Shown here piece by piece: positions 1-64,000 of a stretch of DNA of 64,000 nucleotides. Source of the stretch: an uncultured virus (IMG/VR IMGVR_UViG_3300042865_001090) (taxonomy: Duplodnaviria; Heunggongvirae; Uroviricota; Caudoviricetes); IMG/VR virus record IMGVR_UViG_3300042865_001090. One strand, 5' to 3'. How positions within the stretch are numbered: position 1 is the first letter of the stretch; the number at the start of each line of letters is the position of its first letter. Both the position numbers and the translations under genes were made by a program. The notes beneath the pieces were generated by a model that was given only the letters and a program-made list of their open reading frames with translations, had not been told where the DNA came from and ran no database searches.

Positions 1-2
1 GG

Positions 3-437
3 TTGCATTCACATCTCCGAAATGCAAATGGTTCCGGAACAAGCGGTTCATTTGCCTCAAGTCTTCACAGCAATCTCCGTCAGGCAACAGCATTTGGTGG
101 GGCCGCGGCTGGCGATGAAGCGAACGGCCTGCATACTGCACCAAGAGGCGCAAGTGGAAATGGAACTGGTTCATCATCATTAGCTCAATTGCTAACGATT
201 ATCAGAACCGCATCAGTAAGTGGTCAGAGTTCTCAATCAGCAACGCAATTAATAACAACACCGCTTACTGCAACTGGTCAAGGTGGAGCAACCGCAGGAG
301 ACACTGCAGTTGGATTGCACACCGCACCAAGAACCGCGAGTGGAACAGGCCATTCAAGCGAAACAGCAAGTTACGACACAGACCCAATCCAGGGAATTAC
401 AGCTGGATACTGGGGTATTCAGGCCCTTGTCAGCTGA
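3..437 (+). CDS. C-terminal part of a Ser/Thr/Gly/Ala-rich repetitive virion protein (5' end outside window)
   Basis: Frame is open from the window edge; repeated LH(T/S)xxRxAxGxG units; lies directly upstream of fibre genes. Confidence 0.6.
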   Translation: MHSHLRNANGSGTSGSFASSLHSNLRQATAFGGAAAGDEANGLHTAPRGASGNGTGSSSLAQLLTIIRTASVSGQSSQSATQLITTPLTATGQGGATAGDTAVGLHTAPRTASGTGHSSETASYDTDPIQGITAGYWGIQALVS

Positions 438-460
438 TATGGGGTAAACTAGGAGTAATC

Positions 461-1093
461 ATGGCAGCATATACACGCAAACAATATTCGGGCGCGGCTC
501 GCAATACGTTAACGACGACACTCTTGACGAATGTTGGAACAACTGTTGACATTGCGGCGACCACTGGGTGGCCATCCGTTGCTGGCATCCCTTTTTACGT
601 CGTAATTCAGCCGGCTTCAATCCATGAAGAAAAGTGCCTTGCAACCATCTCTGATTCAACACTTACCTTAACAAGAGCCCAAGATGACACGACTGCATCT
701 GAGCACCCAATTGGTTCGGTCATTTACCCGGTATTTACTGCAAATGATGCTGACGAAGCTAATGAACTCGTAAGCAAACTTACTACTAAAGGCGACCTGC
801 TCACTACTGATGGAACAAATCTCCTGCGACTTGGAGTTGGTCCAAACGGATACTTTCTAAAAGCAAGCACTTCGGCATCTGCCGGCGTTGAGTGGGCATC
901 GATACCGACAATCAACAGCCTTAATGACATTGGTGATGTAATCCTTGTCAGTGCCAGCATTGGGCAGGTTTTGACATATGACGGAACAAACTGGGTTAAT
1001 CAAAACTCCAGTATTGGTAGTGGTAATCTTGATGGTGGTAGTGCCGTGTCTAACTACGGAACAATTACCGCGCTAGACGGAGGTTCGGCATAA
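461..1093 (+). CDS. virion structural / tail-fibre attachment protein
   Basis: AGGAG SD upstream; LTLTRAQDDTTASEH motif, TTKGDLL and LNDIGDV fibre-type motifs, terminal LDGG motifs; TAATG overlap with next gene. Confidence 0.65.
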   Translation: MAAYTRKQYSGAARNTLTTTLLTNVGTTVDIAATTGWPSVAGIPFYVVIQPASIHEEKCLATISDSTLTLTRAQDDTTASEHPIGSVIYPVFTANDADEANELVSKLTTKGDLLTTDGTNLLRLGVGPNGYFLKASTSASAGVEWASIPTINSLNDIGDVILVSASIGQVLTYDGTNWVNQNSSIGSGNLDGGSAVSNYGTITALDGGSA

Positions 1094-4000
1094 TGGCTGT
1101 GAGAATTCAGATAAGACGCGATACGGCCAGCAACTGGACCTCTACTAATACCGTTCTTGCTGATGGTGAAATTGGTCTCGAAACAAACACCAGCAAAATC
1201 AAAATTGGTAATGGCTCTACTGCTTGGAACTCTCTTTCCTACTTTGTCGGCCATCTGCCCGGAGCAACACTCGATGCGCTCGGCGACGTAAATATAACGA
1301 GTGTTTCGAATGGCGATTTTCTTCGTTACAGCAGTTCTGCTTCAGCCTGGATTAATGACCCAGTAAACCTTTCAACCGACACGGTCGGAGACTATGTCCA
1401 GAGTCTGGTTGCTGGAACTGGCGTCACCGTAACAAACAACTCTGGGGAAGGAACAACGCCGACAGTTGCTATCGGTCAGGCTGTTGGAACTTCTGCTTCT
1501 GTAACTTTTGCAAATGTAACAGCAGACCTTGTCGGAGATGTTACTGGAAATTCCTCTACGGCAACGACACTTGAGACATCGCGAACAATCTCGCTTACTG
1601 GCGATGTGTCTGGTTCCGTATCATTCAACGGCTCTTCTGACGCAAGCATTACTGCAACGATTCAGCCAAACTCTGTCACCCTCGGCACCGACACAACAGG
1701 GAACTATGTAAACGATGTAACCGCTGGAACTGGCGTTTCGGTTACACACACCCCTGGTGAGGGTTCAAGCCCAACCATCGCAATTGGTCAGGCAGTTGGA
1801 ACTTCATCATCAGTGCAATTTGCTGCAGTTACTGCGCCGTTGGTTGGTAATGCCTCTACCGCAACCACCCTGGAAAATGCACGAACAATCTCTTTGGGTG
1901 GAGATGTCAGCGGCTCTGTTTCATTCAATGGCTCTTCCGATGTGACGATTAACGCAACCGTACAGCCAAACGCTGTCACTCTCGGTACAGACACCACTGG
2001 AGATTATGTTTCATCCCTGGTTGCAGGAACTGGCGTAGCCCTCACCAATAATACTGGAGAGTCAGCAACCCCTACCGTCGCAATTGGTCAGGATGTTGGG
2101 ACTTCTGCTTCGGTCACATTTGCCCATGTCTCTGCTCCAATCACTGGAAATGTAACTGGAAATGTTACTGGAAGTTCAGGTTCTACCACTGGAAACGCTG
2201 CGACTGCAACCGCCCTACAAAACGCACGCACCATATCACTTTCTGGTGATGTATCAGGTTCGGTTTCGTTTGACGGAACCAGCAACGTTTCAATTAGCGC
2301 AACAGTTGAGCCAAACTCGGTTGCGCTCGGTACCGATACAACTGGAAACTATGTCAATGACCTGACAGCCGGTACTGGTGTTTCGATAACCCACACACCC
2401 TCAGAGGGCTCAAGCCCAACCGTAGCCATTGGTCAATCGGTAGCAACTAGCGCATCTGTAACTTTTGCAAAAGTTGATACAACTGGCGACATTACCGTTG
2501 GCGGAAACCTGACAGTAAACGGAACCACAACCACTCTTAACACAGAGACGCTGGCGATTGAGGACAACATTGTTGTTCTGAACAGCAATGTCACTGGCTC
2601 ACCAGCAACCAATGCTGGTATCGAAGTAGAGCGAGGCGACTCTGCAAATGTTGTTCTGCGCTGGAACGAGTCGACCGATAAGTGGGAAACCACCAATGAT
2701 GGTTCTGCATATTCCGTAATTGCAACGAACGGAAACATTGCTCTAGGAACAGACACGACTGGCAACTATGTTAATGATTTGACCGCTGGAACGGGCGTTA
2801 CTGTAACGCACACTCCTGGCGAAGGTTCTTCTCCAACGGTAGCAATCGGACAGGCTGTAGGAACCTCATCGTCGGTACAATTCGCTGCAGTTACCGCTCC
2901 ATTAATTGGCAATGCCTCTACGGCTACAACTCTTGCTACTTCACGAACAATTGAACTAACTGGCGATGTGTCTGGCTCTGTATCGTTTAACGGTTCCGCA
3001 GATGCAAGCATCTCGGCGACAATTCAACCGAATTCGGTATCACTTGGCACCGACACAACTGGCAACTATGTTAATGATTTGACCGCTGGAACCGGCGTCA
3101 CCGTAACTCATACACCTGGGGAAGGCTCAAGTCCGACCGTAGCAATTGGTCAGGATGTATCAGCATCGGTTGCTCCAACATTTGCTGGTTTGAATCTAAA
3201 CGGAAGCATTGTTTTTGAAGGAGCAACTGCCAACGAGTTTGAAACAACTCTTTCAGTCACTGACCCAACCGCAGACAGAACTATTACCTTGCCTGATGCA
3301 TCAACGACTTTGGTTGGAACAGACACCACTCAAACTCTTTCTAATAAAACACTTACTACTCCAACCATAAATGGACCAGAAATCACGGCTACTGGTGGGA
3401 CTCCGAGAATTCATGGTATCTATCTTCCAGAACCACATTTCATTACATTTGAGGGTGCAACAACAGATGAGTTTGAAACAGTACTCACCGTTGTTAACCC
3501 AACTGCCGATAGAACCGTAAGCCTTCCCGATGCAAGCGGAACAGTTGCACTGAGTGGAACTATTGCTCTTGGAACGGACACCACTGGAAACTATGTAAAC
3601 GACCTGACAGCGGGCACGGGCGTTACCGTAACGCACACACCAGGAGAAGGCTCCAGCCCGACCGTGGCTATTGGTCAGTCGGTAGCCACGAGCGCGTCCG
3701 TAACATTCGCTCATGTTTCGGCACCAGTAACTGGAAACGTTACCGGTGATGTTTCTGGAAATGCAGGAACCGCTACAGCACTACAAAACCCACGCGCGAT
3801 TAGTCTTGGTGGTGACCTCAGTGGGTCAGTATCATTCAATGGAACATCCGATGTAACTATCACCGCAACAGTTCAACCAAATTCAGTAGCACTTGGGACC
3901 GACACATCTGGAGATTACGTTCAGTCGCTTGTCGCTGGTACTGGCGTAACACTTACCAACAACTCTGGTGAAACTTCTACCCCAACGGTAGCCATTGGAC

Positions 4001-5910
4001 AAGCCGTTGGGACAAGCGCCTCGGTTACATTTGCCAAAGTTGATACAACTGGCGATGTAGTTGTCGGTGGAAACCTTACGGTGAACGGAACAACGACCAC
4101 GCTCAATACAGAAACACTCGCCGTTGAGGACAACATCATTGTTCTTAATAACGGCGTTACTGGCTCGCCGACAACAAATGCTGGGATTGAAGTTGAGCGC
4201 GGAACATCTGCAAATGTCGCTCTTCGCTGGAATGAGACATCGGATAAGTGGGAACTCACTGAAGATGGAGCCACATACAATGAAATCGCAACCAACGATG
4301 AGGTAAGTGCAATAACCATCTCCATACTTGATGACATTGGTGATGTGTCTGCATCAGCAGCGGCTTCTGGCGACTTCCTCAAGTACAATGGCGCTGCGTG
4401 GGTCAACGACCCAATCAACCTAGGAACAGACACTGTTGGAAACTATGTCGCTGATGTTGTTTCAGGTACGGGAATCACCATCTCGCACACCCCTGGAGAA
4501 GGTTCATCGGCATCTGTTGCCCTTAACGCGACGCTGGATGACCTCAGCAATGTCACTGCTCCATCACCATCTGACGGAAACTTCCTCAAGTATGTTTCTG
4601 CTTCATCTGCATGGGTTCCTGCATCAATTCCGACCATCAACGCTCTTGACGATATTGGCGATGTCTCTGCTGCAGCGCCGACAACTGGACACTTCTTGCA
4701 GTGGAACGGTACTGCATGGATTCCTGCTGCTGCTGGTGGGGCACTTACTACGACATCTATTACGACAACTTCTGCAACTGAAATTTTTTCATTCGACCCA
4801 ACTTTACATGGAACCGCAGAAGTAACATTACAAATTAAACAAGGTGCTAAAAAAACTTCATCTCGTGCATTGGTGAATCATGACGGTTCATCAACCGCCC
4901 TATTGACACAGTATGCAAAATTGGAACATGGTTCTCCAGTAATTCCAGTAACGCTTGCGGCAAATTACGATACACAAGGGTCTTGGACTACACGTACCTC
5001 AAACTTTGGCAATACACACATCGACTCCGTGGCTTACGGCAACAACCTCTGGGTTGCCGGTGGAAACTATGGTCAACTTCGCACCTCCACTAACGCAACA
5101 ACTTGGACTACAAGAACGTCAAACTTTGGTAATACAGACATCAACTCCATCGCGTACGGCAACAACCTGTGGGTTGCTGCTGGAGACGCTGGTCAACTCC
5201 GTACATCCACAGACGCAATTACGTGGACCACACGCACATCAGACTTTACGAATCAGTACGGTCCTACGAACATCTTCGCCGTTGCCTACGGAAACAGCCT
5301 TTGGGTCGCTGGTGGAGATTATGGTAAACTTCGCACTTCAACCGACGCTATTACTTGGGATGAGCAAACCTCAAACTTTGGTAATACAGCCATCTTATCC
5401 GTCGCCTACGGGAACAATCTTTGGGTTGCTGGTGGCAATGATGGTCAACTTCGCACCTCGACCGACGCTATTACTTGGGTAACACGAACCTCAAACTTTG
5501 GCGTTTATACAATTACGTCCGTCGGTTACGACAGCAACCTCTGGGTTGCTGGTGGTACTGCTGGTCTAATTCGTACCTCAACAGACGGTACAACTTGGAC
5601 AACCAGAACATCTAACTTCCTTTTTAGCATCAAATCTATTGACTACGGCAACAACCTTTGGGTGGCTGCGGGGTATTACGGAGACATGCGTACCTCAACA
5701 GATGCAATAACTTGGGTAACACAAACTTCAAACTTTACTTCAACAATCCGCTCCGTCGCCTACGGCAACAGCCTCTGGGTTGCTGCTGGATATAGCGGTC
5801 AACTCAGAACATCTGTAGATTCAGATAAAGTTATAGTTACTGCAACTATTACAGACGCAAACGTAACTACTGCAACAAGTAAAGCAACTATCGTGTTGAC
5901 GGAGGAATAG
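1093..5910 (+). CDS. long tail fibre: Mtd-N-like N-terminal domain, repetitive shaft, C-terminal 7-bladed beta-propeller
   Basis: N-terminus RIQIRRDTASNWTSTNTVLADGEIGLETNTSKIKIGNG resembles the Mtd/hyaluronidase N-terminal fibre domain; recurring LGTDTTGNYV...AIGQ shaft units; 7 WTTRTSNF blades at about 4981-5820. Confidence 0.8.
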   Translation: MAVRIQIRRDTASNWTSTNTVLADGEIGLETNTSKIKIGNGSTAWNSLSYFVGHLPGATLDALGDVNITSVSNGDFLRYSSSASAWINDPVNLSTDTVGDYVQSLVAGTGVTVTNNSGEGTTPTVAIGQAVGTSASVTFANVTADLVGDVTGNSSTATTLETSRTISLTGDVSGSVSFNGSSDASITATIQPNSVTLGTDTTGNYVNDVTAGTGVSVTHTPGEGSSPTIAIGQAVGTSSSVQFAAVTAPLVGNASTATTLENARTISLGGDVSGSVSFNGSSDVTINATVQPNAVTLGTDTTGDYVSSLVAGTGVALTNNTGESATPTVAIGQDVGTSASVTFAHVSAPITGNVTGNVTGSSGSTTGNAATATALQNARTISLSGDVSGSVSFDGTSNVSISATVEPNSVALGTDTTGNYVNDLTAGTGVSITHTPSEGSSPTVAIGQSVATSASVTFAKVDTTGDITVGGNLTVNGTTTTLNTETLAIEDNIVVLNSNVTGSPATNAGIEVERGDSANVVLRWNESTDKWETTNDGSAYSVIATNGNIALGTDTTGNYVNDLTAGTGVTVTHTPGEGSSPTVAIGQAVGTSSSVQFAAVTAPLIGNASTATTLATSRTIELTGDVSGSVSFNGSADASISATIQPNSVSLGTDTTGNYVNDLTAGTGVTVTHTPGEGSSPTVAIGQDVSASVAPTFAGLNLNGSIVFEGATANEFETTLSVTDPTADRTITLPDASTTLVGTDTTQTLSNKTLTTPTINGPEITATGGTPRIHGIYLPEPHFITFEGATTDEFETVLTVVNPTADRTVSLPDASGTVALSGTIALGTDTTGNYVNDLTAGTGVTVTHTPGEGSSPTVAIGQSVATSASVTFAHVSAPVTGNVTGDVSGNAGTATALQNPRAISLGGDLSGSVSFNGTSDVTITATVQPNSVALGTDTSGDYVQSLVAGTGVTLTNNSGETSTPTVAIGQAVGTSASVTFAKVDTTGDVVVGGNLTVNGTTTTLNTETLAVEDNIIVLNNGVTGSPTTNAGIEVERGTSANVALRWNETSDKWELTEDGATYNEIATNDEVSAITISILDDIGDVSASAAASGDFLKYNGAAWVNDPINLGTDTVGNYVADVVSGTGITISHTPGEGSSASVALNATLDDLSNVTAPSPSDGNFLKYVSASSAWVPASIPTINALDDIGDVSAAAPTTGHFLQWNGTAWIPAAAGGALTTTSITTTSATEIFSFDPTLHGTAEVTLQIKQGAKKTSSRALVNHDGSSTALLTQYAKLEHGSPVIPVTLAANYDTQGSWTTRTSNFGNTHIDSVAYGNNLWVAGGNYGQLRTSTNATTWTTRTSNFGNTDINSIAYGNNLWVAAGDAGQLRTSTDAITWTTRTSDFTNQYGPTNIFAVAYGNSLWVAGGDYGKLRTSTDAITWDEQTSNFGNTAILSVAYGNNLWVAGGNDGQLRTSTDAITWVTRTSNFGVYTITSVGYDSNLWVAGGTAGLIRTSTDGTTWTTRTSNFLFSIKSIDYGNNLWVAAGYYGDMRTSTDAITWVTQTSNFTSTIRSVAYGNSLWVAAGYSGQLRTSVDSDKVIVTATITDANVTTATSKATIVLTEE
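1370..4530 (+). repeat. modular shaft repeats of the long fibre
   Basis: About 9 copies of LGTDTxG(N/D)YVxxLxAGTGVx(V/L)T(H/N)xxGExSxPTVAIGQ interleaved with RTISLxGDVSGSVSFxG and GGNLTVNGTTTTLNTETLA(I/V)EDN modules; identical ggcaactatgttaatgatttgaccgctggaac at 2761 and 3061. Confidence 0.85.
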
Positions 5911-5912
5911 AC

Positions 5913-7139
5913 ATGGCCTTATCAAATTTTGTAGTTAGTGAAAATGTTATTGCGGACAATTTGCCCTCATTTGACGAGGTCGCAGTTTCGGCATCTACAG
6001 TAACAACCATTTCATCTTTTAATAAAGATGTTGCAGACAATGTTGAATTCACCGTAAAAGTCACACAGGGTATCCGCAGGTATTCATCGAAGTCCCTTGC
6101 GCTGCACGATGGTTCAACTGTTGATTTGGCTCAGTATGGGGAACTGTCGATTGCTGGCTATAATCCACCTAGCACTTGGACCACCCGAACTTCAAACTTT
6201 GGTAATACGACCATCCGCTCCGTCGCATACGGAAATAACCTGTGGGTCGCTGCAGGTGGATATAGTCCCGTACTCGCCACATCCACAGACGCGGTCACAT
6301 GGACCACACGAACATCAAACTTTGGTTCCTACAACATCAACTCTGTCGCCTACGGAAACTTATGGGTCGCTGGTGGGAACGAAGGTAGACTGCGCACCTC
6401 AACGGACGGAACAACTTGGACTACAAGAACTTCAAACTTTGGTAATACACACATCAAATCCGTCGCTTTTGGCAATAATCTATGGGTTGCGGGTGGATAC
6501 TATGGTCAACTTCGTACATCAACAGACGCAGTAACTTGGACAACCAGAACATCAAACTTTGGTAATACACACATCCTCGCCGTCGCTTATGGCAACAACC
6601 TCTGGGTCGCTTCTGGATACTCTGGACAAATTCGTACCTCTACAGACGGAACAACCTGGACGACCAGAACATCCAACTTTGGTAATTCACGCATCCTCTC
6701 CGTTGCCTACGGAAACAACCTTTGGGTCGCTGGTGGGGATGGTAGTGAAGTAAGAACCTCAACCGATGCAGTAACTTGGACAACCAGAACATCAACCTTT
6801 TCTAGTAACAACAGTATTAAGTCCATTGCTTTTGGCGCCAGTTTCTGGGTTGCTGCTGGGTACAACAACGGTCAACTGTCTACCTCAAGCGATGCCATTA
6901 CCTGGACCACACAAACCTCAAACTTTGGTAATACAAACATCCACTCACTCGCTTACGGCAATAATCTTTGGGTGCTTGGTGGTGGCTACGGTCAAATCCG
7001 CACATCAGCCGTAGCATCGATAGCAATACCACTGACACTCTCCGCTGACATTTCTGGTTCAGATGTTCGACTGCGTGCAACTATTACAGACGCGAATACA
7101 TATGGTGCCACGGTAAAGGTGCTTAAGACAGTCCTCTAG
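5913..7139 (+). CDS. putative receptor-binding/fibre-tip protein with one 7-bladed propeller
   Basis: 7 blades inserted in a host domain with the pattern F..K..QG..Y.SK..LHDG...QYG / IPLTLSADISGSDVRLRAT; GGAGG SD. Confidence 0.75.
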   Translation: MALSNFVVSENVIADNLPSFDEVAVSASTVTTISSFNKDVADNVEFTVKVTQGIRRYSSKSLALHDGSTVDLAQYGELSIAGYNPPSTWTTRTSNFGNTTIRSVAYGNNLWVAAGGYSPVLATSTDAVTWTTRTSNFGSYNINSVAYGNLWVAGGNEGRLRTSTDGTTWTTRTSNFGNTHIKSVAFGNNLWVAGGYYGQLRTSTDAVTWTTRTSNFGNTHILAVAYGNNLWVASGYSGQIRTSTDGTTWTTRTSNFGNSRILSVAYGNNLWVAGGDGSEVRTSTDAVTWTTRTSTFSSNNSIKSIAFGASFWVAAGYNNGQLSTSSDAITWTTQTSNFGNTNIHSLAYGNNLWVLGGGYGQIRTSAVASIAIPLTLSADISGSDVRLRATITDANTYGATVKVLKTVL

Positions 7140-7192
7140 TATTAAGTAGTATTATTTATTAAAACCATACACCTCGGGGAGAATGAACTGAG

Positions 7193-8500
7193 ATGGCTGA
7201 TAAAAACTTCAAGGTAAAAAACGGCTTAGACATTGGCGACAGTAGGATAGAACCTACGACCACTTCGGTTACTACAAATAACGAAACAACTATTGCGACA
7301 TTTGATAAATCAACAGCAAAATCCGCAGAGTTTATTGTCGAGGTCGGTCAAGGCGAACGAGCATATTCTGCAAAGGTTTTTACACTGCACAACGGAACGA
7401 CTGCTGATTTTACAAAATACGGAGATTTATCATTTTCTGCTGTTGAATTAGACTTTACCACTGTTGGGATAACATGGACTACGCAACAATCAAACTTTGG
7501 AAGCAGCAACATCCGCTCCGTTGCTCACGCCAACAACCTCTGGGTTGCTGCTGGAGATAGTGGCGCACTCGGCACATCAACCGATGCAATCACCTGGACC
7601 ACAAGAACATCAAACTTTGAACCTAATGTTATGGGCAACATCTTCTCCGTGGCATACGGCAACAGCCTTTGGGTTGCTGGTGGATACGGAGGTCAAATCC
7701 GTACCTCAACTGATGCAATCACCTGGACGACGCAAACATCGAACTTTGGTAATACAACCATCCGCTCCGTTGCCTACGGAAATAATCTCTGGGTTGCGGG
7801 TGGACGCAGTGGTCAACTCAGAACTTCAACTGATGCAATTACTTGGACAACAAGAACCTCTAACTTCCCATCCAATTTTACTGGAGATATTTTCACCGTC
7901 TCATACGGTAACAACCTGTGGGTCGCTGGCGGATATTACGGTCAACTTCGTACCTCAACTGACGCAATAACCTGGACCACAAGAACATCAAACTTTGGTA
8001 ATTACAACGTCCGCTCCGTTGCCTACGGAAATAATCTCTGGGTTGCTGGTGGAGAGGTTGGTGAACTCCGTACATCCACCGATGCAATCACTTGGACAAC
8101 ACGGACTTCCACCTTTGGTTATAGAAGAATTATTTCTGTCGCCTACGGCAATAACCTTTGGGTGGCTGCTGGCTACGATGGTCAAATCCGCACCTCAACC
8201 GACGCAATCACCTGGACTACTAGAACTTCAAACTTTGAAACTGATTCTATGGGCAACATCTTCTCCGTCGCCTATGGCAACAACCTTTTTGTTGCTGGTG
8301 GGAGATTTGGAAACCTCCGCACCTCTCTTCCAGGTAGTTCCTCGCGTTATGTCGGCGGTTTAACATCATCTGCATCAGCAACATTCAACGCCGATATATC
8401 AGGTTCCGATGTGCGTCTTCGTATTACAATTCCTGATGCTGCAACAATGAACGCAACTGTTAATGTTTTGACAACAACCGTAGGAGAATCGCAATCATGA
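7193..8500 (+). CDS. putative receptor-binding protein with one 7-bladed propeller
   Basis: MADKNFKVKNGL start, 7 blades, FNADISGSDVRLR C-terminus. Confidence 0.75.
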   Translation: MADKNFKVKNGLDIGDSRIEPTTTSVTTNNETTIATFDKSTAKSAEFIVEVGQGERAYSAKVFTLHNGTTADFTKYGDLSFSAVELDFTTVGITWTTQQSNFGSSNIRSVAHANNLWVAAGDSGALGTSTDAITWTTRTSNFEPNVMGNIFSVAYGNSLWVAGGYGGQIRTSTDAITWTTQTSNFGNTTIRSVAYGNNLWVAGGRSGQLRTSTDAITWTTRTSNFPSNFTGDIFTVSYGNNLWVAGGYYGQLRTSTDAITWTTRTSNFGNYNVRSVAYGNNLWVAGGEVGELRTSTDAITWTTRTSTFGYRRIISVAYGNNLWVAAGYDGQIRTSTDAITWTTRTSNFETDSMGNIFSVAYGNNLFVAGGRFGNLRTSLPGSSSRYVGGLTSSASATFNADISGSDVRLRITIPDAATMNATVNVLTTTVGESQS

Positions 8501-9756
8501 CCGAAAAAAACTTTGTTGTTTCTAAAAACATTGTGGCGCAGAACACCCCCGTCTTTAACCAAACCACTATCTCAACAGTATCAGAAACAACTATCGCCAC
8601 ATTCAATAGCACTGCCGCGGAATCTGCGGATTGTATTGTAAAAGTAGAACAAGGCAACCGCCGATTCTCTGGTAAATTACTTGTTGTTCATAATGGAACT
8701 ACAGCAAATGCTACAAAGTACGGTGACTCGTCTATTGCTGAAACAGCAGCGGGCTTGACAATTTGGACTACTAGAACCTCAAACTTTGGCGATACACAGC
8801 ACCGCGCTGTCGCCTTTGGCAACAATCTCTGGGTTGCTGGTGGGTACTCGGGTCAAATCCGTACTTCTACCGACTCAATTACTTGGACAACCCGTACCTC
8901 AAACTTTGGGTTTGACATTATCCGCTCCGTTGCCTACGGCAATAACCTTTGGGTTGCTGGAGGTGGTTACGGTCAAATACGTACCTCAACCGACGCAACA
9001 ACCTGGACTACCAGAACATCAAACTTTGGTAATACACGCACCCGCACCGTAGCCTTTGGCAACAATCTCTGGGTTGCTGGTGGGTACTCGGGTCAACTCC
9101 GTACTTCGACAGATGGCACCACTTGGACAACACGGACCTCAAACTTTGGAGCCACAGCCATCCTTTCCGTCGCCTTTGGCAACAACCTGTGGGTTGCTGG
9201 TGGTAGTGCTGGTCAACTCCGAACCTCTACAGACGCTGTAACTTGGACCACAAGGACTTCGAACTTTGGTAATTATGGCATCAACGTCGTAGCCTACGGA
9301 AACAATCTTTGGGTTGCTGGTGCTGGTGGTGGTCGACTTCGGACATCGACTGACGGTACAACTTGGACCACAAGGACTTCGAACTTTGGTAATTATTCCA
9401 TCGTCTCCGTTGCCTACGGAAACAACATTTGGACGGCTGGCGGCAGCAACAATGAAATCCGCACCTCTACCGATGCAATAACTTGGACCACGAGAAACTT
9501 CAACGTTACTGGGTCAAATATAATCTGGTCCATCGCCTACGGCAACGGAGTTTGGGTCGCTGTATCTGGCAATGATATGCGCACCTCTCTTGGAGATAGT
9601 GCCGCATATTATGTCGGCGGTTTGACATCTGCTCCATCGGTGACATTCAACGCCGATATATCAGGTTCCGATGTGCGCATTCGTATGGCAATTCCCGATG
9701 CCGACTCAAACAACGCAACTGTTAATGTTTTGACAACAACGGTAGCAGAATCGTAA
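8497..9756 (+). CDS. putative receptor-binding protein with one 7-bladed propeller
   Basis: Paralog of 7193..8500 (shared YVGGLTS...FNADISGSDVR tail); ATGA overlap. Confidence 0.75.
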   Translation: MTEKNFVVSKNIVAQNTPVFNQTTISTVSETTIATFNSTAAESADCIVKVEQGNRRFSGKLLVVHNGTTANATKYGDSSIAETAAGLTIWTTRTSNFGDTQHRAVAFGNNLWVAGGYSGQIRTSTDSITWTTRTSNFGFDIIRSVAYGNNLWVAGGGYGQIRTSTDATTWTTRTSNFGNTRTRTVAFGNNLWVAGGYSGQLRTSTDGTTWTTRTSNFGATAILSVAFGNNLWVAGGSAGQLRTSTDAVTWTTRTSNFGNYGINVVAYGNNLWVAGAGGGRLRTSTDGTTWTTRTSNFGNYSIVSVAYGNNIWTAGGSNNEIRTSTDAITWTTRNFNVTGSNIIWSIAYGNGVWVAVSGNDMRTSLGDSAAYYVGGLTSAPSVTFNADISGSDVRIRMAIPDADSNNATVNVLTTTVAES

Positions 9757-9843
9757 TCACTACTAAAAAAATAAAGGTATCTTGCCTAGATTTGGAATCA
9801 ACAGCAATTATGAAAAAAGAAACAATATTCCAATAGGTTCTTT

Positions 9844-10764
9844 TTAGATATTCTTAATAACCTGTTCCCACTGGTCTACAATTCTGTCCCATGAGTAAAA
9901 GTGATTAAAGTATCGTGACTGCTGTTTAAGCATGGGTTCATAATCCCAGTAGTTATCAATGGCTTGGTTTAGTGCAGAAGCGTATTTTTCTGCAATGCTT
10001 TTTTTATCAATCTGAATAGGAACCAGTGTCGCAAACTCTGCTCCAGTTTCAGCCAACGCCCCAAGATTCTGCCCGATAATTTTGCAACCAGCCGCACCAG
10101 CCTCAATCATCGCTAGGCAACAAGTTTCTTCAAACATGCTTGGGTAGGCAAAGATGTGTGCTTGCTGGAGAGCGGCAGTAACTTCGGTGTTTGGCGCGTA
10201 CCCCATATAAAACACATTCTTCATGTTCTTTGCTCGCTCAAAAAGCGCCGTGTATTCACTGCCATGCTTTAGGTCGTAATCGGTGCCATAGACAATGGTT
10301 GATGAATAGACATAGAGTTCTACATCGTCACGGTCAAGCAACTCAAACGAGTCAAGCAATACATCTAGTCCACGGAAAGGCGCAGATGTATAGATGAGGC
10401 GAATCTTCTCGCCCTTCTTGCGCTGTTGGTATTCAACTGGCTCAATGGCGTTCTTAATTACATGTGCATTATCGACTGGGATATGGTACACATAGCGGAA
10501 CTTCTCGTGCTGCCAGTGAGATACATAGACATAAGCATCGATGCAGCGGGTGAAGAATTTGTTGGTCATTCCCTGTGTTAGCGGCTCGTTGTAGTTGAGG
10601 TGCTGCCAAAGGATGTTCTTTTTGCTCATGTCAATCTGGTCTTCAGTGCACCGTGAAAGAATAAGGTTGACATTGTAGTCATCAAAGTTAATCCTCTTAC
10701 GGAGTCCATCTTCCATGATGTCCGAACCTCCCCGTGGAGGAAGTTTGGCGCTCAACTCGGCCAT
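9844..10764 (-). CDS. GT-B fold (GT4-like) glycosyltransferase
   Basis: YTSAPFRGL, then AHIFAYPSMFEETCCLAMIEA (ExxxxxxxE), GALAE motifs. Confidence 0.85.
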   Translation of the reverse strand: MAELSAKLPPRGGSDIMEDGLRKRINFDDYNVNLILSRCTEDQIDMSKKNILWQHLNYNEPLTQGMTNKFFTRCIDAYVYVSHWQHEKFRYVYHIPVDNAHVIKNAIEPVEYQQRKKGEKIRLIYTSAPFRGLDVLLDSFELLDRDDVELYVYSSTIVYGTDYDLKHGSEYTALFERAKNMKNVFYMGYAPNTEVTAALQQAHIFAYPSMFEETCCLAMIEAGAAGCKIIGQNLGALAETGAEFATLVPIQIDKKSIAEKYASALNQAIDNYWDYEPMLKQQSRYFNHFYSWDRIVDQWEQVIKNI

Positions 10765-11423
10765 CGCAACTTCACTGTCTTTTGATGACCAACACGAACA
10801 AGTGGGTCAACCCAGATATCAATTCCCATCTGGTGAACCTTTTCGCACCACGACAAGTCTTCTCCCATGAGCGGGAACTTGTACTCATCTTGACCAGTCT
10901 CTGGGTTCTGAACTGTCACATGTGTTGACGAGAACCATGGGCGCGGAAGGCTCTCAAATACGCCAGAAGCAACTGCCAAGAAACCGAATCCAACTCCACG
11001 AGTGGTAAACGGCGCTTTGAGTTTTAAGATGTCATCTCGATGTAGAGGTGGTCCGAGTGGTACTGGGTAAACAGTGACCTCTTCGCTTTCCATCATGTAG
11101 CACCCAGAAATAACTTGCTTGTCTGAATTCAGGAGCCTAAAGAAGTCATCTGGCTCCCACTCAATGTCGGAGTCAATCCAGAACAACTTGTCGTATGTCC
11201 ATTCCCCATTGGCAGGCTTTTGGCATGTCTTGTCATTGAAGGCACTTCCACCCAGCGTGCGCTCTCTGGCGTCAGCGACATGCGAAGAATACTCCGTCAT
11301 GAAGTTCCAGGTGATGTTGTTCTGGTTCATGTAATAGGTGACCTTTAGCAGGCTCCGTACATAAGACGGGGTCATGCTTGAGCCTGGTGTGCAGATAACT
11401 ACATTGAAGTGTGGGATTGTCAT
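10752..11423 (-). CDS. GT-A fold glycosyltransferase-like protein
   Basis: FWIDSD (DxD), GVGFGF, MGEDLSWC, VDP..VGHQK; start reassigned to MTIPH, 7 nt after TAGAAT. Confidence 0.75.
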   Translation of the reverse strand: MTIPHFNVVICTPGSSMTPSYVRSLLKVTYYMNQNNITWNFMTEYSSHVADARERTLGGSAFNDKTCQKPANGEWTYDKLFWIDSDIEWEPDDFFRLLNSDKQVISGCYMMESEEVTVYPVPLGPPLHRDDILKLKAPFTTRGVGFGFLAVASGVFESLPRPWFSSTHVTVQNPETGQDEYKFPLMGEDLSWCEKVHQMGIDIWVDPLVRVGHQKTVKLRWPS

Positions 11424-11485
11424 AAAAGCCATTCTATACAGGATATATTGCAATACGGGCACCGATTTGTGTTACAATTTGGTCT
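11424..11485. promoter_or_regulatory. divergent leaderless promoters
   Basis: TAGAAT-N7-ATG on minus (11431-11436) and TACAAT-N7-ATG on plus (11473-11478); palindrome TATTGCAATA at 11446-11455 between them. Confidence 0.6.
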
Positions 11486-12136
11486 ATGAAACTCCACGGA
11501 ACTTACGCCTTTGATGAGGCTTTCGCAGCAACAATCTCCACAGCCCTGAATGCTTCGTATTCAGACAAGGCATCTGGTCATGGGTACGACAAGGTATTCG
11601 CCCACCTGTTTGAGGGTAAGACTGTGGATAACTTTCTTGAAATTGGTTTATTTTTAAACGAACTTCAGCACACCGACCTCAATGCATGGGCTTCGGTATT
11701 CCCATCTGCGAACATCTACGGAGCAGACAAGAAAGAGTCGCAATTGTTTAATTCTGGGAAAATCAGCACGCATGTTATTGACCAGGAAGTTGCAGCATCA
11801 TTTGATGCCCTAAAGGCAGCCTTCGCTGTTGAATTTGATGTAGTCCTTGACGACGCATCGCACATCTACGCCAATACGGTCACTACATTTGAAGCGCTTT
11901 TCCCAGCGGTTAAGACTGGCGGAATGTATCTGATTGAAGACATTCAAGACGCTGGCGCACACGCTAACGATTGGCAGCAAACGCTTGTCCAACTAGAAGC
12001 GTACATGACCGCAGAAGGACACACATATGAGGTGTTTCAGTCGGCTGTTCCTCGAAAAGTCATGGACCGCGAAACTATGGAACCAACAGAAGAAGATGCG
12101 GTTTCTGATAGTTACATCCTCTGCGTTTATAAGTAA
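11486..12136 (+). CDS. class I SAM-dependent methyltransferase (sugar O-methyltransferase-like)
   Basis: SDK..GHGY, FLEIG, IDQ, FDVVLDDASH, GGMYLIED motifs. Confidence 0.75.
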   Translation: MKLHGTYAFDEAFAATISTALNASYSDKASGHGYDKVFAHLFEGKTVDNFLEIGLFLNELQHTDLNAWASVFPSANIYGADKKESQLFNSGKISTHVIDQEVAASFDALKAAFAVEFDVVLDDASHIYANTVTTFEALFPAVKTGGMYLIEDIQDAGAHANDWQQTLVQLEAYMTAEGHTYEVFQSAVPRKVMDRETMEPTEEDAVSDSYILCVYK

Positions 12137-12204
12137 AAAGAGAGTTTTACTATGTTGCTAATTTTAGGCGCGCGATTCAGTCTAGGTGAACGGAGTACCC
12201 GTTC

Positions 12205-14319
12205 ATGGCTGATAAAAACTTCAAGGTAAAAAACGGACTGAGCATTGGCGACAATGTCGCTACCTATGTCACAAAAGTTACAATTAACTCCAATAGCGAA
12301 ACAACCCTTGACTCCGTTCTGACTGGGACTGTAGAGTCAGTGGACTATTCATTGACCCTGTATCAGGGTGATGGAGCGATATTAAAGAAGTACCTATCAG
12401 TAGAAAACGGCTCTTCTGTTTCGGCACATGAATACGCATCTGGCAGTGTTAACAGAAGTGAATACTCTGGTGCATGGAACTGGACTACTCGCACCTCAAA
12501 CTTTGGCAACACACACATCCGCTCCCTTGCCTACGGAAATAATTTATGGTCCGCTGGTGGGGAGTATGGCCAACTCCGCACATCCACCGACGGCACAACA
12601 TGGACTACACAGACCTCAAACTTTGGCAACGCACCCATTTTGACCCTCGCCTATGGTAATAACCTTTGGGTTGCTGCTGCTACGTCGGGTGGACTCCGCA
12701 CCTCTACCGATGCCGTTACTTGGACTACGAGAACATCAAACTTTGGTGCATCGGGTGTTATTTGGTCAGTTGCAAACGGAAACAGTTTATGGGTTGCTGT
12801 TGGTCGATATGGAAATATCCGCACCTCGACTGATGGAATAACCTGGGTTACACGAACATCGAACTTTTCTAACACTGAAATCTACACCGTAGCCTTCGGA
12901 AACAGCCTTTGGGTCGCTGCTGGAAGTGGTGGCCAACTTCGTTCCTCGACAGATGCAGTAACGTGGACTACAAGAACATCAAACTTTGGTGATACACACA
13001 TTATGTCCGTCGCATACGGCAACAGCCTTTGGGTTGCTGGTGGAGAGGCTGGGCAACTCCGCACATCCACCGACGGTACCACTTGGACCACAAGGACTTC
13101 AAACTTCGATACTGTAGGGCCTTCACGCATCCGCTCAATCGCCTACGGAAACAACCTTTGGGTTGCGGGTGGATACTATGGTGAACTCCGAACCTCTACC
13201 GATGCAATTGCCTGGACCACAAGCAAGACCAACTTTGGAAATACACGAATCCGCGCCGTTGCTTACGGAAATAGCCTTTGGGTCGCTGCTGGGTACTCTG
13301 GTCAAATCCGCACCGCTGTCGATTTGAACCCATCTGCGGCCGTTCCAGCAACAGTGTCAATAAGCCTGCAACAAACCTGGACAACCCGTACCTCAAACTT
13401 TGTTCATAATGTTTTTGGTATACAAAACATCCGTTCGGTTGCCTACGGCAGTAACTTTTGGGTCGCTGTTGGAAATTATGGAACACTTCGTACATCAACT
13501 GATGCTGTTAGTTGGATTACACGTACATCAGGATTTGGCAACACAGCCATTCACTCCGTCGCCTTCGGAAACAATCTTTGGGTTGTTGCTGGCACCAATG
13601 GTCTGCTCCGCACCTCGACCGACGAAACTAGTTGGACCGCCCGCACATCAAACTTTGGTGCCACAACCCATATCAATTCAGTTGCCTTCGGAAATAGTTT
13701 GTGGGTCGCAGGTGGTCAGACTGGCCAACTCCGTACATCCACAGATGCAATAACTTGGACCACTCGAACCTCGAACTTTGGTACTACACATATTAACTCC
13801 GTAGCCTTCGGAAACAGCCTTTGGGTCGCTGCTGGCTACAACGGTGAACTAAGAACTTCAACAGATGCTACAACCTGGACTACTAGAACCTCCAATTTTG
13901 GCACCACGCGCATCCAGTCCGTAGCCTTTGGCAACAGTCTGTGGGTTGCTGGTGGATATAATGGTCAACTGCGAACCTCAACGGATGGAACCACCTGGAC
14001 CACTCGAACTTCAAACTTTGTTTCAACAATCCTCTCAGTCACCTACGGCAACAACCTTTGGGTTGCTGGTGGTCGATATGGAAATATCCGTACCTCCACC
14101 GATGCAATTACCTGGGTTACACAAACATCCAACCTTACAACAACCATCCGCTCCGTCGCCTACGGAAACAGCCTTTGGGTCGCTGCTGGGTACAACGGTC
14201 AAATCCGCACCGAAAACCCAGCAGAAAGAACGCTCAAATTAACGGCAACCGTTACTAGCGCAGGAGTAATTGGTTCTGAAGCAACAGCCATTTTAATTAA
14301 GGAAACTGTTGTGGCATAA
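12205..14319 (+). CDS. putative receptor-binding protein with two 7-bladed propellers
   Basis: MADKNFKVKNGL start; 7 blades, then a VPATVSISL strand, then 7 blades. Confidence 0.75.
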   Translation: MADKNFKVKNGLSIGDNVATYVTKVTINSNSETTLDSVLTGTVESVDYSLTLYQGDGAILKKYLSVENGSSVSAHEYASGSVNRSEYSGAWNWTTRTSNFGNTHIRSLAYGNNLWSAGGEYGQLRTSTDGTTWTTQTSNFGNAPILTLAYGNNLWVAAATSGGLRTSTDAVTWTTRTSNFGASGVIWSVANGNSLWVAVGRYGNIRTSTDGITWVTRTSNFSNTEIYTVAFGNSLWVAAGSGGQLRSSTDAVTWTTRTSNFGDTHIMSVAYGNSLWVAGGEAGQLRTSTDGTTWTTRTSNFDTVGPSRIRSIAYGNNLWVAGGYYGELRTSTDAIAWTTSKTNFGNTRIRAVAYGNSLWVAAGYSGQIRTAVDLNPSAAVPATVSISLQQTWTTRTSNFVHNVFGIQNIRSVAYGSNFWVAVGNYGTLRTSTDAVSWITRTSGFGNTAIHSVAFGNNLWVVAGTNGLLRTSTDETSWTARTSNFGATTHINSVAFGNSLWVAGGQTGQLRTSTDAITWTTRTSNFGTTHINSVAFGNSLWVAAGYNGELRTSTDATTWTTRTSNFGTTRIQSVAFGNSLWVAGGYNGQLRTSTDGTTWTTRTSNFVSTILSVTYGNNLWVAGGRYGNIRTSTDAITWVTQTSNLTTTIRSVAYGNSLWVAAGYNGQIRTENPAERTLKLTATVTSAGVIGSEATAILIKETVVA

Positions 14320-16451
14320 TGGCTGATAAAAACTTTAAAGTAAAAAACGGACTGAGCATTGGCGACAACGTCTCTACATACGTGACCAGTGTTGTAATCA
14401 ACACTGGCGAAGAAACGACACTTGATTCTGTACTGACTGGCACAACGGAGTCTAATGATTATTCATTGACGATTTACCAGGGTGCTGGGGTTATCTCAAA
14501 AAAGATACTTGCAACGGAAAACGGCGCAGGAGCATCAACCCATGAGTATGGCTCGGTTTCTGTAAACAGAAGTGAATACTCTGGTGCATGGAACTGGACT
14601 ACTCGCACCTCAAACTTTGGCATGACAGAAATCGCTGTACTCGCCTACGGTAACAACCTCTGGGTTGCTGGTGGATATGGCGGTCAACTCCGCACCTCTA
14701 CCGATGCTACAACCTGGACGACCAGAACCTCAAACTTTGGTAATACAGTTATTTACACTATTGCGTTCGGCAACAACCTCTGGGTTGCTGGTGGGTATCA
14801 AGGTTTTATTCGAACCTCAACTGATGCAATAACCTGGACGACACGAACATCGAACTTTATTGACGATGGTGGCAATACCGCCTATGCACGAGTACGCTCA
14901 CTGGCTTATGCCAATGGCATATGGGTCGCTGGGGGTTACTACGGTCAACTTCGCACATCGACCGACGGTACCACTTGGACAACAAGAACTTCAAACTTTG
15001 GCAATCAACACATAAAATCCGTTGCCTTTGGCAATAATTTATGGGTTGCTGGTGGAGGTTACTCTCCTGGGCAAATCCGAACCTCCACCGACGGAACCAC
15101 CTGGACAACACAAACTTCAAACTTCGGTTCAGGTTTAGCCATTGATACAGTCGCCTACGGTAATAACTTATGGGTTGCTGGTGGGTATGGTGGAGGAATT
15201 CGAACCTCAACTGATGCAATAACCTGGACGACACGAACATCAAACTTTGGCACTACATTCATCCGCTCCATCTCCTACGGGAATGGTTTGTGGTTCGCAG
15301 TTGGAAGCGCTGGTCAAATCCGTAATTCGACTGACGGAATTACATGGACCACGCGCACCTCAAACTTTGGTGTTACAAACATCAACTCCATTGCTTACGG
15401 TAACAGTCTTTGGGTTTCTGGTGGTATAACTGGCCAAATCCGTACCGCCAGTGAAATTAATACACCAGCGGCCATCCCAGTGACAACCTCAATTGTTCTA
15501 GGGCAAACCTGGACAACCCGCACCTCAAACTTTGGCAATACGTCAATTGAATCCGTGGCCTTCGGAAACAACCTCTGGGTTGCTGGTGGGTACACGGGCC
15601 AAATAAGAACTTCAACCGACGCAGTCACCTGGACAACCAGAACCTCAAACTTTGGGAATACCCAAATCAAATCCGTCGCCTACGGCAACAACCTTTGGGT
15701 TGGTGTTGGTGGTGCTTTTGGGACTTCTGGTGAAATTCGTACATCAACTGATGCCGTCACTTGGACCACAAGAACATCCAACTTTGGAACTACGCGCATC
15801 CAGTCAGTAGCCTACGGGAACAGCCTTTGGGTGGCTGGAGGGGACACTGGTCAACTCCGTACTTCAACTGACGGTACAACCTGGACTACAAGAACATCAA
15901 ACTTTGGTAACAGCGCCATATTCTCCGTCGCTTACGGCAATAACCTCTGGGTCGCTGGCGGAGACAGTGGTCAACTACGCACCTCAACCGACGGTACAAC
16001 TTGGACGACACGAACATCAAACTTTGGCACTACATTCATCCGCTCCATCGCCTATGGCAATAACCTTTGGGTTGCTGGTGGCCATTATGGTCAACTCCGC
16101 ACCTCCACCGACGGAACCACCTGGACAACACAAACTTCAAACTTTGGTGGTACTACTCATATCATCTCCATTGCATACGGAAACAGTTTGTGGGTTGCTG
16201 CTGGTAATACTGGTCAACTTCGTACCTCAACAGACGCAATCACTTGGAACACCACCACTTCAAACTTTACAACAAGTATTCTCTCCGTCGCCTTTGGCAA
16301 CAGCCTTTGGGTTGCTGCTGGACGAACTGGTCAACTCCGCACAGAAAATCCAGCAGAGCGACAACTAAGACTCGCAGCAACCGTTACCAACGGCAATGTG
16401 GCTGGTTCGGAAGCAACAGCGATTCTAAAGAAAAAAACGGTTGTTGCATAA
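14319..16451 (+). CDS. putative receptor-binding protein with two 7-bladed propellers (paralog of 12205..14319)
   Basis: Same architecture; identical aacagaagtgaatactctggtgcatggaactggactactcgcacctcaaactttggca block in both genes. Confidence 0.75.
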   Translation: MADKNFKVKNGLSIGDNVSTYVTSVVINTGEETTLDSVLTGTTESNDYSLTIYQGAGVISKKILATENGAGASTHEYGSVSVNRSEYSGAWNWTTRTSNFGMTEIAVLAYGNNLWVAGGYGGQLRTSTDATTWTTRTSNFGNTVIYTIAFGNNLWVAGGYQGFIRTSTDAITWTTRTSNFIDDGGNTAYARVRSLAYANGIWVAGGYYGQLRTSTDGTTWTTRTSNFGNQHIKSVAFGNNLWVAGGGYSPGQIRTSTDGTTWTTQTSNFGSGLAIDTVAYGNNLWVAGGYGGGIRTSTDAITWTTRTSNFGTTFIRSISYGNGLWFAVGSAGQIRNSTDGITWTTRTSNFGVTNINSIAYGNSLWVSGGITGQIRTASEINTPAAIPVTTSIVLGQTWTTRTSNFGNTSIESVAFGNNLWVAGGYTGQIRTSTDAVTWTTRTSNFGNTQIKSVAYGNNLWVGVGGAFGTSGEIRTSTDAVTWTTRTSNFGTTRIQSVAYGNSLWVAGGDTGQLRTSTDGTTWTTRTSNFGNSAIFSVAYGNNLWVAGGDSGQLRTSTDGTTWTTRTSNFGTTFIRSIAYGNNLWVAGGHYGQLRTSTDGTTWTTQTSNFGGTTHIISIAYGNSLWVAAGNTGQLRTSTDAITWNTTTSNFTTSILSVAFGNSLWVAAGRTGQLRTENPAERQLRLAATVTNGNVAGSEATAILKKKTVVA

Positions 16452-16453
16452 TT

Positions 16454-17110
16454 TTAGTTAAATAAATCGTTGTCAATTCTTCGCTGCAGGCTGTATTGGC
16501 CAGCATCTTTTGCTCCAGGAGAATTAAACTTTTCCTGCCAGTATTTATAGTTTGACTCGTTTGTCGAAATATTGCGGCTAAACAGTTCTTGAGTATCCTG
16601 AATAGTAGTTGCTGCACCATACGCAATGACATTGATGTCTGCGCTTACCGATGAGCCTCTCAATCCGAGCCTGTCCATCCGAGCCTCGTAGTCGTTGTCT
16701 TCATAGTATGCAGGGTGGTAGTTCTCATCAAAGAGTCCAACGGTTTTTACAATGTTTCTACCGATAGAGAAAGAAGACCACGCCTGAGATGTCTTAATAA
16801 GAACATCTGGACTTGATTTATCCGCAAGTTTTTGTAGTTCTCCTGGAGCGTACTTTATGTCGTTTGAAGCAACAACCCAATATGGCGCAAAAGGGAATGA
16901 CTTAATCCCGAGGTTCCACGAGCCAGCAACACCTAGATTCGCTGGCATATTGAGAACAGTTGCCTTGCCGCCGTATAGACCAGAAGGCATCGAGTATTGC
17001 CCGCTGTTATCGATTACAAGCAAATGCTCAACCGCGCAATCAATTGACGAGATGCACTCTTCAAGCAAATCAAACCTATTGAGTACTGGGATTATTACTG
17101 CTGGAATCAC
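16454..17110 (-). CDS. GT2-family glycosyltransferase
   Basis: VIIPVLNR, VIDNS, NLGVAGSWNLG, GLFDENYHPAYYEDND. Confidence 0.85.
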   Translation of the reverse strand: MIPAVIIPVLNRFDLLEECISSIDCAVEHLLVIDNSGQYSMPSGLYGGKATVLNMPANLGVAGSWNLGIKSFPFAPYWVVASNDIKYAPGELQKLADKSSPDVLIKTSQAWSSFSIGRNIVKTVGLFDENYHPAYYEDNDYEARMDRLGLRGSSVSADINVIAYGAATTIQDTQELFSRNISTNESNYKYWQEKFNSPGAKDAGQYSLQRRIDNDLFN

Positions 17111-17829
17111 TTGTAGGACTTCTTCTTCCAGAACTGTAGTTGATATGAGCGGATAATTTTAGACTTTAAGGCAAAGCCATTCTTCTTGTTTGCTTCTTCA
17201 TCAAATTCAACGGTTGAACTTGTCCAGTCATCTCGGCGGAATGGAATCACCTGACAAATCGGTGTTCCCTTTTCCAGAATGACAACATCCTTTTTGGTGT
17301 CAAGAAGCCTAAAAGGAAACTCAACTCCGAGTTTGTAGGAGTCTGTATCAACAACGCCAGACAGTGTCGCAAACGGCAAGTCAAAGTGGTTGAGCGGGTG
17401 TGTGTACAGGCAACTGTACCCAGGAGGAGTGATTACCCTCCAGCCTGGACTCCACTTGAGAATGCTTGGGCTTGCACCAAATGGCATAGGAAGTCCTGGT
17501 GCTTGGTCTGGACCGTGCTGTCCTACAAAGTTGATGTTGGTTGCCCAACGAAGACCAATCATTCCCTTTTCATTCCTGCGCAACTCCATATCAAATGGGA
17601 GAACAAACATGTATCCAGATGTCATTGCATCAAGAAACGGCATGCATCCTTTTAGCGTTAGGTTGCTGACTGCAACTCCGTCTGGGCTTAGTCCTGTTGT
17701 TTTTTCTCCAGGTAGGTGAAGCGGCATATCTCGGTACCATGTCGGAAGGTATTCCGCTGCAGGGCGAGGCTGTTCAAAAAGACTCTGCGCTTCATCTGAT
17801 GTTGGTTCAAACTGGAGTTTCTTGGTCAT
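17107..17829 (-). CDS. conserved phage hypothetical protein (possibly dUTPase-like fold)
   Basis: CMPFLDAMTSGY, TPPGYSCL, SGVVDTD, KGTPICQVIPFRR motifs recognised from aquatic phage accessory genes; function unknown. Confidence 0.5.
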   Translation of the reverse strand: MTKKLQFEPTSDEAQSLFEQPRPAAEYLPTWYRDMPLHLPGEKTTGLSPDGVAVSNLTLKGCMPFLDAMTSGYMFVLPFDMELRRNEKGMIGLRWATNINFVGQHGPDQAPGLPMPFGASPSILKWSPGWRVITPPGYSCLYTHPLNHFDLPFATLSGVVDTDSYKLGVEFPFRLLDTKKDVVILEKGTPICQVIPFRRDDWTSSTVEFDEEANKKNGFALKSKIIRSYQLQFWKKKSYK

Positions 17830-18479
17830 GGCTTTATTACAACTTTCTTATGGTGAGACACATTTACGGTTGGGTCAATATAAATAGAAAAGCCACACTC
17901 TCTGGCAGATATGCACCAAGAGAAGTCTTCTCCGTATGGAACAAACATATCCTTGCCAGTCTGTTCGTCAACAACCTTTTCAAACTTTTCAACAAACCAC
18001 GGCCTTGGCATATCCTCAAATACGCCCTGCTTCACACATACAAACCCAAAGCCAACAGCGCCGACTTCTACTGGGTCAAACGTATTCAGCAGTTTTTTGG
18101 GGTCTGAACTCTTGTCCAGCGCCGCGAACATATGTACGCCCCTATCGCTTAGATATACGCCAGACACAATATTCTTGTCAGATTCATACAGCGCTAGAAA
18201 GTCTGATGGAGTCCAAGAGATGTCTGAATCTATCCAGAAAATCTTTCCGTACTCAACTTCTCCACGGAGCGGAGCGCGGTTAAATGCATCAAGGTAATCG
18301 GAATCCATTGTTGTTGCTTCACGGGCAGACGCAACTCTTGGAGAGTACCTATTTGAGAATTTCCAAGTAATGCCCTTTTGTTCTAGAACATGGATTGTCT
18401 CAACAAGACTCCGCACATAGGCCGCTTCCATTGAGCGACCTGGAGTAGCAATAACTACATCAACTTTATTAGATTCCAC
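17826..18479 (-). CDS. GT-A fold glycosyltransferase-like protein (paralog of 10752..11423)
   Basis: IATPG.SM..YVRSL, FWIDSD, VGFGF, GEDFSWC; GTG start after GGAG. Confidence 0.75.
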   Translation of the reverse strand: MESNKVDVVIATPGRSMEAAYVRSLVETIHVLEQKGITWKFSNRYSPRVASAREATTMDSDYLDAFNRAPLRGEVEYGKIFWIDSDISWTPSDFLALYESDKNIVSGVYLSDRGVHMFAALDKSSDPKKLLNTFDPVEVGAVGFGFVCVKQGVFEDMPRPWFVEKFEKVVDEQTGKDMFVPYGEDFSWCISARECGFSIYIDPTVNVSHHKKVVIKP

Positions 18480-19350
18480 GGTTTCTCCAGAATTCCATAT
18501 TTGCATATTGGAATATTACCGATTGAGGTAAAACCTTTGCGATGTCTACATTGCTGCGAGAAATATTCTGACCGACATCATGCATTCCCTTGAGGCCATA
18601 GATGGCGTCATTTTCATGAAACTTATTATGGATTGAAGAAAGGTCATGCTCAAACCTATCCATCTCCAGGAAGTCATAAATCCCATTCATCACTTCTTCT
18701 GTGTTGGATACCAGACTGTCGTACTCAACGAAATGGAAGAACCTTCTGTTCTCTGGCTGACAGGCAAACATCACGCCATAAAGAGCGTTGTCGATTGGTC
18801 CCTGTGGGCGCATCAGGCTTGAACAGCGCACCTCGTCTGGGTGCTTGTAGAAATGAGCGCTTTTGTGCGCTTCAATTTCTTTGTCAATAAAAGAAACTCT
18901 GCCCTCATTCTCATGGACAAGATTAATGAAGGATGCAAGTATCTCGACTATTGACCTAACCGTCACGATGATTCGTGGCTCGTATGGCATGTTCCTCTGA
19001 AGGAGTTCAAAGTTCTGAGGCATTGCCCATTCACGATTTTTGTCTATGACGAGTTTGCAGTCGGTGTCTGCGTAGAATGCTTCAAGCACACCTCGCACCA
19101 CGCCTGGCAGGACATCTGGTTTCGGATACGCGGTCCACGGCTCGCTGACAATGATGCTTTGTTCCAAGTGCCACATCATTCCGCAAATGGGTGAATTAGG
19201 ACCAGAGTGAACCTCTGGGTTTTGATTAAGGAGCGACCCTAGTAGGGTGCTTCCAGAGCGTGGCAATCCAGATAGAAATGCATACCGTTTTCCGGCTGTA
19301 TTTTGTTTTTGGATGGGATTTGGTGTGCTTCCAGATACGATTATTTCCAT
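18469..19350 (-). CDS. PAPS-dependent sulfotransferase
   Basis: 5'-PSB motif GLPRSGSTLL, IDKNR, VR...LAS, VEYDSLV; leaderless TATACT-N7-ATG. Confidence 0.85.
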   Translation of the reverse strand: MEIIVSGSTPNPIQKQNTAGKRYAFLSGLPRSGSTLLGSLLNQNPEVHSGPNSPICGMMWHLEQSIIVSEPWTAYPKPDVLPGVVRGVLEAFYADTDCKLVIDKNREWAMPQNFELLQRNMPYEPRIIVTVRSIVEILASFINLVHENEGRVSFIDKEIEAHKSAHFYKHPDEVRCSSLMRPQGPIDNALYGVMFACQPENRRFFHFVEYDSLVSNTEEVMNGIYDFLEMDRFEHDLSSIHNKFHENDAIYGLKGMHDVGQNISRSNVDIAKVLPQSVIFQYANMEFWRNRGI

Positions 19351-19377
19351 GCCTGGTAGTATAGTCGCATTACGCTT

Positions 19378-20490
19378 ATGGGCGCGTCCAAGTTTTCAGT
19401 CGGTTTTGTCTCCCAGGACTGGTCTCGTGTCAATGAGGTCAATATCCCAAACGGGTGCACGTGGTACCGCTGTGCAGTACCGGCATCAATCCTCAATTCC
19501 GCTGGTTACTCTGCGCATGTCGGAATGGCTTCTTCTACCGAACAGGGCCGTCTTGCCATATATCTAACCCCACCGTTTTACAAGCAACAGGGAATGATTT
19601 CTGGACATGACATCATCGTTTTAAAAGTTGTCATGAACCGTAAAACAAAAGAAATTGTCGAAGCAGAAATGCGGGCTGGTAAAAAAATAGTTGTTGACAT
19701 TGATGACTGGTTTGACGACCTTCCTGATACAAATAGGGCAAAACAGACGACTGACCCCGAAAAAAACCCCGACAATAACCGAGATATTTATTTTGAAATA
19801 ATCGACATGGCTCATGCCATTATTTGCTCAACCCAATTTCTATATGACCAGTATTCAGCGCGGTACCCATCAAAGCCCGTCTTTATGGTCAGGAATTCAA
19901 TCGATATTGCTCGCTGGCCGCAGCGGAAAATGCAGCCCAAACTCCCAGTCATCGGGTGGTGCGGTGCCACACCGTGGAGAGCAAATGACCTTGAGCAATT
20001 GGCGCCATTCATGAATGACTACCTAAAGTCGCGGCATCTCACATTCCATCATGCAGGGCACATCCAGAACGCGCACAGCGTAGCAGAATTGATGCAGGTT
20101 GACCCAAGTATTGTGTGTCTTGAGCCAATGCAACCAATAACCAATCTTCCACAAATGTTGCAAAAGATAGACATCGGAATCGTCCCACTGAATGACCTAC
20201 CATTCAATCACGCCAAGTCGTATCTAAAGGGTCTTGAATACGCTGCAGCGGGTATCCCTTTTGTTGCTTCTGACCTACCGGAATACAGGTTGCTTGCAAA
20301 AAACGGAGTGGGACGAATCGCAACTACAGCAGAAGAATGGATTAAACATCTTGATGAACTTCAGGAATACAAATTGCGCTTTGAAGAAGCACAAAATAAC
20401 TACGGCATTGTTAAAGATAAATACTCAATGACTTCAATGAGCAATAAATGGCTTTCTGTATTTCGTGAAATTATGGACATGAAGGTTTAG
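19378..20490 (+). CDS. GT-B fold glycosyltransferase
   Basis: DIDD, IGWCG, DIGIVPL...FNHAKSYLKGLEYAAAGIPFVAS. Confidence 0.85.
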   Translation: MGASKFSVGFVSQDWSRVNEVNIPNGCTWYRCAVPASILNSAGYSAHVGMASSTEQGRLAIYLTPPFYKQQGMISGHDIIVLKVVMNRKTKEIVEAEMRAGKKIVVDIDDWFDDLPDTNRAKQTTDPEKNPDNNRDIYFEIIDMAHAIICSTQFLYDQYSARYPSKPVFMVRNSIDIARWPQRKMQPKLPVIGWCGATPWRANDLEQLAPFMNDYLKSRHLTFHHAGHIQNAHSVAELMQVDPSIVCLEPMQPITNLPQMLQKIDIGIVPLNDLPFNHAKSYLKGLEYAAAGIPFVASDLPEYRLLAKNGVGRIATTAEEWIKHLDELQEYKLRFEEAQNNYGIVKDKYSMTSMSNKWLSVFREIMDMKV

Positions 20491-20653
20491 GGGCCAAAAA
20501 CCGTGGCACTGCGCTACGACGCTTATTTCAAAAAACTTCTCACCCTTTGGGGTGATGGCTGGCATTCGGTTTAAAACATTACATCTAAGAAAAAAACAAT
20601 GCCACACTCTGCAGAAACAAACGCAGACAGGCAAGCCCCCAGAATTGATAAAT

Positions 20654-21262
20654 TCAGCCGACTACTGGGGCCTCTTCTTGACCAAATTCAATAACATAAT
20701 CCTCCAATTTTTTAAGCCTCTCGTCTAGTTCTCCGGTTAATGGCTTATTTGTCCATCCGGAGATAATTGAATAACGTGTTGAGCCAGAAACAGGACTCAC
20801 GCCATGTGAATGCTCGTTTTCCGTTTTAGCCACATAAATTGAGCCGGTTTTGGGCGTTACAATTTTTCCAAAATCTGGATACAAGGCCTCACCACCATCA
20901 AAATCGTCATTCAAAAAAACTACGCTTTCTGCAACTCGGCCAATTTCTGTTGCGAAATATTTAAACATAGGCTGTTGAGCTCCTGGTTCAATACGCAGAA
21001 TCGCCATGAATTCTACATTTACATCATGGCCAATAAATTTAGAAACATAATCCTGCATTTTACGAAAAATCTGCAAACATAGTCTATGTGATTGAACGGA
21101 AGAACAGCGGCGATGTTGAAGCGTGGTAAAAAAATCTATAATTCTTTCATCAAGAAATGAACCAGGATAATTGTCCCAATCATTTTGGCATTCGGCCATC
21201 AAAATTAATAGGTCGCACTCATCAGGGCTCAGAAAATCTTCTTTTTGTGCAATTGTTTTCAT
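20654..21262 (-). CDS. 2OG-Fe(II) oxygenase-like protein, HxD motif missing
   Basis: FLNDDFDGGE, HGVSPVSGSTRY; QQPMFK where paralogs have HxD. Confidence 0.65.
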   Translation of the reverse strand: MKTIAQKEDFLSPDECDLLILMAECQNDWDNYPGSFLDERIIDFFTTLQHRRCSSVQSHRLCLQIFRKMQDYVSKFIGHDVNVEFMAILRIEPGAQQPMFKYFATEIGRVAESVVFLNDDFDGGEALYPDFGKIVTPKTGSIYVAKTENEHSHGVSPVSGSTRYSIISGWTNKPLTGELDERLKKLEDYVIEFGQEEAPVVG

Positions 21263-21269
21263 TTTATTG

Positions 21270-21917
21270 TTAACCCCGATTAATTATTTGACCCTTTAGG
21301 AGACTTCTCCTAAAGCTGCTGTATTCATTATTGTAATCAAACATGGTTACCGCAGCATACTTGGTTCCCGTAATCACTGGCAGGCTTGCGTGGGAATAAA
21401 TAAATGTTGACGGGAAAACAATAACATCCCCAGCGGTTGGCTTGAGTTTGAGGTTCAACTTATCGAAAGATAATTCTCCACCTTCGTAATTATCGTTGTA
21501 ATAAGCGATTGTTGAGATGGTGCACACATAATGATGCGCATGGTCTGAGTGGTAAGAAAAATGAGTTCCCTGTTTGTATTTTACAAAATTTACTGCTTCC
21601 ATATAATTCATACTTATGCCGTATGACCGAGAATAATCTTCAACGCAACCTCTAACTTGACTAATTGTTTCTTCATAAACTGAGACAATTTTGTCCTGCA
21701 CATATGGGATTTCATTTGTTCCCATTTTAAAATCTTGACAATTTCTGTAACTTTCGTCTGGTACCTGCTCGTATCCAACAAGCGCAAGCGACCATTTATT
21801 GCACGACTGCTCATCGGTAAGGCACTGATTTAGTAGTTCTGATGAGTCTGGGCCGAGTGTGGATTTATAAATTCTTATCCCCAGTTCTGGTGGTCCTAGG
21901 TTAACAAAGTCCATCAC
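21270..21917 (-). CDS. 2OG-Fe(II) oxygenase (prolyl 4-hydroxylase-like)
   Basis: YHSD, YYNDNYEGGEL, YSHASLPVITGTKY. Confidence 0.85.
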   Translation of the reverse strand: MMDFVNLGPPELGIRIYKSTLGPDSSELLNQCLTDEQSCNKWSLALVGYEQVPDESYRNCQDFKMGTNEIPYVQDKIVSVYEETISQVRGCVEDYSRSYGISMNYMEAVNFVKYKQGTHFSYHSDHAHHYVCTISTIAYYNDNYEGGELSFDKLNLKLKPTAGDVIVFPSTFIYSHASLPVITGTKYAAVTMFDYNNEYSSFRRSLLKGQIINRG

Positions 21918-22735
21918 ATATTCCAGTTCGGGATTAAATTTCCAGTTTCTTCAACTGCGCCCATCATCCATTTTGATTCTTTGAATTCGCGAGCAAGCCT
22001 GTCCTTCTCCATTTCGCCCCAAATATCTTTGCCGTATTTGGTTTCGTTTGCTTTCCAACTATCGCTACCGTCATACTCGTATCCCCAGAACATGCGTATG
22101 AATAACTTACGGCTAGAGAGTGTTTTGCATACACCGTGGTAATACGGGTGATGTGCCGGGAGAATCAGCATATCGCCTGCCCGAGGTTTGTATTTAAAAT
22201 GGACAAATGGGTCATTTTCAGAAATGTTATTTTCATCTGCGAATACCTTAAAAGCTATTTCTCCACCCTGGTAATCATCATTTACATAAAGTAGGCAGGT
22301 TATCCAAAATTTATAACCTGGGTTGTGTGTTTCGGCCATTTTGAAATCCGTGTGATACTGCATAGCAAGCGTTCCGTCTATTGGTTTTGCAGAATGAGTC
22401 AGCAAGAATGGGCCATAGTGCGACCAATTGGGAATTTCAATTCCATATTTGGATACATACTGATTAGTAGTTTCATAAAAAATTGATGCAGTTTCCATTG
22501 CTACTGGGTTATTTGATATTATTGAATAATTTGATTCCCATTCGTGTTTTGTTGGAAATGATGTAGAAAAGAAATTTGGATATCCGATAAAGTGGGTTTC
22601 TTTGCCGAGATTGTACCAATCGGTCCAGGGGTGAACATGCGGGGAACCGTCCGCTAATAGCGATTCAAAATTTTTCGAGTCCCCAATTGTGTCACGGAAG
22701 ACAACTATTTTTGGATAAAGCTCTTCTTGATTCAC
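21914..22735 (-). CDS. 2OG-Fe(II) oxygenase (prolyl 4-hydroxylase-like)
   Basis: MQYHTD, YVNDDYQGGEI, PYYHGV...RK. Confidence 0.85.
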   Translation of the reverse strand: MNQEELYPKIVVFRDTIGDSKNFESLLADGSPHVHPWTDWYNLGKETHFIGYPNFFSTSFPTKHEWESNYSIISNNPVAMETASIFYETTNQYVSKYGIEIPNWSHYGPFLLTHSAKPIDGTLAMQYHTDFKMAETHNPGYKFWITCLLYVNDDYQGGEIAFKVFADENNISENDPFVHFKYKPRAGDMLILPAHHPYYHGVCKTLSSRKLFIRMFWGYEYDGSDSWKANETKYGKDIWGEMEKDRLAREFKESKWMMGAVEETGNLIPNWNM

Positions 22736-23364
22736 AAAACACTCCGAATTCCTGTCACTGTCCAGAACGTGGACACTGTGTATCTTATCCCATCGGTAAC
22801 CGTATTGACTCCATGGATAAAGTTTATGTCGCCGGGGAAAATTATCAGCATGTTTCTGACTGGTTTTGCTGTGAATGATTGAATCGGGAAAAATATTTCT
22901 CCTCCTTTGAAATCATTATTGAGATAAAATACTGACGATAGGTCGTATGTTGGACAACAGTTTTTGCTTCCATCAAGTTCCTGTTTATCGGCATGTGGTG
23001 CTTGCTCATCACCAACTTGCCATCTATTTAGCTGAGCTCCAGTTGAGTCGGCCAAAATGTCAAACGTAGTTTGAAGTATGTTTTTCGTTTTGATATATAG
23101 ATTTTCGTAAATGTTCTTCGCTATAGGCTCAGTAAAATCTCTATGTACCCTGTCGGACCATTGATGATGGCCGTATACGGCAGACCAATCGTCATTACAC
23201 TTTGCATAGCGAAGCAATTCTGCGAGCTCATCGGTCGGTAGTAAATTTTCAAAAATGTGTATATTGTCCACAGAATCACCCCAATACCCAGAGGGGGTTA
23301 GCTCAATTCTGGTGCTGTAATTCATAATTAACTGATGGGTTTTTTGTTTCGCTGCCATAAACAA
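22732..23364 (-). CDS. 2OG-Fe(II) oxygenase (prolyl 4-hydroxylase-like); start may be 23325
   Basis: QAPHAD, YLNNDFKGGEI, FIHGVNTVTDGIRY. Confidence 0.85.
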   Translation of the reverse strand: MFMAAKQKTHQLIMNYSTRIELTPSGYWGDSVDNIHIFENLLPTDELAELLRYAKCNDDWSAVYGHHQWSDRVHRDFTEPIAKNIYENLYIKTKNILQTTFDILADSTGAQLNRWQVGDEQAPHADKQELDGSKNCCPTYDLSSVFYLNNDFKGGEIFFPIQSFTAKPVRNMLIIFPGDINFIHGVNTVTDGIRYTVSTFWTVTGIRSVL

Positions 23365-23818
23365 AACATGTCAACATATACCTAGTTCCACTAGAAACAG
23401 TGCTGACCAGGTGTGGCTCATCACCGGCATGAACAACCAATTGTGATGCAGATGGTCGCCAAACAGTGTTAAGACGCGGGTACACGAGGTCCCCACCCTC
23501 AAAGTTATCATTCAGATATACAACGCATCCGAATCTGCATGTCTTCTGATAGTTGTCAGTGTGTTCTCCCATTCCACCACCCTGGGAGATTCTTTGTATT
23601 CCACAAAATGGGCTTATAAAATCATAATCATCAAAATATAATTTAATTCGCTCATTTAACAAATCAAATATTGGTGATTGAAATGGGAATCTATTGCCAA
23701 CCCAATATTCCCCACCACCATTTTGTATTGACCAATCACTGCTACTCGCAGAATATGCGGTGCAGAGCAACTCAAGTCTTTCGTCTTCAGTTAGAAAAGA
23801 GTCGATGTGTAAAAGCAT
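23303..23818 (-). CDS. 2OG-Fe(II) oxygenase (prolyl 4-hydroxylase-like)
   Basis: MGEHTD, YLNDNFEGGDL, EPHLVSTVSSGTRY. Confidence 0.85.
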   Translation of the reverse strand: MLLHIDSFLTEDERLELLCTAYSASSSDWSIQNGGGEYWVGNRFPFQSPIFDLLNERIKLYFDDYDFISPFCGIQRISQGGGMGEHTDNYQKTCRFGCVVYLNDNFEGGDLVYPRLNTVWRPSASQLVVHAGDEPHLVSTVSSGTRYMLTCFVYGSETKNPSVNYELQHQN

Positions 23819-23839
23819 GTATGGAACCGCATTCCACTA

Positions 23840-24085
23840 TCACCACTTGTTTAGTGGGCAAACTGCAGTATTGAGTTTTGTCTTTAATGACATGAAGCAG
23901 CCACACTCTTTGCATTGTTTTGTCAACTTAATTAATTTTGGGCACGCTTCGCAAATCTGCATTCTAGTACTGGCAATTTCGTCTGTTGTGTAATTTGACT
24001 TATCCAACAAGTCGGTTGGCAATACCTTTGCCCCATTTTGTAATTGCATTTGTCTTCTTTTTTTGAATTCCTCGTAGGCGGTCAT
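23840..24085 (-). CDS. small Cys-rich metal-binding protein
   Basis: RMQICEACP...QCKECGCFM.LKT...CPLNKW. Confidence 0.7.
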   Translation of the reverse strand: MTAYEEFKKRRQMQLQNGAKVLPTDLLDKSNYTTDEIASTRMQICEACPKLIKLTKQCKECGCFMSLKTKLNTAVCPLNKW

Positions 24086-24552
24086 TATGTCACTGCTCCT
24101 GGTTCGTTGAATTTTTTAACATATTTATTCGCAAAATTAGCGCTTGCCAGTGTCACAGTAGTGTCTGACCATGATTTTTTGTAGTCAAAGTCTTCTGTTT
24201 CTTCGTTTTCAAGAATGTAGTCAGCAACTTTTGTTCCTATTCCTTGTCGTTGGTGGTCTGGGTGAACATCAAAAATAAAGGGTTTATATATATTTTGTTC
24301 TTCGTTATAGTATCTAGCTACTACACAAAGAAGTTGTCCATCTTCTCCTCGATACAGGAAGGTTTCTACATTTATTTCATTATTGTGACCGAAAATATTG
24401 GGGAATCTTGCTGGAAGTATTTGTTTAGAGAAGCCTGGGGTGCCAAATTCCCCAAATTTTGCTTCAAAGAAAGACCATGTAGTGAAAAAACTTTCCTCTG
24501 TTCTTTCTATAGTTGGCAGCAAATCTTGCCATGATGCATTTTTTTTAATCAT
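24085..24552 (-). CDS. GNAT-family acetyltransferase
   Basis: Acetyl-CoA motif A: VHPDHQRQGIGTKV. Confidence 0.75.
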   Translation of the reverse strand: MIKKNASWQDLLPTIERTEESFFTTWSFFEAKFGEFGTPGFSKQILPARFPNIFGHNNEINVETFLYRGEDGQLLCVVARYYNEEQNIYKPFIFDVHPDHQRQGIGTKVADYILENEETEDFDYKKSWSDTTVTLASANFANKYVKKFNEPGAVT

Positions 24553-24609
24553 AAGTCAATCATTCGCTCCCATCTTTTTTGTGTCGTATATTTTTATTCA
24601 CCGACCACA

Positions 24610-25311
24610 TTATAGGCATCCTTCCTCGCCATTTCCCTTGATGTCAATGCATCCTGAACCGCTGCCACCGCCACAGGAGGCACAGTTGCCGGTCGGTGGA
24701 AAACTGGGCGTTGGAAAACTGGGCGTTGGAAAACTGGGGGTTGGAAAACTGGGGGTTGGTGCCACATAGCCACAGCAACCATTTCTAAGCGCTCCGTAAT
24801 ACCCACCCTCATAACCCGGACAACCTTGACACCAGTATTCATATGAAGTCTCGCCGGAGCAAGTATATCCGCAGCCATCGCCGTCAACACACCCGGCGTT
24901 ACCGCCGCAACTCCTCGAGCAGTTGCTGGATGGCGGGTCTCCGGTTGGATACCCAGGGGGTGGACAGCTTGCTGGCGGGAAGGAAGGCGCTGGCGGGAAA
25001 GAAGGAGCTGGCGCCGCCGGTGTGGCCGAGTTGGATGCAGTTGATACAGCGCTCACCCCGTATCCAGTAACCGTGGTGACCGTAAATGTGTAAGCAGTTC
25101 CATTGCTTAAACCAGTCACCGTTATGGGCGAACTAGAACCACTTCCCGTAAAACCTCCGGGGGATGAAGTTGCCACATAGGTTGCAACACCTTTACCGTC
25201 GTATGCTGGAAGAGTAAAAGAAACAGTTGCTTGACCGTTGCCCGCACTAGCCGAAACAGATGTCGGCGCATCAGAGAACTTTCCCTGACTAGAAGTATTT
25301 CCCGGTATCAT
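24610..25311 (-). CDS. fibronectin type III domain protein with Pro-rich repeats and a Cys/Gly-rich tail (probable virion decoration)
   Basis: APTSVSASAGNGQATVSFT...ITVTGLSNGTAYTFTV FN3 signature; PPAPSF and PTPSF repeats; many Cys. Confidence 0.75.
   Translation of the reverse strand: MIPGNTSSQGKFSDAPTSVSASAGNGQATVSFTLPAYDGKGVATYVATSSPGGFTGSGSSSPITVTGLSNGTAYTFTVTTVTGYGVSAVSTASNSATPAAPAPSFPPAPSFPPASCPPPGYPTGDPPSSNCSRSCGGNAGCVDGDGCGYTCSGETSYEYWCQGCPGYEGGYYGALRNGCCGYVAPTPSFPTPSFPTPSFPTPSFPPTGNCASCGGGSGSGCIDIKGNGEEGCL
24697..24759. repeat. 15-nt tandem repeat x4 encoding (PTPSF)4
   Basis: tggaaaactggg(c/g)gt repeated four times. Confidence 0.95.
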
Positions 25312-26369
25312 GAAGCACTCAAGTCACCCATCAACATCCAGGTGTTCGCCGCGGCGCACTTCAGCAAAGTTGCCGATGAATATTGTGCACGTAAGTAGGC
25401 GCCAGGAGTTGAATAAAGTATTACTGACCCCGAGGCACCAACAATTTGCGTCTTGCCTGTTCCGTATTGAATAATATGAATCTGTGCGCCTTCAGGGAAG
25501 GTAACTGTTGAGTCAAGAGGAACGGTAACAGTATTTGCGGTGCTTGTTATGTTCATTTTAATGAACTTGTTCTTGTCTGTGAGTTGAAGTGTGTAGTTTC
25601 CTGTTTTGATGTCAATAGTCGCATCAGCCAATTTACCTAAGCCAATTGCAGCGGTTGTGCTGATGTCTGCATCGACAATGGTTTGATTAGCAATCATTGT
25701 TGATGTAACAGTTCCGCTATCTCCAGCAGTAATTGCTGTTCCAGAAATCTTGGTCTTGTCAATCGCTGCAGATGCATTTATATCTGCGTCGACTATTTTA
25801 CCTGGCCCAATCTCAACGACGCCAGAAGAGTCGATTGTCACATCTCCAGAAATTGTTGTATAGGTAGGGGTTCCAGAACTGTTGGCTATTACAACCTGTG
25901 CTGCGGTTCCGGAAGCAATCTTACTTAATGCTATCGCTGCATTGTTTGCAACGTCAGCATTGGTAATCGTTGAATCAAGAATTGCCACAGAAGTAATTCC
26001 AGTTAAAACCCAGTTGTTTGTTTCGCGCTTAACCAACTGTGCTTTTTGCCATGCAGAAGTCAAAGAGGTTATTCCTCCAGTTGCTTCGATTGTCACTCCA
26101 GTGTCACCAAAAATCTGCACCGTTGCAGAAGAACTGCTAATTATCTCAAGCACATCGCCAAGACTGAAGGCAACGGATGAGTTGGTCGGTATCGTTACGG
26201 TCGTTCCACCAGCATTTTGGAACTCAAGAAGCTGACCACGGTCTTCAAGAACGGCCGTGTATGTCGCCGCGGTAACTATTTTTCTCGTATAGTTAAAATC
26301 GCTTGCCTGCAGCGCATTCATTGCGCCGGCCGTCAACGTCTGTCCAGCTGTAAATTGTTGAATAGCCAT
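25308..26369 (-). CDS. tail-fibre/adaptor structural protein with duplicated terminal domain
   Basis: FTAGQTLTA start; YT..L.D...T(I/V)P..S.V.F..G...W.L.G domain at both ends; IVDADI shaft repeats. Confidence 0.65.
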   Translation of the reverse strand: MAIQQFTAGQTLTAGAMNALQASDFNYTRKIVTAATYTAVLEDRGQLLEFQNAGGTTVTIPTNSSVAFSLGDVLEIISSSSATVQIFGDTGVTIEATGGITSLTSAWQKAQLVKRETNNWVLTGITSVAILDSTITNADVANNAAIALSKIASGTAAQVVIANSSGTPTYTTISGDVTIDSSGVVEIGPGKIVDADINASAAIDKTKISGTAITAGDSGTVTSTMIANQTIVDADISTTAAIGLGKLADATIDIKTGNYTLQLTDKNKFIKMNITSTANTVTVPLDSTVTFPEGAQIHIIQYGTGKTQIVGASGSVILYSTPGAYLRAQYSSATLLKCAAANTWMLMGDLSAS

Positions 26370-26423
26370 AAATCACCTGCCAAATATCGTTGATTTAATA
26401 TTGTACTTCATATAACGCCTTTA

Positions 26424-26672
26424 CTAATTTTCCAAATCTTCGTCTTCTGAGCGGTTAAAGTCTCCGGCCATCATCATTTGTTGTGCATACCTTAGCATTC
26501 CATCTGCAGCCCACGGAGAAAGACCCTCTGAAACAGAAACTGAAAGCTCGCTTGTCTCTTCGTCTGCGACCTCGGCAACGATAATAAAATTAGTGACAAG
26601 TCTTGACGGCATAATATTTTTCATAATCGAATTAAACAAGTTTTGCAGTGTCTGGTCTTCATCTTCCTGCAT
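26424..26672 (-). CDS. hypothetical acidic protein
   Basis: Fills the gap in the operon; GGAG upstream. Confidence 0.55.
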   Translation of the reverse strand: MQEDEDQTLQNLFNSIMKNIMPSRLVTNFIIVAEVADEETSELSVSVSEGLSPWAADGMLRYAQQMMMAGDFNRSEDEDLEN

Positions 26673-26674
26673 GT

Positions 26675-27919
26675 CTACTCCACGTACTCATGGGTTATTT
26701 TCGTGCCAAGTGGTCTTGCGGGTTCGATAGATTCAAGAATTATTACCGAAGATTGCCCAATCACCTCAGGACCGATGGCCCCAATGGTCTCGGACCATTT
26801 TGTTTGTATATTTATTTCATAAGGCGCAGTGTCGTAGTCATATGTGACATATACCGTCTTGGTGTTGATTAACTGAAGTTTGGCCGCTTCAGTTAATGCA
26901 TTTAGAGTTCCCGCATTCTTTCCGTAGTATCCAGTTTCGAGCTGCCATCTGAGCAACGTCTCTTGAGCATCGATGTCGAGAAGTGGCGGATTAAGCTCGG
27001 TAAAACTGGTTAAACGTAATTGGTCTTCTGAATTCAAGTCGCTACTCCCCAGAATAAATGCATCGGAAACTATCTCTGGAGAAAAATCAAATCTGGTTAT
27101 CGGCTGTGTTCCGCTAAATTTGCATAGCCAAATCAATGTTTCGAGTTCCGCGACCGAAGAATCCACAAGGGTGCTTTTTGTCAGCGAGTCAGAAAAAGAA
27201 AATCCCTCTTCTGTATCGACATACGCAAATTCACGTGTTAACTCCAATGATTCCCCAAGACCCAAGGTTGCTATGTCTATTAGTCGCAACATTGCCCTGT
27301 CTGGAGTTGTTTCTGCATCCAAATCTGCTTGAAACATAACGTCCGGCAAGAAAGAAGCAACTAAAGCTACTGACTCGTTCGCCGAAGAAAATTCGTAGGC
27401 GGGGTAAACCGCTGGGGTTGTAAAATAAAATGTTTCGTCAGGGTTGTTCGGCTCAAATATTATATCAATATTTATTGCGGGGAGTTGTTGGTTGCTTTCA
27501 AGTTGGAACATGTTGCTTCTAAAGATGTTCCATTGTGGTGAGAGTATTCCTGGAGCATTAATTACCGCATCCGATTGACTCAAATTCAATGCTGTTGTTG
27601 TTGTTGTTCCACTAACTAGGTCAACGTCGGAAATACTGCAAGTAACCAGTCCCCCAGATGGCATTTTTACAGCAAACAAAAAAACAATATCCTGATTAAA
27701 ATCTCCCACTTCGAGTTGAATGTCTTCGTGGAAGAGTGTTCCAGATTGATTGCCGGCTGAAACTTTTAGCGATATTTGTTTGAATTCGGAAAAGCCATCA
27801 AACAATTCAGACGAACCGCCTTGCCCAATTTCGAGATTTGAAACACTCCAAAAATCTTCATCATAAATATTTTGGAGTTTTGCCAGGGAATTGGTAAGTC
27901 GGTTACGAACTCCAACCAT
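26675..27919 (-). CDS. baseplate wedge / tail protein (P2 gpI-like position)
   Basis: FLPD..FQAD, L.WL..F.G, AGT..AL..AAK, ARPLGTKITH; follows baseplate J. Confidence 0.6.
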   Translation of the reverse strand: MVGVRNRLTNSLAKLQNIYDEDFWSVSNLEIGQGGSSELFDGFSEFKQISLKVSAGNQSGTLFHEDIQLEVGDFNQDIVFLFAVKMPSGGLVTCSISDVDLVSGTTTTTALNLSQSDAVINAPGILSPQWNIFRSNMFQLESNQQLPAINIDIIFEPNNPDETFYFTTPAVYPAYEFSSANESVALVASFLPDVMFQADLDAETTPDRAMLRLIDIATLGLGESLELTREFAYVDTEEGFSFSDSLTKSTLVDSSVAELETLIWLCKFSGTQPITRFDFSPEIVSDAFILGSSDLNSEDQLRLTSFTELNPPLLDIDAQETLLRWQLETGYYGKNAGTLNALTEAAKLQLINTKTVYVTYDYDTAPYEINIQTKWSETIGAIGPEVIGQSSVIILESIEPARPLGTKITHEYVE

Positions 27920-29410
27920 TTAGAGCACTACCACTTCTACCGTGGCTCGAGGGAGTACGCCGTAATACCCAATCTCATAGCCAATTATGCTTCCAGCAAG
28001 ATTAACTTCTGTTCCCAGAAGCTCATTTCCTGGATACTCCGCCGCAGGATAAGTTGGAACACTGGTTCCAACACTGTAAACATAATCAACGCCGGCAACT
28101 TTGCTAGCAGCCACAACAATGTCAAATATTCTTACTGTGGTATTCCAGTTTGGCCATTCTGCGAGAGAAAGCAATGTTTCTATTTCTGACGCTACGGCAG
28201 TTGCAACGGAGTTGGCTCCAAACTCTGGATTGATAGAAATTGTCGCTGTCACCGCTATGTCAAACGGGTAGGCGTCGAGGAGCGAAAATTCTAGACCCGC
28301 AGGTATGCGCTCGGCTACCGCTTCAACAATCTCTGCTTTTAGGGTGGATGTTAATGGTGAGCCCCCAGAGTCGCACGCATATATCACGAAGTATCCCGGG
28401 GAGTCACCTTCGAAGGCATGTTCGATTGAGTTCATTGAAACAACCGATATTGGTCCAGCGACGCCGCTTGCCGCAGTATTTATATTCGTGAACTCAACAC
28501 TTGAGCTACCAGAAGATGCACCCTGATAAACACCTGTTTTAATTATTGATTGATACGTGGTGTCCCCGTAGTAGTCGGGCGCCAACACCATAAAAAGGTC
28601 GGTATTAAAGTCATTGCACAGGTCAATGAAATCAGCACTGGTTGAAACGGTGGCCACATCAGATTCGCTGTTGAAACCATTTAAAAATCCCGCGGAAGCA
28701 GAGAAATTAACGGCTTTCGAGACGTCATAGACCTTGCATCTATACACATCAACAAAGTTGGTAAGAATGTATTTTTCTACTTGGGAACCAGTTGCAAGCA
28801 CTGAGCTAAGGCTTTCCAAGTGAGACGTTCCCCTACTGAAATACTCAGTTGTTGTCTCGGCTAGCGAGCCCTGCGAAACATTGCCACTGGTGTGAACATC
28901 CAGGATTGCTGCACTTGGTTGAGCCAGGACAAGCTGTGTCCCAGAAGCAATTGTCGGCAGGACTCCAGCAGTCAGCGACGTTGCGTTGACGGTCACCGTT
29001 GTAGAGGCTGAATTAGCAACTACGGTGCTATCGGTTGAAAATGGATACTGAATAACATCGTCACCACTAACTATTTCATATACCGCCAACGTTTCGGCTG
29101 GAACAATACCACCAGCTTCAGACAAGGTAAATTCCAGCCCGACAGAGCCAAAAGTTGCTTCTTTGCGCAAAATGTCCAGGTACCTAAGAACGCCCTCCAT
29201 AATTCCATCAGGCAGACGATTTATGTTTCCAAGATTCAACGAACCTATATAGGCACCCGCCTGAAGTATGGCATCTTCGATTGTCCCTGGTCTTGGCGAA
29301 AATTCAGGCATTGCAAGGCGCGCATAATCAACAGCCTCGTCATATATGTCACCGGGCTGTTTGTCGTTAATCGTGAGGTCGATGTAGTCTGAAAAATCTG
29401 GTGATGGCAT
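27920..29410 (-). CDS. baseplate J-like protein
   Basis: PEFSPRPGTIEDAIL, G...ET..EY..R, V.GVDYV; size and position. Confidence 0.8.
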   Translation of the reverse strand: MPSPDFSDYIDLTINDKQPGDIYDEAVDYARLAMPEFSPRPGTIEDAILQAGAYIGSLNLGNINRLPDGIMEGVLRYLDILRKEATFGSVGLEFTLSEAGGIVPAETLAVYEIVSGDDVIQYPFSTDSTVVANSASTTVTVNATSLTAGVLPTIASGTQLVLAQPSAAILDVHTSGNVSQGSLAETTTEYFSRGTSHLESLSSVLATGSQVEKYILTNFVDVYRCKVYDVSKAVNFSASAGFLNGFNSESDVATVSTSADFIDLCNDFNTDLFMVLAPDYYGDTTYQSIIKTGVYQGASSGSSSVEFTNINTAASGVAGPISVVSMNSIEHAFEGDSPGYFVIYACDSGGSPLTSTLKAEIVEAVAERIPAGLEFSLLDAYPFDIAVTATISINPEFGANSVATAVASEIETLLSLAEWPNWNTTVRIFDIVVAASKVAGVDYVYSVGTSVPTYPAAEYPGNELLGTEVNLAGSIIGYEIGYYGVLPRATVEVVVL

Positions 29411-29411
29411 A

Positions 29412-29711
29412 TTAGTTACCTACCACAAAGTCGATGAGGATTCTTTGCTCGCCAGTATTTTTCGGTTTATCCCTAGCAATAAGGGTAAGCTGTATTTCTG
29501 GCCAAAATTGACTAATCGTGTACCTTATTTCTGATTCTCTGAGCTGTGCAAAAGTTGGGTCTTTCGTTCCGTAGGTTCTCTCAAGCGGCAATTCCCCACG
29601 CTCAATTCTGCAAGCAAGAGCAATTATCTGCGAATAGTAAGGACGCGTTCCTTCAGACAGGGTCGCAGCCGTGCCTCGCTCAAATGTCATTGGTAGTTTT
29701 AATGTGTCCAT
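29412..29711 (-). CDS. baseplate gp25/W-like protein
   Basis: GELPLERTYGTKDPTF...FWPE; ~100 aa upstream of J. Confidence 0.75.
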   Translation of the reverse strand: MDTLKLPMTFERGTAATLSEGTRPYYSQIIALACRIERGELPLERTYGTKDPTFAQLRESEIRYTISQFWPEIQLTLIARDKPKNTGEQRILIDFVVGN

Positions 29712-29714
29712 AAA

Positions 29715-30092
29715 TCAGTCAAAATTCTGGTCGACGTAGTTTTTAAGATTTTGTATCACTAGGTCAACATAGCTTTTATTTGCTGCGTCGCTAGATGCCA
29801 TTGGCGTGTCGACCTCCTTAATAATTTTACTAGTAGTTTCCCTTCCAAGAATGACGACTTCTTCAAATCTGTTGTCAAGGAATCCACATAACACTTTTTG
29901 CCCAGCAATTGGATACGCAGAAAACACAGTGCACGGGCCAAATACCGTTTGAGCTGCGACTTTAGGGATACTTACAAAAACGCCCTGAGCCCCAGCCCTA
30001 ACAACCGTGCCCAGGTACAGTCCACCTGGCACGGGTTTTCGAGAAGAGGCTTTTTTTGAATTAGAAAACCTTGAGGTTGGGTCGTAAAGCAT
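29715..30092 (-). CDS. baseplate spike (gpV/gp45-like OB-fold) protein
   Basis: YLGTVVR...VSIP...FGP...P..GQKVLCGF...VILG; DAANKSYVD fibre motif. Confidence 0.6.
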   Translation of the reverse strand: MLYDPTSRFSNSKKASSRKPVPGGLYLGTVVRAGAQGVFVSIPKVAAQTVFGPCTVFSAYPIAGQKVLCGFLDNRFEEVVILGRETTSKIIKEVDTPMASSDAANKSYVDLVIQNLKNYVDQNFD

Positions 30093-30094
30093 GA

Positions 30095-31528
30095 CTAAAA
30101 GATACCAGGGCTCGAGCCGACCCTAGGCTTGATTGGTTTGCCTTTTTGGTCTTTGGGTTCTTCCGGAGTACGAAATGATATTCGAGCAGATTCTGGAGAA
30201 CCCTCACTAAAACTAACCTCCGTTATTAGGTAGCCCCCAAAAAAATAATTAGGCAAGGGTCCACAAACAGCAGTATGTCCTGGTCTTAAAGCTCCACCCT
30301 GTGGCATTAGAACGCTGCAGCTTCCGGTTGCGGCAAGCGGTTCGTTATCTGATGAATTGAAATCATGCCAAGTTTCTAGTTGAAATAATTCACTAGAGTC
30401 TCCGAGCATTGCATTTGCAAATAAATCTTTTGGGTCTCTGTTCGGATAGAAAAGCAATGGAACAAATTTACGAACACCATTTGCCGGACTGGTCCAGCTA
30501 GAACTGCCAAATTTCCACATCAACCATTCTTGCGATGCGTAGACCAAAACGCCATCAACCTCAAACACGACAAACTGATTGTCTCCAGCAGTCCTGGTGA
30601 GGACGTCCCAGACCGACTCTTCACCGTCACCGGTTCGAGCTTTAAAAGTTGACTTTGTTTTAGCTGATTTTTGCCCGACAAACTCCAGGCCGAACTTCTT
30701 GGCCGCGTTTCCGGCATACTCGTAACCAGAGCCACCAGTAACCGAATTCGGAAACTTATCGCGTCTCATCTGTTGAAGAGCCTTGTTGCGAGCTTTGATT
30801 ACTACGGTGGGCGAACCTCCCGGTCCTGGCTTGGCCGAAACATCGGCTATCTCGTATCTTCTTCCCCTGTATGTAACATCTCGTCTAATAATGAAATAAT
30901 TTGAATCGAACATTTTGTAATCTTCATCAACTATTTCAATAGATATTTCAGGGTTTAGGTCCATGGAATAATTAACCGAAACCGATACAAGATTATTTTT
31001 AAAATCTTCAGTAGCAGCACCAAAAAGGTCTGTTATTTGCAAAATCCCGCCAAGGTTTCTATTCGACGGCTCAATAATCTGGTCAATTGGATACCAGGTC
31101 TTTTCGCCAACTAGGTAATCAGGATTATTCTTTATTTGTTCTTTGTAACGTTTATTTTCTTGTGCAGACAGGGCCTTGGCATAAGTATTGGCAATTCTCA
31201 GAGTGGCAAATTTGCCGAGATGCCTTCCACTTTTGTTATAAATTAATCTTGCTTCTTTTTCCGGCACAACCACGCCGTCATCGCTAATCGTTGGTATTAA
31301 AGAAAAACATAGTTTTCCAGAAATTGTGTCCTGAATTGTTATTGAGACAAGTGTGGCGATTTGACCATTTTTCAACTTAACAATAGGTCGAAGATTTAAA
31401 TTTATGTTGCCATATTCAAACACATCGGCCTCGGACATGCTCAAAGACTGCATGGATGGATATTCTGGCCGTTTTTGTAATGACATAATTTCTGCGTTTC
31501 TATTATTACTACTTTGAAGCTTCGGCAA
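30095..31528 (-). CDS. baseplate hub (gpD/gp44-like) with an extra N-terminal domain
   Basis: AAKKFGL, ESVWDVLTR.A, FEVDGVL, LRPG..., YLITEVSF. Confidence 0.65.
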   Translation of the reverse strand: MPKLQSSNNRNAEIMSLQKRPEYPSMQSLSMSEADVFEYGNINLNLRPIVKLKNGQIATLVSITIQDTISGKLCFSLIPTISDDGVVVPEKEARLIYNKSGRHLGKFATLRIANTYAKALSAQENKRYKEQIKNNPDYLVGEKTWYPIDQIIEPSNRNLGGILQITDLFGAATEDFKNNLVSVSVNYSMDLNPEISIEIVDEDYKMFDSNYFIIRRDVTYRGRRYEIADVSAKPGPGGSPTVVIKARNKALQQMRRDKFPNSVTGGSGYEYAGNAAKKFGLEFVGQKSAKTKSTFKARTGDGEESVWDVLTRTAGDNQFVVFEVDGVLVYASQEWLMWKFGSSSWTSPANGVRKFVPLLFYPNRDPKDLFANAMLGDSSELFQLETWHDFNSSDNEPLAATGSCSVLMPQGGALRPGHTAVCGPLPNYFFGGYLITEVSFSEGSPESARISFRTPEEPKDQKGKPIKPRVGSSPGIF

Positions 31529-32258
31529 GCTCTAATGCGTAATACTCTATGGCCTTGACATTACCAGCAGCTCTAGCTGCATTTAGCTTTGCTGTAAGCG
31601 CCTTGATGTGGTCCGCCCCACCATTCTCATCATTGCCGGTTGATTTTTTGTTTGCAGGCACAAATTTCCCATGCTTAAAACGCGGCAATAGAATCATCGT
31701 TTTCCTACGTGGTATAAACTCGATAAGCGATAAGCTGACCGTAGCGCTCGTGGTGTTTGCTTGAAGGTTCTGCCTACCATGATTTATCGTGCACTCGTCT
31801 ATGTACCATTTGGGAATAGCGAGAGCTGGATGAACATTTATGAACTCAACTGGAATAGCAAAATCTGCAATTGATTGAATAAACCTAAGCTGGTCATCGA
31901 TTGATTCATAGAAGTCTTGATAAGTCTGCGAAGAAGGCTTACCGTCTTCCCCTGTAAGGGTGTTAATTCTTTTTGGTGGCGCAACAAGGAACTCGAAAGA
32001 ACACCGCTCCGCCTTGCCGCTTGTTATATCCACAATCGGCGTCGAATAGGGGCGATTGATTTCGTTGAATGTTGGCCCGTATCCACTGTGGCTAAAAGTC
32101 GTCGGAGGAAAATAGAATTCATAAGCAAGTTCAGGGCCTGCAACTTGGCGCATTTCCCTAATGTCGGAGGTATTACGCAGAACAGTAGCTGATTTTTGAA
32201 ACTGAAACTTGCCCGAAATTTGACTCGGTATTTGTTTGCCGATTATTGAAATTGCCAT
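31509..32258 (-). CDS. tail tube initiator / baseplate protein
   Basis: Directly downstream of the tape measure gene; EINRP...P, WYIDECTI, ATVSLSLIE. Confidence 0.55.
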   Translation of the reverse strand: MAISIIGKQIPSQISGKFQFQKSATVLRNTSDIREMRQVAGPELAYEFYFPPTTFSHSGYGPTFNEINRPYSTPIVDITSGKAERCSFEFLVAPPKRINTLTGEDGKPSSQTYQDFYESIDDQLRFIQSIADFAIPVEFINVHPALAIPKWYIDECTINHGRQNLQANTTSATVSLSLIEFIPRRKTMILLPRFKHGKFVPANKKSTGNDENGGADHIKALTAKLNAARAAGNVKAIEYYALELAEASK

Positions 32259-35200
32259 TATATTCTCTGTTTCACATTTCTTTGAATCTGAAGAATTTCG
32301 TTAGCAACTGCACGCGCCGTAACCTGAGGTGTTGACGATTCATTGACCGTGATGTTAAAAGTGTCCCCGCCACTAGAGCCTCCAGATGGGATTGAGCCCG
32401 TCATCTTCGCAAGGATACTCGTGGAGGTATCTCCCATTGGACCAACAGGGGGAACTACGTGCAAGTGGCGCGCACCACCAGTTCCGTGGAATTCAGCAAA
32501 CCCGCCAGATGCATTGACTAGTGATGAATATTTGCCAAGGTTGTCACCAACCAGGTCGTAAGCATGTCCGGTTGCGTGGTCTGAATTATTTGAACCAAGT
32601 GCAAAGTTCCTTAGTGAACTTGTTACCGTGCGCTTACCGGGAACAGCGCCATCAAACATGCCATGCTTGCCCATTGTCTTACCTAAAACCTTGGGCGTAT
32701 CGGTGTCACCCATTGGGACAAGTTTGTCAATTACGCCGTTTTTGAGTTGAACCTCAAATCCATTAGTCCACCAGCTTGGTGCATCATTCCACCACTTAGG
32801 TGTGTCTGTTGATTCAAAGAATTCTTGGCGAACAGCGTTCGTGAACTCCTCTCTCATCAATGCGGCTTCTGCGGTCAGAATATCTTTGTATGGGTCTAGT
32901 TCTCCTGACATCTCGGGCTTTAATTTTGTTCCAAACAGATTATTTCCCAGAGCCCCACTACCTAAAAGTTTTGAACCAATAATTGAAGCTATGGCATCTT
33001 GTCCTTTGCCTTGAAACGCGACACCCCTAGAAAGCATTCCTTCAAGGTCTCTTATCTGAGCGGTTGCGGCCTCATCGCCACCCATTGCCTTTGTTATCAG
33101 GGCGTTTATTTGTGTTTGTGCTCCGCTAAATGCTTTTTCTCCATCCTCAAAGACAAAACCGGCTTCTCCGGCCATAGCCAGAAGTTGTTTTGTCATTTCA
33201 GTTGCTGAGCCTGAAGCAGTCTGTTTTTGCGCCTGACCGATGAGCCCCTTAGCTTCGTCCCCCATAACGACGCCCGAAAGAGGACCTCCTGGACCAAACG
33301 CGGAACCTGCGCCCACATTCGCACCAGTGCCAAAGGCTTGGGCTTGAGCTATCGAATTGAGAAGGGGTGAGTCCGGGGAGATGTAGTTTGAATAATCGAG
33401 ATATTTTGTGTAGTAATCGAGGAATGCTTCCGTTGATGTATCTCCACCAGTCAAGTTATCCCCAGAAGCCTGAAGGGCGTCTTTCATGGCTTTGTTTTCG
33501 GAGAATCTCTTAAACACGTCCATGGCTCTAATTTGCACATCCCTAAGAGCATCCGAGAATTGTTTTGAAGTCTTGGTCATCCCGACGCCGAGAGCTTTGG
33601 TTGCATCATTGAGTTTAAGAGTGGTGCTGTAGAGGTCTACATTGCGCTCCATGGCGAGTTTATATATTTCCTCGGAAGTCATTCCTGTTGTTTGTTTCAG
33701 GGAATTCATGATTGAATCAAATTGATTAAAAGCCGGAGTCAATGCCTGGTCCATGTTTTTGGATGTTTTTGCAAGAGCTTTTTGGGCGTCTTCAGCATTG
33801 TCTCCAAGCGCAAGGCTGAGTTCATTCCCGCCAATCACTCCAGCGTCAATGAAAGGTTGCAAAACCTTTTTTCTATCTTCCTTTGTTTCGGCCTTCGTAA
33901 AATCGCGAGTCATGTTTCGAGATGCCGCAAGTACGGCGCGAGCCTCGGTAGTGCTTCCTGCTTGACCACCTTTTGCCGCCGCCGCAGCTATTCCGGATAT
34001 CTGAGCAAGACCCACCTTGCCCATTGCCCCTTCTGCCATCTTCTTTTGGTTGCGTTTTGCTGCCAGGAAGCCGAGACCAGCACCAAGCACGCCACCAACT
34101 GCTGCTCCAAGTGGACCAGCAATCATTGCGCCGACTGCTGCACCACTGACTGCACCAGCAATCGCCCCACCTTTTTTGGTCTTGGATGAAAACGCTGTCA
34201 AACCAGCACCTACCGCAAGACCAAGCATTGGGTTAATGGCCATCAGAGACGCGCCCATTTGCATTCCGCCCTGTGCTTCTTCTGTGCCATATCTGCTAGC
34301 CAACGCGCTGGCCCCCATGCCAGCAATCATGCCTGCGCCGCTCAAGCTATACTTTGCACCAGCTTTCATCCCTTGAAGCCTGCTGAACTTTGCGTTTGCA
34401 GGAATTTGTCCAGCCTTCTTGGCTTCATTAAAATTCAATCTTGCGTTTCTGTATCCCTGACCAAAGTTCCCACCCTTTGCGGAATTGTAGGCTCTACCCA
34501 ATAAGCCATTACCGGGTCCCAACTGCCCCATTCCGCTTTGGTTTCTGATTGTATCCCTGAATCCTCTATAGCCACCTTCGTTATAAGACTGGCCAAGCAG
34601 TGTTCTTCCAGCAAAACCACGAAGACCACCTCTTCTGGCGGTGTTGTTGTAATTGTTTGTTCCGGTTCCGGCAGCCTGTTGTCCGGTTATGCCACCCATC
34701 CCGCCCATCGCGCCAGAAACAGTTGGGGTGCCGTTGAGCAAAAAACTGCCATAGCTTTTTGCTCTACCAAGCAATTTTTTCTCAAGTTCAACTACGCCGG
34801 GCAGTGCATCAATGCGGCTAGGGATTGCCGCAAGACGCCCCCTAATGCCTTGTCGAATCGGCCTGCCAGGAAAAAACCCAGACGCCTGGAGGGACTGGTC
34901 TGTTCTGTACCTAAACGCAGAATTGTCCATCAGATTACTATGCGGTCCCTGTGGGGCATTCGGCCTAAGCTTCATCCTCCTCATACGCTCGGAAGCCTGG
35001 TATTGCTCACGCGTCATCATTCTCTGACCTATGTTTTCATAGTCTGGTGTGACGCCACGTCGTCTACCAAAAATGTTTGTAGAATCTTGGTCTTTGCGGC
35101 CGAGAAGGTCTTTTGCTGACCGATTCATGCCTAAACTCGGAGCCTTATACCCTCTTTGCTCTAGGGGTAAGTCGGTTACACCTCGATTCCTCGTGACGAA

Positions 35201-37204
35201 TGCATTGACATCGCGCTGGTAGTCTGCATTTGATTGTCCTGGTTTTCTCGCCGGCAATCTTGTGTATCTTCCGGTTGCTCTGTCAACCGCCCCACCACCC
35301 ATTCCACCACGGAGGGTTCCTCCCATTGCCGCGCCGGTAATGGCAGCCGCAGCACCCTGAAGAGATGCGCCGGCGGCAGTCAACGCGCTTGCCCCTGGCG
35401 CTATAGCAGCACTTGCTGCTGTCCCTGCTGCCTGTCCGGCGCTAGACATCGCTCCAGCTATCGAGCCGAGCTGGCCTTGATTGGCGGCCCCACCTCCACC
35501 AACATTCGTTCCCATTGTTGAGAATTTATGGCCAGAGTAGATTGCTTGCTTCGAAGAAAGACCCACGTTGCCAAATTCATCACCCATGCCCCTGCTGCGC
35601 TGAAACCTTGCTGCACGACGTCCTTTAAATGCAAACATTCCCAGTAGCGCAACAATTGCCGAAGAGCCACCGCTTCCAGTCTTGCCGCTAAGCGTATTAA
35701 TGATGGTTGCAAGAGTTGACATGAGCTTGCCGAGCGCAGCGACGACCGGGTTTATTATCGGTAGCGCTCTGGCGAACACCTCTCGAAGTGCTCGCATAAT
35801 TTCGAAAAATCCGACAACTACGCTCTTCATTGAGTCACCAAATGCAAGGAATAACGGTTCATATTTAACCGCTTGTGCAGCAAGCGCTTGTACGCCAAGC
35901 CCAATTTGCTTAAATATTTCAACAATCGGTTTTCCGAAAGTCTTAATCACTATGGAGCCACCCTCGCGCAGGGGGTCCAAGGCGTCACGAACTTCTCTAA
36001 AATAAATTGCAAAGCCCTTAAAAAAATCGGTTGTTCTTCTCCAAAAACCCTCTGTCGCAGGAAGAAATTTTCTAAACAAAACGACAGTAAAATCTTCTAG
36101 TTTCTCTGTGAACTTCACCAACGAGGACAAAAACGGACCCTGTCCAAATGTGACGAGGTCCCCAGAAATTCTTCTAAATGTTCGTTCTAGGCCGAAGTAA
36201 ATGTCAGACATTGCCTTCTTGATTGGCTCGAGTACACGAACACCAACATCAGACATTTCTACCAACGCCGAACTCAGATAAGTTCTGAATTGACCAACCA
36301 AGGTCCGAGCCATAGTCCCAGATTGCCCAGAGACTCCAGCGTCTAGGGCTAGCTTCCCGCTTTGAAGGTCTTCCAAGAACTTTCTGTAGTCCTTGTAATT
36401 TCCTTTTTTAAATGCTTTTTCAAACTCCGGACTAATTGCTTTTACTGCTTGAAGAGCTTCGGCAGTAAACTTCTTTTCTTTTTGCAATATTCCCACCAAA
36501 GAACCAGCCGCCTGTAGAGCATTTTGGGGGTCGCCGCTTGATTGCACAAAGTCAGCCATGGCTTTTAGGGCCGCCTTAGAGGCCGGAGTGAAAGCGGAAT
36601 GCTTATTCACAGCAGCAAAAGCACCAGCAAGTGCTTGCACACCCATTGAGGCCAACGTGGCATCCTTGTATAAACTTCTTAGCCCAGAGCCAGACTGGTC
36701 AAGAGCGGAGCCGAGCTCTTTTGAATCTTTGTATCTAAATGCATACTGGGCTGCTTGGAATTCCTTAAACGCTGCAGCTGCACCAATCGCCGCAACTCCA
36801 ACCGCAGCAACGGTCCCAGCCAGGGCTTGCATTAAATAGTTATATGCCTGCGCAACAATTTTCCCAACAGCAAAAGCAGCGTTAACGCTTGCCAACGCAA
36901 GGGCTGAAATACCGAATTCAATTCCCAAGGCTATGACGCTAAACATGAGTAGGCGGGCCATTTTCAAAAATTTGGCACCAATTTTTTCGACGAGATTCAG
37001 CTGCTTGGAAAACTTTGTGACGCCTTTGCTTGTGGTCGTCATCTGCAGGTTCAGCCTGCCCATAGCACCAGTAAGTCGATTGGTTCTGTTCTCTAAGCGT
37101 TTTGATGCAGCATCGAGGGCCGTAAGTTTTGCCGCGGTAGTAAGTAGCTTATTATCACCTTTGACGTCAACGTCAACATTTAAATTTACGATTTCGTCAG
37201 CCAT
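32258..37204 (-). CDS. tape measure protein with C-terminal M15/LAS-type peptidase motif
   Basis: 1648 aa, Ala/Gly-rich helical with hydrophobic segments; HATGHAYD...HLHV near the C-terminus; downstream of tube and chaperone. Confidence 0.85.
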   Translation of the reverse strand: MADEIVNLNVDVDVKGDNKLLTTAAKLTALDAASKRLENRTNRLTGAMGRLNLQMTTTSKGVTKFSKQLNLVEKIGAKFLKMARLLMFSVIALGIEFGISALALASVNAAFAVGKIVAQAYNYLMQALAGTVAAVGVAAIGAAAAFKEFQAAQYAFRYKDSKELGSALDQSGSGLRSLYKDATLASMGVQALAGAFAAVNKHSAFTPASKAALKAMADFVQSSGDPQNALQAAGSLVGILQKEKKFTAEALQAVKAISPEFEKAFKKGNYKDYRKFLEDLQSGKLALDAGVSGQSGTMARTLVGQFRTYLSSALVEMSDVGVRVLEPIKKAMSDIYFGLERTFRRISGDLVTFGQGPFLSSLVKFTEKLEDFTVVLFRKFLPATEGFWRRTTDFFKGFAIYFREVRDALDPLREGGSIVIKTFGKPIVEIFKQIGLGVQALAAQAVKYEPLFLAFGDSMKSVVVGFFEIMRALREVFARALPIINPVVAALGKLMSTLATIINTLSGKTGSGGSSAIVALLGMFAFKGRRAARFQRSRGMGDEFGNVGLSSKQAIYSGHKFSTMGTNVGGGGAANQGQLGSIAGAMSSAGQAAGTAASAAIAPGASALTAAGASLQGAAAAITGAAMGGTLRGGMGGGAVDRATGRYTRLPARKPGQSNADYQRDVNAFVTRNRGVTDLPLEQRGYKAPSLGMNRSAKDLLGRKDQDSTNIFGRRRGVTPDYENIGQRMMTREQYQASERMRRMKLRPNAPQGPHSNLMDNSAFRYRTDQSLQASGFFPGRPIRQGIRGRLAAIPSRIDALPGVVELEKKLLGRAKSYGSFLLNGTPTVSGAMGGMGGITGQQAAGTGTNNYNNTARRGGLRGFAGRTLLGQSYNEGGYRGFRDTIRNQSGMGQLGPGNGLLGRAYNSAKGGNFGQGYRNARLNFNEAKKAGQIPANAKFSRLQGMKAGAKYSLSGAGMIAGMGASALASRYGTEEAQGGMQMGASLMAINPMLGLAVGAGLTAFSSKTKKGGAIAGAVSGAAVGAMIAGPLGAAVGGVLGAGLGFLAAKRNQKKMAEGAMGKVGLAQISGIAAAAAKGGQAGSTTEARAVLAASRNMTRDFTKAETKEDRKKVLQPFIDAGVIGGNELSLALGDNAEDAQKALAKTSKNMDQALTPAFNQFDSIMNSLKQTTGMTSEEIYKLAMERNVDLYSTTLKLNDATKALGVGMTKTSKQFSDALRDVQIRAMDVFKRFSENKAMKDALQASGDNLTGGDTSTEAFLDYYTKYLDYSNYISPDSPLLNSIAQAQAFGTGANVGAGSAFGPGGPLSGVVMGDEAKGLIGQAQKQTASGSATEMTKQLLAMAGEAGFVFEDGEKAFSGAQTQINALITKAMGGDEAATAQIRDLEGMLSRGVAFQGKGQDAIASIIGSKLLGSGALGNNLFGTKLKPEMSGELDPYKDILTAEAALMREEFTNAVRQEFFESTDTPKWWNDAPSWWTNGFEVQLKNGVIDKLVPMGDTDTPKVLGKTMGKHGMFDGAVPGKRTVTSSLRNFALGSNNSDHATGHAYDLVGDNLGKYSSLVNASGGFAEFHGTGGARHLHVVPPVGPMGDTSTSILAKMTGSIPSGGSSGGDTFNITVNESSTPQVTARAVANEILQIQRNVKQRI

Positions 37205-37233
37205 GACCCTACCTAGGTAATAAATCTCATTCG

Positions 37234-37431
37234 CTAATACCCCTGAGACTTACGCTCAGCTGCCTCACGGTCTGCCTCAATAACTTTAGCACACGCAAGG
37301 CGTATTATCCATTCTTCGAATGAGCAATCTAGAATTCTTATTGGGTCCGTCCCAAACACCTCCCCTAGTCGGGCGGCTGTAACTATTCGACTATCGTCGG
37401 TTAATTCGTTGAGGACGGATTCGTAGGGTTT
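37234..37431 (-). CDS. -1 frameshift extension of the tail assembly chaperone (gpGT-like)
   Basis: Slippery heptamer A AAC CCT at 37425-37431; the -1 frame reads PYESVLNELTDDSRIVTAARLGEVFGTDP...KSQGY to a stop at 37234. Confidence 0.75.
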   Translation of the reverse strand, partial: KPYESVLNELTDDSRIVTAARLGEVFGTDPIRILDCSFEEWIIRLACAKVIEADREAAERKSQGY

Positions 37432-37922
37432 TCTTGCTGTTCAACCGTATCACCGAAGCCCGCTGCATCAATAATTGTTAACGCTGCTGCCTCTACGTGT
37501 GGGTCAAGTCCAAAAAACTTCTGAACTGCATCCGGTAGTGCTCGCGCTGCACCGGTCATTTTAAGAATTGCCGGAGAAGCAAATCCAAGAGATTTCCCAT
37601 TCTCTAGAACCTCTTCACTGTTGAAGTAAATTCCTCTTGTGGTGTGACCAATGACTTGACATGCAAATCTTGTTGCGTCAAGACCAGTCTTTGAATCAGA
37701 ACCAGCATTCTTTTGCCATGCTTTAACTTGCTGCTGCGTGATGTTTGGGCTGATGAGCAGAGTTACGCCTGGTCGCTCTGGGACATTGATGAATACATCA
37801 GGTCGCGAAACCTTCTTGCTAATCACGGCTGTGAGTTGCTCCAGAACGTTGTCTGAATCTTCACCAGACACGCCAGAATCTAAAGAGGAATTTGAGTCTT
37901 CTGAGTAAAATGAGTTTGTCAT
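37401..37922 (-). CDS. tail assembly chaperone (gpG-like)
   Basis: Between tube and tape measure; ends ENPT at the slippery site; leaderless TAGTGT-N7-ATG. Confidence 0.75.
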   Translation of the reverse strand: MTNSFYSEDSNSSLDSGVSGEDSDNVLEQLTAVISKKVSRPDVFINVPERPGVTLLISPNITQQQVKAWQKNAGSDSKTGLDATRFACQVIGHTTRGIYFNSEEVLENGKSLGFASPAILKMTGAARALPDAVQKFFGLDPHVEAAALTIIDAAGFGDTVEQQENPTNPSSTN

Positions 37923-37979
37923 GTGGCAAACACTAGCACTAGCACTAGGCCAGTAGTGGATGTCAATTGGATATTTTGA

Positions 37980-38429
37980 TTATGCCTGAGCGGGAACACC
38001 GGAGATTGCAAACGTAAGAGCAATCGTCGCTGGTGCACCAGATGAGGCATCGCCTTCTGGCTCCGATAGACCAACAAGCAAGGCACCTGCATAAACACGC
38101 TCCGACTGAAGATTCTTCAGGTCGCAGTCAGTGTCGTAAATCTTGATGTCATAGTAAGCACGACCAACAACAGGACGAACCTGGTTGATTAGGACACGCA
38201 TGTCGGCATCATAATGCTTGGTTAGCGTGACGTCGCCTACTTCTGATGGGGCGCAAAGAACTTCCGGGAAAGCCTGCCCACCGATGTAAATTTTTTCTAC
38301 AGCGGCTGTGATTTCTCCACCGGACACCTGAGCGAAATACCCAGAAAGGGTCGGCCCAGTAACCGCGCCGCTAACTGGCGTGATTTCTGCGATGATTTGT
38401 CGCTGTGCCAATTTTGTGGAAATTGCCAT
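37980..38429 (-). CDS. tail tube protein
   Basis: 149 aa after sheath; FAQVSGGEI, GDVTLTK, EPEGDASS. Confidence 0.75.
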   Translation of the reverse strand: MAISTKLAQRQIIAEITPVSGAVTGPTLSGYFAQVSGGEITAAVEKIYIGGQAFPEVLCAPSEVGDVTLTKHYDADMRVLINQVRPVVGRAYYDIKIYDTDCDLKNLQSERVYAGALLVGLSEPEGDASSGAPATIALTFAISGVPAQA

Positions 38430-38457
38430 AATTCCTCCGTGTCTTTACTTTATTTTC

Positions 38458-39915
38458 TTAGACCAATGTTGAAGTCAGGTTTGACTTTGTAATCTCGACC
38501 TCAATCGTGTCACCGATTGAAGAAACTCGAGCGCCAACCTTGGCCTTGATTACGCCAGTTGCCAACTGAGTAAGCGGGTTGTTTGCATTGTTCACCTGAA
38601 CTGTGTAGCCAGGGTCAAGCTGCTTACCGTTTGCATCAAACGCCTCGTACAGACCGCCAGCCAAACGGATTCTTTCCATGATGGCTGTCAGTGTTGCGCG
38701 AACTCGTGAGAATGTCGACTGTCTTCCGTCGATTGGCAAGAAGAGGAGAGCCTCAAGTGCGCTCTCTGCCTCATAGACAATCTGATTCAGAACCTCGCGA
38801 GAGATGATGAATCTAAAGTTTGCTGTGTCGTCAGAGGCGGAACGAGCTCCGTAGATTCTCGCACTGCCATTGATGATTTTAATCGCGTTGATAAAGTTCT
38901 CATCAAGGTTGTCTGAATCTGTCTTTGAGAGCGATGTCTCAAGGCCAGTCACAAATGTAGCTTCTGTTCTTTCACCTGCATAAGGGTTCCACGGACCGTA
39001 AAGATTATGTACGCGTGCTCTCTTGGCAGCAACATAACCTTCTGGTGGAACCATCATTGTGAGTGTTCCGTTTGGAATCTTTACCCATGGGTAGAAAAAC
39101 GCACCATATGGCGCATTATCGTCGCCAGTGTGATTTGCAGCCTCGGAGATTGCTGTAGCAACAGACGTGCCCTCATCGAATGATGTCAAAGCGATTCTGT
39201 TATTGGAAGCTGCGTGAGCAAATACCAAATCTCTCATTGCCTCTGCGTAGAAGCCCGGAGCAGCAACTGCACCTGGTCCAAGATTGTTGGTGAATGTGTC
39301 CAACGCATCTTCTAGGTCTGCTGCAACTAACGAGCTTCCATTTGTGCCACCAGTAAAGTTTGTTGCGGCAACAACAGCAGGAATATTCGTTGATGCACCA
39401 GTCGTGGCCGTTAAGTACAGGGCAGCTGTTGCGCTGTTATTGATTTCATTAACAGCATTTGCTGGGCTTGTGTGATTTTCTGTCGTGTAAACCAGGGTTC
39501 CGTTAACGCGAACTTTAATTCTGAAATTCACGCTCGCAGTTGGTTGCTCAACCTGAGCAGTCAATCCACCGCTGTTAGCCCAAGTGCCAGTTCCGGAGGC
39601 AAGAAGGTTTATGCATGTTGCAGCAGAGGAATCGGCAAGAGCAAGGCTTGCCTCATTGGCCGATTCATCAACGACGCGCGAAACATAAGCACGTGCGCCG
39701 CCTTCTTCGAAAAATGTTTCAATCGTCTGGTGTGTGTAACCGGATGATGTGTACCCGCCAAAAATATCTTCGAAATCCGAAAGGCTGGTAACGAGGTGCG
39801 AGGTGCCATCTGGCCCCCTCTCCGTTACTCCAGCAACAAACAACGTCGCTGTTGGCGCGGTTTGCGTATTGGTTGGACCAGTGCGGACCGCCGTTGTAAC
39901 AACTATACCTGGCAT
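38458..39915 (-). CDS. contractile tail sheath protein
   Basis: MPGIVV, GVTERGP, FFEEGG, FFYPW, PPEGYVAA, INAI, IYGARS. Confidence 0.9.
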   Translation of the reverse strand: MPGIVVTTAVRTGPTNTQTAPTATLFVAGVTERGPDGTSHLVTSLSDFEDIFGGYTSSGYTHQTIETFFEEGGARAYVSRVVDESANEASLALADSSAATCINLLASGTGTWANSGGLTAQVEQPTASVNFRIKVRVNGTLVYTTENHTSPANAVNEINNSATAALYLTATTGASTNIPAVVAATNFTGGTNGSSLVAADLEDALDTFTNNLGPGAVAAPGFYAEAMRDLVFAHAASNNRIALTSFDEGTSVATAISEAANHTGDDNAPYGAFFYPWVKIPNGTLTMMVPPEGYVAAKRARVHNLYGPWNPYAGERTEATFVTGLETSLSKTDSDNLDENFINAIKIINGSARIYGARSASDDTANFRFIISREVLNQIVYEAESALEALLFLPIDGRQSTFSRVRATLTAIMERIRLAGGLYEAFDANGKQLDPGYTVQVNNANNPLTQLATGVIKAKVGARVSSIGDTIEVEITKSNLTSTLV

Positions 39916-39981
39916 TTTTCCTCCGTCCCATTTCTTTCAGGAACTATTTCGTATGAGACTACTGAAATTATAGGTGGTTAC

Positions 39982-40344
39982 TCAAGGTGTTTGGCGTACG
40001 TTTTTGTCTGGACCCTCAAAAAGATGACTTAAGTTTTCAAGTACGTGGTCTTGGTGCGCTTCTATTTCTTTTTTGACTTTTTTGCGAGATTTTGGTTTCT
40101 CGACATGTTTTACTGCTTTTGCAGCTGGGGTTTCAACCAGGAGAACCAAACCTTTGTCAATTAAAATTAATACTTTTTCGTTGTCGGCTTTCACCAAAGC
40201 AGACGCCCGGCTTAGCAAATAGGCGTCGTTGGTTACTTTGAGCATTTTTGGGGAAAGGTTTTGAATTTGCATAAATCCTGCATATTCAACAGGTATTTCG
40301 TTTATTTTTTCCCCAAGACCAACAAAGTCGATTTCACCACTCAT
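39982..40344 (-). CDS. hypothetical protein (neck/tail region)
   Basis: In operon; Lys-rich C-terminus. Confidence 0.55.
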   Translation of the reverse strand: MSGEIDFVGLGEKINEIPVEYAGFMQIQNLSPKMLKVTNDAYLLSRASALVKADNEKVLILIDKGLVLLVETPAAKAVKHVEKPKSRKKVKKEIEAHQDHVLENLSHLFEGPDKNVRQTP

Positions 40345-40348
40345 GATT

Positions 40349-40984
40349 TTACTCGCCTATTGAAATGCTTGCCGCGTTTGTAAAATTAGAAATAAGTGCA
40401 GTTAGTGGGTTTTGACCAACAGTTAAGCCGAATTCAATAACCTCATCAGCAATATTGTCGCGAGCTATAACTTCGTCAATAGATAAGTCATACCCTATGT
40501 AGGCTCCAGCAAGAACTCGGTCGCCCTTCAACATCGTAAGGTCGGAGAACTCTTCAACCACGGTAGTTTCCTCTATGCGAGCCTCCCTCTCTGCGCCCTC
40601 CCGCTGCAGACATGGGTAATCCAAAAGAGCAGAGCGGACGACGGTGGTGAGTCTGTCTCGCATCTCGGTGGTTTCTTTTGAGCCATCGGTTCTTACCCAA
40701 ATATATGTTCTCATTGAGTAATTCACTTTATATACCGGGTCAGCCCCTATACCATACCCGACGCGATTAAACGAGCGCGTAGATATGGCAACAGTAATTA
40801 TCGTTGGCCAAGAGTCGAGAGCAACTGGCTCATATGTTAGATACTCTGCCGGGTCTGGAAGTTCATCCTCGGATAGATTCCAACCATTTCTATATCTAAT
40901 TAATCTGCGCGGAATGTCGTCGGTTAAATAGTCGTTTACGAATGACTTTGCAAATTGAGCTCCGTACATTAATTCTGCTGGCAT
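40349..40984 (-). CDS. tail terminator / completion protein
   Basis: Position upstream of sheath; WPTIITV...Y.MRTYIWVR. Confidence 0.55.
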   Translation of the reverse strand: MPAELMYGAQFAKSFVNDYLTDDIPRRLIRYRNGWNLSEDELPDPAEYLTYEPVALDSWPTIITVAISTRSFNRVGYGIGADPVYKVNYSMRTYIWVRTDGSKETTEMRDRLTTVVRSALLDYPCLQREGAEREARIEETTVVEEFSDLTMLKGDRVLAGAYIGYDLSIDEVIARDNIADEVIEFGLTVGQNPLTALISNFTNAASISIGE

Positions 40985-41445
40985 CAGAACACCTCGCCGT
41001 TTGCAATGTATGAAACAGTATCGCCGCCGAGCTTTTTGGCAAACAGCGGTGGCTCAAATACAATTTTTCTTTTTGGCATTTTTGTAGTTCCATACTGATG
41101 AAACTTTGCATATTCCACAGACGTTCCAGTAGAAAAAGATGTATTCGTCATTGTGTCAATCGAGCCGTTGGCACCAGAAAGAGATGCGAATAATTTTCCA
41201 GTCCTTATCATCGGTGGCATACCGGGGAATCGAGTCATCTTCCACGATGCATATTGAGCATCAAGCGGTCTCCACCCGCCAACCAGGAGACCATTACTTG
41301 TAAAGTTTGCAGCATTTGCCATACGCACTTCTTGTTTTGCTTTTATCAACACCGGAGTGAGCACTTGAGCGCGAGAATACATGGCCCCAAGCCTGGCAAT
41401 GGCGGACCCCATTCCCCTGGTACTTACGCCTATTTCAATGTCCAT
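40984..41445 (-). CDS. virion morphogenesis protein (P2 gpS / Mu gpG-like neck protein)
   Basis: WRPL, RTGKLFASL, GTSVEYAKFHQYGTTKMPKR. Confidence 0.8.
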   Translation of the reverse strand: MDIEIGVSTRGMGSAIARLGAMYSRAQVLTPVLIKAKQEVRMANAANFTSNGLLVGGWRPLDAQYASWKMTRFPGMPPMIRTGKLFASLSGANGSIDTMTNTSFSTGTSVEYAKFHQYGTTKMPKRKIVFEPPLFAKKLGGDTVSYIANGEVF

Positions 41446-42299
41446 TAAATGCGTCGCCTTCTCCACCTACGTAGAGCAAGAAGTTCTCTCTCTGAAAAAC
41501 CAGTTTCAAGAGGGGCAACATTTCTTGTCGTTAAGTCTTTAACTCCAACAACGTCATCGTGCATATTTTGCATTTCTCTTGTGGCAGCACGAAGAATAAA
41601 TAGTTTAAACATCTGAATCGCTTCACCATCAAGGCCGCCGGTGTAGACAATTTCAACAACGTCGTTAGGAAAACCTCTGTACAACTCAATTCCGTATCTA
41701 TGAACTGTGTAGTCGTTTCCGGTTGCAGTTACGGTTCCGCCAGATACATAAGCGGACAACCCGCTCTGATAACCGCCAACAGAAAAAGTTGTACTTGTTA
41801 CTGCGGTAATTTCAAATGAAGATTTATTGTATGAGTTTGGAGTTACTCCTGTAACAACAACTCTCTGACCCTTCGTGAAAGTATTTGCAGCGCTAAATGT
41901 GACCACCGTTCCAGACTGTGATGCACCGGTTATTGTCGCTGTACGCATCTTTGCTTCGGCCATGAATATTGGCACTTGTGAAAGATTTCCAATCGAAACA
42001 CTTTTTACGGTTACGACAGGTGTGTTTCTTAAGCTAAGAACAATCGAAGGCTGAATATAGTTCAATCCACTATCCGTAGTGTCCAGCGATTGGTCGTAGA
42101 AAAAAGAAGTGGCTGGAACTCCTTGAAAATAACTTGGTATTACATGTTGCTCCGTATGCTCGGCAACTTCTACCGGCCTACGCAAAAAAGCCTCAAGCTC
42201 ACTCTGGAGACCATTCAGCACAAATTCAGCAGCATCAAGTTGCCGCAAACTGAACTTAACGTCCATATAGATTGCTAAATCAGAAGCCGTAACAAGCAT
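41445..42299 (-). CDS. head-tail connector/adaptor with an inserted beta-rich domain
   Basis: LVTASDL, ELEAFLRR, VEIVYTGG, FSEREL..L..WRR. Confidence 0.7.
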   Translation of the reverse strand: MLVTASDLAIYMDVKFSLRQLDAAEFVLNGLQSELEAFLRRPVEVAEHTEQHVIPSYFQGVPATSFFYDQSLDTTDSGLNYIQPSIVLSLRNTPVVTVKSVSIGNLSQVPIFMAEAKMRTATITGASQSGTVVTFSAANTFTKGQRVVVTGVTPNSYNKSSFEITAVTSTTFSVGGYQSGLSAYVSGGTVTATGNDYTVHRYGIELYRGFPNDVVEIVYTGGLDGEAIQMFKLFILRAATREMQNMHDDVVGVKDLTTRNVAPLETGFSERELLALRRWRRRRI

Positions 42300-42306
42300 T
42301 AAGACC

Positions 42307-42522
42307 TCACGTAGCTCTTGCCAGATTCAGCCTTCGTCTTTCCCTCAAAAGCGCTCGACCGGTGCCGGACTGCGTTGTTCTTTGACCAGACACGGCGTCA
42401 GCAAGACGATTCAAGCCGTAGGCTGTGGCCCGACGCCACCATGCAGGACGATTACCTCCGGTTATCGGATTTCTTCTTGTCAATGCACCGATTTCTCTAT
42501 CTCTGACGGTGTTCTGTTCCAT
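42307..42522 (-). CDS. small basic hypothetical protein
   Basis: GAGG SD, TAAACT -10 upstream; Arg-rich. Confidence 0.55.
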   Translation of the reverse strand: MEQNTVRDREIGALTRRNPITGGNRPAWWRRATAYGLNRLADAVSGQRTTQSGTGRALLRERRRLNLARAT

Positions 42523-42574
42523 GGCTACCTCTTCAGCGTTTGACTAAAGTTTACACCATTGGATTCTAGGTGTG

Positions 42575-43129
42575 TCAACGGTCCTGATTTGGTGGCTTCT
42601 CTAACACGATTTTGTCAGATGATTTTGCAGGTGCTTCGATTGGAACCCACGCACTCGAGTAGACGTGCTCTTTAACCTTGCGCATTTTAACCAGTGAACC
42701 GTCGAGCATCATGTCGGATTCCTGAACGGTCATATTGAAAATCTCGTCTAGTTCATCCATCGAATAAACTCTACTTTGATGTATCTTCTTGACAATGTCG
42801 GACATCCGTTTTGCAACAACCGAACCGCGACCTCGATTTATTTGGACGTGAAGAATCATCGCGTCCAAATCTGATACGTCCAATTCGACGCAGGTGATTG
42901 ATTTTGAGTACCGCTTGGCTAGCGCCTTGGATTGAGATATTGCAATCACTCTTTGATGGCCATCAATTATCACGTTTGATTTTTTCTGCACAATGATTGG
43001 GCTTAAAAGTCCGTATTTTTCGATTGAAGAAATAAGCACTTTAAGGTCAGGCTTGAGAATATAATTTGCCCTCCATGTAGCCGGCTTCAGCAAAGAAGGA
43101 TTAATTAAAGATGTTTCTGTGTTATTCAC
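42575..43129 (-). CDS. ParB/Srx N-terminal domain protein (IbrB-like)
   Basis: SIEKYGLLSPIIV, IIDGHQR, INRGRG. Confidence 0.8.
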   Translation of the reverse strand: MNNTETSLINPSLLKPATWRANYILKPDLKVLISSIEKYGLLSPIIVQKKSNVIIDGHQRVIAISQSKALAKRYSKSITCVELDVSDLDAMILHVQINRGRGSVVAKRMSDIVKKIHQSRVYSMDELDEIFNMTVQESDMMLDGSLVKMRKVKEHVYSSAWVPIEAPAKSSDKIVLEKPPNQDR

Positions 43130-43131
43130 TT

Positions 43132-43482
43132 CTAAACCTGGGCGCGGACATTGGCGTTGAGGGTTCGCAAGGCATCAATACTCGTCCTGAGTGAAAGAAG
43201 TTTTTCTCGCTTTGCCCTAACTAGTGCTTCCGCGATTTCGTAATCCTCTTTCATTTGTTCCATCTTGTAATGAGACCATTGCTCTCTGTCGGTGATTGTT
43301 CTGTGCCCCTTGCCAGCAGCTCCTAGATATTCTTTTGCCCATTCCGCCTTGTACCTGGCGTCTTTTTTTGCAGCGTCCACGGCGAGTATTTCAAAGTTTT
43401 CAGTTTCTTTTTCGAGCAGGTCGAGCAGTCTCATCATTTCTCGTTCAATGTCCACCTGGCTGATTGGTTGACTTCTATTCAT
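43132..43482 (-). CDS. helical hypothetical protein
   Basis: Coiled-coil pattern, DALRTLNANVR C-terminus. Confidence 0.6.
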   Translation of the reverse strand: MNRSQPISQVDIEREMMRLLDLLEKETENFEILAVDAAKKDARYKAEWAKEYLGAAGKGHRTITDREQWSHYKMEQMKEDYEIAEALVRAKREKLLSLRTSIDALRTLNANVRAQV

Positions 43483-44005
43483 TTTCTATCCCTTCGAGTG
43501 GGGACCAGTCTATCTTCTCTAGCGCCGAGAGAGAAATGTTTGACCACTTATATTTTGCATTTCCAATTTTTGCCAAAACCATTTCTTCAAGAACCCACGC
43601 ATCGCACATATCATCAGCATGCCCCCCTTTCCAAACTATTCCCGTAATAGCTGATATTGCAGATATGACTTCTGACTTGCCAGCGTTCCCTTTGCCTGTG
43701 GCAAATTTTGCTCGACAAGTAGGAGGCACGATTATGTATGGAATATCAAGATTTAGCAAGGCAACCCTGACAACACCGCCAAGCTCCCCAATTGAGTGAG
43801 CCTGAGAATTTCTTGATGCAAAAGAATAACCCTCTATGGCTACCAATTGTATTTTGTTGGAAACCGCAATATTGCCAATTTCGCTGGCTATTTTCCTCAA
43901 TCTTTCAGCTCCAGATAAATCAAAAGAAAGATAACCAGCTTCTCCAGCATGGCAATACCCAGTGGATGTAAGTGATAGGTCGAGACCTAGGATGTTCATG
44001 GGCAC
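43475..44005 (-). CDS. ruvC: RuvC-like Holliday junction resolvase
   Basis: ILGLDLSLTSTG, VAIEG, ELGGVVR, KFATGKGNAGK, DDMCDA catalytic pattern. Confidence 0.85.
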   Translation of the reverse strand: MPMNILGLDLSLTSTGYCHAGEAGYLSFDLSGAERLRKIASEIGNIAVSNKIQLVAIEGYSFASRNSQAHSIGELGGVVRVALLNLDIPYIIVPPTCRAKFATGKGNAGKSEVISAISAITGIVWKGGHADDMCDAWVLEEMVLAKIGNAKYKWSNISLSALEKIDWSPLEGIENE

Positions 44006-44022
44006 GCAAAACTCTACCCCAC

Positions 44023-44055
44023 AAACAAAGACCCGCCGGGTGTAATCCCGACGGG
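44023..44055 (-). terminator. intrinsic terminator of RNA B
   Basis: CCCGUCGGG-AUUACA-CCCGGCGGG followed by UCUUUGUUU. Confidence 0.7.
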
Positions 44056-44149
44056 AATTAACACAGACAGACGTCCATGTCTACTTTGCGTAGTTATTCA
44101 CCACTAGACCTTGGACCACCTGCCTTTCTTTTCTCAGAAACGGCTGTAA
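44023..44149 (-). ncRNA. predicted structured small RNA B containing a complement of the 16S rRNA 3' tail
   Basis: TGnTACTCT extended -10 at 44156-44164; AGAAAGGCAGGUGGUCCA (44112-44129); long stem AGGCAGGU(G)GUCCA / UGGACGUCUGUCU with inner GUCUA/UAGAC and GUGGU/ACUAC; own terminator. Confidence 0.6.
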
Positions 44150-44208
44150 GACCTTAGAGTACCATTACAAAATTATTAGCTCAGGTAAAGAGATGTTGGC
44201 GCGCACAT

Positions 44209-44269
44209 AAAAAAAGAGACGCAAGAACCGGGGGCTGCACGTTGCCCTGTGCCCCCGGCCCTCGCGCCT
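44209..44269 (-). terminator. long GC-rich hairpin plus U7 (terminator/scaffold of RNA A)
   Basis: AGGCGCGAGGGCCGGGGGC pairs with GCCCCCGGUUCUUGCGUCU; the G.U pairs work only on the minus strand. Confidence 0.75.
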
Positions 44270-44286
44270 ATAACGGTCCTAAGGAT
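44209..44286 (-). ncRNA. predicted small RNA A with a 5' segment antisense to 23S rRNA helix 69/70
   Basis: TAGAAT -10 at 44291-44296; 5' CCUUAGGACCGUUAUAG (44268-44284); 19-bp stem with 4 G.U pairs (44217-44269); U7 tail. Confidence 0.7.
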
Positions 44287-44336
44287 ATTAATTCTACAAC
44301 TGAAATGTCTTTCGTGTTGTAAACGCAAGTAATGTT

Positions 44337-44639
44337 TTAACGTTCCCAGCCGTGCTTGGCTAAACCTAAATCAAAAGCAAGCTGCGGATAGTTTCCAATT
44401 CGATTGTGACATGGCCTGCATACCGCAAGAAGATTTTCCTCATCGAGTATCGACCCACCCTGAGAGCGTCTAATTATTTCGTGAATGTCGCAACTTCTGT
44501 TACGAACATATGTCAACTTCTCGTCATGTTCAGCAAATACAGGACACGCTTCGCAAAATGGTTTTTTTGACAAAAGTTTTTCTACGAGCGGGCGCCTCAG
44601 CAAATACTCTTCTTGTTTCTTTTTTGAACGATATTTCAC
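44337..44639 (-). CDS. small zinc-binding HNH endonuclease-like protein
   Basis: CEAC...DIHEIIRRSQGG...ENLLAVCRPCHNRI. Confidence 0.8.
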   Translation of the reverse strand: MKYRSKKKQEEYLLRRPLVEKLLSKKPFCEACPVFAEHDEKLTYVRNRSCDIHEIIRRSQGGSILDEENLLAVCRPCHNRIGNYPQLAFDLGLAKHGWER

Positions 44640-45121
44640 TCAGGAGATGTTACATCGTCGAACTGCCATTTATTTTCTAACGATGCCCACAGGGCGACAT
44701 CGATGTCGGTTGGCTCCATGTCGAACTCATCCATTAGTGACTTGTGCTTCAAGATTGCTGACTCAAGGAAATTGGCACGAGAGAGTGCGCCCTCGTCTTC
44801 GCCCAAGGAGACAACGTAATCGAGACGCTTGTTAACAAAGAACCTGAAGCGTTCAATTTTTGCTAGCCTGCCGTCGTAAGATTGCATTGCTTCGGCTAGC
44901 AGTACCGTGCCGTCGGAACCCAAATCCGCGTATCTCTGGGAATCAAGTTCTTTATCGTCTTTGATGTCAGCAATTTGCTCATCAAGGTTCCGCACCAGCG
45001 CGAGAAGGGCTCGCTTCCAACGCTCGCGATTTTGGGGCAAATGAATGTATTCGCTCTGTGTGTCTGATACTCGGTTTTTAACATCCTCTGCAACAAGGCG
45101 AGCAAACATATCATCATTCAT
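44636..45121 (-). CDS. helical hypothetical protein
   Basis: Start reassigned to MNDDMFARL, overlapping the upstream stop. Confidence 0.6.
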   Translation of the reverse strand: MNDDMFARLVAEDVKNRVSDTQSEYIHLPQNRERWKRALLALVRNLDEQIADIKDDKELDSQRYADLGSDGTVLLAEAMQSYDGRLAKIERFRFFVNKRLDYVVSLGEDEGALSRANFLESAILKHKSLMDEFDMEPTDIDVALWASLENKWQFDDVTSPE

Positions 45122-45899
45122 CTTTTGGGTTCCAATATGTACAGAGATTTGTTTTGAAGTGGCACCAATTGCAGAGGTTTGATGGAATTGCTGTCCATGT
45201 TGAATTGTCATATGAATTTACTATCTCCTTCTTTGTTGTTGTTATTGTATTTCTTGTGCTTACAAAATCATCTGCCGTTGGCAAATGTTTTTTCGCAACA
45301 CCATCTTTTAGGTATAAAAGCTCCAGATTGAATGATTTCTTATTCTCTAGTTCGGCAAGAAGAATCGCGTACAGGCTGAGCTGAAACCATTTATCCGCCA
45401 TGTACTTGGGTGCTGGGGTTTTCCCCGTTTTGTAGTCCGTGATTGTCACAACCCCATCGATTTCCGTCCACCTGTCGATGAATCCCTTAATAAGAACGCC
45501 ATCTATCTCGCCAAGGACTTCGTATTCAATACCAGAAGGCTGAACCAGAGACGGGTTTTCAAGAAGGAAAATGTTCTCCACGCACCACCATGCGCTCCAT
45601 CGAAAATCGTTGATTGGCGTTCTCTTCAGATAAGGGGCAACCCTGTCTGCCCAACCGCCACTGGACCATACGTGAGTACATGCGTGTCGAGCAGACACAA
45701 CAGTCCTCTCTTCCGGCTGATAGGCGGCGTAGAAATGCTCCAGCACATCGTGTACGAAATTTCCCAACAATGTCTGCATCGTTGGCGGCTCTTGAATTTT
45801 GTCGACACGAGACAGCTTAAACTTCAGCGGACACTGAATGTACGTTTGAATTGACGAAGCTGAAAGGTGTGCTGGAAGCTCTGGTTTTACATCGCTCAC
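45114..45899 (-). CDS. PD-(D/E)XK exonuclease (RecB/Cas4-like)
   Basis: LSASSI..Y..CP, GNFVHDVLE, GFIDR, ITDYKTGK, QLSLY, CNWC...C; GTG start overlapping the Sak stop. Confidence 0.85.
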   Translation of the reverse strand: MSDVKPELPAHLSASSIQTYIQCPLKFKLSRVDKIQEPPTMQTLLGNFVHDVLEHFYAAYQPEERTVVSARHACTHVWSSGGWADRVAPYLKRTPINDFRWSAWWCVENIFLLENPSLVQPSGIEYEVLGEIDGVLIKGFIDRWTEIDGVVTITDYKTGKTPAPKYMADKWFQLSLYAILLAELENKKSFNLELLYLKDGVAKKHLPTADDFVSTRNTITTTKKEIVNSYDNSTWTAIPSNLCNWCHFKTNLCTYWNPKDE

Positions 45900-46567
45900 T
45901 TGGCAGGCGCTTCTATGATTGTCCCACCAAATGTTAAACGAGTTGCTTCTGTAAGGAGAAAATTTGCCTGTTCTTCGGTAACGGTGTCTTTTGTGGGTGT
46001 TGGCTTGCCGTCGCTCCACTGTGTCCACGCAGAACGCAACTGTTCCTTTTGGTCTTTGCTCAAACCCTTACTTACAGACATGAAGCTTTCCCAGGTCATC
46101 TTTGATGGCGAGGGTGGCTCCGAGGCAGTAACCATCTCGGCCTCCATTACCTGTTCGATTTCGATTGCGTCGTCAGTACGAGATAAGTACAAACCGACAC
46201 CAAGGCTTTGGGCTGCTTTCTTGAACGCGTTTGACTCTGCGCTCTTGTACGCATCGCCAAGGTCGACAATCTGACCTTGCTTGGTGCGCATAATCTTTGC
46301 TGCATCAATTCCATCGCGAGATACGGCTGGGTGCTCATCCGTTGCAAGCCAAGTAATGCGGACATGAGCCATAATCCAGTCAGTATCAATTGCGTCGCGT
46401 TCACACTTGATTACCTTGCGCGACCACTTCCCAACACCGAGAACCTTATTGAGACGGTTGGTTACTTCGGTAACTGGGATGTATAGAAGATTCGTTCCAC
46501 TTTTATTAACTGAACGCACCATCTCTGGTGGGAACGACTCTGATAGTTGTTGGTATATGTCTGACAT
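45896..46567 (-). CDS. Rad52/Sak-like single-strand annealing protein
   Basis: LLYIP...VTNRLNKVLG..W, AYKSAESNAFKKAAQSLGVGLYL. Confidence 0.85.
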   Translation of the reverse strand: MSDIYQQLSESFPPEMVRSVNKSGTNLLYIPVTEVTNRLNKVLGVGKWSRKVIKCERDAIDTDWIMAHVRITWLATDEHPAVSRDGIDAAKIMRTKQGQIVDLGDAYKSAESNAFKKAAQSLGVGLYLSRTDDAIEIEQVMEAEMVTASEPPSPSKMTWESFMSVSKGLSKDQKEQLRSAWTQWSDGKPTPTKDTVTEEQANFLLTEATRLTFGGTIIEAPAK

Positions 46568-46568
46568 T

Positions 46569-47087
46569 TTATTTAGCCTTTCGTACGATAATGCTTGTTT
46601 TGGATTCGCTCACTTCACAAAAGCTATCTGCAGATACTCCAATTTTGGCAAGTTCTTTTATTCGCCAGTATGAAACTGCTGCAAAGTCGAGCATTTTTAC
46701 CATCATGTCCTGTGGGGTCATGATTACCTCTCCAGTATCAAGGTCAACCGCCATGTCATTGATTCGACTAGCAACATTCTTTGCAAGGCCTTCGTGGTCC
46801 CACTTCTTCCTGTCAGAACCACCCTTTTTCTCGATTAAACTTCCGTCGCTAGATGACACTTCTGGGACGTTGGCCATTTTGCCAATCATGGAATGACAAA
46901 CCGAGTCGTACATAACTGACATTTCTGCCTTAAGAGCATGAACGCTCACCATTGCATCAGCGACTTCGGAAAGCGGTTCATCGCTCAAACACATTTCCTT
47001 GAACAATTTATCCAAAGTCATGAAGTCCCCTGTCATTTTTGCGACAAGTTCTTTAAACTCGGACGTAGTGATGTTTTCGTTACTCAT
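46569..47087 (-). CDS. hypothetical protein of the recombination operon
   Basis: DRKKWDH, DLDTGEV, YWRIKEL..IGV.AD.FCE. Confidence 0.6.
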   Translation of the reverse strand: MSNENITTSEFKELVAKMTGDFMTLDKLFKEMCLSDEPLSEVADAMVSVHALKAEMSVMYDSVCHSMIGKMANVPEVSSSDGSLIEKKGGSDRKKWDHEGLAKNVASRINDMAVDLDTGEVIMTPQDMMVKMLDFAAVSYWRIKELAKIGVSADSFCEVSESKTSIIVRKAK

Positions 47088-47116
47088 ATATACCCCTTGC
47101 TCTAGTTGATACTTTG

Positions 47117-48421
47117 TCAGATGATTATAGACACCGGACGCCGCTGCGGCAACCCCAAGCCAGCTAAAAATGAAAAAGCTCCAACCGCCGAGTCCACCTG
47201 GTCGTCGTGGTCACAGGCCTCAGGGAAGGATGAAAATTCGTCGAACCAGTCGGTTAGCCATGAGCCTCGCACGACACGGACATTGCCATTTGCAACCGCT
47301 GCGGAAAAGGGTCGGGAACGGGTTAGCTTGTCTCCAGTGGAGCGTATTCCTTGAAAATCATACCCAGGAACGACATATCGGGCATATTGGTCAACTAGAG
47401 CCTTTCCAGACGAACCCGGTTCTTGCTCCATCCTGATTGCAACAGAGTGACCATCTTCATAAGCTGTTTGCGCAATTAGCTGTTCTACTTTTTCGTTTTT
47501 AACTCTCTGTCTGCGCACATCCAGAACATAGGCAATGCCCTGGTCGAAAAGCATCAGTGTTCCAACGGTGTAGTCGGGGTTCGGATTGCTAGACGATGGC
47601 TCGGTGGCCGCCAAGTCCCAGAATCTCACGGCACGTGCAGATGACAACACCTGTGGAACTTCAGAGGAATCAATAACAACAAAATTAGTTCTATCAAAAA
47701 GAGTTCCTAAAGTAGTAGCCCACCAGTCGCCCATCTCGAGCCTTCTGCGCTCAATCGGGTCCAGGGCGGACAGGGCCTGACGATATGAGTCAGCATCGAT
47801 TCCGGGGTTGTCAGTAAGCATCGACGGAACGAAAATCCTCCCAGAATCCGCTCCCTCCACGATGAATCTTTGTCTGACCCAGTTGGGTGCTGGGTTTGAA
47901 GCCGCCCTCATCCTCAGCGGAACCTTGGAAAGCTCGCCTGTTGCTGGTCGGCGCAAGCGAGAGAACAGGTATCGATAATCAGATTCCCTGATTTCGGTCA
48001 CCTCATCCATTCCAATAAATTGAAATTCCGAACCTTTATATCGAAGGTAGTCATTGGTGTTGTTCAGATACCCGAATGATATTCGAGCCCCAGACGGAAA
48101 GGTGGCTACATAGGTGCTGCCATTCCAATGGACTTCGTCATAATTTGAAATCCATGAGCGGAATCGGTCCATTAGGGCGCCAGGGAGCGCGAGGTCTGCG
48201 TAAGTCTTTCTAAAGAGAATCGCTGAATACCCAGGGATGTCAACGTATTGCATGGCCGACATAAGTAGGGCTGAACTCTTGCCTCCGCCAGCAGCCCCAC
48301 CGAATAATGCCTCTATAGAGTAAGAACGCAAAAATACTTTCTGAGTTATGGATGGCGCCTCAGGACAATAAAGCGGTTCCTTCGGTTTTAGATATTCGAG
48401 AACTTTGTCCCAATTCGTCAT
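47117..48421 (-). CDS. terL: terminase large subunit
   Basis: Walker A FGGAAGGGKS, Walker B IGMDE, ASNP motif III, RFWDLAA and HDDQVDS nuclease motifs. Confidence 0.92.
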   Translation of the reverse strand: MTNWDKVLEYLKPKEPLYCPEAPSITQKVFLRSYSIEALFGGAAGGGKSSALLMSAMQYVDIPGYSAILFRKTYADLALPGALMDRFRSWISNYDEVHWNGSTYVATFPSGARISFGYLNNTNDYLRYKGSEFQFIGMDEVTEIRESDYRYLFSRLRRPATGELSKVPLRMRAASNPAPNWVRQRFIVEGADSGRIFVPSMLTDNPGIDADSYRQALSALDPIERRRLEMGDWWATTLGTLFDRTNFVVIDSSEVPQVLSSARAVRFWDLAATEPSSSNPNPDYTVGTLMLFDQGIAYVLDVRRQRVKNEKVEQLIAQTAYEDGHSVAIRMEQEPGSSGKALVDQYARYVVPGYDFQGIRSTGDKLTRSRPFSAAVANGNVRVVRGSWLTDWFDEFSSFPEACDHDDQVDSAVGAFSFLAGLGLPQRRPVSIII

Positions 48422-48500
48422 TTATAAGCCTGCTCTCTGCCGAGAATGATAAACCATACTAGTATTAAATTATGCAATGTTCTGTTTTTGATGAGGAGAC

Positions 48501-48665
48501 ATGAAAATAGTACAATGGTTTACTAGGGCAAGAGCTGCCAATCTCCTTATGGGGTCATTTATAATTATGACTACAACAGGTGCGTTTATTTTTAGCATTC
48601 CGGTCGGATTCTTAGTGGCTGGCGTGTGCTGTGGGGCTGTTGGCCTGCTGCTCGGACTGGATTAA
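48501..48665 (+). CDS. 54-aa membrane protein upstream of portal (not in the ORF track)
   Basis: GAGGAG SD; MKIVQWFTRARAANLLMGSFIIMTTTGAFIFSIPVGFLVAGVCCGAVGLLLGLD, two hydrophobic segments. Confidence 0.7.
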   Translation: MKIVQWFTRARAANLLMGSFIIMTTTGAFIFSIPVGFLVAGVCCGAVGLLLGLD

Positions 48666-48674
48666 TCATAAAAC

Positions 48675-50963
48675 ATGGCTTGGAACTCAACCAATAACAA
48701 ATCTGCTTCATCGTCAGGGCAAAAGTCCGCTATTGGACCTGGCGCCCCAGTTGCATACAACACCGGTCTTCAAGGTAAACCCTATAGGGACTCTTGGGAT
48801 ATCGAACGTGCATACAGAGAGGGAATGCAGAAGGTCACATGGGTTAATAGGTGTATTGACGCAATAGCAGGGAACCAAGCAAGACTTCCAGCAATACTCC
48901 GCGAAGACAATTCTCCAGACGGAAAAATTGTAACAAATAACAGAGACCATAAAATTCTCAATTTGCTAAACACTAAAGCAAATATTGGCGAAAACTCTTT
49001 TGTATTCAGATACAGGCTTTCTTCTCAGCTACTCATGTCAACCAGGGGTGCATTTATTGAGAAGGTTAGAGGGAGAAATGGTGGAGTCATAGCGCTACAC
49101 CTTCTTCCACCGCAACACACATCCCCAATTCCAGATGCAAAAAATTTCATTGCAGGTTTTGAAGTGGACATGCGGAACGGCACTAAAGCAATTCTAAAAC
49201 CGCAAGATGTCATATGGATTCGCAAGCCTCACCCCCTAGACCCATATCTGTCACTGACTCCACTTGAATCAGCTGGTGTCGCTATTGAAATAGAAAATCT
49301 TTCAAAAATTTATAACAGGAATTTCCTGCTCAACGACGGCAGGCCGGGTGGTTTGCTTGTTGTGCGAGGGGAAATAGATGACGACGACAAAGATGAATTG
49401 CGTAGTCGTTTCCGTGGAAATATAAATCGCGCCGGTGCAGTGACTGTCGTCTCATCAGACGAAGGTGTCGACTATGTGGATACTGGCTCAAATCCTCGTG
49501 ACGCCAACTACATCCAGATGCGACAAATCACCAAAGAAGAAATTCTTGCTTCCTTCGGAGTTCCAGAGTCAGTCATCGGCAATGCATCAGGAAGAACCTT
49601 CAGTAATGCCGCAGAAGAGCATCGAGTGTTTTGGAATGAAACAATGCTGCCGCACATGGAGCTGATTGGGCGCGGCCTAGATGAGCTAGATGATGAGTAC
49701 TACATTGACTTTGACACTTCGGAAGTTCCAATTCTTGTTCTTTACAAGCAAGAAAGAGAACGTTATTTGCTTGATGAATTTCAGAACGGTCTCATTAGTG
49801 GAAATGAATACAGAAGAGAAACGGGTCGAAAGAAAATTGATTCCGACCTAATGCAAGCAATGCTTGCCAATCCAAACCTCACGCCGATTGGATACACCGA
49901 TAAGAAGTTTGATTCAACACAACAGGCAGCACAAATGGCGGCTGCGGGTGGCGCGCAGCCGGGAATGCCCGGTGTTGCGGCGGCAGGAATGGTTCCAGAT
50001 GGACAACCACCAGCACCCGGACAAGAACCCACAGGGCAACCAGAACAGCCGGCTGCGCCAGGTGAGATACCTGCTCAATTAGTTAATTTTAATGAAAAAC
50101 CGAGCACCATGACTGAAGCGCTTGCCGCAGAAGGACAGGGGCAGCAGCAACCAGTGATGGCTTCGCCGACCGCACTATCAGCGTTTGATAACGGAATGCA
50201 GTTCAAGTCTGCCAATAAAGAACTTTCTGAGTGGGAGCAAAAAGCCGTTGAAAACGCGGACCGATGGGTTGAAATTCTTGATAGAAATGTTGAAAGATTC
50301 ATGGAGCGACAGCAGCGTGTCGTGATGGAAAAAGCTTCTGGAGCAAAATCAAAAAAACTAATCACCTCTGGCACCTTGACTGTAGAAAACATCTTTGATG
50401 AGCAGGTCTGGAATAAGCAGCTTGAAGAAGATGTAAAGCCAGTTATCGCAGGTATTTCTGCTGATGCCACGCGATTGGTGAGCGAACAAGCAGGAATGCC
50501 CGCGGACGAAAACTCAGAAGAAATGCAACAAGATATCGAATCGCAGATGGAGCGAATGAAGAAAATAAATTCAACAACCAAAGATGAAATAGCTTCAGCA
50601 ATTCTTATCGCTCTTGCTCTTGCAGATGACGAGGATAGGGTTGGAATGTTGAAAGCAGCCTTGCTCGCAATATTCATGAACCTGCTTTCGAAGCGCCGCA
50701 GGATAATCGCGGAACATGAGTCCCAAACTGCCTATAACTCTGGCGTTTATCATGCTGCCAAAGGGATAGGCGCATCGACGAAGACCTGGATTGCAAATAA
50801 GGATGCTCAGGTCAGGCCGGAACATAGATTGCTCGACGGAAATACAACATCGATTGATTCGGCGTTTAGTGTTTCAGGCAAGGACATTAGATTCCCAGGA
50901 GACCCACTGGCTCCGCCGCACCTAACAATTAACTGCAGGTGCAGACTGTCGTTCTCAATCTGA
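48675..50963 (+). CDS. HK97-type portal protein fused to a MuF/gp7-like head morphogenesis domain
   Basis: VNRCIDAIA, GLTP-like SLTPLESA, NDGRPGG, EILASFGVP, NEYRR; C-terminal KTW...D..VRPEH...FPGDP...INCRC. Confidence 0.88.
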   Translation: MAWNSTNNKSASSSGQKSAIGPGAPVAYNTGLQGKPYRDSWDIERAYREGMQKVTWVNRCIDAIAGNQARLPAILREDNSPDGKIVTNNRDHKILNLLNTKANIGENSFVFRYRLSSQLLMSTRGAFIEKVRGRNGGVIALHLLPPQHTSPIPDAKNFIAGFEVDMRNGTKAILKPQDVIWIRKPHPLDPYLSLTPLESAGVAIEIENLSKIYNRNFLLNDGRPGGLLVVRGEIDDDDKDELRSRFRGNINRAGAVTVVSSDEGVDYVDTGSNPRDANYIQMRQITKEEILASFGVPESVIGNASGRTFSNAAEEHRVFWNETMLPHMELIGRGLDELDDEYYIDFDTSEVPILVLYKQERERYLLDEFQNGLISGNEYRRETGRKKIDSDLMQAMLANPNLTPIGYTDKKFDSTQQAAQMAAAGGAQPGMPGVAAAGMVPDGQPPAPGQEPTGQPEQPAAPGEIPAQLVNFNEKPSTMTEALAAEGQGQQQPVMASPTALSAFDNGMQFKSANKELSEWEQKAVENADRWVEILDRNVERFMERQQRVVMEKASGAKSKKLITSGTLTVENIFDEQVWNKQLEEDVKPVIAGISADATRLVSEQAGMPADENSEEMQQDIESQMERMKKINSTTKDEIASAILIALALADDEDRVGMLKAALLAIFMNLLSKRRRIIAEHESQTAYNSGVYHAAKGIGASTKTWIANKDAQVRPEHRLLDGNTTSIDSAFSVSGKDIRFPGDPLAPPHLTINCRCRLSFSI

Positions 50964-51047
50964 CTTTACTAAAACTCGAGAATAGTTTCGCCAGAACTGT
51001 CTCATAATTGTTTATCATTGGATAAACACTATGGAAAGCGCCACAAC

Positions 51048-53663
51048 ATGAGCAATATTGCCAATGACTTTACTGAAACTCAATACAAAGCGATTCCTGG
51101 GCAAATCAACACGATTGAATCAAAGGGAATAGTTGAGTGTTTTGTTGCGGGCATTGGCAATAAGGACAGCGTAGGGGACATATGCCTACCTGGTTGCTTC
51201 AATGGCTCTCTTGGACGACGCAAGCCTCGCGTTGTATGGGGCCACAACTGGAACGAACCAATTGGAAAAGTTCTTGAAATTTACGAAGTTGGACCAAACG
51301 ACCCACGTCTTCCAGCGAAGATGAAAGCCAATGGTATTGGTGGTTTGTTTGCCAAAGTACAGTTCAACCTTGCTTCAGAGCGTGGTCGCGAAGCATTTGC
51401 AAACGTAAAATTTTTTGGTGAAGAGCAAGAGTGGTCAATTGGCTACAAGACTTTGGACGCAGTATTCGACACAACAAAGCAAGCCAACATGCTCAAAGAA
51501 GTTGAACTATACGAAGTCAGCCCTGTATTGCATGGAGCAAATCAGCTCACAGGAACAATTTCAATCAAGTCAGATAAGCAAAACGAAGAAGTCAAGGGCG
51601 GACCTTGTTGGGATGGCTACAAGCAAGTTGGGATGAAGAGGGGCAAGAATGGAAATATGGTTCCAAACTGTGTTCCCATTGAGGAAAAAGGAGAAAAGCT
51701 CAGGGACCCAAAGGGCGGCCTTACTGCTGCTGGTCGCGCACACTTCAAGCGCACGGAAGGGGCAAATCTGAAGCCAGGAGTTAAGGGAGCAGCAAATACG
51801 CCAGAAAAAATGCGCAGAAAAGGTTCTTTCCTAACTCGCTTCTTCACTAATCCATCTGGACCAATGAAGGATGAAAAGGGTCGCCCAACACGCCTTGCGC
51901 TTTCTGCAGCCGCATGGGGTGAGCCGGTGCCACAGGATACTTCTGATGCAGCAAAACTCGCAGCGAAAGGACGTCGCATGCTTGAGCGTTATGAGAATTC
52001 AAAGAAGAAGTCGAGTGAGGTTGAGATTGAAGAAAAAAATATTTCAATCTATTCCATCGCGAACCCATCCGAAAATCCAACAATGGGAAGAATGGGTTCA
52101 ATCGCAAAGGCAATTTCAACTCACTTTGGTGGTGAAGTCGCTGTCCGCGAAGCAGACAGCAACAACGTCGTGTTTGACCTCATGAAAGACGGAATGGTTG
52201 AGACAATGCGCGCTGCGTACCACACACAAAATGAGTCAGATTTTATGTTTGGCCCAGCCCAAAAGGTTAGAGTCGAAACGATTTATCTTCCAGTTGATTC
52301 AAACGGAGAAACATCCGGAGCACCAATACCAAAAAGCCCGAACATGCTCGCCGCGCCAAAGCCGGGAGGGTGCGGATGTGGCGGAGCGTGCGGTGGAAAG
52401 TCTGACCCATTTTCAAGTTGGGAAGAGTTCAAGAACGACAACCCGGGTGTCCATCTTTTCATCAAGACAGAAAACATGGAGATGTACGAAGTAGCGAACA
52501 ACGTTTCCGAGTATCACGGTTTTGACATTGAGCTACTCGCCGATGGATTTGTTGTTCCAAACATCGATTGGTATGAAAAAGACGCGCGAGATGCTGTGAT
52601 AACAGCAATTGAGAACGTTGAACAAAAGGCCATTGCAAGAGCCGCGCGCAGCGCTCGTGGTGTTGGTCGTTCGGCAAGAAGAATGGTTAATCCATCAGAG
52701 TTCGATGGAGATGGTGACGGATTCAGAACTGGGCGCGATGGCAGGGACAATGTTCCATACAAGAAGCCAAAGGCACCAAAGATGATGCCACCACGAACCG
52801 TTCCTCAAGAAATTCCAGAACGAGAAGAAAAACCACTTAGAATCCCTAAGCCAAACGAAATCCCTCGGCCGGCACCAGCACCACAGCCGGCTCCCGCACC
52901 AGCTCCCGCTCCGTCGGTCCCACAGAGAGTTCCGGAAAGACCCGGAATTCCCGCAACCATTACGGGTCGCACAAGAGGAGCTTCTGCCCTGAGGGCCGGA
53001 AAACTGGATTCCGCTATTTACAAGGAAAGAATGGCTGGAGCCTCCCTTGAGGATGTAGCAAAAAAATACGGTGTTGAAAGAATTGACGTTCGTCGAGCCG
53101 AACAGCGCCATATGCAAAAAATGAGGGCCGCAAAACAGAAACGTTCATCAATCCTGCAACAACTAAGAGACATGCAGGACGACCCGAGCATGCCTTCTGG
53201 TGTGCCGGAGAGGGCTAAAGAACGAGCCATATCCATGATTGCAGAGCAAAACAGTATGACGCCTGCTGGCGTTCGCAGGGCCATCAGAAGAGAGCTCGCT
53301 GCAGAAAGAATGACTCAAGCAGCAAATCAAATGAGAGGCAGAAGAAAGTCTCTTTCCTCTGTCTATGTTTCGGTGTCTGAAGGTAACGACATATCCGTTA
53401 AAACTGCCCTGCAAAGCACGGTTGACGACTCGGTACTTATCAAGGTTGAGCCCCAATTCGTATCGCAAGTAAAACAAGCGGTTGACACTGTTGCCGAATA
53501 CCACGGCGTGCGTATTTCTCGTGCCGAAAATGGAATTAACGTATTCGGAGCGCATGAATTGAATGACGACTCGATTGAGGCTATTTCTCGCGCGATATAT
53601 GCGTCGTATGTGGATAGCAATATTGAAGACATCGAAATGGACAGAATTTTCTCGAAGAGATAA
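51048..53663 (+). CDS. HK97-family prohead protease with a long multi-module C-terminal extension
   Basis: GNKDSVGD, WGHNW..PIG, WSIGY, ELYEVSPVLHGAN; then CWDGY..VPNCVP, DPKGGLTAAGR module, DGDGDG, Pro-rich linker, HTH-like segments. Confidence 0.85.
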   Translation: MSNIANDFTETQYKAIPGQINTIESKGIVECFVAGIGNKDSVGDICLPGCFNGSLGRRKPRVVWGHNWNEPIGKVLEIYEVGPNDPRLPAKMKANGIGGLFAKVQFNLASERGREAFANVKFFGEEQEWSIGYKTLDAVFDTTKQANMLKEVELYEVSPVLHGANQLTGTISIKSDKQNEEVKGGPCWDGYKQVGMKRGKNGNMVPNCVPIEEKGEKLRDPKGGLTAAGRAHFKRTEGANLKPGVKGAANTPEKMRRKGSFLTRFFTNPSGPMKDEKGRPTRLALSAAAWGEPVPQDTSDAAKLAAKGRRMLERYENSKKKSSEVEIEEKNISIYSIANPSENPTMGRMGSIAKAISTHFGGEVAVREADSNNVVFDLMKDGMVETMRAAYHTQNESDFMFGPAQKVRVETIYLPVDSNGETSGAPIPKSPNMLAAPKPGGCGCGGACGGKSDPFSSWEEFKNDNPGVHLFIKTENMEMYEVANNVSEYHGFDIELLADGFVVPNIDWYEKDARDAVITAIENVEQKAIARAARSARGVGRSARRMVNPSEFDGDGDGFRTGRDGRDNVPYKKPKAPKMMPPRTVPQEIPEREEKPLRIPKPNEIPRPAPAPQPAPAPAPAPSVPQRVPERPGIPATITGRTRGASALRAGKLDSAIYKERMAGASLEDVAKKYGVERIDVRRAEQRHMQKMRAAKQKRSSILQQLRDMQDDPSMPSGVPERAKERAISMIAEQNSMTPAGVRRAIRRELAAERMTQAANQMRGRRKSLSSVYVSVSEGNDISVKTALQSTVDDSVLIKVEPQFVSQVKQAVDTVAEYHGVRISRAENGINVFGAHELNDDSIEAISRAIYASYVDSNIEDIEMDRIFSKR

Positions 53664-53666
53664 TTC

Positions 53667-54038
53667 ATGGCTTCAGATTTTTTAAGTCACCTTGCTCGAT
53701 TGCGCGACAGCGCCATAGTGAATCACGACATGAAGTCTGTCAATAAATATAATGATGCAATCGACGACTTTTTGGAACTTAGCAAAAAACAAGAAAATTC
53801 GATTGCTCCTCGAACGGCAAAAAAGAAGTCATCGCGCTTCACTGTTAGCAAGCGGAGACCAAACGTCAGCCGTGAATCCTCTTCTATGGGTTATGCTAAA
53901 CCTATACATAATCAACGGATTTTAAGTAAATACAACTGCATGGTTACCGGAGAAAAGCGCATGAATCCATGCGCTGGCTGTAGTAACGTACAAGGTTGTA
54001 TTTCCAATTCAATGCAGTACAAGGAGCACCAAGCATGA
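53667..54038 (+). CDS. hypothetical protein with a C-terminal Cys cluster
   Basis: CMVTGE...CAGC...GC, similar to CGFDRK...CDSCPGGC in the next gene. Confidence 0.55.
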   Translation: MASDFLSHLARLRDSAIVNHDMKSVNKYNDAIDDFLELSKKQENSIAPRTAKKKSSRFTVSKRRPNVSRESSSMGYAKPIHNQRILSKYNCMVTGEKRMNPCAGCSNVQGCISNSMQYKEHQA

Positions 54039-55540
54039 GCGAAAAAGCAGCAGTCGTAAAGTTGAATGCTGACGGCGAAGTTGTTAGTTGCGCCAAAGGC
54101 CTCGGCTCGGATGAGTGTGGATACACGCCAGGCGCAAAAGTTTGTGGAAAGTGCGGAGCAATGGCTGTCTCTGTAAAGAAGAAAGAAGATGTTGACGTTA
54201 AGGCCGCCAAGAAAAACATGCTAAACATGGCCGCAATGGATTCTGACCTGGATGAAGAAATGTCCATGGAAGATGAAGAAAAAGATGACGACATGGAAGA
54301 CATGGAGCTCGTTGATGACGAAGAGGACATGGATGAAGAGGACATGGACGACGAAGACGACGAAGACATGGCCGCAGATGACGACGAAGAAGACGAAGAC
54401 ATGGAAGACCTTGACGGCAAAATGTATGATGATGAATCAGTAGACGAAATGTTCGTCCGTCGTTCTGCGCCAAAGAAGAAAAAGAAAGGCGCCATGATGA
54501 TGGGGCCAGACGCTGAAGTAGAACTAGACGAAGACGAAAAAGACATGGATGGCATGTACTCAGATGAATCTTCAGTTCGCAAAAAGATGCGCAGACGCAG
54601 ACTCGGAACAATGGGGTACAAGTCAGCAGATTTTGACGACAACGCATTCGTTTGTGGATTCGACCGCAAGGTCTACCCAGGCGGCGCAAATGTTTGCGAT
54701 AGCTGCCCAGGCGGTTGTGTTTCCGAAAAGGGAATGCCAGCCCTGATTGAAATTGAAGGCATGGCAGAAGACATGTTTAGAGGCAAGGTTCTCGATTCTG
54801 GATATTCAGATGAAGCAGACCTGTTTATAGTTGATGTTGAGAGAAAAGACGGAAAGCCAGTCGAGGTGTTCTTCGATGGTTCAACCGGCGAAGTCATGGG
54901 CTGGCACATGCTCACTCAGGATGTCGTGCAGGTTAAGTCTGCGCTGCAAAACAAGGTGATGATTAGCTTTGGTGAAGCAGCAGATATTGCTGTTAAATCG
55001 GTTGAAGGTGACATCATTGCTGTTGAACCAGATGTTTTTGAGGGATTTGATGTTTACGCAGTAGAAATCGAGGGCCTCAATGGCAAGTCGTATGACGTGT
55101 TTGTTGGGCTCGATGGTGAAGTGCTTGGATACGATGAGTATACGCAGGAAGAAGCTTCAGAGATTGAAGCCGAAGCGGCGGAAATTGCGCTGAAGCGTGC
55201 CTACTCGGAAGATTCGCGCACATCAATGGCTCAAGCCGGGCAGGCACTTGCAGATGGTTCATTCCCAATCAAGGATGAAGCAGACTTGAAGAATGCAATC
55301 CAGGCTTACGGTCGCGCAAAAGACAAGACAGCAGCAAAAGCTCATATCATGAAGAGAGCTGTTGACCTTGGCATGGAAGAAATGATTCCTTTGAGCTGGG
55401 TCTCCAAGGAAGATATGGACAAAGCCAAAAAGGACTACGCTGCTGAAGAGAAGTCAGAAGTGACGGATTTCTTGTCAAACTTGATGGAATTCGAAATGCT
55501 TTCCATCGAAGAGGAAATCAACGAACCAAAACCTGAATAG
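54035..55540 (+). CDS. acidic head-associated protein: Zn ribbons, Asp/Glu tract, two PepSY-like domains
   Basis: AAGGAG SD; CGKCGA; EAADIAVKSVEGDIIAVE...YAVEIEG..GKSYDVFV..DGEVL PepSY pattern; ALADGSFPI...NAIQAYGRA module. Confidence 0.65.
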   Translation: MSEKAAVVKLNADGEVVSCAKGLGSDECGYTPGAKVCGKCGAMAVSVKKKEDVDVKAAKKNMLNMAAMDSDLDEEMSMEDEEKDDDMEDMELVDDEEDMDEEDMDDEDDEDMAADDDEEDEDMEDLDGKMYDDESVDEMFVRRSAPKKKKKGAMMMGPDAEVELDEDEKDMDGMYSDESSVRKKMRRRRLGTMGYKSADFDDNAFVCGFDRKVYPGGANVCDSCPGGCVSEKGMPALIEIEGMAEDMFRGKVLDSGYSDEADLFIVDVERKDGKPVEVFFDGSTGEVMGWHMLTQDVVQVKSALQNKVMISFGEAADIAVKSVEGDIIAVEPDVFEGFDVYAVEIEGLNGKSYDVFVGLDGEVLGYDEYTQEEASEIEAEAAEIALKRAYSEDSRTSMAQAGQALADGSFPIKDEADLKNAIQAYGRAKDKTAAKAHIMKRAVDLGMEEMIPLSWVSKEDMDKAKKDYAAEEKSEVTDFLSNLMEFEMLSIEEEINEPKPE

Positions 55541-55610
55541 GCTAATATGGTTGTTGTTCCATAACTTCGTTAGGTGATTGCGGTATCTGTTTGCCGCCTA
55601 GGAGCAACAA

Positions 55611-58600
55611 GTGGCTAATTCATATTCCAATTTCGCAGAACGCAGGATAAACAACCTGTCCAAGAATGGCGAATTAGAAATAGGTTTCATTCCCAAAATA
55701 GAGACCAAGGCCGAAAAACCAGAAGTAAATAAGCCTCCAGTAAAATATTCAAACCCGTATGAAGAATACATAAAGACATGGGAGCCGGGGGACGTAATAC
55801 CGCTTGTTCCACCAGGCAAGAGAATGCATTTTTGCACTTTCAACCCAAATATGCTGGATACAGATTCAACATTTTTTAGGTCAACACACAAACATTCCTC
55901 TCCGACGAAATTTAAATCGGGTGAACTGAATGACATCGAGTACAAGGTCCTTGGAAGGAAACTAAAGGACAGCCTTGACTCGCTACTGCGAAGAGCAGCC
56001 AAAACAAGAGGCTTATGGGTTGACGATAAAAACAAGCTTCGCTGCCCTCCGGGAACACCAGCTGCAAACCAATTTACAGACATAACTGGCTCTAACTGCT
56101 TCATACCGTCACCAAGAACTGCCGCACAAAGTGGAGCTCGTGCAGTGCGTAGAGCAACAGCTGGCGCAACCCAGATGTCAACCCAGGTTGGCGGAAGAGT
56201 TGCTAGTGGATTCGATGCAGCTAGAGCAAACGCTGAACAAATTAGAGAACTTGGTTTTGAAAGAGTTCAAGAAGCAATGGGGTACGGTGGCAGAATTGCG
56301 CCCACTCCACAAATGGTTAGCGATACAGTCTCGGGAGCCATGAGGGCTACGAGGTTTGGTCTCATACCAAACCCTTCAGCGAGAACTGGAGGCAAGCAGC
56401 GTGGAGCACCGAAGGGCGTCGGCAACAATGTGTGGCAGCTTGGATTAAAAGAACAAGTCTGGAGAGGCAGAAGAGCCACCGAACTTGCTCGCTCCACAAG
56501 GGATAGATTTAATAACCCAAACCGACCAGACGGACTAAGACTCCCACCGAGTCAGAACTTCCCGGCCGGTAGACCAATCGGCGACATAAGCCAAAAGGCT
56601 CAATTCGTTTCCGCAATGGCCGAACTATTTCCAAACGTTCCACAAGCAGAAATAGAAGAAATGTTTGACCAAGCAATTCCAATGAGCTTGAGCAGGATGG
56701 AAAGGTCAAAACTGAAGGCATCTTTGATTCAATACTGGTACTCCTGGATGGAAAATGCAATTGCAAATCCAGAGCAGGCAAAATGGGTTACCTCTTTCGC
56801 GATAGATACGGAAATGGGGTCAGCGTTCGAAGTTAGATTTGATGCATTTGCTCCCTCGCCTTCAACGGGAGGAAGAAGAATTAGCCAAGCAGCATCAAAC
56901 GCGGCTCAGGGAAGAACCGCAGAACAGGGTGGACTTCAGTTCTCCCTTGTTATGAATCCATGGGAAATGTGGTCACAGGTAAATCGCTCGGGCTTTGACA
57001 GAAATGGTCGAGCAAATGGAGTCGCTGATTCTGTTGAGGGTGACATGCACTATTTGGCCAACCATGAGTGGGGCCACGTTGCGCACTTCTCGAGTGTTAT
57101 GGAGACACTTGGATTCCAAACGCAAAATCTTCAGAGATATCCGCTTGCACAAACACTCGTAAAACCACAGCAGGGTGGTCCCCAGTGGCAAAGACAGAAA
57201 CAAGTCAATGCATGGATGATTGACTTTAGGCAAGCTGCGAATCCAACAGGAAACAGAAGTATTCAGCTGTTAATCGACTCAGCAAACAATCTAAGCAGAA
57301 GGCAATATATTCGCTCTGGAAGTTGGGGAGGTTCGACCGGGTACACAAGGCAAGACCTGGAGACCGATTTAAACAATTTTCATAATGCGCTAGCTGAGGC
57401 AATTGAAAACAACATCACCGATGATGCTGACGACCAGGAGTTGATGAGACAGTTTTCTGGTGGTGTTTATGCGGCAACATCAAACATAGAAGCCCGCGCA
57501 GAGTTCTTCGCATCCCGAAGATTGTTTGGAGACCCGGTACTAACAGGTGGGCAAACAGGAATCCCATCCACGGTTGATGAGTTCGCGCGAACAATGGCTT
57601 CAGCCCAGGGAGCCACACGGACGCAGGCACAATACCGTTCCCAGATGGACGACATTGGACAGAATGTTTTTAGTGTTCCTGGAAACGCATGGAATATTAG
57701 TGGTCGCATGGCTGGTTCTGGATTGCCACAACAAAGGCCAACACTTAAAACACAGGCCGTCAGAAGAGCTGTAGACCAAAACTATCCACGAAGCAATAGA
57801 AATAGGAGTTCCTCGGCTATTACTGGAGCAATGAGGTCATCCTCATTACAGCAGAGAACCACTTCTTCTCGTGACTGGAAAAATCAAGACACGATAAGTT
57901 CAATAAACACAAACAGGCCATTCACCGAAGAGCGTCAATCGCTGCCGGGAATGCTGCAATCAGCATTGGGAACTCAGCAATCATCTACACCAATCGTTGG
58001 AAGGATGTCCCCGCTGGTGCCAACAACGGTCACGGGTGTTAGGAATCGTTTCGATGGCAGCAGGTCTGGTGATGTCGACATCAAGGTCCACGAAATAAAC
58101 GGCGAAAAAATAGTATTTGATAATCCCGACGCAATATCAATCGATGACTCATCAATAAAAATTATTCCTAAAAACCCATTTGAGATAACCGGAAAATCCA
58201 GAACCAGTAAGGAAGGTCGCGAATATTCAGAGAAGTGGCTCAATGCCCATCTAGGCAAAGGAGACATGGATTCGAATGATGTCGACGCCCTTCTGTATCG
58301 AGCATCACGCGGTGACACGGAGGCAGCAAAGGAATTCGATGGTTTAGCGGAAAAAGGAAGCAAGCGAGTCTCTGAAGCAGAAGGAAAATTGTATGAACCC
58401 ATCGAACTTGATGAATACCAGGAAAGAACAATAACCCGAGCTGGTCTTGAGGATTTGAGCCTAGATGACTTGTATGTTGTACATGAAACAAGTTACGAGC
58501 CAGAAATTGATGAAAATGGAGACATAAGCATCTCTCCTCGTTCTAACTTTGAGGAAACAACTGAATCCGGAAAGAAGGTAAGGGTTCCTCGCCACACGAT

Positions 58601-61600
58601 TCACTTCGCATTAAATCACCTTGTTGGTGGACATATATTTAGGCAGCGCTCAGAAAAAGATACGACTATCTTAATAGCGCCACTGTCTCAGGTGCTAAGA
58701 GACAATCCAGATTCACTCGACAATCTATATACGCTTGATACTGTTCTTACACCAAAACCTGGTGAGGGGATAAAGCTCAAATCAGGAAGCTTCCGAAGAC
58801 TCACTGGTACACCAGACAAAGAAGCAACAGAAGAGGCTGTTCGTCAGCAGCTAAACGAAATGGGTGCAACAAAGATTTTTAAAGCAGAATCAGCAGAGTC
58901 TTCAACTGACGCACAGGATTTAGCAGTCGGCAAAATAGCCAGGCAGCTGAGAACCCAATCGGGATTGCACGCAAACATCCCAAGCGGACAGGTCGAGCAG
59001 TATTTGATTCGCCAGGCTGGAAGTGGTGGTAGCGCTGAAGTGACGCTTCCGCCTAGTTGGGTGGCCGGAATGAGCAAAAACCATCGCCAAAGACTTGGTG
59101 ATTCAAACTTCTGGAGCGATGCGAAACCAGCCCCAATCACCGGCTTTATGAGAAGCGGCTCGACCCCACAAGCAGGACAGAGCAGAATCAAGAAAAACAA
59201 AGACGGTGTGCCTCAGTACCCACGGACGCCAACCTACGGTCCAATGCTCGGTGAAACAGAAAATATTTTTGCTGGAGTTAATTCTTGGGAAGAATTTAAA
59301 CAGAGATATAATGACCAGGAAATAGTCTTTCTTGATTATGAAACAACTGGTTTAGTATTCGACAAATATGGTCGCGCTACGGAAAACGGAAATCCGGTAG
59401 AAATAGGCGCAATAAAAGTAAAAAACGGACAAGTAATAGACAGATTCAACACATTTGTCAATCCGGGAAAGCCTCTGCAGCAATGGTCTAAAGACAACTT
59501 GCGCGACGCAGACGGAAACCCCCTCACTGACCAATACCTACAGGGGGCTGAGTCTTTGGAGTCTGGGCACAAAAAACTTGTTGAATTTGCTGGACCAAAT
59601 GCAATTATGGGTGTTCAAAACGCCGCATACGACAAGAACGTACTTGAAGACACTCTCCGTGAAGCGGGAATTGAATGGCAAGCAAGGGGCTGGATTGACC
59701 TCAAAGATATGGCCGGCATGACACTCCCAAGGTACACAGATGAAAATCCGGATGGACCACATAAGACAAATAAAGATGGAACAAAATCACCATCCAATGG
59801 ACTTGCGGACATAACAAGATACCTCGGGGTCCCTCTTGGCAAAGAGCATCATAGAGCAGACAAAGACGCTGAAGCAACAGCGGAATCAATGCGTCTTTTG
59901 ATTGATGGTGCAATTGAAAAGAATTGGTCAAAAGACGCTCTGGATAGAGCCAAGCGAAGTGCGTACGTCAAAAAAACACAAGACGATTTTGACTCAGATG
60001 TAAAAGAATGGGAGTCCGAGCTTGCAAAGTACTTAGGTGATGGAGTGTCGGGAAAGATGTCGTCATCACCTGCTTTGCGCTCTGCTCCACAGTTTGGCAG
60101 AAGACAGTCTCGTGAGTTCTATAGCTCGGTACCAAACAGTAAATTATGGAGACCGGAAACTCTCGAGCAAAGCGAACCATCACGAATTGCGAAAAGACAA
60201 GAAATAATCAAAGACATCAAAGGATTCATAGAGTCTGGCGATGGCGACGCAAAATACATGTCTGCAATGAATGGACTTGACCCAGAATTTGCTAACTACA
60301 TGCGCAATACCGAAGACCGCGAGATTCTGGCAGACCTTCGTCAGGCAGCAGTTGAATTTCATGCTGGCATCGACCAGAGACCACGTCTAAACGTAAACAC
60401 TGCAGAACTTTCGAGCTTAATGGAAAATGGGCTACGAAGAGACGATTCAGGCAAACCGCGACGTCTGTCAGAGAGAGTAAAAGCCTACGAAGCAGACATT
60501 GGAATTTCTCCAGACCTTCCCGACGCAGAACGCCCAATAACTGGATACATGGTGCATTCCGATGGCGACTTCGCTGAACAAGAGGCTTCATTTAGGGAGT
60601 TTTCTAATAAAGTTGATGTCAATTCTCCACGTTATAAGTTTGACCTTTTTAAGTCAAGTAACGAAAATCGCAACAATGGTTTCAATTCTATTTTTGGTGA
60701 TGCTGAAATAATTCTAAAACCAGAAACCGGCCAAAGGACAGCTTACGGCAACGGTGACGCCCTTGATAATCACATATTTCCTGTCCTGGCAAACTCAACA
60801 GATTCTGACGAAATAGGTCGCGCACTCATTGACCCTAACGGAAGATTTGACGAACGTGAATCAAATTCCATCGAACTTCTCTATGGAAAATTTAAAAATG
60901 ATTTCAATGCCTACAGAAAAGATAACGGTCAAACTCGTCCACGGATAAGCGGAGCATGGGGAAATAGGGACGCCCTGATTATGGGCGGAATAGAGCCGAG
61001 TGATATCGAAGAGGTGAGGGTTCCGTTTAATTCTCTAGATATTACAAACTCAACCACGCCGGAAGAATTTGCAAAAAAACCAAGAGAACTTAAGTACTTA
61101 CCCGTTACTGAGTATGTAGACGAAGGCCCTGCGATTGCTTCCTCCGGCGCAGGAGCACCACCGCCGCCACCACCGCCAGATGACCCTGACAACAACATGA
61201 CAGACGAAGAAATTTCTAAAATTCAAGAAAAAATGAAACGGAGTTTTGCGGCCACAAAAGAAGAGCAAAAAATAATCGAAGATATTTTGTCTGGGTTAGA
61301 GCCAATTAATGCGATACCCAAAAATTTAGCCATACGAATTGACAACGTTAACGAATACAGGAAAATCTCAGACGACTTTAGAAATCTAAGAAGAATTGAA
61401 GAAGCCGAAAGACTTCAGAGATTAGCGAAAGCAAGAGGTTTTAATCTTGCAGTAACCAATGACTACGGATTGGACGTATTTGATGGGCGCTCATTCTCAA
61501 GTAAGGCTCCCAAGTCAAAAACATCAAAAGAAGTTATTGAGGCAAAAATAGACAAGCAGATAGAAGAACTTGTTGAGTCAATGCGTCAGGCAAAGTTCAA

Positions 61601-61691
61601 AAACATTAAAAATATTTCTGACTCCAGAAGCAGACTGGAAAAGATACAGGAAGAGTTTGATAAACTCACAGACGGCAGGAATGAAAAGTGA
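55611..61691 (+). CDS. 2026-aa polyvalent protein: zincin metallopeptidase, unknown domain, DEDDh 3'-5' exonuclease, DUF3626-like domain
   Basis: HEWGH...YAATSNIEARAE; IVFLDYETTG, NAAYD, HRADKDA; ERPITGY...FGDAEIILK...RTAYGNGD...IMGGIEPSDI. Confidence 0.75.
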   Translation: MANSYSNFAERRINNLSKNGELEIGFIPKIETKAEKPEVNKPPVKYSNPYEEYIKTWEPGDVIPLVPPGKRMHFCTFNPNMLDTDSTFFRSTHKHSSPTKFKSGELNDIEYKVLGRKLKDSLDSLLRRAAKTRGLWVDDKNKLRCPPGTPAANQFTDITGSNCFIPSPRTAAQSGARAVRRATAGATQMSTQVGGRVASGFDAARANAEQIRELGFERVQEAMGYGGRIAPTPQMVSDTVSGAMRATRFGLIPNPSARTGGKQRGAPKGVGNNVWQLGLKEQVWRGRRATELARSTRDRFNNPNRPDGLRLPPSQNFPAGRPIGDISQKAQFVSAMAELFPNVPQAEIEEMFDQAIPMSLSRMERSKLKASLIQYWYSWMENAIANPEQAKWVTSFAIDTEMGSAFEVRFDAFAPSPSTGGRRISQAASNAAQGRTAEQGGLQFSLVMNPWEMWSQVNRSGFDRNGRANGVADSVEGDMHYLANHEWGHVAHFSSVMETLGFQTQNLQRYPLAQTLVKPQQGGPQWQRQKQVNAWMIDFRQAANPTGNRSIQLLIDSANNLSRRQYIRSGSWGGSTGYTRQDLETDLNNFHNALAEAIENNITDDADDQELMRQFSGGVYAATSNIEARAEFFASRRLFGDPVLTGGQTGIPSTVDEFARTMASAQGATRTQAQYRSQMDDIGQNVFSVPGNAWNISGRMAGSGLPQQRPTLKTQAVRRAVDQNYPRSNRNRSSSAITGAMRSSSLQQRTTSSRDWKNQDTISSINTNRPFTEERQSLPGMLQSALGTQQSSTPIVGRMSPLVPTTVTGVRNRFDGSRSGDVDIKVHEINGEKIVFDNPDAISIDDSSIKIIPKNPFEITGKSRTSKEGREYSEKWLNAHLGKGDMDSNDVDALLYRASRGDTEAAKEFDGLAEKGSKRVSEAEGKLYEPIELDEYQERTITRAGLEDLSLDDLYVVHETSYEPEIDENGDISISPRSNFEETTESGKKVRVPRHTIHFALNHLVGGHIFRQRSEKDTTILIAPLSQVLRDNPDSLDNLYTLDTVLTPKPGEGIKLKSGSFRRLTGTPDKEATEEAVRQQLNEMGATKIFKAESAESSTDAQDLAVGKIARQLRTQSGLHANIPSGQVEQYLIRQAGSGGSAEVTLPPSWVAGMSKNHRQRLGDSNFWSDAKPAPITGFMRSGSTPQAGQSRIKKNKDGVPQYPRTPTYGPMLGETENIFAGVNSWEEFKQRYNDQEIVFLDYETTGLVFDKYGRATENGNPVEIGAIKVKNGQVIDRFNTFVNPGKPLQQWSKDNLRDADGNPLTDQYLQGAESLESGHKKLVEFAGPNAIMGVQNAAYDKNVLEDTLREAGIEWQARGWIDLKDMAGMTLPRYTDENPDGPHKTNKDGTKSPSNGLADITRYLGVPLGKEHHRADKDAEATAESMRLLIDGAIEKNWSKDALDRAKRSAYVKKTQDDFDSDVKEWESELAKYLGDGVSGKMSSSPALRSAPQFGRRQSREFYSSVPNSKLWRPETLEQSEPSRIAKRQEIIKDIKGFIESGDGDAKYMSAMNGLDPEFANYMRNTEDREILADLRQAAVEFHAGIDQRPRLNVNTAELSSLMENGLRRDDSGKPRRLSERVKAYEADIGISPDLPDAERPITGYMVHSDGDFAEQEASFREFSNKVDVNSPRYKFDLFKSSNENRNNGFNSIFGDAEIILKPETGQRTAYGNGDALDNHIFPVLANSTDSDEIGRALIDPNGRFDERESNSIELLYGKFKNDFNAYRKDNGQTRPRISGAWGNRDALIMGGIEPSDIEEVRVPFNSLDITNSTTPEEFAKKPRELKYLPVTEYVDEGPAIASSGAGAPPPPPPPDDPDNNMTDEEISKIQEKMKRSFAATKEEQKIIEDILSGLEPINAIPKNLAIRIDNVNEYRKISDDFRNLRRIEEAERLQRLAKARGFNLAVTNDYGLDVFDGRSFSSKAPKSKTSKEVIEAKIDKQIEELVESMRQAKFKNIKNISDSRSRLEKIQEEFDKLTDGRNEK

Positions 61692-62032
61692 AAAAGTACC
61701 TAATCGCCAAAGTCGGAAAAACTGGGAATCTCTATTTTGTTCCAGATGGCGACAGGTATAACGGCCTGTTTGTTGACGGCAAGAGATTATCCCCAGTTCC
61801 GCTGTTTTCTTTTATTGAACGACGTAATGACATCTTCCCAGTTATGAAGACCAACAGACAGAAACGTTTCTGGAAGCTAGACTTCAGGGATAGTGACTGG
61901 TCCACTAGGCACAACACGGAAAACCCCGGAAAGATATCAAAGAATCCTTATAATAAAAAAGCTTTAGATTTTTACGACCAACTAGAGGAAATCCAGCCAG
62001 TCCGCAAGCCAGGATTTCGGAAATCTAGTTGA
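61688..62032 (+). CDS. basic hypothetical protein
   Basis: GTGA overlap with the giant ORF. Confidence 0.55.
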   Translation: MKKYLIAKVGKTGNLYFVPDGDRYNGLFVDGKRLSPVPLFSFIERRNDIFPVMKTNRQKRFWKLDFRDSDWSTRHNTENPGKISKNPYNKKALDFYDQLEEIQPVRKPGFRKSS

Positions 62033-62104
62033 CATGTATTTAAATCACAGTATTTTGCGTACAATTAAATTCAGGGGTTTATTCACTGGTTGCAAGGAGA
62101 CCAA

Positions 62105-62749
62105 ATGAGTCTGGTCAACAAAATTATGAATGGCGATGTCCAAATTGCCGTCGACACAAAAGCAGCAGGACCTGCTGGCGCCATAATACCTCAAGAAAAT
62201 ATTACCGGTGATGTACTCAGGGGGTATGGACCGCGCAGGGGCAATCTTGAGCGCCTCCTTCGTTACTGGAGACCAATTATGCGCAAGCCTGGCGGGTTCA
62301 GGAGATGCCGAGTAATTCTTGCCGACCACCCAGAGCTTTACCCACTTGAAAGAATATGCGCCTGGTTGCATCACGAAACAACTGGTCTGTGGCCAAATGA
62401 AGGGTGCCACCACCCAGGAATGAAAAACTGTCGCAAGAAGATGCGCGGGGTTGTTCGTGGCTCACTCTACTCTGACCAGGAATTCAACAATAGAATGCGC
62501 AAACTGACATCGCGCAGTGGCAGGAAGGCTGTAGAATTTACGGGTATACGCTCGGTTGATGAGCCCTTTTCCCCAGTCATCACGCAGGATGATTGGACCC
62601 ATGCAGTGAAAGTATTACAAGATTTCATAGACATGGAACCGGACTTCGTTAAGTACGTGGAAGACGAAAAAAACTGGGAACACGTCGATGGGTATGTTAT
62701 CGATAAAAACGAATTGGAGTCGCTAGATGCGAACAATATTGAGTTCTGA
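62105..62749 (+). CDS. head-module hypothetical protein
   Basis: AAGGAG SD; LLRYWR...GGFRRC...CAWLHHETTGLWP Cys/His motif. Confidence 0.6.
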   Translation: MSLVNKIMNGDVQIAVDTKAAGPAGAIIPQENITGDVLRGYGPRRGNLERLLRYWRPIMRKPGGFRRCRVILADHPELYPLERICAWLHHETTGLWPNEGCHHPGMKNCRKKMRGVVRGSLYSDQEFNNRMRKLTSRSGRKAVEFTGIRSVDEPFSPVITQDDWTHAVKVLQDFIDMEPDFVKYVEDEKNWEHVDGYVIDKNELESLDANNIEF

Positions 62750-64000
62750 TTGCTGCCCGTCCCAGGAGATTGTAAAAGTTAGACATATTTCTCCGTCTTT
62801 CGCACTATCTAGAACTAACCTTTTTACAGCGCCAATTTATTCTGTCAACGAAAGAAAATCAATTATTGATTTCAAATGCGCAATGCAGCGCAGAGGCGTA
62901 AAAAGTGCTTACGAAATAAAAGTCGGAGCGACTGGCTCGGACAGCAGAATTCTTCAATCTCTCCAGGGACTTGGTTCTGCCGTTACTCCGGGAAACTTTT
63001 CCAACGTGCGAAGTCCTGTTAGGTCACGAATTTACTCAGCTCTCACCCCGGGTGGTGGTCGAGGAGTTCCTGGTGGATTTGGCGCACTCAAGCCAGAGCG
63101 TGGATATAGATGTCCAGAAGGGTATCAATTCGGTGGAAGATTTACTGACTCACGTTTTTCTACATGTGGAAAACAACTATTCGACCTTCCTGGAATCATA
63201 GGCGCAACAATCGCCTCTGTTTTGCGTGGCTCTCGTCGTAGCCCATCCTTCCAGGATGTCGGTGGCACACGTGTTAAGCCAGTGTCTGTGGCTGGTGACG
63301 TAATCCAGTCGCGCGCGCCACAAATTCCAAAAGTTACTGGTGCTAACAGACAGCGCAGAAATCGCTCCGTCGATGACATAGTCGGACAGATGTCGCAGGT
63401 AAATGAAGCCTACATGAGAATGGTGCGGCGCGACGGCTTCATCTTGGAGCCGGTAGTTTCTCCTGCAGTTCTTAGGACAATCCCCGACAACAGAGATATG
63501 GAAGGCGCAACATTCCTGATGAATGCTTTGACGTCGGATTCAATTGGTGGAGAAGAACTTGGAATGCTTTCGAATACCGGCATTGAAAAACTATCCTATG
63601 TCCTATCTGGAGGTTCAACTGTTTCCATCGGGAAAGCTCGCCCGCTAACAGTTGGAGAACGACGCAAGCTTGGTAGAACTGTGGCCACGGCGGAGAAGCT
63701 GCGTGCCAATGATGACCCGGTTCAAAAATTAAAATTCATCGCAGAGGAAATGGGCGATGGAATATCTTATGAAGAAGAGTTTAAAGGAATAAAAAACCCG
63801 AATGAAATCATTAAAGTCAACCTCCCAGCAGGTGCTGGCAAGCGAACAATGCGCAGGTGGCATTATGAGACTTTCTATCGAAAGAAAAAGAAGTCAAAGC
63901 AGTCCGCTCGCTCCACAGAGCTAGAAGCAATTCCCGAAGACGATAAAATCAAAGACCTTGCTTCTGCGGTCCGTCACCTTAATAATGGTGGTTCGATTGA
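62727..64000 (+). CDS. large head-module protein, truncated by the window end (not in the ORF track)
   Basis: GGAG-N7-ATG at 62727; open to 64000; contains GYRCPEGYQFGGRFTDSRFSTC. Confidence 0.75.
   Translation, partial: MRTILSSDCCPSQEIVKVRHISPSFALSRTNLFTAPIYSVNERKSIIDFKCAMQRRGVKSAYEIKVGATGSDSRILQSLQGLGSAVTPGNFSNVRSPVRSRIYSALTPGGGRGVPGGFGALKPERGYRCPEGYQFGGRFTDSRFSTCGKQLFDLPGIIGATIASVLRGSRRSPSFQDVGGTRVKPVSVAGDVIQSRAPQIPKVTGANRQRRNRSVDDIVGQMSQVNEAYMRMVRRDGFILEPVVSPAVLRTIPDNRDMEGATFLMNALTSDSIGGEELGMLSNTGIEKLSYVLSGGSTVSIGKARPLTVGERRKLGRTVATAEKLRANDDPVQKLKFIAEEMGDGISYEEEFKGIKNPNEIIKVNLPAGAGKRTMRRWHYETFYRKKKKSKQSARSTELEAIPEDDKIKDLASAVRHLNNGGSI

Follow-up and report, generated by a model that had tools for sequence, protein, structure and literature searches.

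The 331-nt gap at positions 44006–44336 of the window (the analysed stretch of 64,000 nt, part of the 160-kb virus record G000) lies between an HNH endonuclease gene and a RuvC-like resolvase gene and contains two minus-strand RNA units, here called RNA1 and RNA2. We consider it reasonably likely that these are two small-RNA genes whose products pair with rRNA and hold free or immature subunits out of 70S formation in a non-selective manner; in the pairing of the RNAs with host rRNA itself we have good confidence. The observations comprise sequence, conservation, structure, complementarity, and a patchy co-occurrence of the two RNAs across related viruses.

In addition to the terminase, HNH, RuvC-like, and nuclease genes, G000 contains two WhiB genes and an ORF that, by eye, resembles ribonucleotide reductase. 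The record probably represents a large uncultured phage of actinobacteria, with a host group in the Acidimicrobiales/Acidimicrobiia. Its host-like methionine aminopeptidase (L206:2832–3913; G000 148831–149912) showed 94–95% identity to metagenome proteins of cellular type and 81% identity to the nearest named protein, from Ilumatobacteraceae, and this similarity makes a host in Acidimicrobiia probable. The phage enzyme lacks the SEC-C domain of its cellular-type match, and a ferredoxin-like ORF adjoins it. The two genes that flank the gap are also on the minus strand. The upstream neighbour is the ORF of the HNH endonuclease (44337–44639; Pfam PF01844, E = 2.7e-05), and the downstream neighbour is the RuvC-like gene (43475–44005; PF02075, E = 2e-05), whose product is approximately 30% identical to phage resolvases. 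A −10-like box (44011–44016) is located 5 nt before the GTG start of the latter gene, which is probably leaderless, and in relatives this box is kept whichever RNA precedes it.

The preliminary description called this the largest non-coding gap of the window, and the ORF inventory bore this out, the rival stretch at 23365–24084 being filled by two ORFs. Rfam 15 gave no matches in the window (best E in the gap, 0.62) and none for RNA1 or RNA2 in nine related loci, and no relative of the gap was found among cultured phages. The HNH and RuvC genes abut without any RNA in many relatives. At L072:2693–2922, the gap is filled by a manA-like RNA (RF01745; 42 bits, below the 55-bit threshold; E = 1.6e-07), indicating that the gap is partly an insertion hot spot; L046 has a similar-looking gap of 433 nt with no Rfam match.

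RNA1 (44209–44286, approximately 77 nt, with ends placed from the promoter and the U run) consists of a 5′ guide, a long hairpin, and seven U residues. The guide (44268–44284) is a 17/17 exact complement of E. coli 23S rRNA positions 1914–1930, that is, of the loop and 3′ strand of helix 69 and the start of helix 70 (E. coli numbering). The terminator-like hairpin (44217–44269), identified by fold and covariation, was predicted at −42 kcal/mol (z = −4.97), a value reached by 0 of 200 shuffles, and the guide was predicted to have an unpaired probability of 0.67. This guide is the longest exact rRNA match in the genome, the next longest being 15 nt, and an exact 17-mer is expected by chance 0.08 times per genome and 0.0002 times per gap. 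When G–U pairs were tolerated in a scan of 72 intergenic regions, RNA1 ranked second, behind a chance match. Because chance matches in one genome score as high as RNA1 once G–U pairs are allowed, it is the relatives that decide the case. A scan of GTDB with a 20-nt RNA1 pattern yielded two matches, both true 23S genes, and no stand-alone cellular copy at exact match. These two genes (L202:1501–1520 and L203:1501–1520) carry a C at the normally A position 1913, which is either a variant or a sequencing error.

Related loci were collected via the flanking proteins, blind to the motif; 142 of the 160 had both genes, and the other 18 were left out because one flanking gene was absent. RNA1 was present at 86 protein-anchored loci (redundant contigs included), with a perfect 17-mer at 50 and pairing at all 17 positions, G–U included, at 62, so that the complementarity to the 50S bridge helix noticed in the preliminary description proved to be both exact in the window and conserved in relatives. 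Column conservation among the homologues was 92% in the guide versus 72% in the stem, and in 38 homologues two-sided changes were found in 15 of the 16 hairpin pairs, which none of 500 shuffles attained; stems rich in G–U pairs fix the strand. A wider motif scan returned at least 120 matches, and the 80 inspected by eye represented 50 distinct contexts, of which 46 had the hairpin, one was cut off, and three were chance matches. For a control 14-mer, the hairpin context was found in 0 of 58 cases.

Some copies depart from the window's form. In L107, the pairing extends to 28 nt in register, and in L009 the complement is longer by 5 nt, whereas the complement of the RNA1-like unit in L060 is shifted to 23S positions 1923–1940 with 17 of 18 positions paired; this last unit was missed by both profile models and was scored as "none" in the lineage counts given below. 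RNA1 also occurs in other gene contexts (L107 and L115, both partial records). Substitutions in the RNA1 core were not clearly pairing-preserving: G–U pairs accounted for 7 of 22 changes in nine ungapped variant cores, which is near chance, and true mismatches were present in L009, L034, and L067.

Both RNAs are preceded by promoter-like elements. That of RNA1 (44291–44323) is composed of TTTAC (44319–44323), 22 nt, and a TAGAAT box (44291–44296), with the guide starting 6 nt after the box, and that of RNA2 (44156–44189) of TTTAC (44185–44189), 23 nt, and TACTCT (44156–44161); their function is predicted from the sequence. The distance of 21–22 nt reported previously thus corresponds to 22 and 23 nt counted from the pentamer and to 21 and 22 nt from the hexamer. 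Of 50 distinct upstream regions from relatives, 43 had a TAnnnT box 6 nt before the RNA1 guide, and a TT(T/G/A)AC or TTGC(A/T) word occurred 21–23 nt further upstream in 37 of 45 RNA1 regions with the box; elements like that of RNA2 were recognised by eye. The sigma-70 scan reported neither promoter, and a terminator was reported for the second unit only. The sequence, the folds, and the relatives nevertheless agree with the earlier view of the gap as two promoter–RNA–terminator units. The two elements seem to represent one promoter class with the −35-like word 21–23 nt before the −10 box, a spacing 4–5 nt above the sigma-70 spacer, and one may speculate that these promoters are read with a phage activator such as WhiB.

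RNA2 (44023–44149, approximately 127 nt, with predicted ends) has a multi-hairpin fold (z from −3.4 to −4.7). Its complement of the 16S rRNA 3′ tail (44112–44129) is made up of seven pairs, one bulged C, and nine to ten pairs with one G–U, and the proposed complementarity to the anti-SD of the 30S subunit is conserved, but with one bulged base and one G–U pair. A short hairpin (44090–44104) after a conserved UCUAG word had 100% of its cells paired and two-sided changes in three of four pairs, and the terminator-like 3′ hairpin with a U-rich tail (44032–44055) had two-sided changes in eight of ten pairs. In the alignment of 43 homologues, covariation was seen in both of these helices; a third, the closing helix, was 92% paired, all of its changes being one-sided. 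The 16S tail was the best rRNA site for 40 of the 43 homologues, and the pairing was also kept in two further copies found later by the model. The RNA2 pairing figures, including those that follow, are to be read with the core being part of the search pattern and the register being picked for best pairing. Across 33 haplotypes of the tail block, G stood opposite C in 98 of 99 cells, and the cells opposite U held 113 A, 18 G, and 1 C. The pairing ends at the end of the 16S tail, the next base being paired in 2 of 33 haplotypes, and the duplex was uninterrupted in none of the 33, with the break always in the SD core. Most of the RNA2 guide was predicted to be engaged in pairs within the RNA itself (mean unpaired, 0.36 and 0.30; for the window type, 0.04 and 0.37).

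A subfamily comprising 16 of 45 RNA2 members has a mini-ORF, with ATG, TTG, or GTG located 6–8 nt after the SD core (L008, L011, L034, L037, L040, L042, L052, L068, L079, L101, L157, L467, L471, L486, L511, and G030:8696–8863), whereas the other 29, which form the window's subfamily, lack a start codon at SD distance. The mini-ORF is 13–19 codons long, with 14 codons in ten cases, across differing peptide sequences; shuffles reached such a length 14–17% of the time in each of six lineages. Its peptide starts with M-S-S-G, and members of this subfamily are mostly located before RNA1 and carry palindromic words at their 5′ terminus and within the final loop. No conserved ORF, such as the toxin gene overlapping the RNAs in the SprF1 style, was found in or across the gap. 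An ORF from a GUG inside the RNA2 core was dropped as a candidate because its length varied from 2 to >40 codons and it was not conserved, and a tmRNA-like tag, considered by eye, was also dropped, a tmRNA search having found none.

To compare the guides with potential host rRNAs, 30 metagenome operons and three references were used. The helix 69 stem differs in all 12 rows of the Arthrobacter clade, and the sister pair L593/L647 is of the E. coli type; a gene adjoining the L647 operon was named Acidimicrobiales. The RNA1 guide scored −31.6 against the helix 69 type of the Acidimicrobiales operon versus −21.7 against that of Actinomycetes. In the L647 operon, taken as a stand-in for the true host, its best site was at the expected place (−30.4 kcal/mol, versus −17.5 for the best 16S site), and with the same stand-in, the best site of the RNA2 guide was at the expected 16S tail. 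Ilumatobacter and Acidimicrobium have the 16S tail as expected (PMC6107228). Cleavage at C/ACCU in mycobacteria takes off the last 11 bases of the 16S rRNA (PMC12274833), which would place the mature 16S end where the RNA2 complement stops. The RNA1 variant of L044/L050 prefers the Actinomycetes type (−32.5 versus −28.8), yet its phage has a gene nearest to Acidimicrobiales. A predicted guide family perfect for Actinomycetes helix 69 was not found among 80 of at least 119 loci, where perfect guides of this type were chance matches only. One more candidate, a 15-mer at G000:145642 that is antisense to the 530 loop of 16S rRNA, was rejected as a chance match: it falls within a 59-codon ORF encoded on the opposite strand, and conservation was lacking across 21 further records.

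In terms of co-occurrence, the RuvC proteins were clustered at 90% identity into 64 lineages and the RNAs were scored by profiles. Both RNAs were found in 19 lineages, RNA1 only in 11, RNA2 only in seven, and neither in the gap in 27, an association with an odds ratio of 6.7 (Fisher p = 0.0008, uncorrected for kinship). A single RNA was thus present in 18 of the 37 lineages with any RNA, and among the 19 two-RNA lineages, the gene order was one way in 11 and swapped in eight. RNA1 only was present in complete records with terminal repeats (G008, G015, and G016), the two RNAs are 2.8 kb apart in G014, both are absent from the near-complete G006 and G010, and the window's close relatives L002, L005, and L006 (short contigs) have RNA2 only in the gap. 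Among 11 hand-picked records at least 90% complete, RNA1 was found in ten and RNA2 in six, although the RNA1 share is inflated because some of the 46 hand-picked records were chosen via the RNA1 motif. RNA1 and RNA2 are therefore separate genes, associated but independent. What stands of the two-RNA module suggested in the preliminary description is that both RNAs are real, conserved, and associated, each being complementary to a functional site of one subunit; the module is not obligate, and the conserved synteny expected of it was broken by the single RNAs and the swapped orders.

Transcription, binding, the state of the target, and the effect on the ribosome are predicted in the following scheme. 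RNA1 would seed on the helix 69 loop and zip along 23S positions 1914–1930; the full duplex would need helices 69–70 to be open, as in free, split, or immature 50S subunits, and would prevent bridge B2a. RNA2 would clamp the single-stranded 16S tail of free 30S subunits, as the small mRNA rreB does. Since helix 69 is disordered in precursors and split 50S subunits and the 16S tail is free on the 30S subunit, free or immature subunits would be the favoured targets, and the share held back could serve for storage or throttling or could halt the assembly of new ribosomes. Helix 69 forms bridge B2a (PMC1190176), and helices 68–71 are disordered in 45S and late precursors and in HflX-split 50S subunits (PMC3737534, PMC11831132). 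The benefit of sequestration is not obvious, because a lytic phage needs translation. If the RNAs do pair with rRNA, we would name sequestration tentatively as the outcome; on the same premise, shielding is possible at a lower level of belief, decay tagging rather unlikely, and selective takeover doubtful.

Taken as a whole, a shielding role, in which the RNAs cover the 16S tail and helices 69–70 against host ribonuclease toxins or turnover as counter-defence or RNA-based hibernation, seems unlikely. The patchy presence of the RNAs suits an accessory counter-defence gene, and an actinobacterial MazF cuts the 16S tail inside the stretch that RNA2 would cover (PMC12274833), with titles cited there naming MazF toxins that cut 23S rRNA; however, pairing at either site should inactivate the subunit until it is released. 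In other viruses, a sense copy of the helix seems to follow tRNA genes, as would be expected of a decoy, but the consensus fold of this family is weak (−1.7 kcal/mol), with two-sided changes absent. The complement in the window's RNA1 ends at 1930 and does not reach the helix 70 cut sites near 1940. It is improbable that the duplexes instead tag ribosomes for decay by exposing rRNA to host nucleases, with the ribosomes recycled into nucleotides for phage DNA. Cleavage at the subunit interface initiates rRNA decay in starved E. coli, and the ribonucleotide-reductase-like ORF recognised by eye would fit such a salvage, but the 17 bp of RNA1 are short for RNase III, the RNA2 duplex was free of interruption in 0 of 33 haplotypes, and its mini-mRNA subfamily looks built for initiation and not for cleavage. 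The target helices are the least stable part of the 50S subunit, which would also suit decay tagging.

A takeover by an obligate module of two RNAs, with SD-led translation blocked to the advantage of leaderless phage mRNAs, the function originally suggested, is very improbable. The joint occurrence of RNA1 and RNA2 (p = 0.0008, without a correction for kinship) and some leaderless-looking genes, including the downstream RuvC-like gene, speak for it, but the single RNAs in 18 of 37 lineages, the order swaps, and the complete genomes with RNA1 only do not, and a helix 69 block would hit leaderless translation too, so that RNA1 would not spare leaderless initiation. Over-production of rreB, which bound 30S subunits, left growth unslowed (PMC5711450). 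In a crude, SD-favouring scan, 77 of 136 genes looked SD-led and 14 leaderless, and the structural genes for capsid, sheath, and tube/tail keep strong SD sites, as had been pointed out from the start. We regard it as similarly improbable as decay tagging that the RNAs do not act on rRNA, RNA1 being an rDNA relic, an attachment or homing site, or an RNA that guides one of the neighbouring proteins, HNH or RuvC, and RNA2 a cis leader or attenuator. Although the 17-mer lies in a known homing-endonuclease target region (PMC2602781), RNA1 has a fixed orientation, 6 nt after a −10 box and followed by a hairpin whose G–U-rich stems fix the strand. Five of 30 viral matches to a nearby 15-mer look like rDNA pieces, but RNA1 also occurs in the other gene contexts of the partial records L107 and L115; nuclease genes flank the gap on both sides, but they abut without RNA in many relatives. 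Whichever RNA lies ahead of it, the downstream gene keeps a −10 box of its own, which does not favour a cis leader, and no sign of pairing between RNA1 and RNA2 was detected (−13.1 for the same phage versus −12.7 for other phages). Neither a tyrosine integrase (PF00589) nor LAGLIDADG_1 (PF00961), the two Pfams searched for as marks of an attachment or homing site, nor a Nop domain (PF01798) was found in G000. The DNA-site and guide readings fail because of the orientation, the fixed spacing, and the missing enzymes.

To our knowledge, the known phage control of ribosomes is exerted by proteins, and the known bacterial sRNAs pair with mRNA. Trans-acting sRNAs of the RybB type have a 5′ seed and a terminator hairpin, and RNA1 resembles them in its conserved unpaired 5′ seed, variable hairpin, and U run and, judged by its sequence, in having its own promoter, but its predicted target is rRNA and not mRNA; within the phage genome, which was the range of the scan, no mRNA target or other site pairs with the seed at more than 15 of 17 positions. 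The rRNA modification guides of archaea and eukaryotes, which need protein partners and box motifs, likewise pair with functional rRNA, whereas here there is no Nop-domain gene and no Rfam match. TIGR-Tas or C/D guide systems combine a Nop-domain protein with a guide array; G000 lacks PF01798, and each record has a single full RNA1 match. Synthetic antisense oligomers directed at rRNA rely on the same base pairing to functional rRNA (PMC12897664) but are man-made. SprF1 (PMC8938821; for its prophage location, PMC10579593) is a mobile-element small RNA that binds ribosomes via a purine-rich stretch and lowers initiation. It differs in being the antitoxin of a toxin–antitoxin pair, with no long rRNA duplex described there, whereas RNA1 and RNA2, known here by complementarity, show no toxin partner and RNA1 would aim at 23S rRNA.

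RNA2 is closest in its features to rreB/rreR of Alphaproteobacteria, which are stand-alone RNAs with an approximately 16–17-nt complement of the whole 16S tail, partly in a hairpin (PMC5711450). The rreB RNA is 165 nt long, with 17 nt complementary to the tail and an ORF of 14 codons, and it binds the 30S subunit even though the complement is mostly in a hairpin. In the sister subfamily of RNA2, the start codon is spaced as in rreB and the ORF mostly comprises 14 codons; the 29 of 45 members that make up the window's subfamily lack a start codon at this position. RNA2 further differs in being phage-borne, in its actinobacterial host, and in a complement always interrupted in the SD core: against the complement of at least 16 nt by which rre RNAs are defined, it has 16–17 pairs with a bulge and a G–U, never continuous. 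Within the open-access literature covered, neither a natural or phage RNA antisense to helix 69 nor a phage RNA against the 16S tail was found. Catalogues of phage structured-RNA candidates have reportedly been published and may list RNA1 or RNA2 without a name. If true, the pairing of a virus RNA with 23S rRNA would add a new way of controlling the host and give antisense antibiotics a natural counterpart, and because the RNA1 target is identical in E. coli, it is easily tested there. RNA2 would bring the unexplained rre small mRNAs to phages, with coding and non-coding forms side by side. We lean towards the broader view that phages may use stand-alone RNAs against host rRNA at the subunit interface, with RNA1 directed against helices 69–70, RNA2 as an ORF-less rre-like clamp, and a sense decoy in other viruses, which would make helices 69–70 an unrecognised phage–host battleground.

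Complements of this region were also found in other viruses. A complete scan for the neighbouring 15-mer gave 30 viral loci. Five look like rDNA pieces; among the 25 that remain (duplicates included), the match is longer by 2 nt or more in 20. A family of seven loci contains a sequence like 23S positions 1919–1936 (L693:268–365 on the plus strand, L695, L703, L688, L711, L714, and L686). In the five with a tRNA gene, the element lies downstream of it with the sense copy on the tRNA strand, and this copy is able to fold as the helix 69 stem–loop does; no Rfam family was found for the element, and it is possibly an rRNA decoy. The build of RNA1 (complement, hairpin, and U run) is repeated in three other contexts, L698/L713, L699/L708, and L702, of which L698, L699, and L702 are unrelated viral contigs, and in L691 the helix 69–70 complement is presented in a hairpin loop. 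These four may possibly be convergent forms of RNA1.

Follow-up and report, generated by a model that had tools for sequence, protein, structure and literature searches.

The uncultured virus record IMGVR_UViG_3300042865_001090 comprises 160,282 bases, of which the window (the whole stretch of DNA analysed here, 64,000 nucleotides in length) is a part, and encodes a terminase, a capsid protein and two WhiB genes. A methionine aminopeptidase-like M24 peptidase, located outside the window (G000 L129:15832-16668), shows 92-96% identity to freshwater acIV/Ilumatobacteraceae proteins; by this identity it is a recent capture of a host gene and, because of the same resemblance, the phage host likely belongs to the freshwater Ilumatobacteraceae, a group of actinobacteria. 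Also outside the window, the same phage carries a proteasome-subunit-like gene, a B12-type ribonucleotide reductase, a ferredoxin and TauD, as well as five tRNAs (Ile-TAT, Met, Arg-TCT, Asn and Thr-TGT).

On the minus strand of the window, the locus under study comprises, in order, an HNH endonuclease gene, two structured RNAs, so-called RNA A and RNA B, and a RuvC-like resolvase gene (Table 1). The elements of RNA B that the initial annotation had read from the DNA letters, including an extended -10, a structured sequence and a terminator-like hairpin, are all present on this strand, with the correction that the hairpin not only resembles a terminator but also forms part of a conserved three-way domain. 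RuvC relatives with another gene order (L052, L057, L062 and L069) display no HNH gene and neither RNA upstream. Pairing was evaluated against real 16S and 23S rRNA sequences from two Ilumatobacteraceae-type genomes; 16S positions follow the E. coli numbering, extended to 1544, and 23S positions follow the standard numbering, the rrlA index running one higher.

Table 1. Features of the HNH-RuvC locus, listed along the minus strand
Feature	Position	Strand	Remarks
HNH endonuclease gene, 100 aa	44337..44639	-	PF01844; upstream flank; occurs with or without the RNAs
RNA A promoter (TTTACA, 21 nt, TAGAAT)	44291..44323	-	Predicted; layout as in RNA B
RNA A guide	44268..44284	-	Perfectly complementary to 23S C1914-G1930 (loop and 3' strand of helix 69, running on into helix 70)
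RNA A long hairpin and U tract	44208..44269	-	Adjoins the guide
RNA B promoter	44156..44189	-	Predicted; TTTACC 44189-44184, 22-nt spacer, extended -10 TGG-TACTCT 44164-44156
RNA B, ~127-nt transcript	44023..44149	-	Predicted; 5' end inferred from -10 spacing
Arm 1	44136..44146	-	Complement of 16S helix 45 3' strand, ~1518-1528; also 5' cage strand for arm 2
Arm 2, purine block	44112..44129	-	17 pairs with free 16S tail 1528-1544
AGG and UC(U/G)AG	44104..44111	-	AGG where 15/56 variants carry AUG/GUG/UUG, then near-invariant UC(U/G)AG
Hairpin P2	44090..44104	-	Two-sided changes in 3/4 pairs; 91.7% of cells paired
3' domain	44025..44089	-	P3, P4 and P5
Closing helix P3	44089-44084 with 44030-44025	-	93.4% paired; all changes confined to one side
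Variable hairpin P4	44081-44060	-	
Hairpin P5	44055-44032	-	Doubles as intrinsic terminator; 99.3% paired; 5/10 pairs change on both sides
Own -10 of RuvC-like gene	44016-44011	-	Separate promoter from RNA B
RuvC-like resolvase gene	44005-43475 (with -10: 43475..44016)	-	PF02075; downstream flank

RNA A and the composition of the HNH-RuvC slot

RNA A opens with a guide, comprising its first 17 bases, which gives the best blastn match of the phage genome to host-type rRNA (17/17) and the best duplex among 21366 windows of that genome (-35.1 kcal/mol versus -28.5 kcal/mol for the next). The guide adjoins the long hairpin of RNA A in all RuvC-anchored copies; across 69 distinct viral guide contexts, a hairpin of -15 kcal/mol or better follows in 65, and four contexts lie in long ORFs. 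Two relatives of RNA A pair with the 23S rRNA over 28 nt. RNA A relatives in another gene context (L159, L217, L223 and L149) display unbroken pairing of 20-28 nt, up to C1941, and in the L009/L043 types the register slides towards 1938.

Among 76 distinct HNH-RuvC slots, counted by fixed thresholds that miss a few weak RNA A copies, 20 contain both RNAs, 16 only RNA A, 11 only RNA B and 29 neither, and the reverse-strand controls give 0/76. These slot counts reject an obligate A+B pair (Fisher p 0.019, although the slots are kin), and both orders, A-B and B-A, occur in relatives. RNA B is dispensable, since three RNA-A-bearing records at least 90% complete, among 28 chosen records, contain no RNA B match. 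RNA A and RNA B are accessory cassettes, not an obligate pair. A function of the RNAs as guides for the HNH or RuvC protein is rejected as well, because both genes occur without the RNAs.

Complementarity of RNA B to the 16S rRNA tail and helix 45

Against the real 16S end of the two host-type genomes, arm 2 forms 7 + 10 = 17 pairs, including one G.U and interrupted by one bulged C, reproducing the pairing originally described for this element. The duplex reaches -26.7 kcal/mol and ranks first of 21366 phage-genome windows on both strands (runner-up, -20.4; mean, -6.8; sd, 2.7 kcal/mol); in 400 kb of host-type DNA, three loci attain -21 kcal/mol and none attains -25 kcal/mol. A single match to the 16S tail is rare without being proof, and the proof lies in its conservation among homologs.

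Scans with the RuvC protein (the best 80 of 583 viral and the best 80 of 490 metagenome stretches), complemented by three sequence patterns, provided 56 distinct RNA B variants. In addition, a profile built from the 3' domain alone, leaving out the core, and applied to 280 loci that had been selected through RuvC or RNA A returned 121 matches with 46 distinct upstream regions, comprising 41 full and five partial or wrong-strand ones. All 41 full matches pair with the 16S tail at -21 to -27 kcal/mol, a count that stands for perhaps a dozen lineages and not for 41 events, the profile rows being kin and first chosen by the core pattern. With the two G's opposite 1538-39 as the anchor of the count, a G faces C1543, C1539, C1538, C1535 and C1533 in 41/41 homologs, and the A:G counts are 34:6 (with one C) opposite U1544, 38:3 opposite U1542, 37:4 opposite U1541 and 33:8 opposite U1540. 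The pairing is most invariant opposite 16S 1530-1535, falls to half at G1529 and ends at 1544, a U standing opposite A1545 in 1/41. At the SD centre the match is always imperfect: nine spacer forms occur in the 41-homolog set, the position of the bulge slides among homologs, and divergent members contain G.U pairs, with L269 and L294 pairing with the 16S tail through G.U and without a bulge. Five divergent RNA B-like genes were observed (L269, L143, L294, L295 and L555), four of which carry an unbroken G.U-rich complement of the 16S tail.

At the level of sequence, selection evidently keeps arm 2 (15-17 nt) complementary to the whole free 16S tail, and the 16S 3'-end complement to which the initial annotation drew attention is a real feature. 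That RNA B pairs with the 16S tail in vivo is highly probable, and in this phage and many relatives it would be a folded RNA built to pair with the 3'-terminal 15 to 27 bases of host 16S rRNA. No true RNA B copy was found in 151 sampled host-family genomes, the only match (1/151) covering the terminator part, and blastn against INPHARED phages gave two short chance matches only.

Helix 45 was first pointed to by an 8-mer scan. For 25 representative 5' segments, 16S 1518-1532 is the best partner among 4572 rRNA windows (mean -14.2, against -12.1 for the runner-up), and arm 1 of this copy reaches -15.1 kcal/mol against the 3' strand of helix 45. Taking 48 distinct arms one by one, the helix-45 window is among the top 1% in 26 and among the top 5% in 40; helix 45 is a better partner than the RNA's own arm 2 in 44/48 arms, and better than its own best 3' partner in 31/48. 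None of 1000 target shuffles reaches the observed arm 1 mean, and the same holds for the 13 lineages without the pseudoknot described below. The mean is -15.7 in 34 start-less arms versus -10.9 in 14 start-bearing ones. Compared to folded helix 45 with its tail (-18.7), arm 1 duplexes amount to -9 to -17, a nearest-neighbour energy insufficient to open the helix; part of the arm 1 sequence is explained by internal pairing, either with the cage or, in about half of the aligned rows, with the P5 loop; and the helix-45 arm is absent in three of four divergent members tested, those three being of the unbroken G.U-rich type. Since the two arms stand in permuted order, joint binding would need a turn of the rRNA at 1529-1532. 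On balance, a real role of the helix-45 arm is slightly favoured.

Fold, promoter and start-codon variation of RNA B

The structural alignment comprises 33 less redundant rows from a set of 49, a set that excludes L349, a pattern match without the fold, and 13 sequences without a detected 3' end. P2 and P5 covary in these rows, and P3 closes the three-way 3' domain round the terminator hairpin by means of a conserved GCAAA:UUUGC/U pairing. The fold score of the alignment is reached by 0/500 shuffles, a control that kinship can inflate, and the fold of this copy beats 200/200 shuffles (z -3.7). A search of Rfam 15 revealed no known unrelated family, with 0 matches in the window (best local E 0.62) and nothing over the RNA in six homolog loci; a SNORA52 match at E 9.6 is noise. 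ARAGORN finds no tRNA or tmRNA in the window, and a tmRNA-like resume frame is rejected because the NNYAK frame varies across homologs. Box C/D or H/ACA motifs are absent, as judged by eye, among the invariant alignment columns, and a 3' domain aimed at other rRNA targets is likewise rejected, the scan returning only terminator-like noise.

It had been proposed that arm 2 is sequestered in either of two competing stems and behaves as a switch. Both cages can fold in this copy (5', -12.6 kcal/mol; 3', -14.3 kcal/mol), and the 16S-complement block is predicted to be at least half paired in 52/54 homologs, the 5' part being the main partner in 35 and variable 3' parts in the others; as the partner varies among homologs, the block is caged, but a conserved two-state switch is not supported. 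Net binding after opening is favourable in 33/33 rows (mean -11.5, weakest -6.4). A pseudoknot between the 5' end and the P5 loop, whose cognate pairs beat permuted ones (0/10000), is rejected as a general feature, with at least 7 bp in 16/33 rows and none in this copy. An RNAalifold alternative that pairs the SD-centre GGC with the 3' end is possible and is broken in 2/33 rows. A two-state riboswitch or attenuator for the RuvC gene is rejected, since the cage partner varies and the position before RuvC is not fixed, copies arranged as B-A having RNA A instead of RuvC next to RNA B; RuvC, moreover, carries a -10 of its own.

Concerning the promoter, TGnTAnnnT occurs in 34 of 48 distinct RNA B upstream regions, 31 of which also have TTYAC at a distance of 21-23 nt upstream, and the remaining 14, from the start-codon clade, contain a GGTACC element instead, which is perhaps an alternative-sigma promoter. 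The GGTACC element and imperfect RNA A copies accompany the start-codon clade in L008, L011, L034, L037, L040, L041, L048, L068, L078, L105, L116, L246, L264 and L267. A shared promoter class marking a temporal regulon is rejected, the motif being no commoner in the genome than in shuffles. From its sequence conservation, RNA B is predicted to be a free-standing transcript, with promoter and terminator motifs maintained across the family.

No AUG had been noticed at SD spacing, and this copy indeed carries AGG there, with a five-codon frame; the GUG-VNNYAK frame begins 13 nt after the SD core. The micropeptide MVNNYAK suggested for the latter is not borne out by the homologs, its GUG being GUA or GCG in 15/33 aligned rows, and comparison of the 56 variants discloses no ORF, and hence no conserved ordinary peptide, common to the whole RNA B family. 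A start codon at SD spacing 5-7, directly before UC(U/G)AG, is found in 15/56 variants (AUG in 12, GUG in two and UUG in one), opening frames of 14-19 codons, exactly 14 in 11 of them, in two different downstream frames. The other 41/56 are start-less, with AGG (21), GAA, GAG, AUA, AAA and others at this place and frames of 5-51 codons without a common stop; the commonest replacement codons (AGG, AAG, AUA and GAG) are one change from AUG or GUG. In an unrooted RuvC tree of 44/56 variants, the other 12 having no RuvC in reach, 12 start-bearing rows fall into one clade of 18 together with six start-less ones. The peptide of the AUG lineage shows no purifying signal (crude ratio 1.1 on 15 steps).

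The occurrence of start codons at spacing 5-7 in 15/56 variants shows the register to be that of an mRNA on the 30S subunit. The UC(U/G)AG element (44104-44108, minus strand) possibly presents Ser-Ser codons to the A site, or serves as one more short arm, the third, pairing with 16S 1527-1531. The family forms a gradient, with an rreB-like minigene mRNA, represented by the start-codon clade, at one end and start-less forms, in which the helix-45 arm is stronger, at the other; loss of the start codon would have turned such a minigene into the start-less clamp, a direction that is unrooted.

Candidate functions and comparison with known systems

The reading we prefer, held tentatively and a little short of even confidence, is that RNA B is a 30S-binding RNA that forms a dead-end complex, the trap being its purpose. 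RNA B would act in trans on the host 30S subunit, to which it would bind as measured for rreB: the 16S tail would open the partly caged RNA and form an over-long SD-like helix, and the next bases of RNA B would enter the mRNA channel where the start codon would sit. In this copy, AGG followed by a hairpin would not permit normal initiation, and the 30S subunit would be held in a dead-end complex. The 5' arm may add pairing to helix 45 when this helix is loosened or not yet formed, and RNA A would act in a similar way on helix 69 of the free 50S subunit, the net effect being that part of the host ribosomal subunits is parked or throttled during infection. By crude start calls, using 41/136 phage ORFs and 78/358 host ORFs with unambiguous starts, SD sites at -7 kcal/mol or better precede 18/41 phage versus 10/78 host starts; a selective host shut-off sparing leaderless phage mRNAs is rejected, because the phage uses SD more than the host. 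This heavy SD use, together with the absence of a growth effect of rreB, argues against a blanket shut-off and makes partial parking, or action at one stage, likelier.

A different purpose, and an unlikely one, is counter-defence, in which RNA B would shield the 16S tail from host nucleases that cut the anti-SD, and RNA A would do likewise near helix 69-70. The invariant core, opposite 1530-1535, lies over the bond (C/ACCU) that mycobacterial RelE1 and MazF-mt11 cut at a distance of 11 nt from the 16S terminus (PMC12620021, PMC12274833). MazF-family genes are present in 125/151 host-family genomes, the only count that the unpublished genome G094 enters, but among the listed genomes not exceeding 2.1 Mb, a size class to which the closest MetAP matches belong, a match is found in just 6/21, with six further non-matching genomes outside that list. 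The phage needs SD-competent ribosomes, yet a stable cover would block SD pairing too; the patchy presence of the RNAs suits an arms race. The majority of RNA A guides end at 1930 and do not extend to the loop of helix 70 (2/11 examined reach 1941), and the start-codon register is left unexplained.

Quite improbably, RNA B is an rreB-like minigene whose long SD loads ribosomes slowly on a frame of ~14 codons, this copy using a near-cognate start (AGG or a later GUG) or decaying. The 41 start-less variants with their disparate frames (five codons here), and a peptide without purifying signal even in the AUG lineage, are difficult to accommodate, in spite of the 15/56 variants that do have a start codon at spacing 5-7, most of which (11) open a frame of exactly 14 codons, and of the commonest replacement codons being one change from AUG or GUG; extended SDs also direct non-canonical starts in S. 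aureus (PMC13009471). Since start-less copies keep the fold, the promoter and the pairing and display a stronger helix-45 arm, they are not decaying.

Even less credible is a blocker or guide of ribosome assembly, in which the RNAs would pair with immature or free-subunit rRNA before helices 45 and 69 become locked, and would either stop maturation or mark the rRNA for cutting, modification or nucleotide recycling. Arm 1 needs an open helix 45 and RNA A an open helix 69, the latter favourable by -19 kcal/mol on naked RNA, and the guide adjoining the hairpin in RNA A could give a long quasi-continuous helix. In addition, both rRNA regions mature late, and 16S 1530-1539 is the Era binding site. 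However, arm 2 stops at the mature end, neither the alignment nor Rfam yields a box C/D or H/ACA motif or a snoRNA match of note, and no partner protein is tied to the RNAs, the flanking genes lacking them in 29/76 loci. Finally, an incidental match, in which a purine-rich strand of some structured RNA or cis-leader with another function merely resembles an SD, as ordinary strong SDs before genes in unrelated phages resemble this 17-mer and G-rich strands pair easily, is very improbable and already largely refuted by the wobble-only variation and sliding bulge, the second arm on an adjacent rRNA stretch, the match of neighbouring RNA A to up to 28 nt of 23S, the reverse-strand controls, and the A-B or B-A order with a separate promoter for the next gene.

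The central inter-subunit bridges are the place where helix 45 and helix 69 come together. Opinion is evenly balanced on whether freshwater actinobacteria phages encode natural antisense RNAs against both subunits, targeting the 16S tail and helix 45 on one and 23S helix 69 on the other; these phages probably act on host ribosomes through RNA. If true, these RNAs would constitute a novel type of viral effector, one that pairs with rRNA and thereby controls, parks or shields the ribosomes of the host. To our knowledge, phage control of translation comprises proteins, tRNAs or mRNA-targeting sRNAs, and searches of the main texts of mostly open-access articles disclosed none in which a phage RNA pairs with host rRNA. 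Published catalogues of candidate structured phage RNAs (Fremin et al. 2022) may contain these RNAs without annotation. Box C/D and H/ACA guide RNAs carry 10-20-nt antisense elements to rRNA, sometimes in two pieces; unlike them, RNA B displays no box motifs, has no core proteins identified and operates in a bacterial host.

For phiKZ, two ncRNAs without a strong SD are described (PMC8545117). Archaeal ncRNAs of the Val-tRNA-fragment type reside on the small subunit and compete with mRNA (PMC4615380, PMC5711459, PMC11009984); unlike RNA B, they are not phage-encoded and not known for long Watson-Crick pairing with rRNA. RelE1 (PMC12620021) and MazF-mt11 (PMC12274833) address the same 16S stretch, cutting a bond under the invariant core; unlike these host protein nucleases, RNA B pairs and is without a catalytic signature. 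Both rRNA targets are also sites of synthetic antisense inhibitors, the 16S site being in addition where actinobacterial toxins cut. In a review, the mRNA-binding end of 16S is a functional PNA target and a helix-69 PNA is listed (PMC12916000), and synthetic PNA oligomers share the target sites of RNA B and RNA A (PMC12916000, PMC12828698); unlike them, RNA A and RNA B are natural, folded and virus-encoded, with wobble pairs.

The closest likeness is to rreB/rreR of Alphaproteobacteria. These are free-standing transcripts of ~130-170 nt in which a segment of 16-17 nt, complementary to all of the free 16S tail, is partly concealed by a stem; rreB, with a 17-nt complement, co-sediments with 30S (Hahn et al. 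2016, PMC5711450) and, as in the RNA B start-codon clade, has a start codon directly after the complement and a 14-codon frame (14 aa). Its overexpression did not slow B. japonicum, which the authors explain by ribosome excess (PMC5711450). RNA B differs in being phage-encoded with an actinobacterial host. Compared to the perfect match described for rreB, every RNA B variant seen has a bulge or G.U at the SD centre, 41/56 variants, this copy included, lack a start codon at that place, and RNA B adds a helix-45 arm, a three-way 3' domain and a neighbour RNA matching 23S helix 69. RNA B would thus be of the extended-SD, 30S-binding type like rreB, this copy not qualifying as an rre-type member for want of a start codon or conserved sORF. 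With the start codon present or absent and the helix-45 arm weak or strong, the family forms a natural series that lets one ask what an over-long SD helix does to the ribosome, the question left by rreB.

What the first reader, a model, noticed from the sequence alone, without database searches (positions are those of the whole stretch)
44209..44296. Phage small RNA whose 5' end is perfectly antisense to 23S rRNA helix 69/70
Seen: plus strand 44268-44284 reads CTATAACGGTCCTAAGG. On the minus (operon) strand the layout is TAGAAT, 6 nt, CCUUAGGACCGUUAUAG, a 19-bp hairpin whose four G.U pairs fix the strand, then U7. This looks like a self-contained ~75-nt transcript that starts at the complementary segment. 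Established: the 17-mer equals E. coli-numbered 23S C1914-G1930 (H69 loop and 3' strand into H70), which forms intersubunit bridge B2a, carries pseudouridines 1915/1917 and is the core of the I-CeuI site. Inference: a guide-plus-scaffold RNA that invades H69 to block subunit joining, 50S maturation or recycling, or that recruits a nuclease or modifier. By my rough arithmetic, a 17-nt match to any rRNA position in a window this size has a chance of a few percent. The case therefore rests on the match sitting at a predicted TSS, in an intergenic gap, against a functional hotspot.
Basis: partly seen in the sequence, partly recalled or inferred. Interest (0 to 1): 0.92.

Follow-up and report, generated by a model that had tools for sequence, protein, structure and literature searches.

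The report
Phage small RNA antisense to 23S
A large lake phage of actinobacteria carries a tiny, conserved RNA gene whose free front end mirrors helix 69 of the large ribosomal RNA, so the phage probably acts on host ribosomes by RNA pairing, which is undescribed and untested.

Summary
The 17-mer is not a chance match beside a terminator. It is the invariant core of a phage-only RNA family. At least 106 of 118 IMG/VR loci holding the 17-mer carry it. So do 41 of 80 loci chosen only by the neighbouring RuvC gene. None was found in 185,579 bacterial species genomes or in Rfam. The anatomy is a TAnnnT -10 box, about 6 nt, the 17-nt segment complementary to 23S 1914-1930, then directly a 17-19-bp hairpin. 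Thirteen of 14 stem pairs show compensatory change, and the G.U pairs fix the strand. In relatives the complementary stretch lengthens or shifts along 23S. One sub-lineage changes exactly the two guide bases that face the two bases distinguishing the actinobacterial helix 69 from the common one. A second RNA 120 nt downstream complements the 16S 3' tail.

Main caveat: the phage is an actinophage (two whiB genes), and many actinobacteria have the other helix-69 type, which leaves two central mismatches. Its host's type is unknown. No transcript or binding data exist.

This scan found the same class before on other DNA (at least 25 genomes). I found no paper describing it.

The parts
44318..44323 (-). 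TTTACA, a possible upstream promoter element, 21 nt before the -10 box
   Evidence: Read. The same TTTAC(A/C)-N21-22-TAnnnT layout precedes the neighbouring sRNA B (TTTACC 44189-44184). Consensus only; the promoter scan did not list it because the spacer is too long for a sigma-70 rule.
44291..44296 (-). -10-like box TAGAAT (TAnnnT)
   Evidence: TAnnnT lies 6 nt upstream of the 17-mer in 45 of 68 distinct family members, 7 nt upstream in 4, and 21 nt upstream in 7. That TAnnnT is the actinobacterial -10 type is my own knowledge.
44268..44284 (-). 17-nt single-stranded segment CCUUAGGACCGUUAUAG, complementary to 23S rRNA 1914-1930 (helix 69 loop, its 3' strand, and the link to helix 70)
   Evidence: establish the identity. 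It is unpaired in the centroid and minimum-energy folds except for the last 2 nt. Mean column identity is 0.92 in 24 distinct elements found through RuvC alone. The duplex with 23S is -29.2 kcal/mol, against -6.4 for helix 69 itself.
44219..44267 (-). Hairpin with a 17-bp lower stem (four G.U pairs) and a 15-nt apical part; the stem starts directly after the 17-mer
   Evidence: Fold. In 45 aligned relatives the 14 lower pairs are 94.1% paired, and 13 of 14 pairs show changes on both sides. None of 500 shuffles reached the observed percentage paired or covariation score, and slid partners gave 35-59% paired. The first stem pair abuts the guide in 45 of 45 sequences.
44209..44215 (-). U7 tract: with the hairpin, an intrinsic terminator and the likely 3' end of a ~76-nt RNA
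   Evidence: The covariance-model hit covers 44197-44296 on the minus strand (76.1 bits, E 1e-17). A U-rich tail follows the hairpin in only 19 of 68 family members.
44022..44161 (-). Neighbouring sRNA B: -10 TACTCT at 44161-44156, core AGAAAGGCAGGUGGUCC at 44129-44113 complementary to the 16S 3' tail, and a terminator hairpin at 44055-44032 followed by a T-run
   Evidence: Coordinates, terminator. Twelve relatives share invariant TG.TA...T and GGC.GGTGGTC. The duplex with the 16S tail GGAUCACCUCCUUUCU is -28.5 kcal/mol; that tail is present in 38 of 39 rrn loci carrying an actinobacterial 16S signature.
44337..44639 (-). Upstream gene: 100-aa HNH endonuclease
   Evidence: Pfam HNH, E 2.7e-05. 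Context only: the RNA also occurs without it.
43475..44005 (-). Downstream gene: 176-aa RuvC-like resolvase, used as the syntenic anchor
   Evidence: Pfam RuvC, E 2e-05. Of 80 RuvC-relative loci, 41 carry the RNA on the same strand.

Best explanation
The locus is a phage gene for a small RNA of about 76 nt ('sRNA A'). It has its own TAnnnT promoter. Transcription probably starts within 1-2 nt of C44284. The first 15-17 nt are unpaired, and a very stable hairpin plus U7 ends and protects the RNA. The unpaired segment is under selection for complementarity to 23S rRNA 1914-1930. I think it acts in trans by pairing with host 23S rRNA when that stretch is open. That means nascent 23S, late 50S assembly intermediates or free 50S, and not 70S. 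Pairing would stop helix 69 from forming or from making bridge B2a, so those 50S particles are kept out of 70S formation. Its neighbour sRNA B would mask the 16S 3' tail in the same way. What is shown: the sequence, its conservation, the RNA-level covariation, the phage-only distribution, and complementarity that lengthens, shifts and in one lineage switches with the helix-69 type. What is inferred: that it is transcribed, that it binds rRNA, and the outcome. My odds: real RNA gene 0.9; complementarity to 23S is the selected property 0.75; the effect is loss of 50S function 0.4.
For: (1) Conservation. In 106 of these 118 loci, and 50 of 57 distinct sequences, the hairpin starts immediately after it. 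In the set found through RuvC protein alone, 41 of 80 loci carry the element, and identity is 0.92 in the 17-mer, 0.49 upstream and 0.71 in the stem. RuvC itself is only 54-64% identical in most of these phages. (2) RNA strand. Thirteen of 14 stem pairs have compensatory changes and G.U pairs are abundant. (3) Own unit. The -10 box sits at a fixed distance, and the element is a ~142-nt present/absent cassette. (4) 23S as partner. A second, unrelated WhiB-bearing phage group has the same guide-plus-hairpin, and one member (L064) extends the match to 27 nt (1914-1940) with a single G.U. L129 shifts the match to 1921-1936. The L163 lineage (5 contigs, 3 distinct hairpins) has TG for CC opposite 1921/1922 and pairs better with the actinobacterial helix 69, -32.5 against -28.8 kcal/mol. 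A further 67 distinct phage sequences carry antisense pieces to 1914-1941, 1942-1960 and 1962-1978. (5) Energetics. The duplex is -29.2 kcal/mol against -6.4 for helix 69; the best 16S site is -16.5; no target in the phage genome exceeds 9 nt. (6) The neighbouring sRNA B complements the 16S tail. (7) A synthetic PNA against H69 blocks translation and growth of E. coli (Kulik 2017, as described in PMC12828698, passage).
Against: There is no transcript evidence: no RNA run was listed. There is no binding data. The host is an actinobacterium. The phage has two whiB genes, and its TerL is nearest to Gordonia and Brevibacterium phages. Many actinobacteria have the other helix 69, as shown by the HGC69a probe and the M. 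smegmatis U2132:A2146 pair. Against that type the window's guide has two central mismatches, -19.3 kcal/mol. Guides of exactly the actinobacterial type are almost absent from phages: 2 non-RNA-like hits and 0 hits in two scans. Substitutions in the guide are not clearly biased to wobble: 7 are wobble-compatible and 15 are mismatches. Variants with C at guide position 12 are not matched by host rRNA, since G1919 occurs in only 3 of 185,579 species. Only 19 of 68 members have a U-rich tail, and in many the element sits about 20 nt before the RuvC start. Mature helix 69 is folded and modified, so access is uncertain.
Confidence: 0.45

Rival explanations
1. The RNA does pair with 23S rRNA (and sRNA B with 16S), but it protects or marks the rRNA and does not disable it. 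It might shield interface rRNA of free subunits from host rRNA-cutting toxins or RNases set off by infection. Alternatively, it might recruit a double-strand-specific nuclease: the guide-target helix would stack on the abutting hairpin to give a helix of about 35 bp.
For: Actinobacterial MazF toxins cut exactly these two neighbourhoods. MazF-mt3 cuts helix/loop 70 of 23S and the 16S anti-Shine-Dalgarno sequence. MazF-mt6 cuts helix 70 in 50S but not in 70S (review PMC5408214, passages). sRNA B covers the CCUCCUUUCU tail. The hairpin abuts the guide with no spacer in 45 of 45 aligned members.
Against: The UUCCU toxin site lies at 1939-1943, which is outside the 17-mer. Few phage RNAs reach it: 8-9 of 67 distinct sequences cover 1939-1940 and 4 cover 1941. 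No nuclease or toxin link was tested here.
Confidence: 0.2
2. It is a cis-acting leader or intercistronic element of the RuvC/late operon, for example a protein-binding or processing site plus a stabilising hairpin. On this reading the resemblance to 23S is not what is selected, or it is used only in cis.
For: In the short form of the locus the hairpin ends about 20-40 nt before the RuvC start, with no room for another promoter. Forty-nine of 68 members lack a U-rich tail. The element is on the RuvC strand in 41 of 41 hits.
Against: The same guide-plus-hairpin occurs in a second phage group with no RuvC or HNH within 1.5 kb. In the window it has U7, and about 200 nt and another RNA gene separate it from RuvC. 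Lengthened, shifted and type-switched complementarity to 23S is not expected of a protein site.
Confidence: 0.15
3. It is a trans-acting small RNA whose real target is another host RNA (an mRNA, tRNA or other RNA) that shares part of this sequence.
For: This is the ordinary way base-pairing small RNAs work. If the host has the actinobacterial helix 69, the 23S match is imperfect.
Against: Seventeen to 27 nt of complementarity to one rRNA site is maintained in unrelated phage groups and RNA architectures. No host genome could be searched for alternative targets.
Confidence: 0.08
4. It is a DNA-level element: a homing-endonuclease or recombination site that copies the I-CeuI region of rDNA, perhaps used by the adjacent HNH enzyme.
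For: The plus strand holds the core of the I-CeuI site, and an HNH gene lies upstream.
Against: Orientation relative to the hairpin is fixed. The G.U pairs and compensatory changes show selection on one RNA strand. The element occurs without HNH, and HNH-RuvC loci occur without it in 39 of 80 cases.
Confidence: 0.03
5. It is an ordinary intrinsic terminator of the HNH gene that happens by chance to lie next to a 17-nt match to rRNA.
For: A GC-rich hairpin plus U7 lies 52 nt after the HNH stop codon. A single 17-mer match is expected 0.03 times per window.
Against: The 17-mer is the best-conserved part of the locus. It occurs at least 118 times against 4 for the control. It has its own -10 box. 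It comes and goes as a cassette together with that box.
Confidence: 0.02

Closest known systems
Trans-encoded base-pairing small RNAs with a 5' seed and terminator hairpin (RybB, OmrA/B type; own knowledge), and phage-encoded small RNAs such as the one in bioRxiv 10.1101/2024.10.31.621285 (search listing and start of abstract only)
   Same: Own promoter, a conserved single-stranded 5' segment, a terminal hairpin with a U-tail, and a size of about 75 nt.
   Different: The complementary partner is a functional centre of ribosomal RNA, not an mRNA. The match is 17-27 nt, not a 7-10-nt seed. The hosts are actinobacteria, which as far as I know lack Hfq.
Synthetic antisense against helix 69 (PNA of Kulik et al. 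2017, as described in PMC12828698, passage)
   Same: The same target helix. It shows that an antisense strand against H69 can block translation and growth.
   Different: It is man-made and peptide-delivered. No natural counterpart is reported there.
Guide RNAs that pair with rRNA in archaea and eukaryotes (C/D and H/ACA box RNAs; own knowledge)
   Same: A small RNA with an antisense element to rRNA, including the helix 69 region.
   Different: There is no UGAUGA or CUGA box and no pseudouridylation pocket in 44209-44296 (read). It is phage-encoded in bacteria, and no partner protein is known.
Actinobacterial rRNA-cutting toxins MazF-mt3 and MazF-mt6 (review PMC5408214, passages)
   Same: They act on the same two ribosomal neighbourhoods as sRNA A and sRNA B (23S helix 69-70 and the 16S 3' tail), and on free 50S rather than 70S.
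   Different: They are protein endonucleases of the host. Their 23S site (1939-1943) lies 9 nt beyond the 17-mer.
I-CeuI homing site in 23S rDNA (PMC2790883, passages)
   Same: The 17 bp are the core of the 26-bp site.
   Different: This is a DNA target of an intron-encoded enzyme. Here selection acts on an RNA strand, and no such enzyme is nearby.

Membership tests
Any Rfam 15 family | A match to a curated covariance model | tested here: not met
   There were no matches at gathering score in the whole window. At E up to 10 in 43950-44400 there was only noise, 11.5-19.4 bits. Twelve other anti-23S loci gave nothing except tRNAs and two weak sub-threshold sRNA matches, sbrA and PrrB/RsmZ, at E 0.26 and 0.38.
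Intrinsic (Rho-independent) terminator | A GC-rich hairpin followed directly by a U-tract | tested here: met
   A 17-19-bp stem plus U7. It is a terminator in form, but this does not account for the conserved 17-mer and the -10 box. Only 19 of 68 relatives keep a U-rich tail.
Trans-encoded base-pairing small RNA (5'-seed type) | Own promoter and a discrete transcript | tested here: inconclusive
   A -10 box lies at a fixed distance in 49 of 68 members, and the element behaves as a cassette. No RNA data exist.
Trans-encoded base-pairing small RNA (5'-seed type) | A conserved, unpaired seed complementary to a target | tested here: met
   Identity is 0.92 against 0.49 and 0.71 in the flanks. The segment is unpaired in the folds. 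It is complementary to 23S 1914-1930.
Trans-encoded base-pairing small RNA (5'-seed type) | Dependence on an RNA chaperone (Hfq or ProQ) | not testable with these tools
   The host is unknown. That actinobacteria lack Hfq is my own knowledge.
C/D box guide RNA | Boxes C (RUGAUGA) and D (CUGA) flanking the antisense element | tested here: not met
   Neither TGATGA nor CTGA occurs in the minus strand of 44209-44296 (read).
RNA-guided nuclease guide (IscB/TnpB-like omega RNA) | Obligate linkage to a large RuvC/HNH effector gene and a large scaffold | tested here: not met
   The neighbours are separate small proteins of 100 aa (HNH) and 176 aa (RuvC). The RNA occurs without them, and they occur without it in 39 of 80 loci. 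The scaffold is a single hairpin.
True 23S rRNA gene fragment | rRNA similarity continuing beyond the 17-mer | tested here: not met
   The match stops on both sides. Of the 10 odd loci scanned against Rfam, only L099 is LSU rRNA.

The most novel reading that the evidence does not exclude
Large phages of actinobacteria, and other aquatic and soil phages with differently built RNAs, carry RNAs that pair directly with the host ribosome's own RNA at its functional centres. The sites are helix 69-71 of 23S and, through a second RNA, the 16S 3' tail. The guide tracks the host's helix-69 type. This would be a class of host take-over or counter-defence in which the ribosome is addressed by RNA-rRNA base pairing rather than by proteins.
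Probability: 0.45. Interest if true: 0.92.

Novelty: new variant of a known kind. Interest (0 to 1): 0.85.

Why it matters
Phages are known to reshape host translation with proteins and with mRNA-targeting small RNAs. I found no report of a natural RNA, from phage or bacterium, aimed by base pairing at helix 69, the hub of subunit joining, decoding and recycling. If the pairing is real it would be a new route of ribosome control. It would also be a natural proof that this rRNA site can be reached by antisense strands, which matters for antisense antibacterials. It would give a simple sequence marker for predicting phage hosts from the helix-69 type. The family is large and easy to test with a 76-nt synthetic RNA.

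Tried and rejected
- BLAST of the 61-nt region against E. coli genomes gave no match because a 17-mer cannot reach significance. I used an exact pattern on K-12 rrlH instead.
- No DNA relative was found among 50,697 cultured phage records.
- RNA evidence: no RNA holder was listed for 43400-45300.
- Relatives of a virus record cannot be drawn, and metagenome contigs have no genome handle. I therefore could not search any host genome, nor test whether organisms with the canonical helix 69 carry whiB.
- Plasmid-borne 23S genes (642 records, 606 at 95% identity or more over 1881-1961) included no actinobacterium among the 60 rows listed (an earlier search listing 40 rows, showed none either).
- The exact actinobacterial-type guide gave 2 hits that are not RNA-like, and the extended form gave 0 hits.
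- Host-matched explanation of guide variants with C at position 12: rejected, since G1919 is present in only 3 species.
- Pairing between sRNA A and sRNA B: a 9-bp match exists in the window, but it is not conserved in the 12-sequence alignment.
- Targets inside the phage genome: nothing longer than 9 nt.
- Further long matches between the phage genome and 25 actinobacterial-signature rrn operons: four matches of 17 nt or more including this one, which is about the number expected by chance.
- Guide of an RNA-guided nuclease formed by the HNH and RuvC neighbours: rejected (see the membership test).
- sRNA B in the second phage group: not found in 8 loci.
- A Myxococcota sample had the exact target in 54 of 151 genomes and the reversed control in 0. 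The genomes without it are probably assemblies lacking rRNA genes, so this says little.

Full report
**The observation**

On the minus strand the window reads as follows.
- TAGAAT at 44296-44291, then TAATAT.
- CCTTAGGACCGTTATAG at 44284-44268.
- A stem in which 44267-44251 pairs with 44235-44219.
- T7 at 44215-44209.

The lower stem has 17 pairs, four of them G.U. The minimum-energy fold adds two pairs, giving 19. The energy is -41.6 kcal/mol, and none of 200 shuffles folded as well. The plus-strand 17-mer is identical to E. coli K-12 rrlH 1914-1930.

Alone, such a match is weak evidence. The expectation is 0.034 per window. In an exact-match scan of the whole 160,282-bp phage genome against E. 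coli rRNAs it is merely the top of a chance-like distribution, 17 followed by 15 and several 14s.

**Setting**

The window belongs to a 160-kb IMG/VR virus record. The element lies between a 100-aa HNH gene (44639-44337) and a 176-aa RuvC-like gene (44005-43475). Upstream on the same strand are a Rad52-like protein, a PD-(D/E)XK nuclease and the large terminase. Downstream are tail genes.

The phage has two whiB genes. whiB is the usual marker of actinophages (PMC6802176, passages). The nearest Atlas clusters for the WhiB protein are viral or Actinomycetota. The closest bacterial-phage terminases among cultured records are those of Gordonia and Brevibacterium phages, at 40-43% identity; two Methanobacterium phages score similarly.

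**Conservation**

The same letters read backwards occur in 4.
- In 106 of the 118 loci, and in 50 of 57 distinct sequences, a long hairpin starts directly after it. Of the other 12 loci, one is a true 23S fragment. The remaining 11 have longer matches to 23S in other contexts.
- An unbiased sample came from 80 loci fetched only by similarity to the RuvC protein. Seventeen have the exact 17-mer at the syntenic place. Eleven have one change, five have two, one has three and seven have four.
- A covariance model built from 45 sequences finds the element in 41 of the 80 loci, always on the RuvC strand, and exactly once in the window.
- Over the 24 distinct sequences of that set, mean column identity is 0.92 in the 17-mer, 0.49 in the 12 nt upstream and 0.71 in the stem.
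- The pattern with the start of the hairpin is absent from one genome of each of 185,579 bacterial and archaeal species. No Rfam family matches.

**Anatomy**

- The 14 lower stem pairs are 94.1% paired in 45 sequences, and 13 have changes on both sides. No shuffle reached the observed percentage paired or covariation score; sliding the partners gives only 35-59% paired.
- The many G.U pairs place the RNA on the strand that carries the antisense 17-mer.
- The first stem pair abuts the 17-mer in all 45 sequences.
- A TAnnnT box lies 6 nt upstream of the 17-mer in 45 of 68 distinct members and 7 nt upstream in 4. In the second phage group it lies 21 nt upstream in 7 members. TAnnnT is the actinobacterial -10 type (own knowledge).
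- The closest RuvC relatives (L122, L123, L125, L126; 74-81% identity) lack exactly a ~142-nt block holding the box, guide, hairpin and T-run, but keep everything downstream. The unit is therefore a separable cassette.

Against a uniform 'self-contained small RNA' reading: only 19 of 68 members have a U-rich tail. In a short form of the locus the hairpin ends about 20-40 nt before the RuvC start, so there the element may be the 5' part of the RuvC mRNA.

**Is 23S the selected partner?**

All hairpin-type copies could descend from one ancestor, so their number alone does not show this. Four other findings bear on it.
- A second phage group shares the guide-plus-hairpin. Its genes differ (zinc ribbon, ferredoxin, no RuvC), and its representative also carries whiB. 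Its members vary on the 5' side. L064 reads AAUUUCGUUA before the 17-mer, which gives 27 nt of complementarity to 1914-1940 with one G.U.
- In L129/L132 the match has shifted to 1921-1936 while the 3' part decayed.
- A scan for the antisense of 1922-1936 found 94 loci and 67 distinct non-rRNA sequences. Many have further antisense pieces to 1937-1941, 1942-1960 or 1962-1978 in quite different RNA contexts. A 15-mer has a chance background of roughly 60 hits by scaling, so only the extended ones count.
- The duplex of the 17-mer with 23S is -29.2 kcal/mol, against -6.4 for helix 69. The best site on 16S is -16.5. The phage genome holds no target longer than 9 nt.

One result does not help. Guide substitutions are not clearly biased to wobble: 7 are wobble-compatible and 15 are mismatches.

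**The helix-69 problem**

- The actinobacterial FISH probe HGC69a reads TATAGTTACCACCGCCGT (table in PMC4070681; used for freshwater Actinobacteria in PMC2810431). The 5' strand is therefore GGUGGU, not GGCCGU.
- M. smegmatis has a U2132:A2146 pair, where C2144 corresponds to C1920 (PMC9168844, passages).
- Actinobacteria are said not to be cut by I-CeuI (PMC2790883, passages).

Against this type the window's guide has two central mismatches, -19.3 kcal/mol.

I then sampled metagenome contigs carrying an actinobacterial 16S primer site. Twenty-five of 116 loci reach helix 69.
- Thirteen have GGTGGT..ACCATC.
- Ten have the common GGCCGT..ACGGTC.
- One has GGCGGT..ACCGTC.
- One is a regex artefact.

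On a 16S tree the 13 form one clade. It includes a sequence positive for the acI probe, and most of its members have a 100-190-nt 23S insertion. The common type sits on deeper branches. Eight of those 10 also carry a second actinobacterial 16S signature. Actinobacterial-signature organisms with the common helix 69 therefore exist, and this phage may infect one. That is an inference, not a result.

Exact actinobacterial-type guides are nearly absent from phages. One homologous sub-lineage is the exception: L163 and four further contigs, with three distinct hairpins. It reads UCGCUACCUGGGGAUGGUAUAG, with UG in place of CC exactly opposite 1921/1922. It pairs better with the actinobacterial type, -32.5 against -28.8 kcal/mol.

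**The neighbour**

It has these parts.
- A TACTCT box at 44161-44156.
- A core AGAAAGGCAGGUGGUCC at 44129-44113.
- A terminator at 44055-44032.

In 12 relatives TG.TA...T and GGC.GGTGGTC are invariant. The core pairs with the 16S tail GGAUCACCUCCUUUCU at -28.5 kcal/mol. That tail is present in 38 of 39 of the sampled rrn loci.

A B-like core follows sRNA A within 450 nt in 37 of 69 loci with enough sequence. It is not found in the second phage group. Each of the two RNAs also occurs alone.

**Mechanism**

I take sRNA A to be a trans-acting antisense RNA against 23S 1914-1930. It would act on RNA that is not locked in 70S, keeping helix 69 from forming or from making bridge B2a.
- A synthetic PNA against H69 blocks translation and growth (Kulik 2017 as described in PMC12828698, passage).
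- As far as I know, m3-pseudouridine 1915 is made late, on 70S, and would disturb pairing. This favours immature or free 50S as the target (inference).
- A protective role is a serious rival. Actinobacterial MazF toxins cut helix/loop 70 of 23S in free 50S and the 16S anti-Shine-Dalgarno tail (PMC5408214, passages). However, the 23S cut site at 1939-1943 lies outside the 17-mer and is covered by few phage RNAs.
- A cis-leader role remains possible for the short loci.

**Novelty**

Five literature searches on phage RNAs against 23S or helix 69 found no such report. One of them searched for the 17-mer itself in either orientation. It hit 42 papers, and the 20 listed concern I-CeuI cloning sites, primers and rRNA.

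Earlier notes of this scan describe the same class on other DNA, 27 findings in at least 25 genomes. These are unchecked notes and not independent evidence.

**Limits**

The host genome, the transcript ends and any binding are all unknown. Supplementary files were not consulted.

Noticed in passing
window 44022-44161 (-): A second small RNA gene (sRNA B). It has a TGnTAnnnT box, an invariant core GGCAGGUGGUC complementary to the 16S 3' tail with one bulge and one G.U, and its own terminator. It is kept even in close relatives that lack sRNA A.
   Followed up: partly
L210-L303 (IMG/VR loci): Many differently built phage sequences carry antisense matches to 23S 1914-1941 plus second pieces at 1942-1960 or 1962-1978. 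One large family looks like a condensed antisense copy of the region with helix 71 left out. Some lie next to tRNA genes. None matches Rfam.
   Followed up: partly
L306-L421 (metagenome rrn loci): Helix 69 comes in two types among organisms with actinobacterial 16S signatures: GGUGGU/ACCAUC and the common GGCCGU/ACGGUC, plus one intermediate GGCGGU/ACCGUC. The types follow the 16S tree, and the acI-probe-positive sequence has the actinobacterial type.
   Followed up: partly
L216 and L239 (IMG/VR): 23S-like sequence stops abruptly at about position 1920-1921 and continues as unrelated DNA. This looks like an insertion (intron or mobile element) at the classical homing site.
   Followed up: no
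L071/L114 and L026/L052/L101 (IMG/VR): Other contexts of the 17-mer. In one, a 23-nt antisense match plus a terminator overlaps the 3' end of a lysozyme gene on the opposite strand. In the other, the 17-mer and a terminator hairpin follow the end of a long reading frame ending in ...DPDCLSCDG.
   Followed up: no
L204 1429-2404 (own genome, about 142.5-143.5 kb): One of the two whiB genes lies next to a 231-aa gene whose N-terminus looks like a proteasome/HslV-type Ntn hydrolase. I did not run it against any family library.
   Followed up: no
window 42575-43129 (-) and 43132-43482 (-): Two conserved genes just downstream of RuvC (184 aa and 116 aa) have no Pfam match. They travel with RuvC in the related loci.
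   Followed up: no

Follow-up and report, generated by a model that had tools for sequence, protein, structure and literature searches.

Phage-type polyvalent proteins are large multidomain proteins that join unrelated enzymes and are encoded near head genes; an embedded HExxH...E zincin was proposed in 2017 as their processor, a proposal that, in the portions of the source available to us, came with neither sites to test nor a described recognition motif (PMC5512222). Counting against a processing reading, the virion polymerase of N4 contains an HExxH domain yet is packaged uncut (PMC5512222). A zincin is likewise suspected of processing the giant, virion-packaged RNA polymerase polyproteins of crAss-like phages (10.1101/2020.03.07.982082) and the N4 polymerase (PMC13434306), for which the parts of those sources used here describe no site code. 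In SPN3US, gp245 processing cuts a short motif (AXE) repeatedly in many head and ejection proteins, removing N-terminal propeptides, with the capsid protein among the substrates (PMC10052503). Encapsulin cargo-loading peptides, short Gly-containing motifs associated with an HK97-fold shell, are mostly single terminal tags (PMC8346489).

A polyvalent protein in a phage head module

The window, by which we mean the whole 64,000-nucleotide stretch of uncultured Caudoviricetes DNA that was analysed, holds an open reading frame for a protein of 2026 aa, P2026. It consists, in order, of a Cys module, a lethal-factor-like zincin, an unknown domain, a DEDDh exonuclease and an ADP-ribosyltransferase (ART) fold. 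Its assignment to the head module by the initial annotation is borne out by a portal-MuF fusion, an S78 prohead protease and a capsid gene in the same module; the giant proteins that carry the short motif, or tag, described below, at least four including P2026, have their genes between those for portal and capsid. The features, by position in the window, are:

47117-48421, minus strand: large subunit of the terminase, divergently oriented relative to the head module (Pfam Terminase_6C/6N)
48675-50963, plus strand: portal fused to MuF (PF04860, E 9e-51; PF04233, E 8e-11)
51018-53663, plus strand: S78 prohead protease with C-terminal modules (PF04586)
52959-52976, plus strand: ITGRTR, decayed tag copy (aligned orthologues)
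53996-55540, plus strand: 514-aa protein directly upstream of the zincin gene (weak PepSY match, PF03413, E 0.004, below cut-off)
55611-61691, plus strand: P2026, polyvalent protein of 2026 aa (open reading frame; contig support)
56040-56105, plus strand: Cys module (RCPxG...QFTD...C), candidate packaging address, common to two other head-module proteins
56328-56345, plus strand: tag 1, VSGAMR, between Cys module and zincin (motif match)
56340-57707, plus strand: zincin of predicted lethal-factor/PPEP fold, with HEWGH at 57063-57077 and EARAE at 57489-57503 (predicted structure)
57696-57713, plus strand: tag 2, ISGRMA, zincin end (motif match)
57819-57836, plus strand: tag 3, ITGAMR, at the end of a basic spacer of 41 aa (motif match)
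57993-58010, plus strand: tag 4, IVGRMS, start of the HET cassette (motif match; homologue comparison)
58005-59147, plus strand: unknown mobile domain (VHET...HTIHFALNH), the HET cassette (homologues only)
59136-59153, plus strand: tag 5, ITGFMR, start of the exonuclease cassette (motif match; homologue comparison)
59148-60056, plus strand: DEDDh 3'-5' exonuclease cassette (PF00929, E 1.7e-12; NCBIfam DEDD families)
60045-60062, plus strand: tag 6, VSGKMS, exonuclease end and start of the ART cassette (motif match)
60057-61688, plus strand: predicted ART-fold cassette, DUF3626-like, modelled over aa 1540-1830 (Atlas, Foldseek, VIA-align)
62727-64000, plus strand: 5' part of the gene for a conserved 683-aa protein, with a Cys module and IVGQMS at 63378 (sequence comparison)

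Single contigs from two of four lake-metagenome runs span the P2026 frame; one in-frame 3-nt deletion is the sole variant inside it among the rows listed, and joints skipping a cassette are absent among the matches listed for the four runs. Past the window end lie tagged proteins of 2129 (P2129), 784 and 3915 aa (P3915, with zeta kinase, NUDIX, HTH and DnaJ domains) and an HK97-type capsid gene.

The profile matches listed above support the exonuclease that had been proposed. The ART-like fold suggested for the DUF3626-like domain is likewise supported by its predicted structure, for which SopF was the best match (Foldseek, E 6.8e-4; VIA-align, Z 9.9, rmsd 3.5, 187 aligned), followed by DarT, OspC3 and CopC. 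The Atlas placed this cassette in a DUF3626 cluster (0.91) of which 39% of members are DUF3626; none of 19 aligned members of the cassette matches the DUF3626 profile PF12294, which two other cassettes of relatives do match. The HET domain has 536 homologues at E<=0.001 and no match in Pfam, NCBIfam, Atlas or PDB sequences. Profile searches with the zincin, ART and HET alignments against PDB sequences returned nothing meaningful, and in a tblastn search of 50,697 GenBank phages the exonuclease alone matched.

A clade-specific tag at cassette borders

All six copies of (I/V)(S/T/V)GxM that the initial annotation had reported are present in P2026, at exactly 56328, 57696, 57819, 57993, 59136 and 60045 (aa 240, 696, 737, 795, 1176 and 1479). 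Composition predicts 0.014 copies, and 20,000 shuffles gave at most 2, a value reached once; the pattern was fitted post hoc and is still predictive outside P2026. The form [IVL][STVA]GxM occurs 20 times in the head module (12,722 aa) versus 3 times in the remaining frames (34,602 aa). With 12 further copies in the three giant proteins past the window end, the tag spans at least four giant head-module proteins. A seventh match, looser than the others (ITGYMV, 60537), marks no junction: it forms a strand within the ART fold. As for the two similar motifs noted in neighbouring proteins, ITGRTR is a decayed site, the aligned position reading ITGRMG in L006-L009 and VAGRMA in L010-L011, but IVGQMS is probably incidental, because it lies in a conserved region and its position is not kept in more distant class A orthologues.

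Among 29 related head modules, 24 carry a tag (7-50 per genome), the wording of which differs by clade: ISGxM, RLSSG, GPVGxM, G(M/F)(R/A)S and STRS (classes A-E). Each genome uses one class, and a backbone tree separates classes A and B (support 1.0). A Met/Leu/Phe anchor with small neighbours is common to four of the five classes; in class E the anchor is Thr, and the register between classes is ambiguous. Shuffles of local 61-aa windows give 1.1 sites for the 130 of class A and 2.4 for the 173 of class B, the patterns of classes B-E having been both defined and counted in one set of genomes. In class A orthologues of P2026 the tag 1 junction fits the pattern in 4 of 8, and a tag lies 211-269 aa after HExxH, at the tag 2 junction, in 7 of 8.

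The proposed placement of tags at domain borders extends to homologues. Between 23 and 47 of 419 sites fall inside cross-class alignments, compared with 88-119 at random, and none of 3000 simulations was as low as observed in any of four settings. An earlier test with motifs masked had given 5 of 176 inside versus 31 at random; we prefer the unmasked test because masking the motifs can itself break alignments. In an out-of-sample comparison, 34 of 90 homologues of the HET cassette are preceded by a tag within 85 aa, as against 13 of 421 windows inside the cassette. The exonuclease cassette is flanked by the resident tag 45-62 aa before DxE in 10/10 genomes and 234-250 aa after it in 9/9 internal copies. 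The conserved border sites by which a self-processing polyprotein is recognized are found here.

Cassettes are gained, lost and reordered at tags among relatives, giving mosaic architectures, and those delimited by tags form 210 clusters in 24 genomes, 149 of them singletons. The exonuclease-cassette tree has two lineages, each mixing classes A and B, with class monophyly rejected (p-AU 8e-97 and 2e-9); incoming cassettes are re-tagged with the resident wording. That even borrowed cassettes carry the resident tag points to a putative private "cut here" code. Counting against such a code, some borders are untagged: 1,771 aa of P2129 and the G044 orthologue of P2026 have no tag.

Two further readings were weighed. 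A DNA feature, whether a site at which cassettes recombine or a start for internal translation, would fit both the exchange of cassettes at tags and the ATG with which the tags of classes A and C end. Synonymous sites argue against it: their identity among tags is 0.31 within a genome, versus 0.29 between genomes and 0.29 expected from codon usage, and between P2026 and L011 13 of 24 core codons differ synonymously as compared with 2 of 24 in residue. Ser is encoded in the tags of P2026 by both TCN and AGY, and the class B anchor by CTN, TTC and TTT. We rejected the DNA repeat and the internal start for lack of synonymous-site conservation and regard such a feature as very improbable, in keeping with the original reading of conservation at the protein level. 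The codons do vary, as was claimed, but the Gly codons given were incomplete (GGA twice, GGG twice, GGT and GGC). Alternatively, the motif could be a by-product of Gly/Ser-rich linkers, for which speak its mildly polar flanks (22-25% hydrophobic versus 27%) and the in-sample derivation of four patterns. The local shuffles, the single class per genome, the re-tagging of transferred cassettes and the out-of-sample HET-cassette tags contradict this reading, which we find hardly credible.

Candidate readers of the tag

The zincin that had been recognized from HEWGH is intact, with HExxH and ExxAE invariant in 22/22 aligned sequences. The closest folds to its model (pLDDT 80) are lethal factor (1yqy; Z 8.8, rmsd 4.0, 184 aligned, little more than the 7-8 that is usual for the background best) and then Pro-Pro endopeptidases (Z 5.3-5.5), at 7-12% identity; Foldseek gave no PDB match at E<=0.001. 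PF18818 (MPTase-PolyVal) matches neither the whole of P2026 nor the zincin segment at E<=0.01, and matches another cassette in relatives (E 3e-38). Lethal factor and Pro-Pro endopeptidases are site-specific endopeptidases, and a Met/Leu/Phe anchor with small neighbours suits an S1' pocket.

Tags are enriched in all 24 modules that hold a P2026-type zincin and absent from all five that lack it. The suggestion that the embedded zincin is the cutter gains from this association, but the association amounts to one or two independent contrasts, the tagless modules forming one clade in one tree (0.914) and two in another. Tagless modules are smaller (4.3-6.0k versus 6.6-12.7k aa), and in three of the five there are other intact HExxH...ExxAE zincins. 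Nor does a tag show in two partial marine loci that lack the zincin gene. When tagless modules were searched de novo for motifs, nothing but low-complexity patterns came up (best p from 1.6e-6 to 4e-5); the same search missed the weak tags of G033 and G044, and therefore a sparse tag could escape it. Because the zincin tree follows the backbone tree, it lends zincin/tag co-evolution no independent support. Between classes the zincin is 11-23% identical and S78 62-77%; fast zincin divergence also fits an arms-race effector.

A different protease might read the tag: S78 with a second specificity, a proteasome-beta-like protein, or a host protease after injection. The S78 gene lies in the module, and in classes B and D its product is joined to polyproteins that bear tags; in several clades S78 stands at the head of such a polyprotein, which is 2,300-4,900 aa long. 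In addition, the genome encodes a proteasome-subunit-like protein, and Arg or Lys precedes Met in 59 of 130 class A sites. Moreover, giant-phage prohead proteases cut many head proteins at the short motif AXE (PMC10052503). However, S78 is well conserved across classes as given above, with one class-diagnostic column (E/D), and 26/26 capsid proteins, those of tagless genomes included, retain the sites that it probably cuts (xK↓S/A/T, VK↓DV). An S78 substrate motif would be expected in the capsid precursor as well, and a tag is present in 0/26. We consider such a reader unlikely.

The tag might instead stay uncut, as a docking peptide tethering proteins to the prohead interior (for example, to the capsid delta domain) or as an ejection handle. 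The shell is of the HK97 type, and encapsulin peptides such as TVGSL bind HK97-fold shells (PMC8346489). Multivalent binding would also fit the tags that stand in tandem at a distance of 7 aa and the many short spacers (of 355 internal segments, 66 have fewer than 60 aa, some 7 aa), and all six capsid columns that tell class A from class B belong to the delta domain (positions 4-84). Against this, the delta domain is the most variable capsid part anyway, the mature capsid has no class-separating column, docking does not call for a tag on both sides of each enzyme, and tagless genomes still keep head-module proteins of 1,100-2,500 aa. Docking therefore seems doubtful to us. The packaging signal that the initial annotation had offered beside processing becomes less probable given that 29/29 modules, tagless ones included, contain 1-4 copies of a separate N-terminal Cys module; no tag lies upstream of it in 32/32 large proteins. 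The 514-aa PepSY protein was considered as a zincin inhibitor, a weak idea, given that its profile match is sub-threshold and that all five modules without the zincin retain the gene.

Proposed processing and its setting

Our preferred reading, at a probability of roughly 0.5, is that the tags are cleavage sites that the P2026 zincin would read in cis and in trans; that they are cleavage sites for some protease is likely. Long precursors would be recruited to the prohead by N-terminal modules such as the Cys module, and S78 may cut at Lys sites to remove N-terminal portions, much as with the capsid protein. The zincin would then cut at the tags, probably just before Met/Leu/Phe, either while still in the head or once ejected, to free enzymes of 15-60 kDa (exonuclease, ART, zeta-type kinase, NUDIX) for host takeover. 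Drift of the zincin would shift every site in a genome in concert, which may be why cassettes that arrive are re-tagged.

This is a common family in lakes: IMG/VR has 389 relatives of the capsid, and at least half of the sampled words of the P2026 gene occur in 20 runs from 20 studies (seven of the runs are possible sources); no RNA dataset contains the gene among the matches listed. The phage probably infects Actinobacteria, judging from two WhiB genes in its genome. Three contigs in metagenome-assembled genomes, labelled Phycisphaerae or Gammaproteobacteria, were rejected as host evidence, being probably mis-binned. We tentatively propose, at a little under even odds, that this aquatic actinophage family has a private, evolvable proteolytic code, in which one lethal-factor-like zincin would serve several genes with up to about 12,000 residues of cargo; the specificity of this enzyme would have switched at least four times, with all 7-50 sites of a genome following and borrowed cassettes re-tagged.

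The tags delimit domains objectively, and given a candidate enzyme, more than 400 candidate sites and five alternative codes, cross-specificity could be tested directly with synthetic genes and without culture. If true, the proposal would map for the first time a site grammar by which MPTases process polyvalent proteins, would supply a set of naturally orthogonal site-specific proteases, and would allow phage effector domains of unknown function, in their hundreds, to be cut at their true borders.

Comparison with known systems

P2026 resembles the polyvalent proteins (PMC5512222) in its unrelated domains, head-gene setting, HExxH-plus-Glu zincin and mosaic architectures, and class B and D relatives carry ArdC-N and MPTase-PolyVal cassettes as those proteins do. 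It differs in a zincin unlike MPTase-PolyVal and in a tag that spans several genes and switches by clade; our literature search, with subscription journals mostly outside its coverage, found no explicit clade-switching site code. As in SPN3US (PMC10052503), a short motif recurs in many proteins, cutting being putative here, but the tags separate enzyme cassettes, do not occur in the capsid protein and do not vary with the S78 protease. Like the crAss-like and N4 proteins, P2026 is giant and has a zincin suspected of processing; unlike in those systems, profile searches of head-module proteins detected no RNA polymerase. Compared with encapsulin peptides (PMC8346489), the tags are internal, number up to 50 per genome, stand at both cassette ends and depend on clade. 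With anthrax lethal factor and the Pro-Pro endopeptidases, finally, the modelled domain appears to share the zincin fold, with HExxH and a distant Glu, yet at low identity, as a phage head-module domain and with the toxin's other parts unmatched.

A genome-wide tag in the head-module proteins

All six copies of the (I/V)(S/T/V)GxM(R/S/A) tag that the initial annotation had read in P2026, the 2026-aa polyvalent protein encoded at 55611-61691 (+), were recovered exactly at their reported positions (56328, 57696, 57819, 57993, 59136 and 60045); 0.014 copies were expected, and 20,000 shuffles yielded at most two. A looser pattern, [IVL][STVA]GxM, matches 20 times in the 12,722 aa of the head module versus 3 times in the remaining 34,602 aa, with 7 matches in P2026 and 1, 1, 2 and 9 in the large proteins that follow; all 3 outside matches lie in a single 1648-aa ORF. 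That ORF (window 32258-37204 (-)), probably a tape measure, carries LTGAMG, IAGAMS and VSGAMG in Gly/Ala/Met-rich sequence. One of the seven P2026 matches, ITGYMV, falls within the ADP-ribosyltransferase (ART) fold described below, and GYM sites of this kind were left out of the codon, class-count, untagged-stretch and anchor analyses and retained in the border BLAST test. Synonymous codon sharing among tags of one genome (0.31) is no higher than codon usage predicts (0.29), so the signal sits in the protein, not the DNA, as had been proposed.

Cassettes of P2026
Residues 1-243 (within): Cys module; also in two neighbouring proteins
Residues 244-699: zincin; HExxH and ExxAE invariant in 22/22 aligned orthologues
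Directly after the zincin: two short basic spacers (41 aa, 58 aa)
Residues 799-1179: HET cassette (VHET...HTIHFALNH); 536 homologues
Residues 1180-1482: DEDDh exonuclease (Pfam, NCBIfam)
C-terminal: ART fold

The domains that the initial annotation had assigned hold up. Besides its invariant motif residues, the HEWGH zincin, modelled from 14 sequences (pLDDT 80), best matches the lethal-factor catalytic domain at a modest Z of 8.8 (rmsd 4.0, 184 aligned), followed by other zincins, PPEP-2/3 among them; Foldseek returned no match for the same model. Profile matches bear out the exonuclease, and the HET cassette has no family match in Pfam, NCBIfam, Atlas or PDB sequences. The C-terminal cassette is similar to a DUF3626 cluster, and its model resembles SopF (E 6.8e-4, Z 9.9), then DarT, OspC3 and CopC, in keeping with the DUF3626-like domain read there and with the possible ADP-ribosyltransferase-like folds suggested for the protein. 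In modules G008, G010, G021, G028 and G030, two genes share the ART cassette: the zincin protein retains the N-terminal part, and a separate gene downstream encodes the catalytic part.

Tags mark cassette borders

In unmasked cross-class BLAST at four settings, 23-47 of 419 tags fell inside shared domains versus 88-119 for random positions, and at each setting none of 3000 simulations reached so low a count. The claimed placement at domain borders thus extends to homologues, with some borders left untagged, as in a 1,771-aa stretch of the giant protein P2129. Among the best 150 of 536 HET homologues, 34 of 90 testable proteins have a tag no more than 85 aa before the cassette (at least 3 of them being near copies of proteins behind the pattern fitting), and 11 of 39 have one downstream; windows inside the cassette gave 13 of 421. 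Distant HET homologues mostly have no tag.

A query with the P2026 N-terminus found 28 loci, whose orthologues (1,713-2,771 aa) vary by entire tag-bounded cassettes and show preferred versions of the tag, ISGRMG or LTGAMS for example, that differ locally. A capsid query found 389 relatives, of which 80 were retained. The comparison covered 29 head modules: besides that of the window, 28 were selected for length and diversity, and some are fragments; five of the last ten were selected as seemingly rearranged or short of a zincin gene, so the sample is not random. De novo motif search returned different tags in different clades, and one of five classes is strongly enriched in 24/29 modules (7-50 sites versus about 1 expected), the p-values for classes B-E being post hoc because these patterns were fitted on the genomes counted. 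The classes track the backbone tree.

Tag classes
A: ISGxM, 8 modules
B: R(L/F/M)SSG, 11 modules
C: GPVGxM, 1 module
D: G(M/F/L)(R/A)S, 3 modules
E: STRS, 1 module

The feature is genuine and wider than first seen: the tags are a junction code that extends genome-wide across the polyvalent proteins of the head module and switches by clade. Three relatives (L196-L198) come from MAG contigs that carry Phycisphaerae and Gammaproteobacteria labels; L196 carries class D tags, and L197-L198 have neither zincin gene nor tags in the part covered.

Shared cassettes carry the resident tag

The exonuclease cassette occurs in 10/29 modules, with the resident tag 45-62 aa upstream of its DxE in 10/10 copies and 234-250 aa downstream in all 9 internal copies. 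Its tree comprises two fully supported lineages, both mixing classes A and B, and rejects monophyly of either class; the cassette in the window shares 55% identity with its counterpart in a class B phage, against 40-44% with the counterparts in three class A phages. Among the zeta-kinase cassettes listed, 9/9 have the resident tag 41-141 aa upstream. Exonuclease flanks follow the genome, not the cassette, whether by transfer or by old duplication plus losses, which argues that the tag must be read by a genome-wide factor acting in trans.

Candidate readers of the tag

Window 51018-51100 and capsid gene L003:12769-14109 (L-numbers denote other DNA stretches of the record or relatives): hydrophobic-Lys then Ser/Ala/Thr/Asp motif (EIKTIG, EFKSLA, NVKDVY)

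The S78 prohead protease is 62-77% identical between classes. The Lys motif, likely its cleavage site, is conserved in 26/26 capsid proteins, and the N-terminal parts of the large proteins show an enrichment of about 3-fold; the tag occurs in 0/26 capsid proteins. In other strains, 468 nt replace 228 nt of the S78 gene at window 53114-53343, just past a decayed tag, giving a protein of 961 aa in place of 881 aa.

Zincin identity is 11-23% across classes and 22-39% among members of one class, and the tag is present in 24/24 zincin-bearing modules and 0/5 without; nor was it found in two partial marine loci lacking the zincin gene. Against a zincin reader, the tagless genomes group as a single clade or as two clades, depending on the tree, their modules are smaller, 3/5 encode intact zincins of other kinds, and what the zincin tree shows is accounted for by kinship. 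One tagless module, G041, has four shorter proteins, each with a Cys module, a single case, compatible with proteins that are addressed one by one instead of being processed.

Thermolysin-like and lethal-factor-like enzymes prefer a hydrophobic S1' residue. The Met/Leu/Phe anchor shared by four of the five classes would fit this preference; an alternative register, also conceivable, aligns the classes on Gly. We consider it likely (probability about 0.7) that the tags are cleaved, a docking role being a less likely alternative, and the embedded zincin would be the likeliest protease, at roughly even odds. The genome also encodes a proteasome-subunit-like protein (L134:8781-9473 (-)) and an M24 peptidase (L134:14831-15664 (+)); a methionine aminopeptidase could trim products starting Met-Ser/Gly/Ala.

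Head module, genome and host

Window 56040-56105, window 63108-63175 and P2129 aa 184: Cys module copies
Window 62727-64000 and L001:1401-3452: 683-aa protein, present in 29/29 modules
L003:676-12423: 3915-aa protein; nine tags, with cassettes for NUDIX, sigma-70 region 4 HTH repeats, DnaJ and zeta-toxin kinase between them

The Cys module, RCPxG...(Q/R)FT(D/N)...C, a candidate capsid-targeting module, is present in 29/29 modules, where 1-4 proteins carry it close to their N-terminus. The 683-aa protein has no match in Pfam, PHROG or NCBIfam; by eye, we take its C-terminal half to resemble a HipA/PI3K-type kinase. A DGDGDG mini-motif is shared by three proteins of the genome.

The window covers bases 12,674-76,673 of a virus record 160,282 bases long. 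Terminase, portal-MuF and S78 lie inside the window (Pfam); beyond it the record encodes proteins of 683, 2129, 126, 784 and 3915 aa, together with an HK97-type capsid protein. Lake-water metagenomes contain near-identical DNA, with single contigs spanning the 2026-aa ORF in 2/4 runs. Five tandem 2OG-Fe(II) oxygenase genes (window 20654-23818 (-)), with glycosyltransferases, a sulfotransferase and a methyltransferase nearby, form a possible virion or DNA modification cluster. Window 1093-16451 (+) encodes a 1605-aa Mtd_N protein and four kelch-like paralogues, three beginning MADKNFKVKNGL. The two WhiB genes point to an actinobacterial host, whiB serving as such a marker in PMC10914622.

Comparison with known systems

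Iyer et al. 2017 (PMC5512222) set out what polyvalent proteins are, identify MPTases in 36% of them, propose autoproteolysis and describe N4 vRNAP as packaged uncut; Iyer et al. 2022 (PMC9503650) report head proteins that contain ART and NUDIX domains; the SPN3US prohead protease cuts at multiple sites (PMC10052503); and a crAss-like phage zincin is suspected to cut a polyprotein (10.1101/2020.03.07.982082). The literature searched, with subscription journals mostly outside its coverage, yielded no description of a junction code, clade-switching or otherwise. P2026 shows the testable features of a polyvalent protein, but its zincin differs from the MPTase family of polyvalent proteins in not being PF18818.
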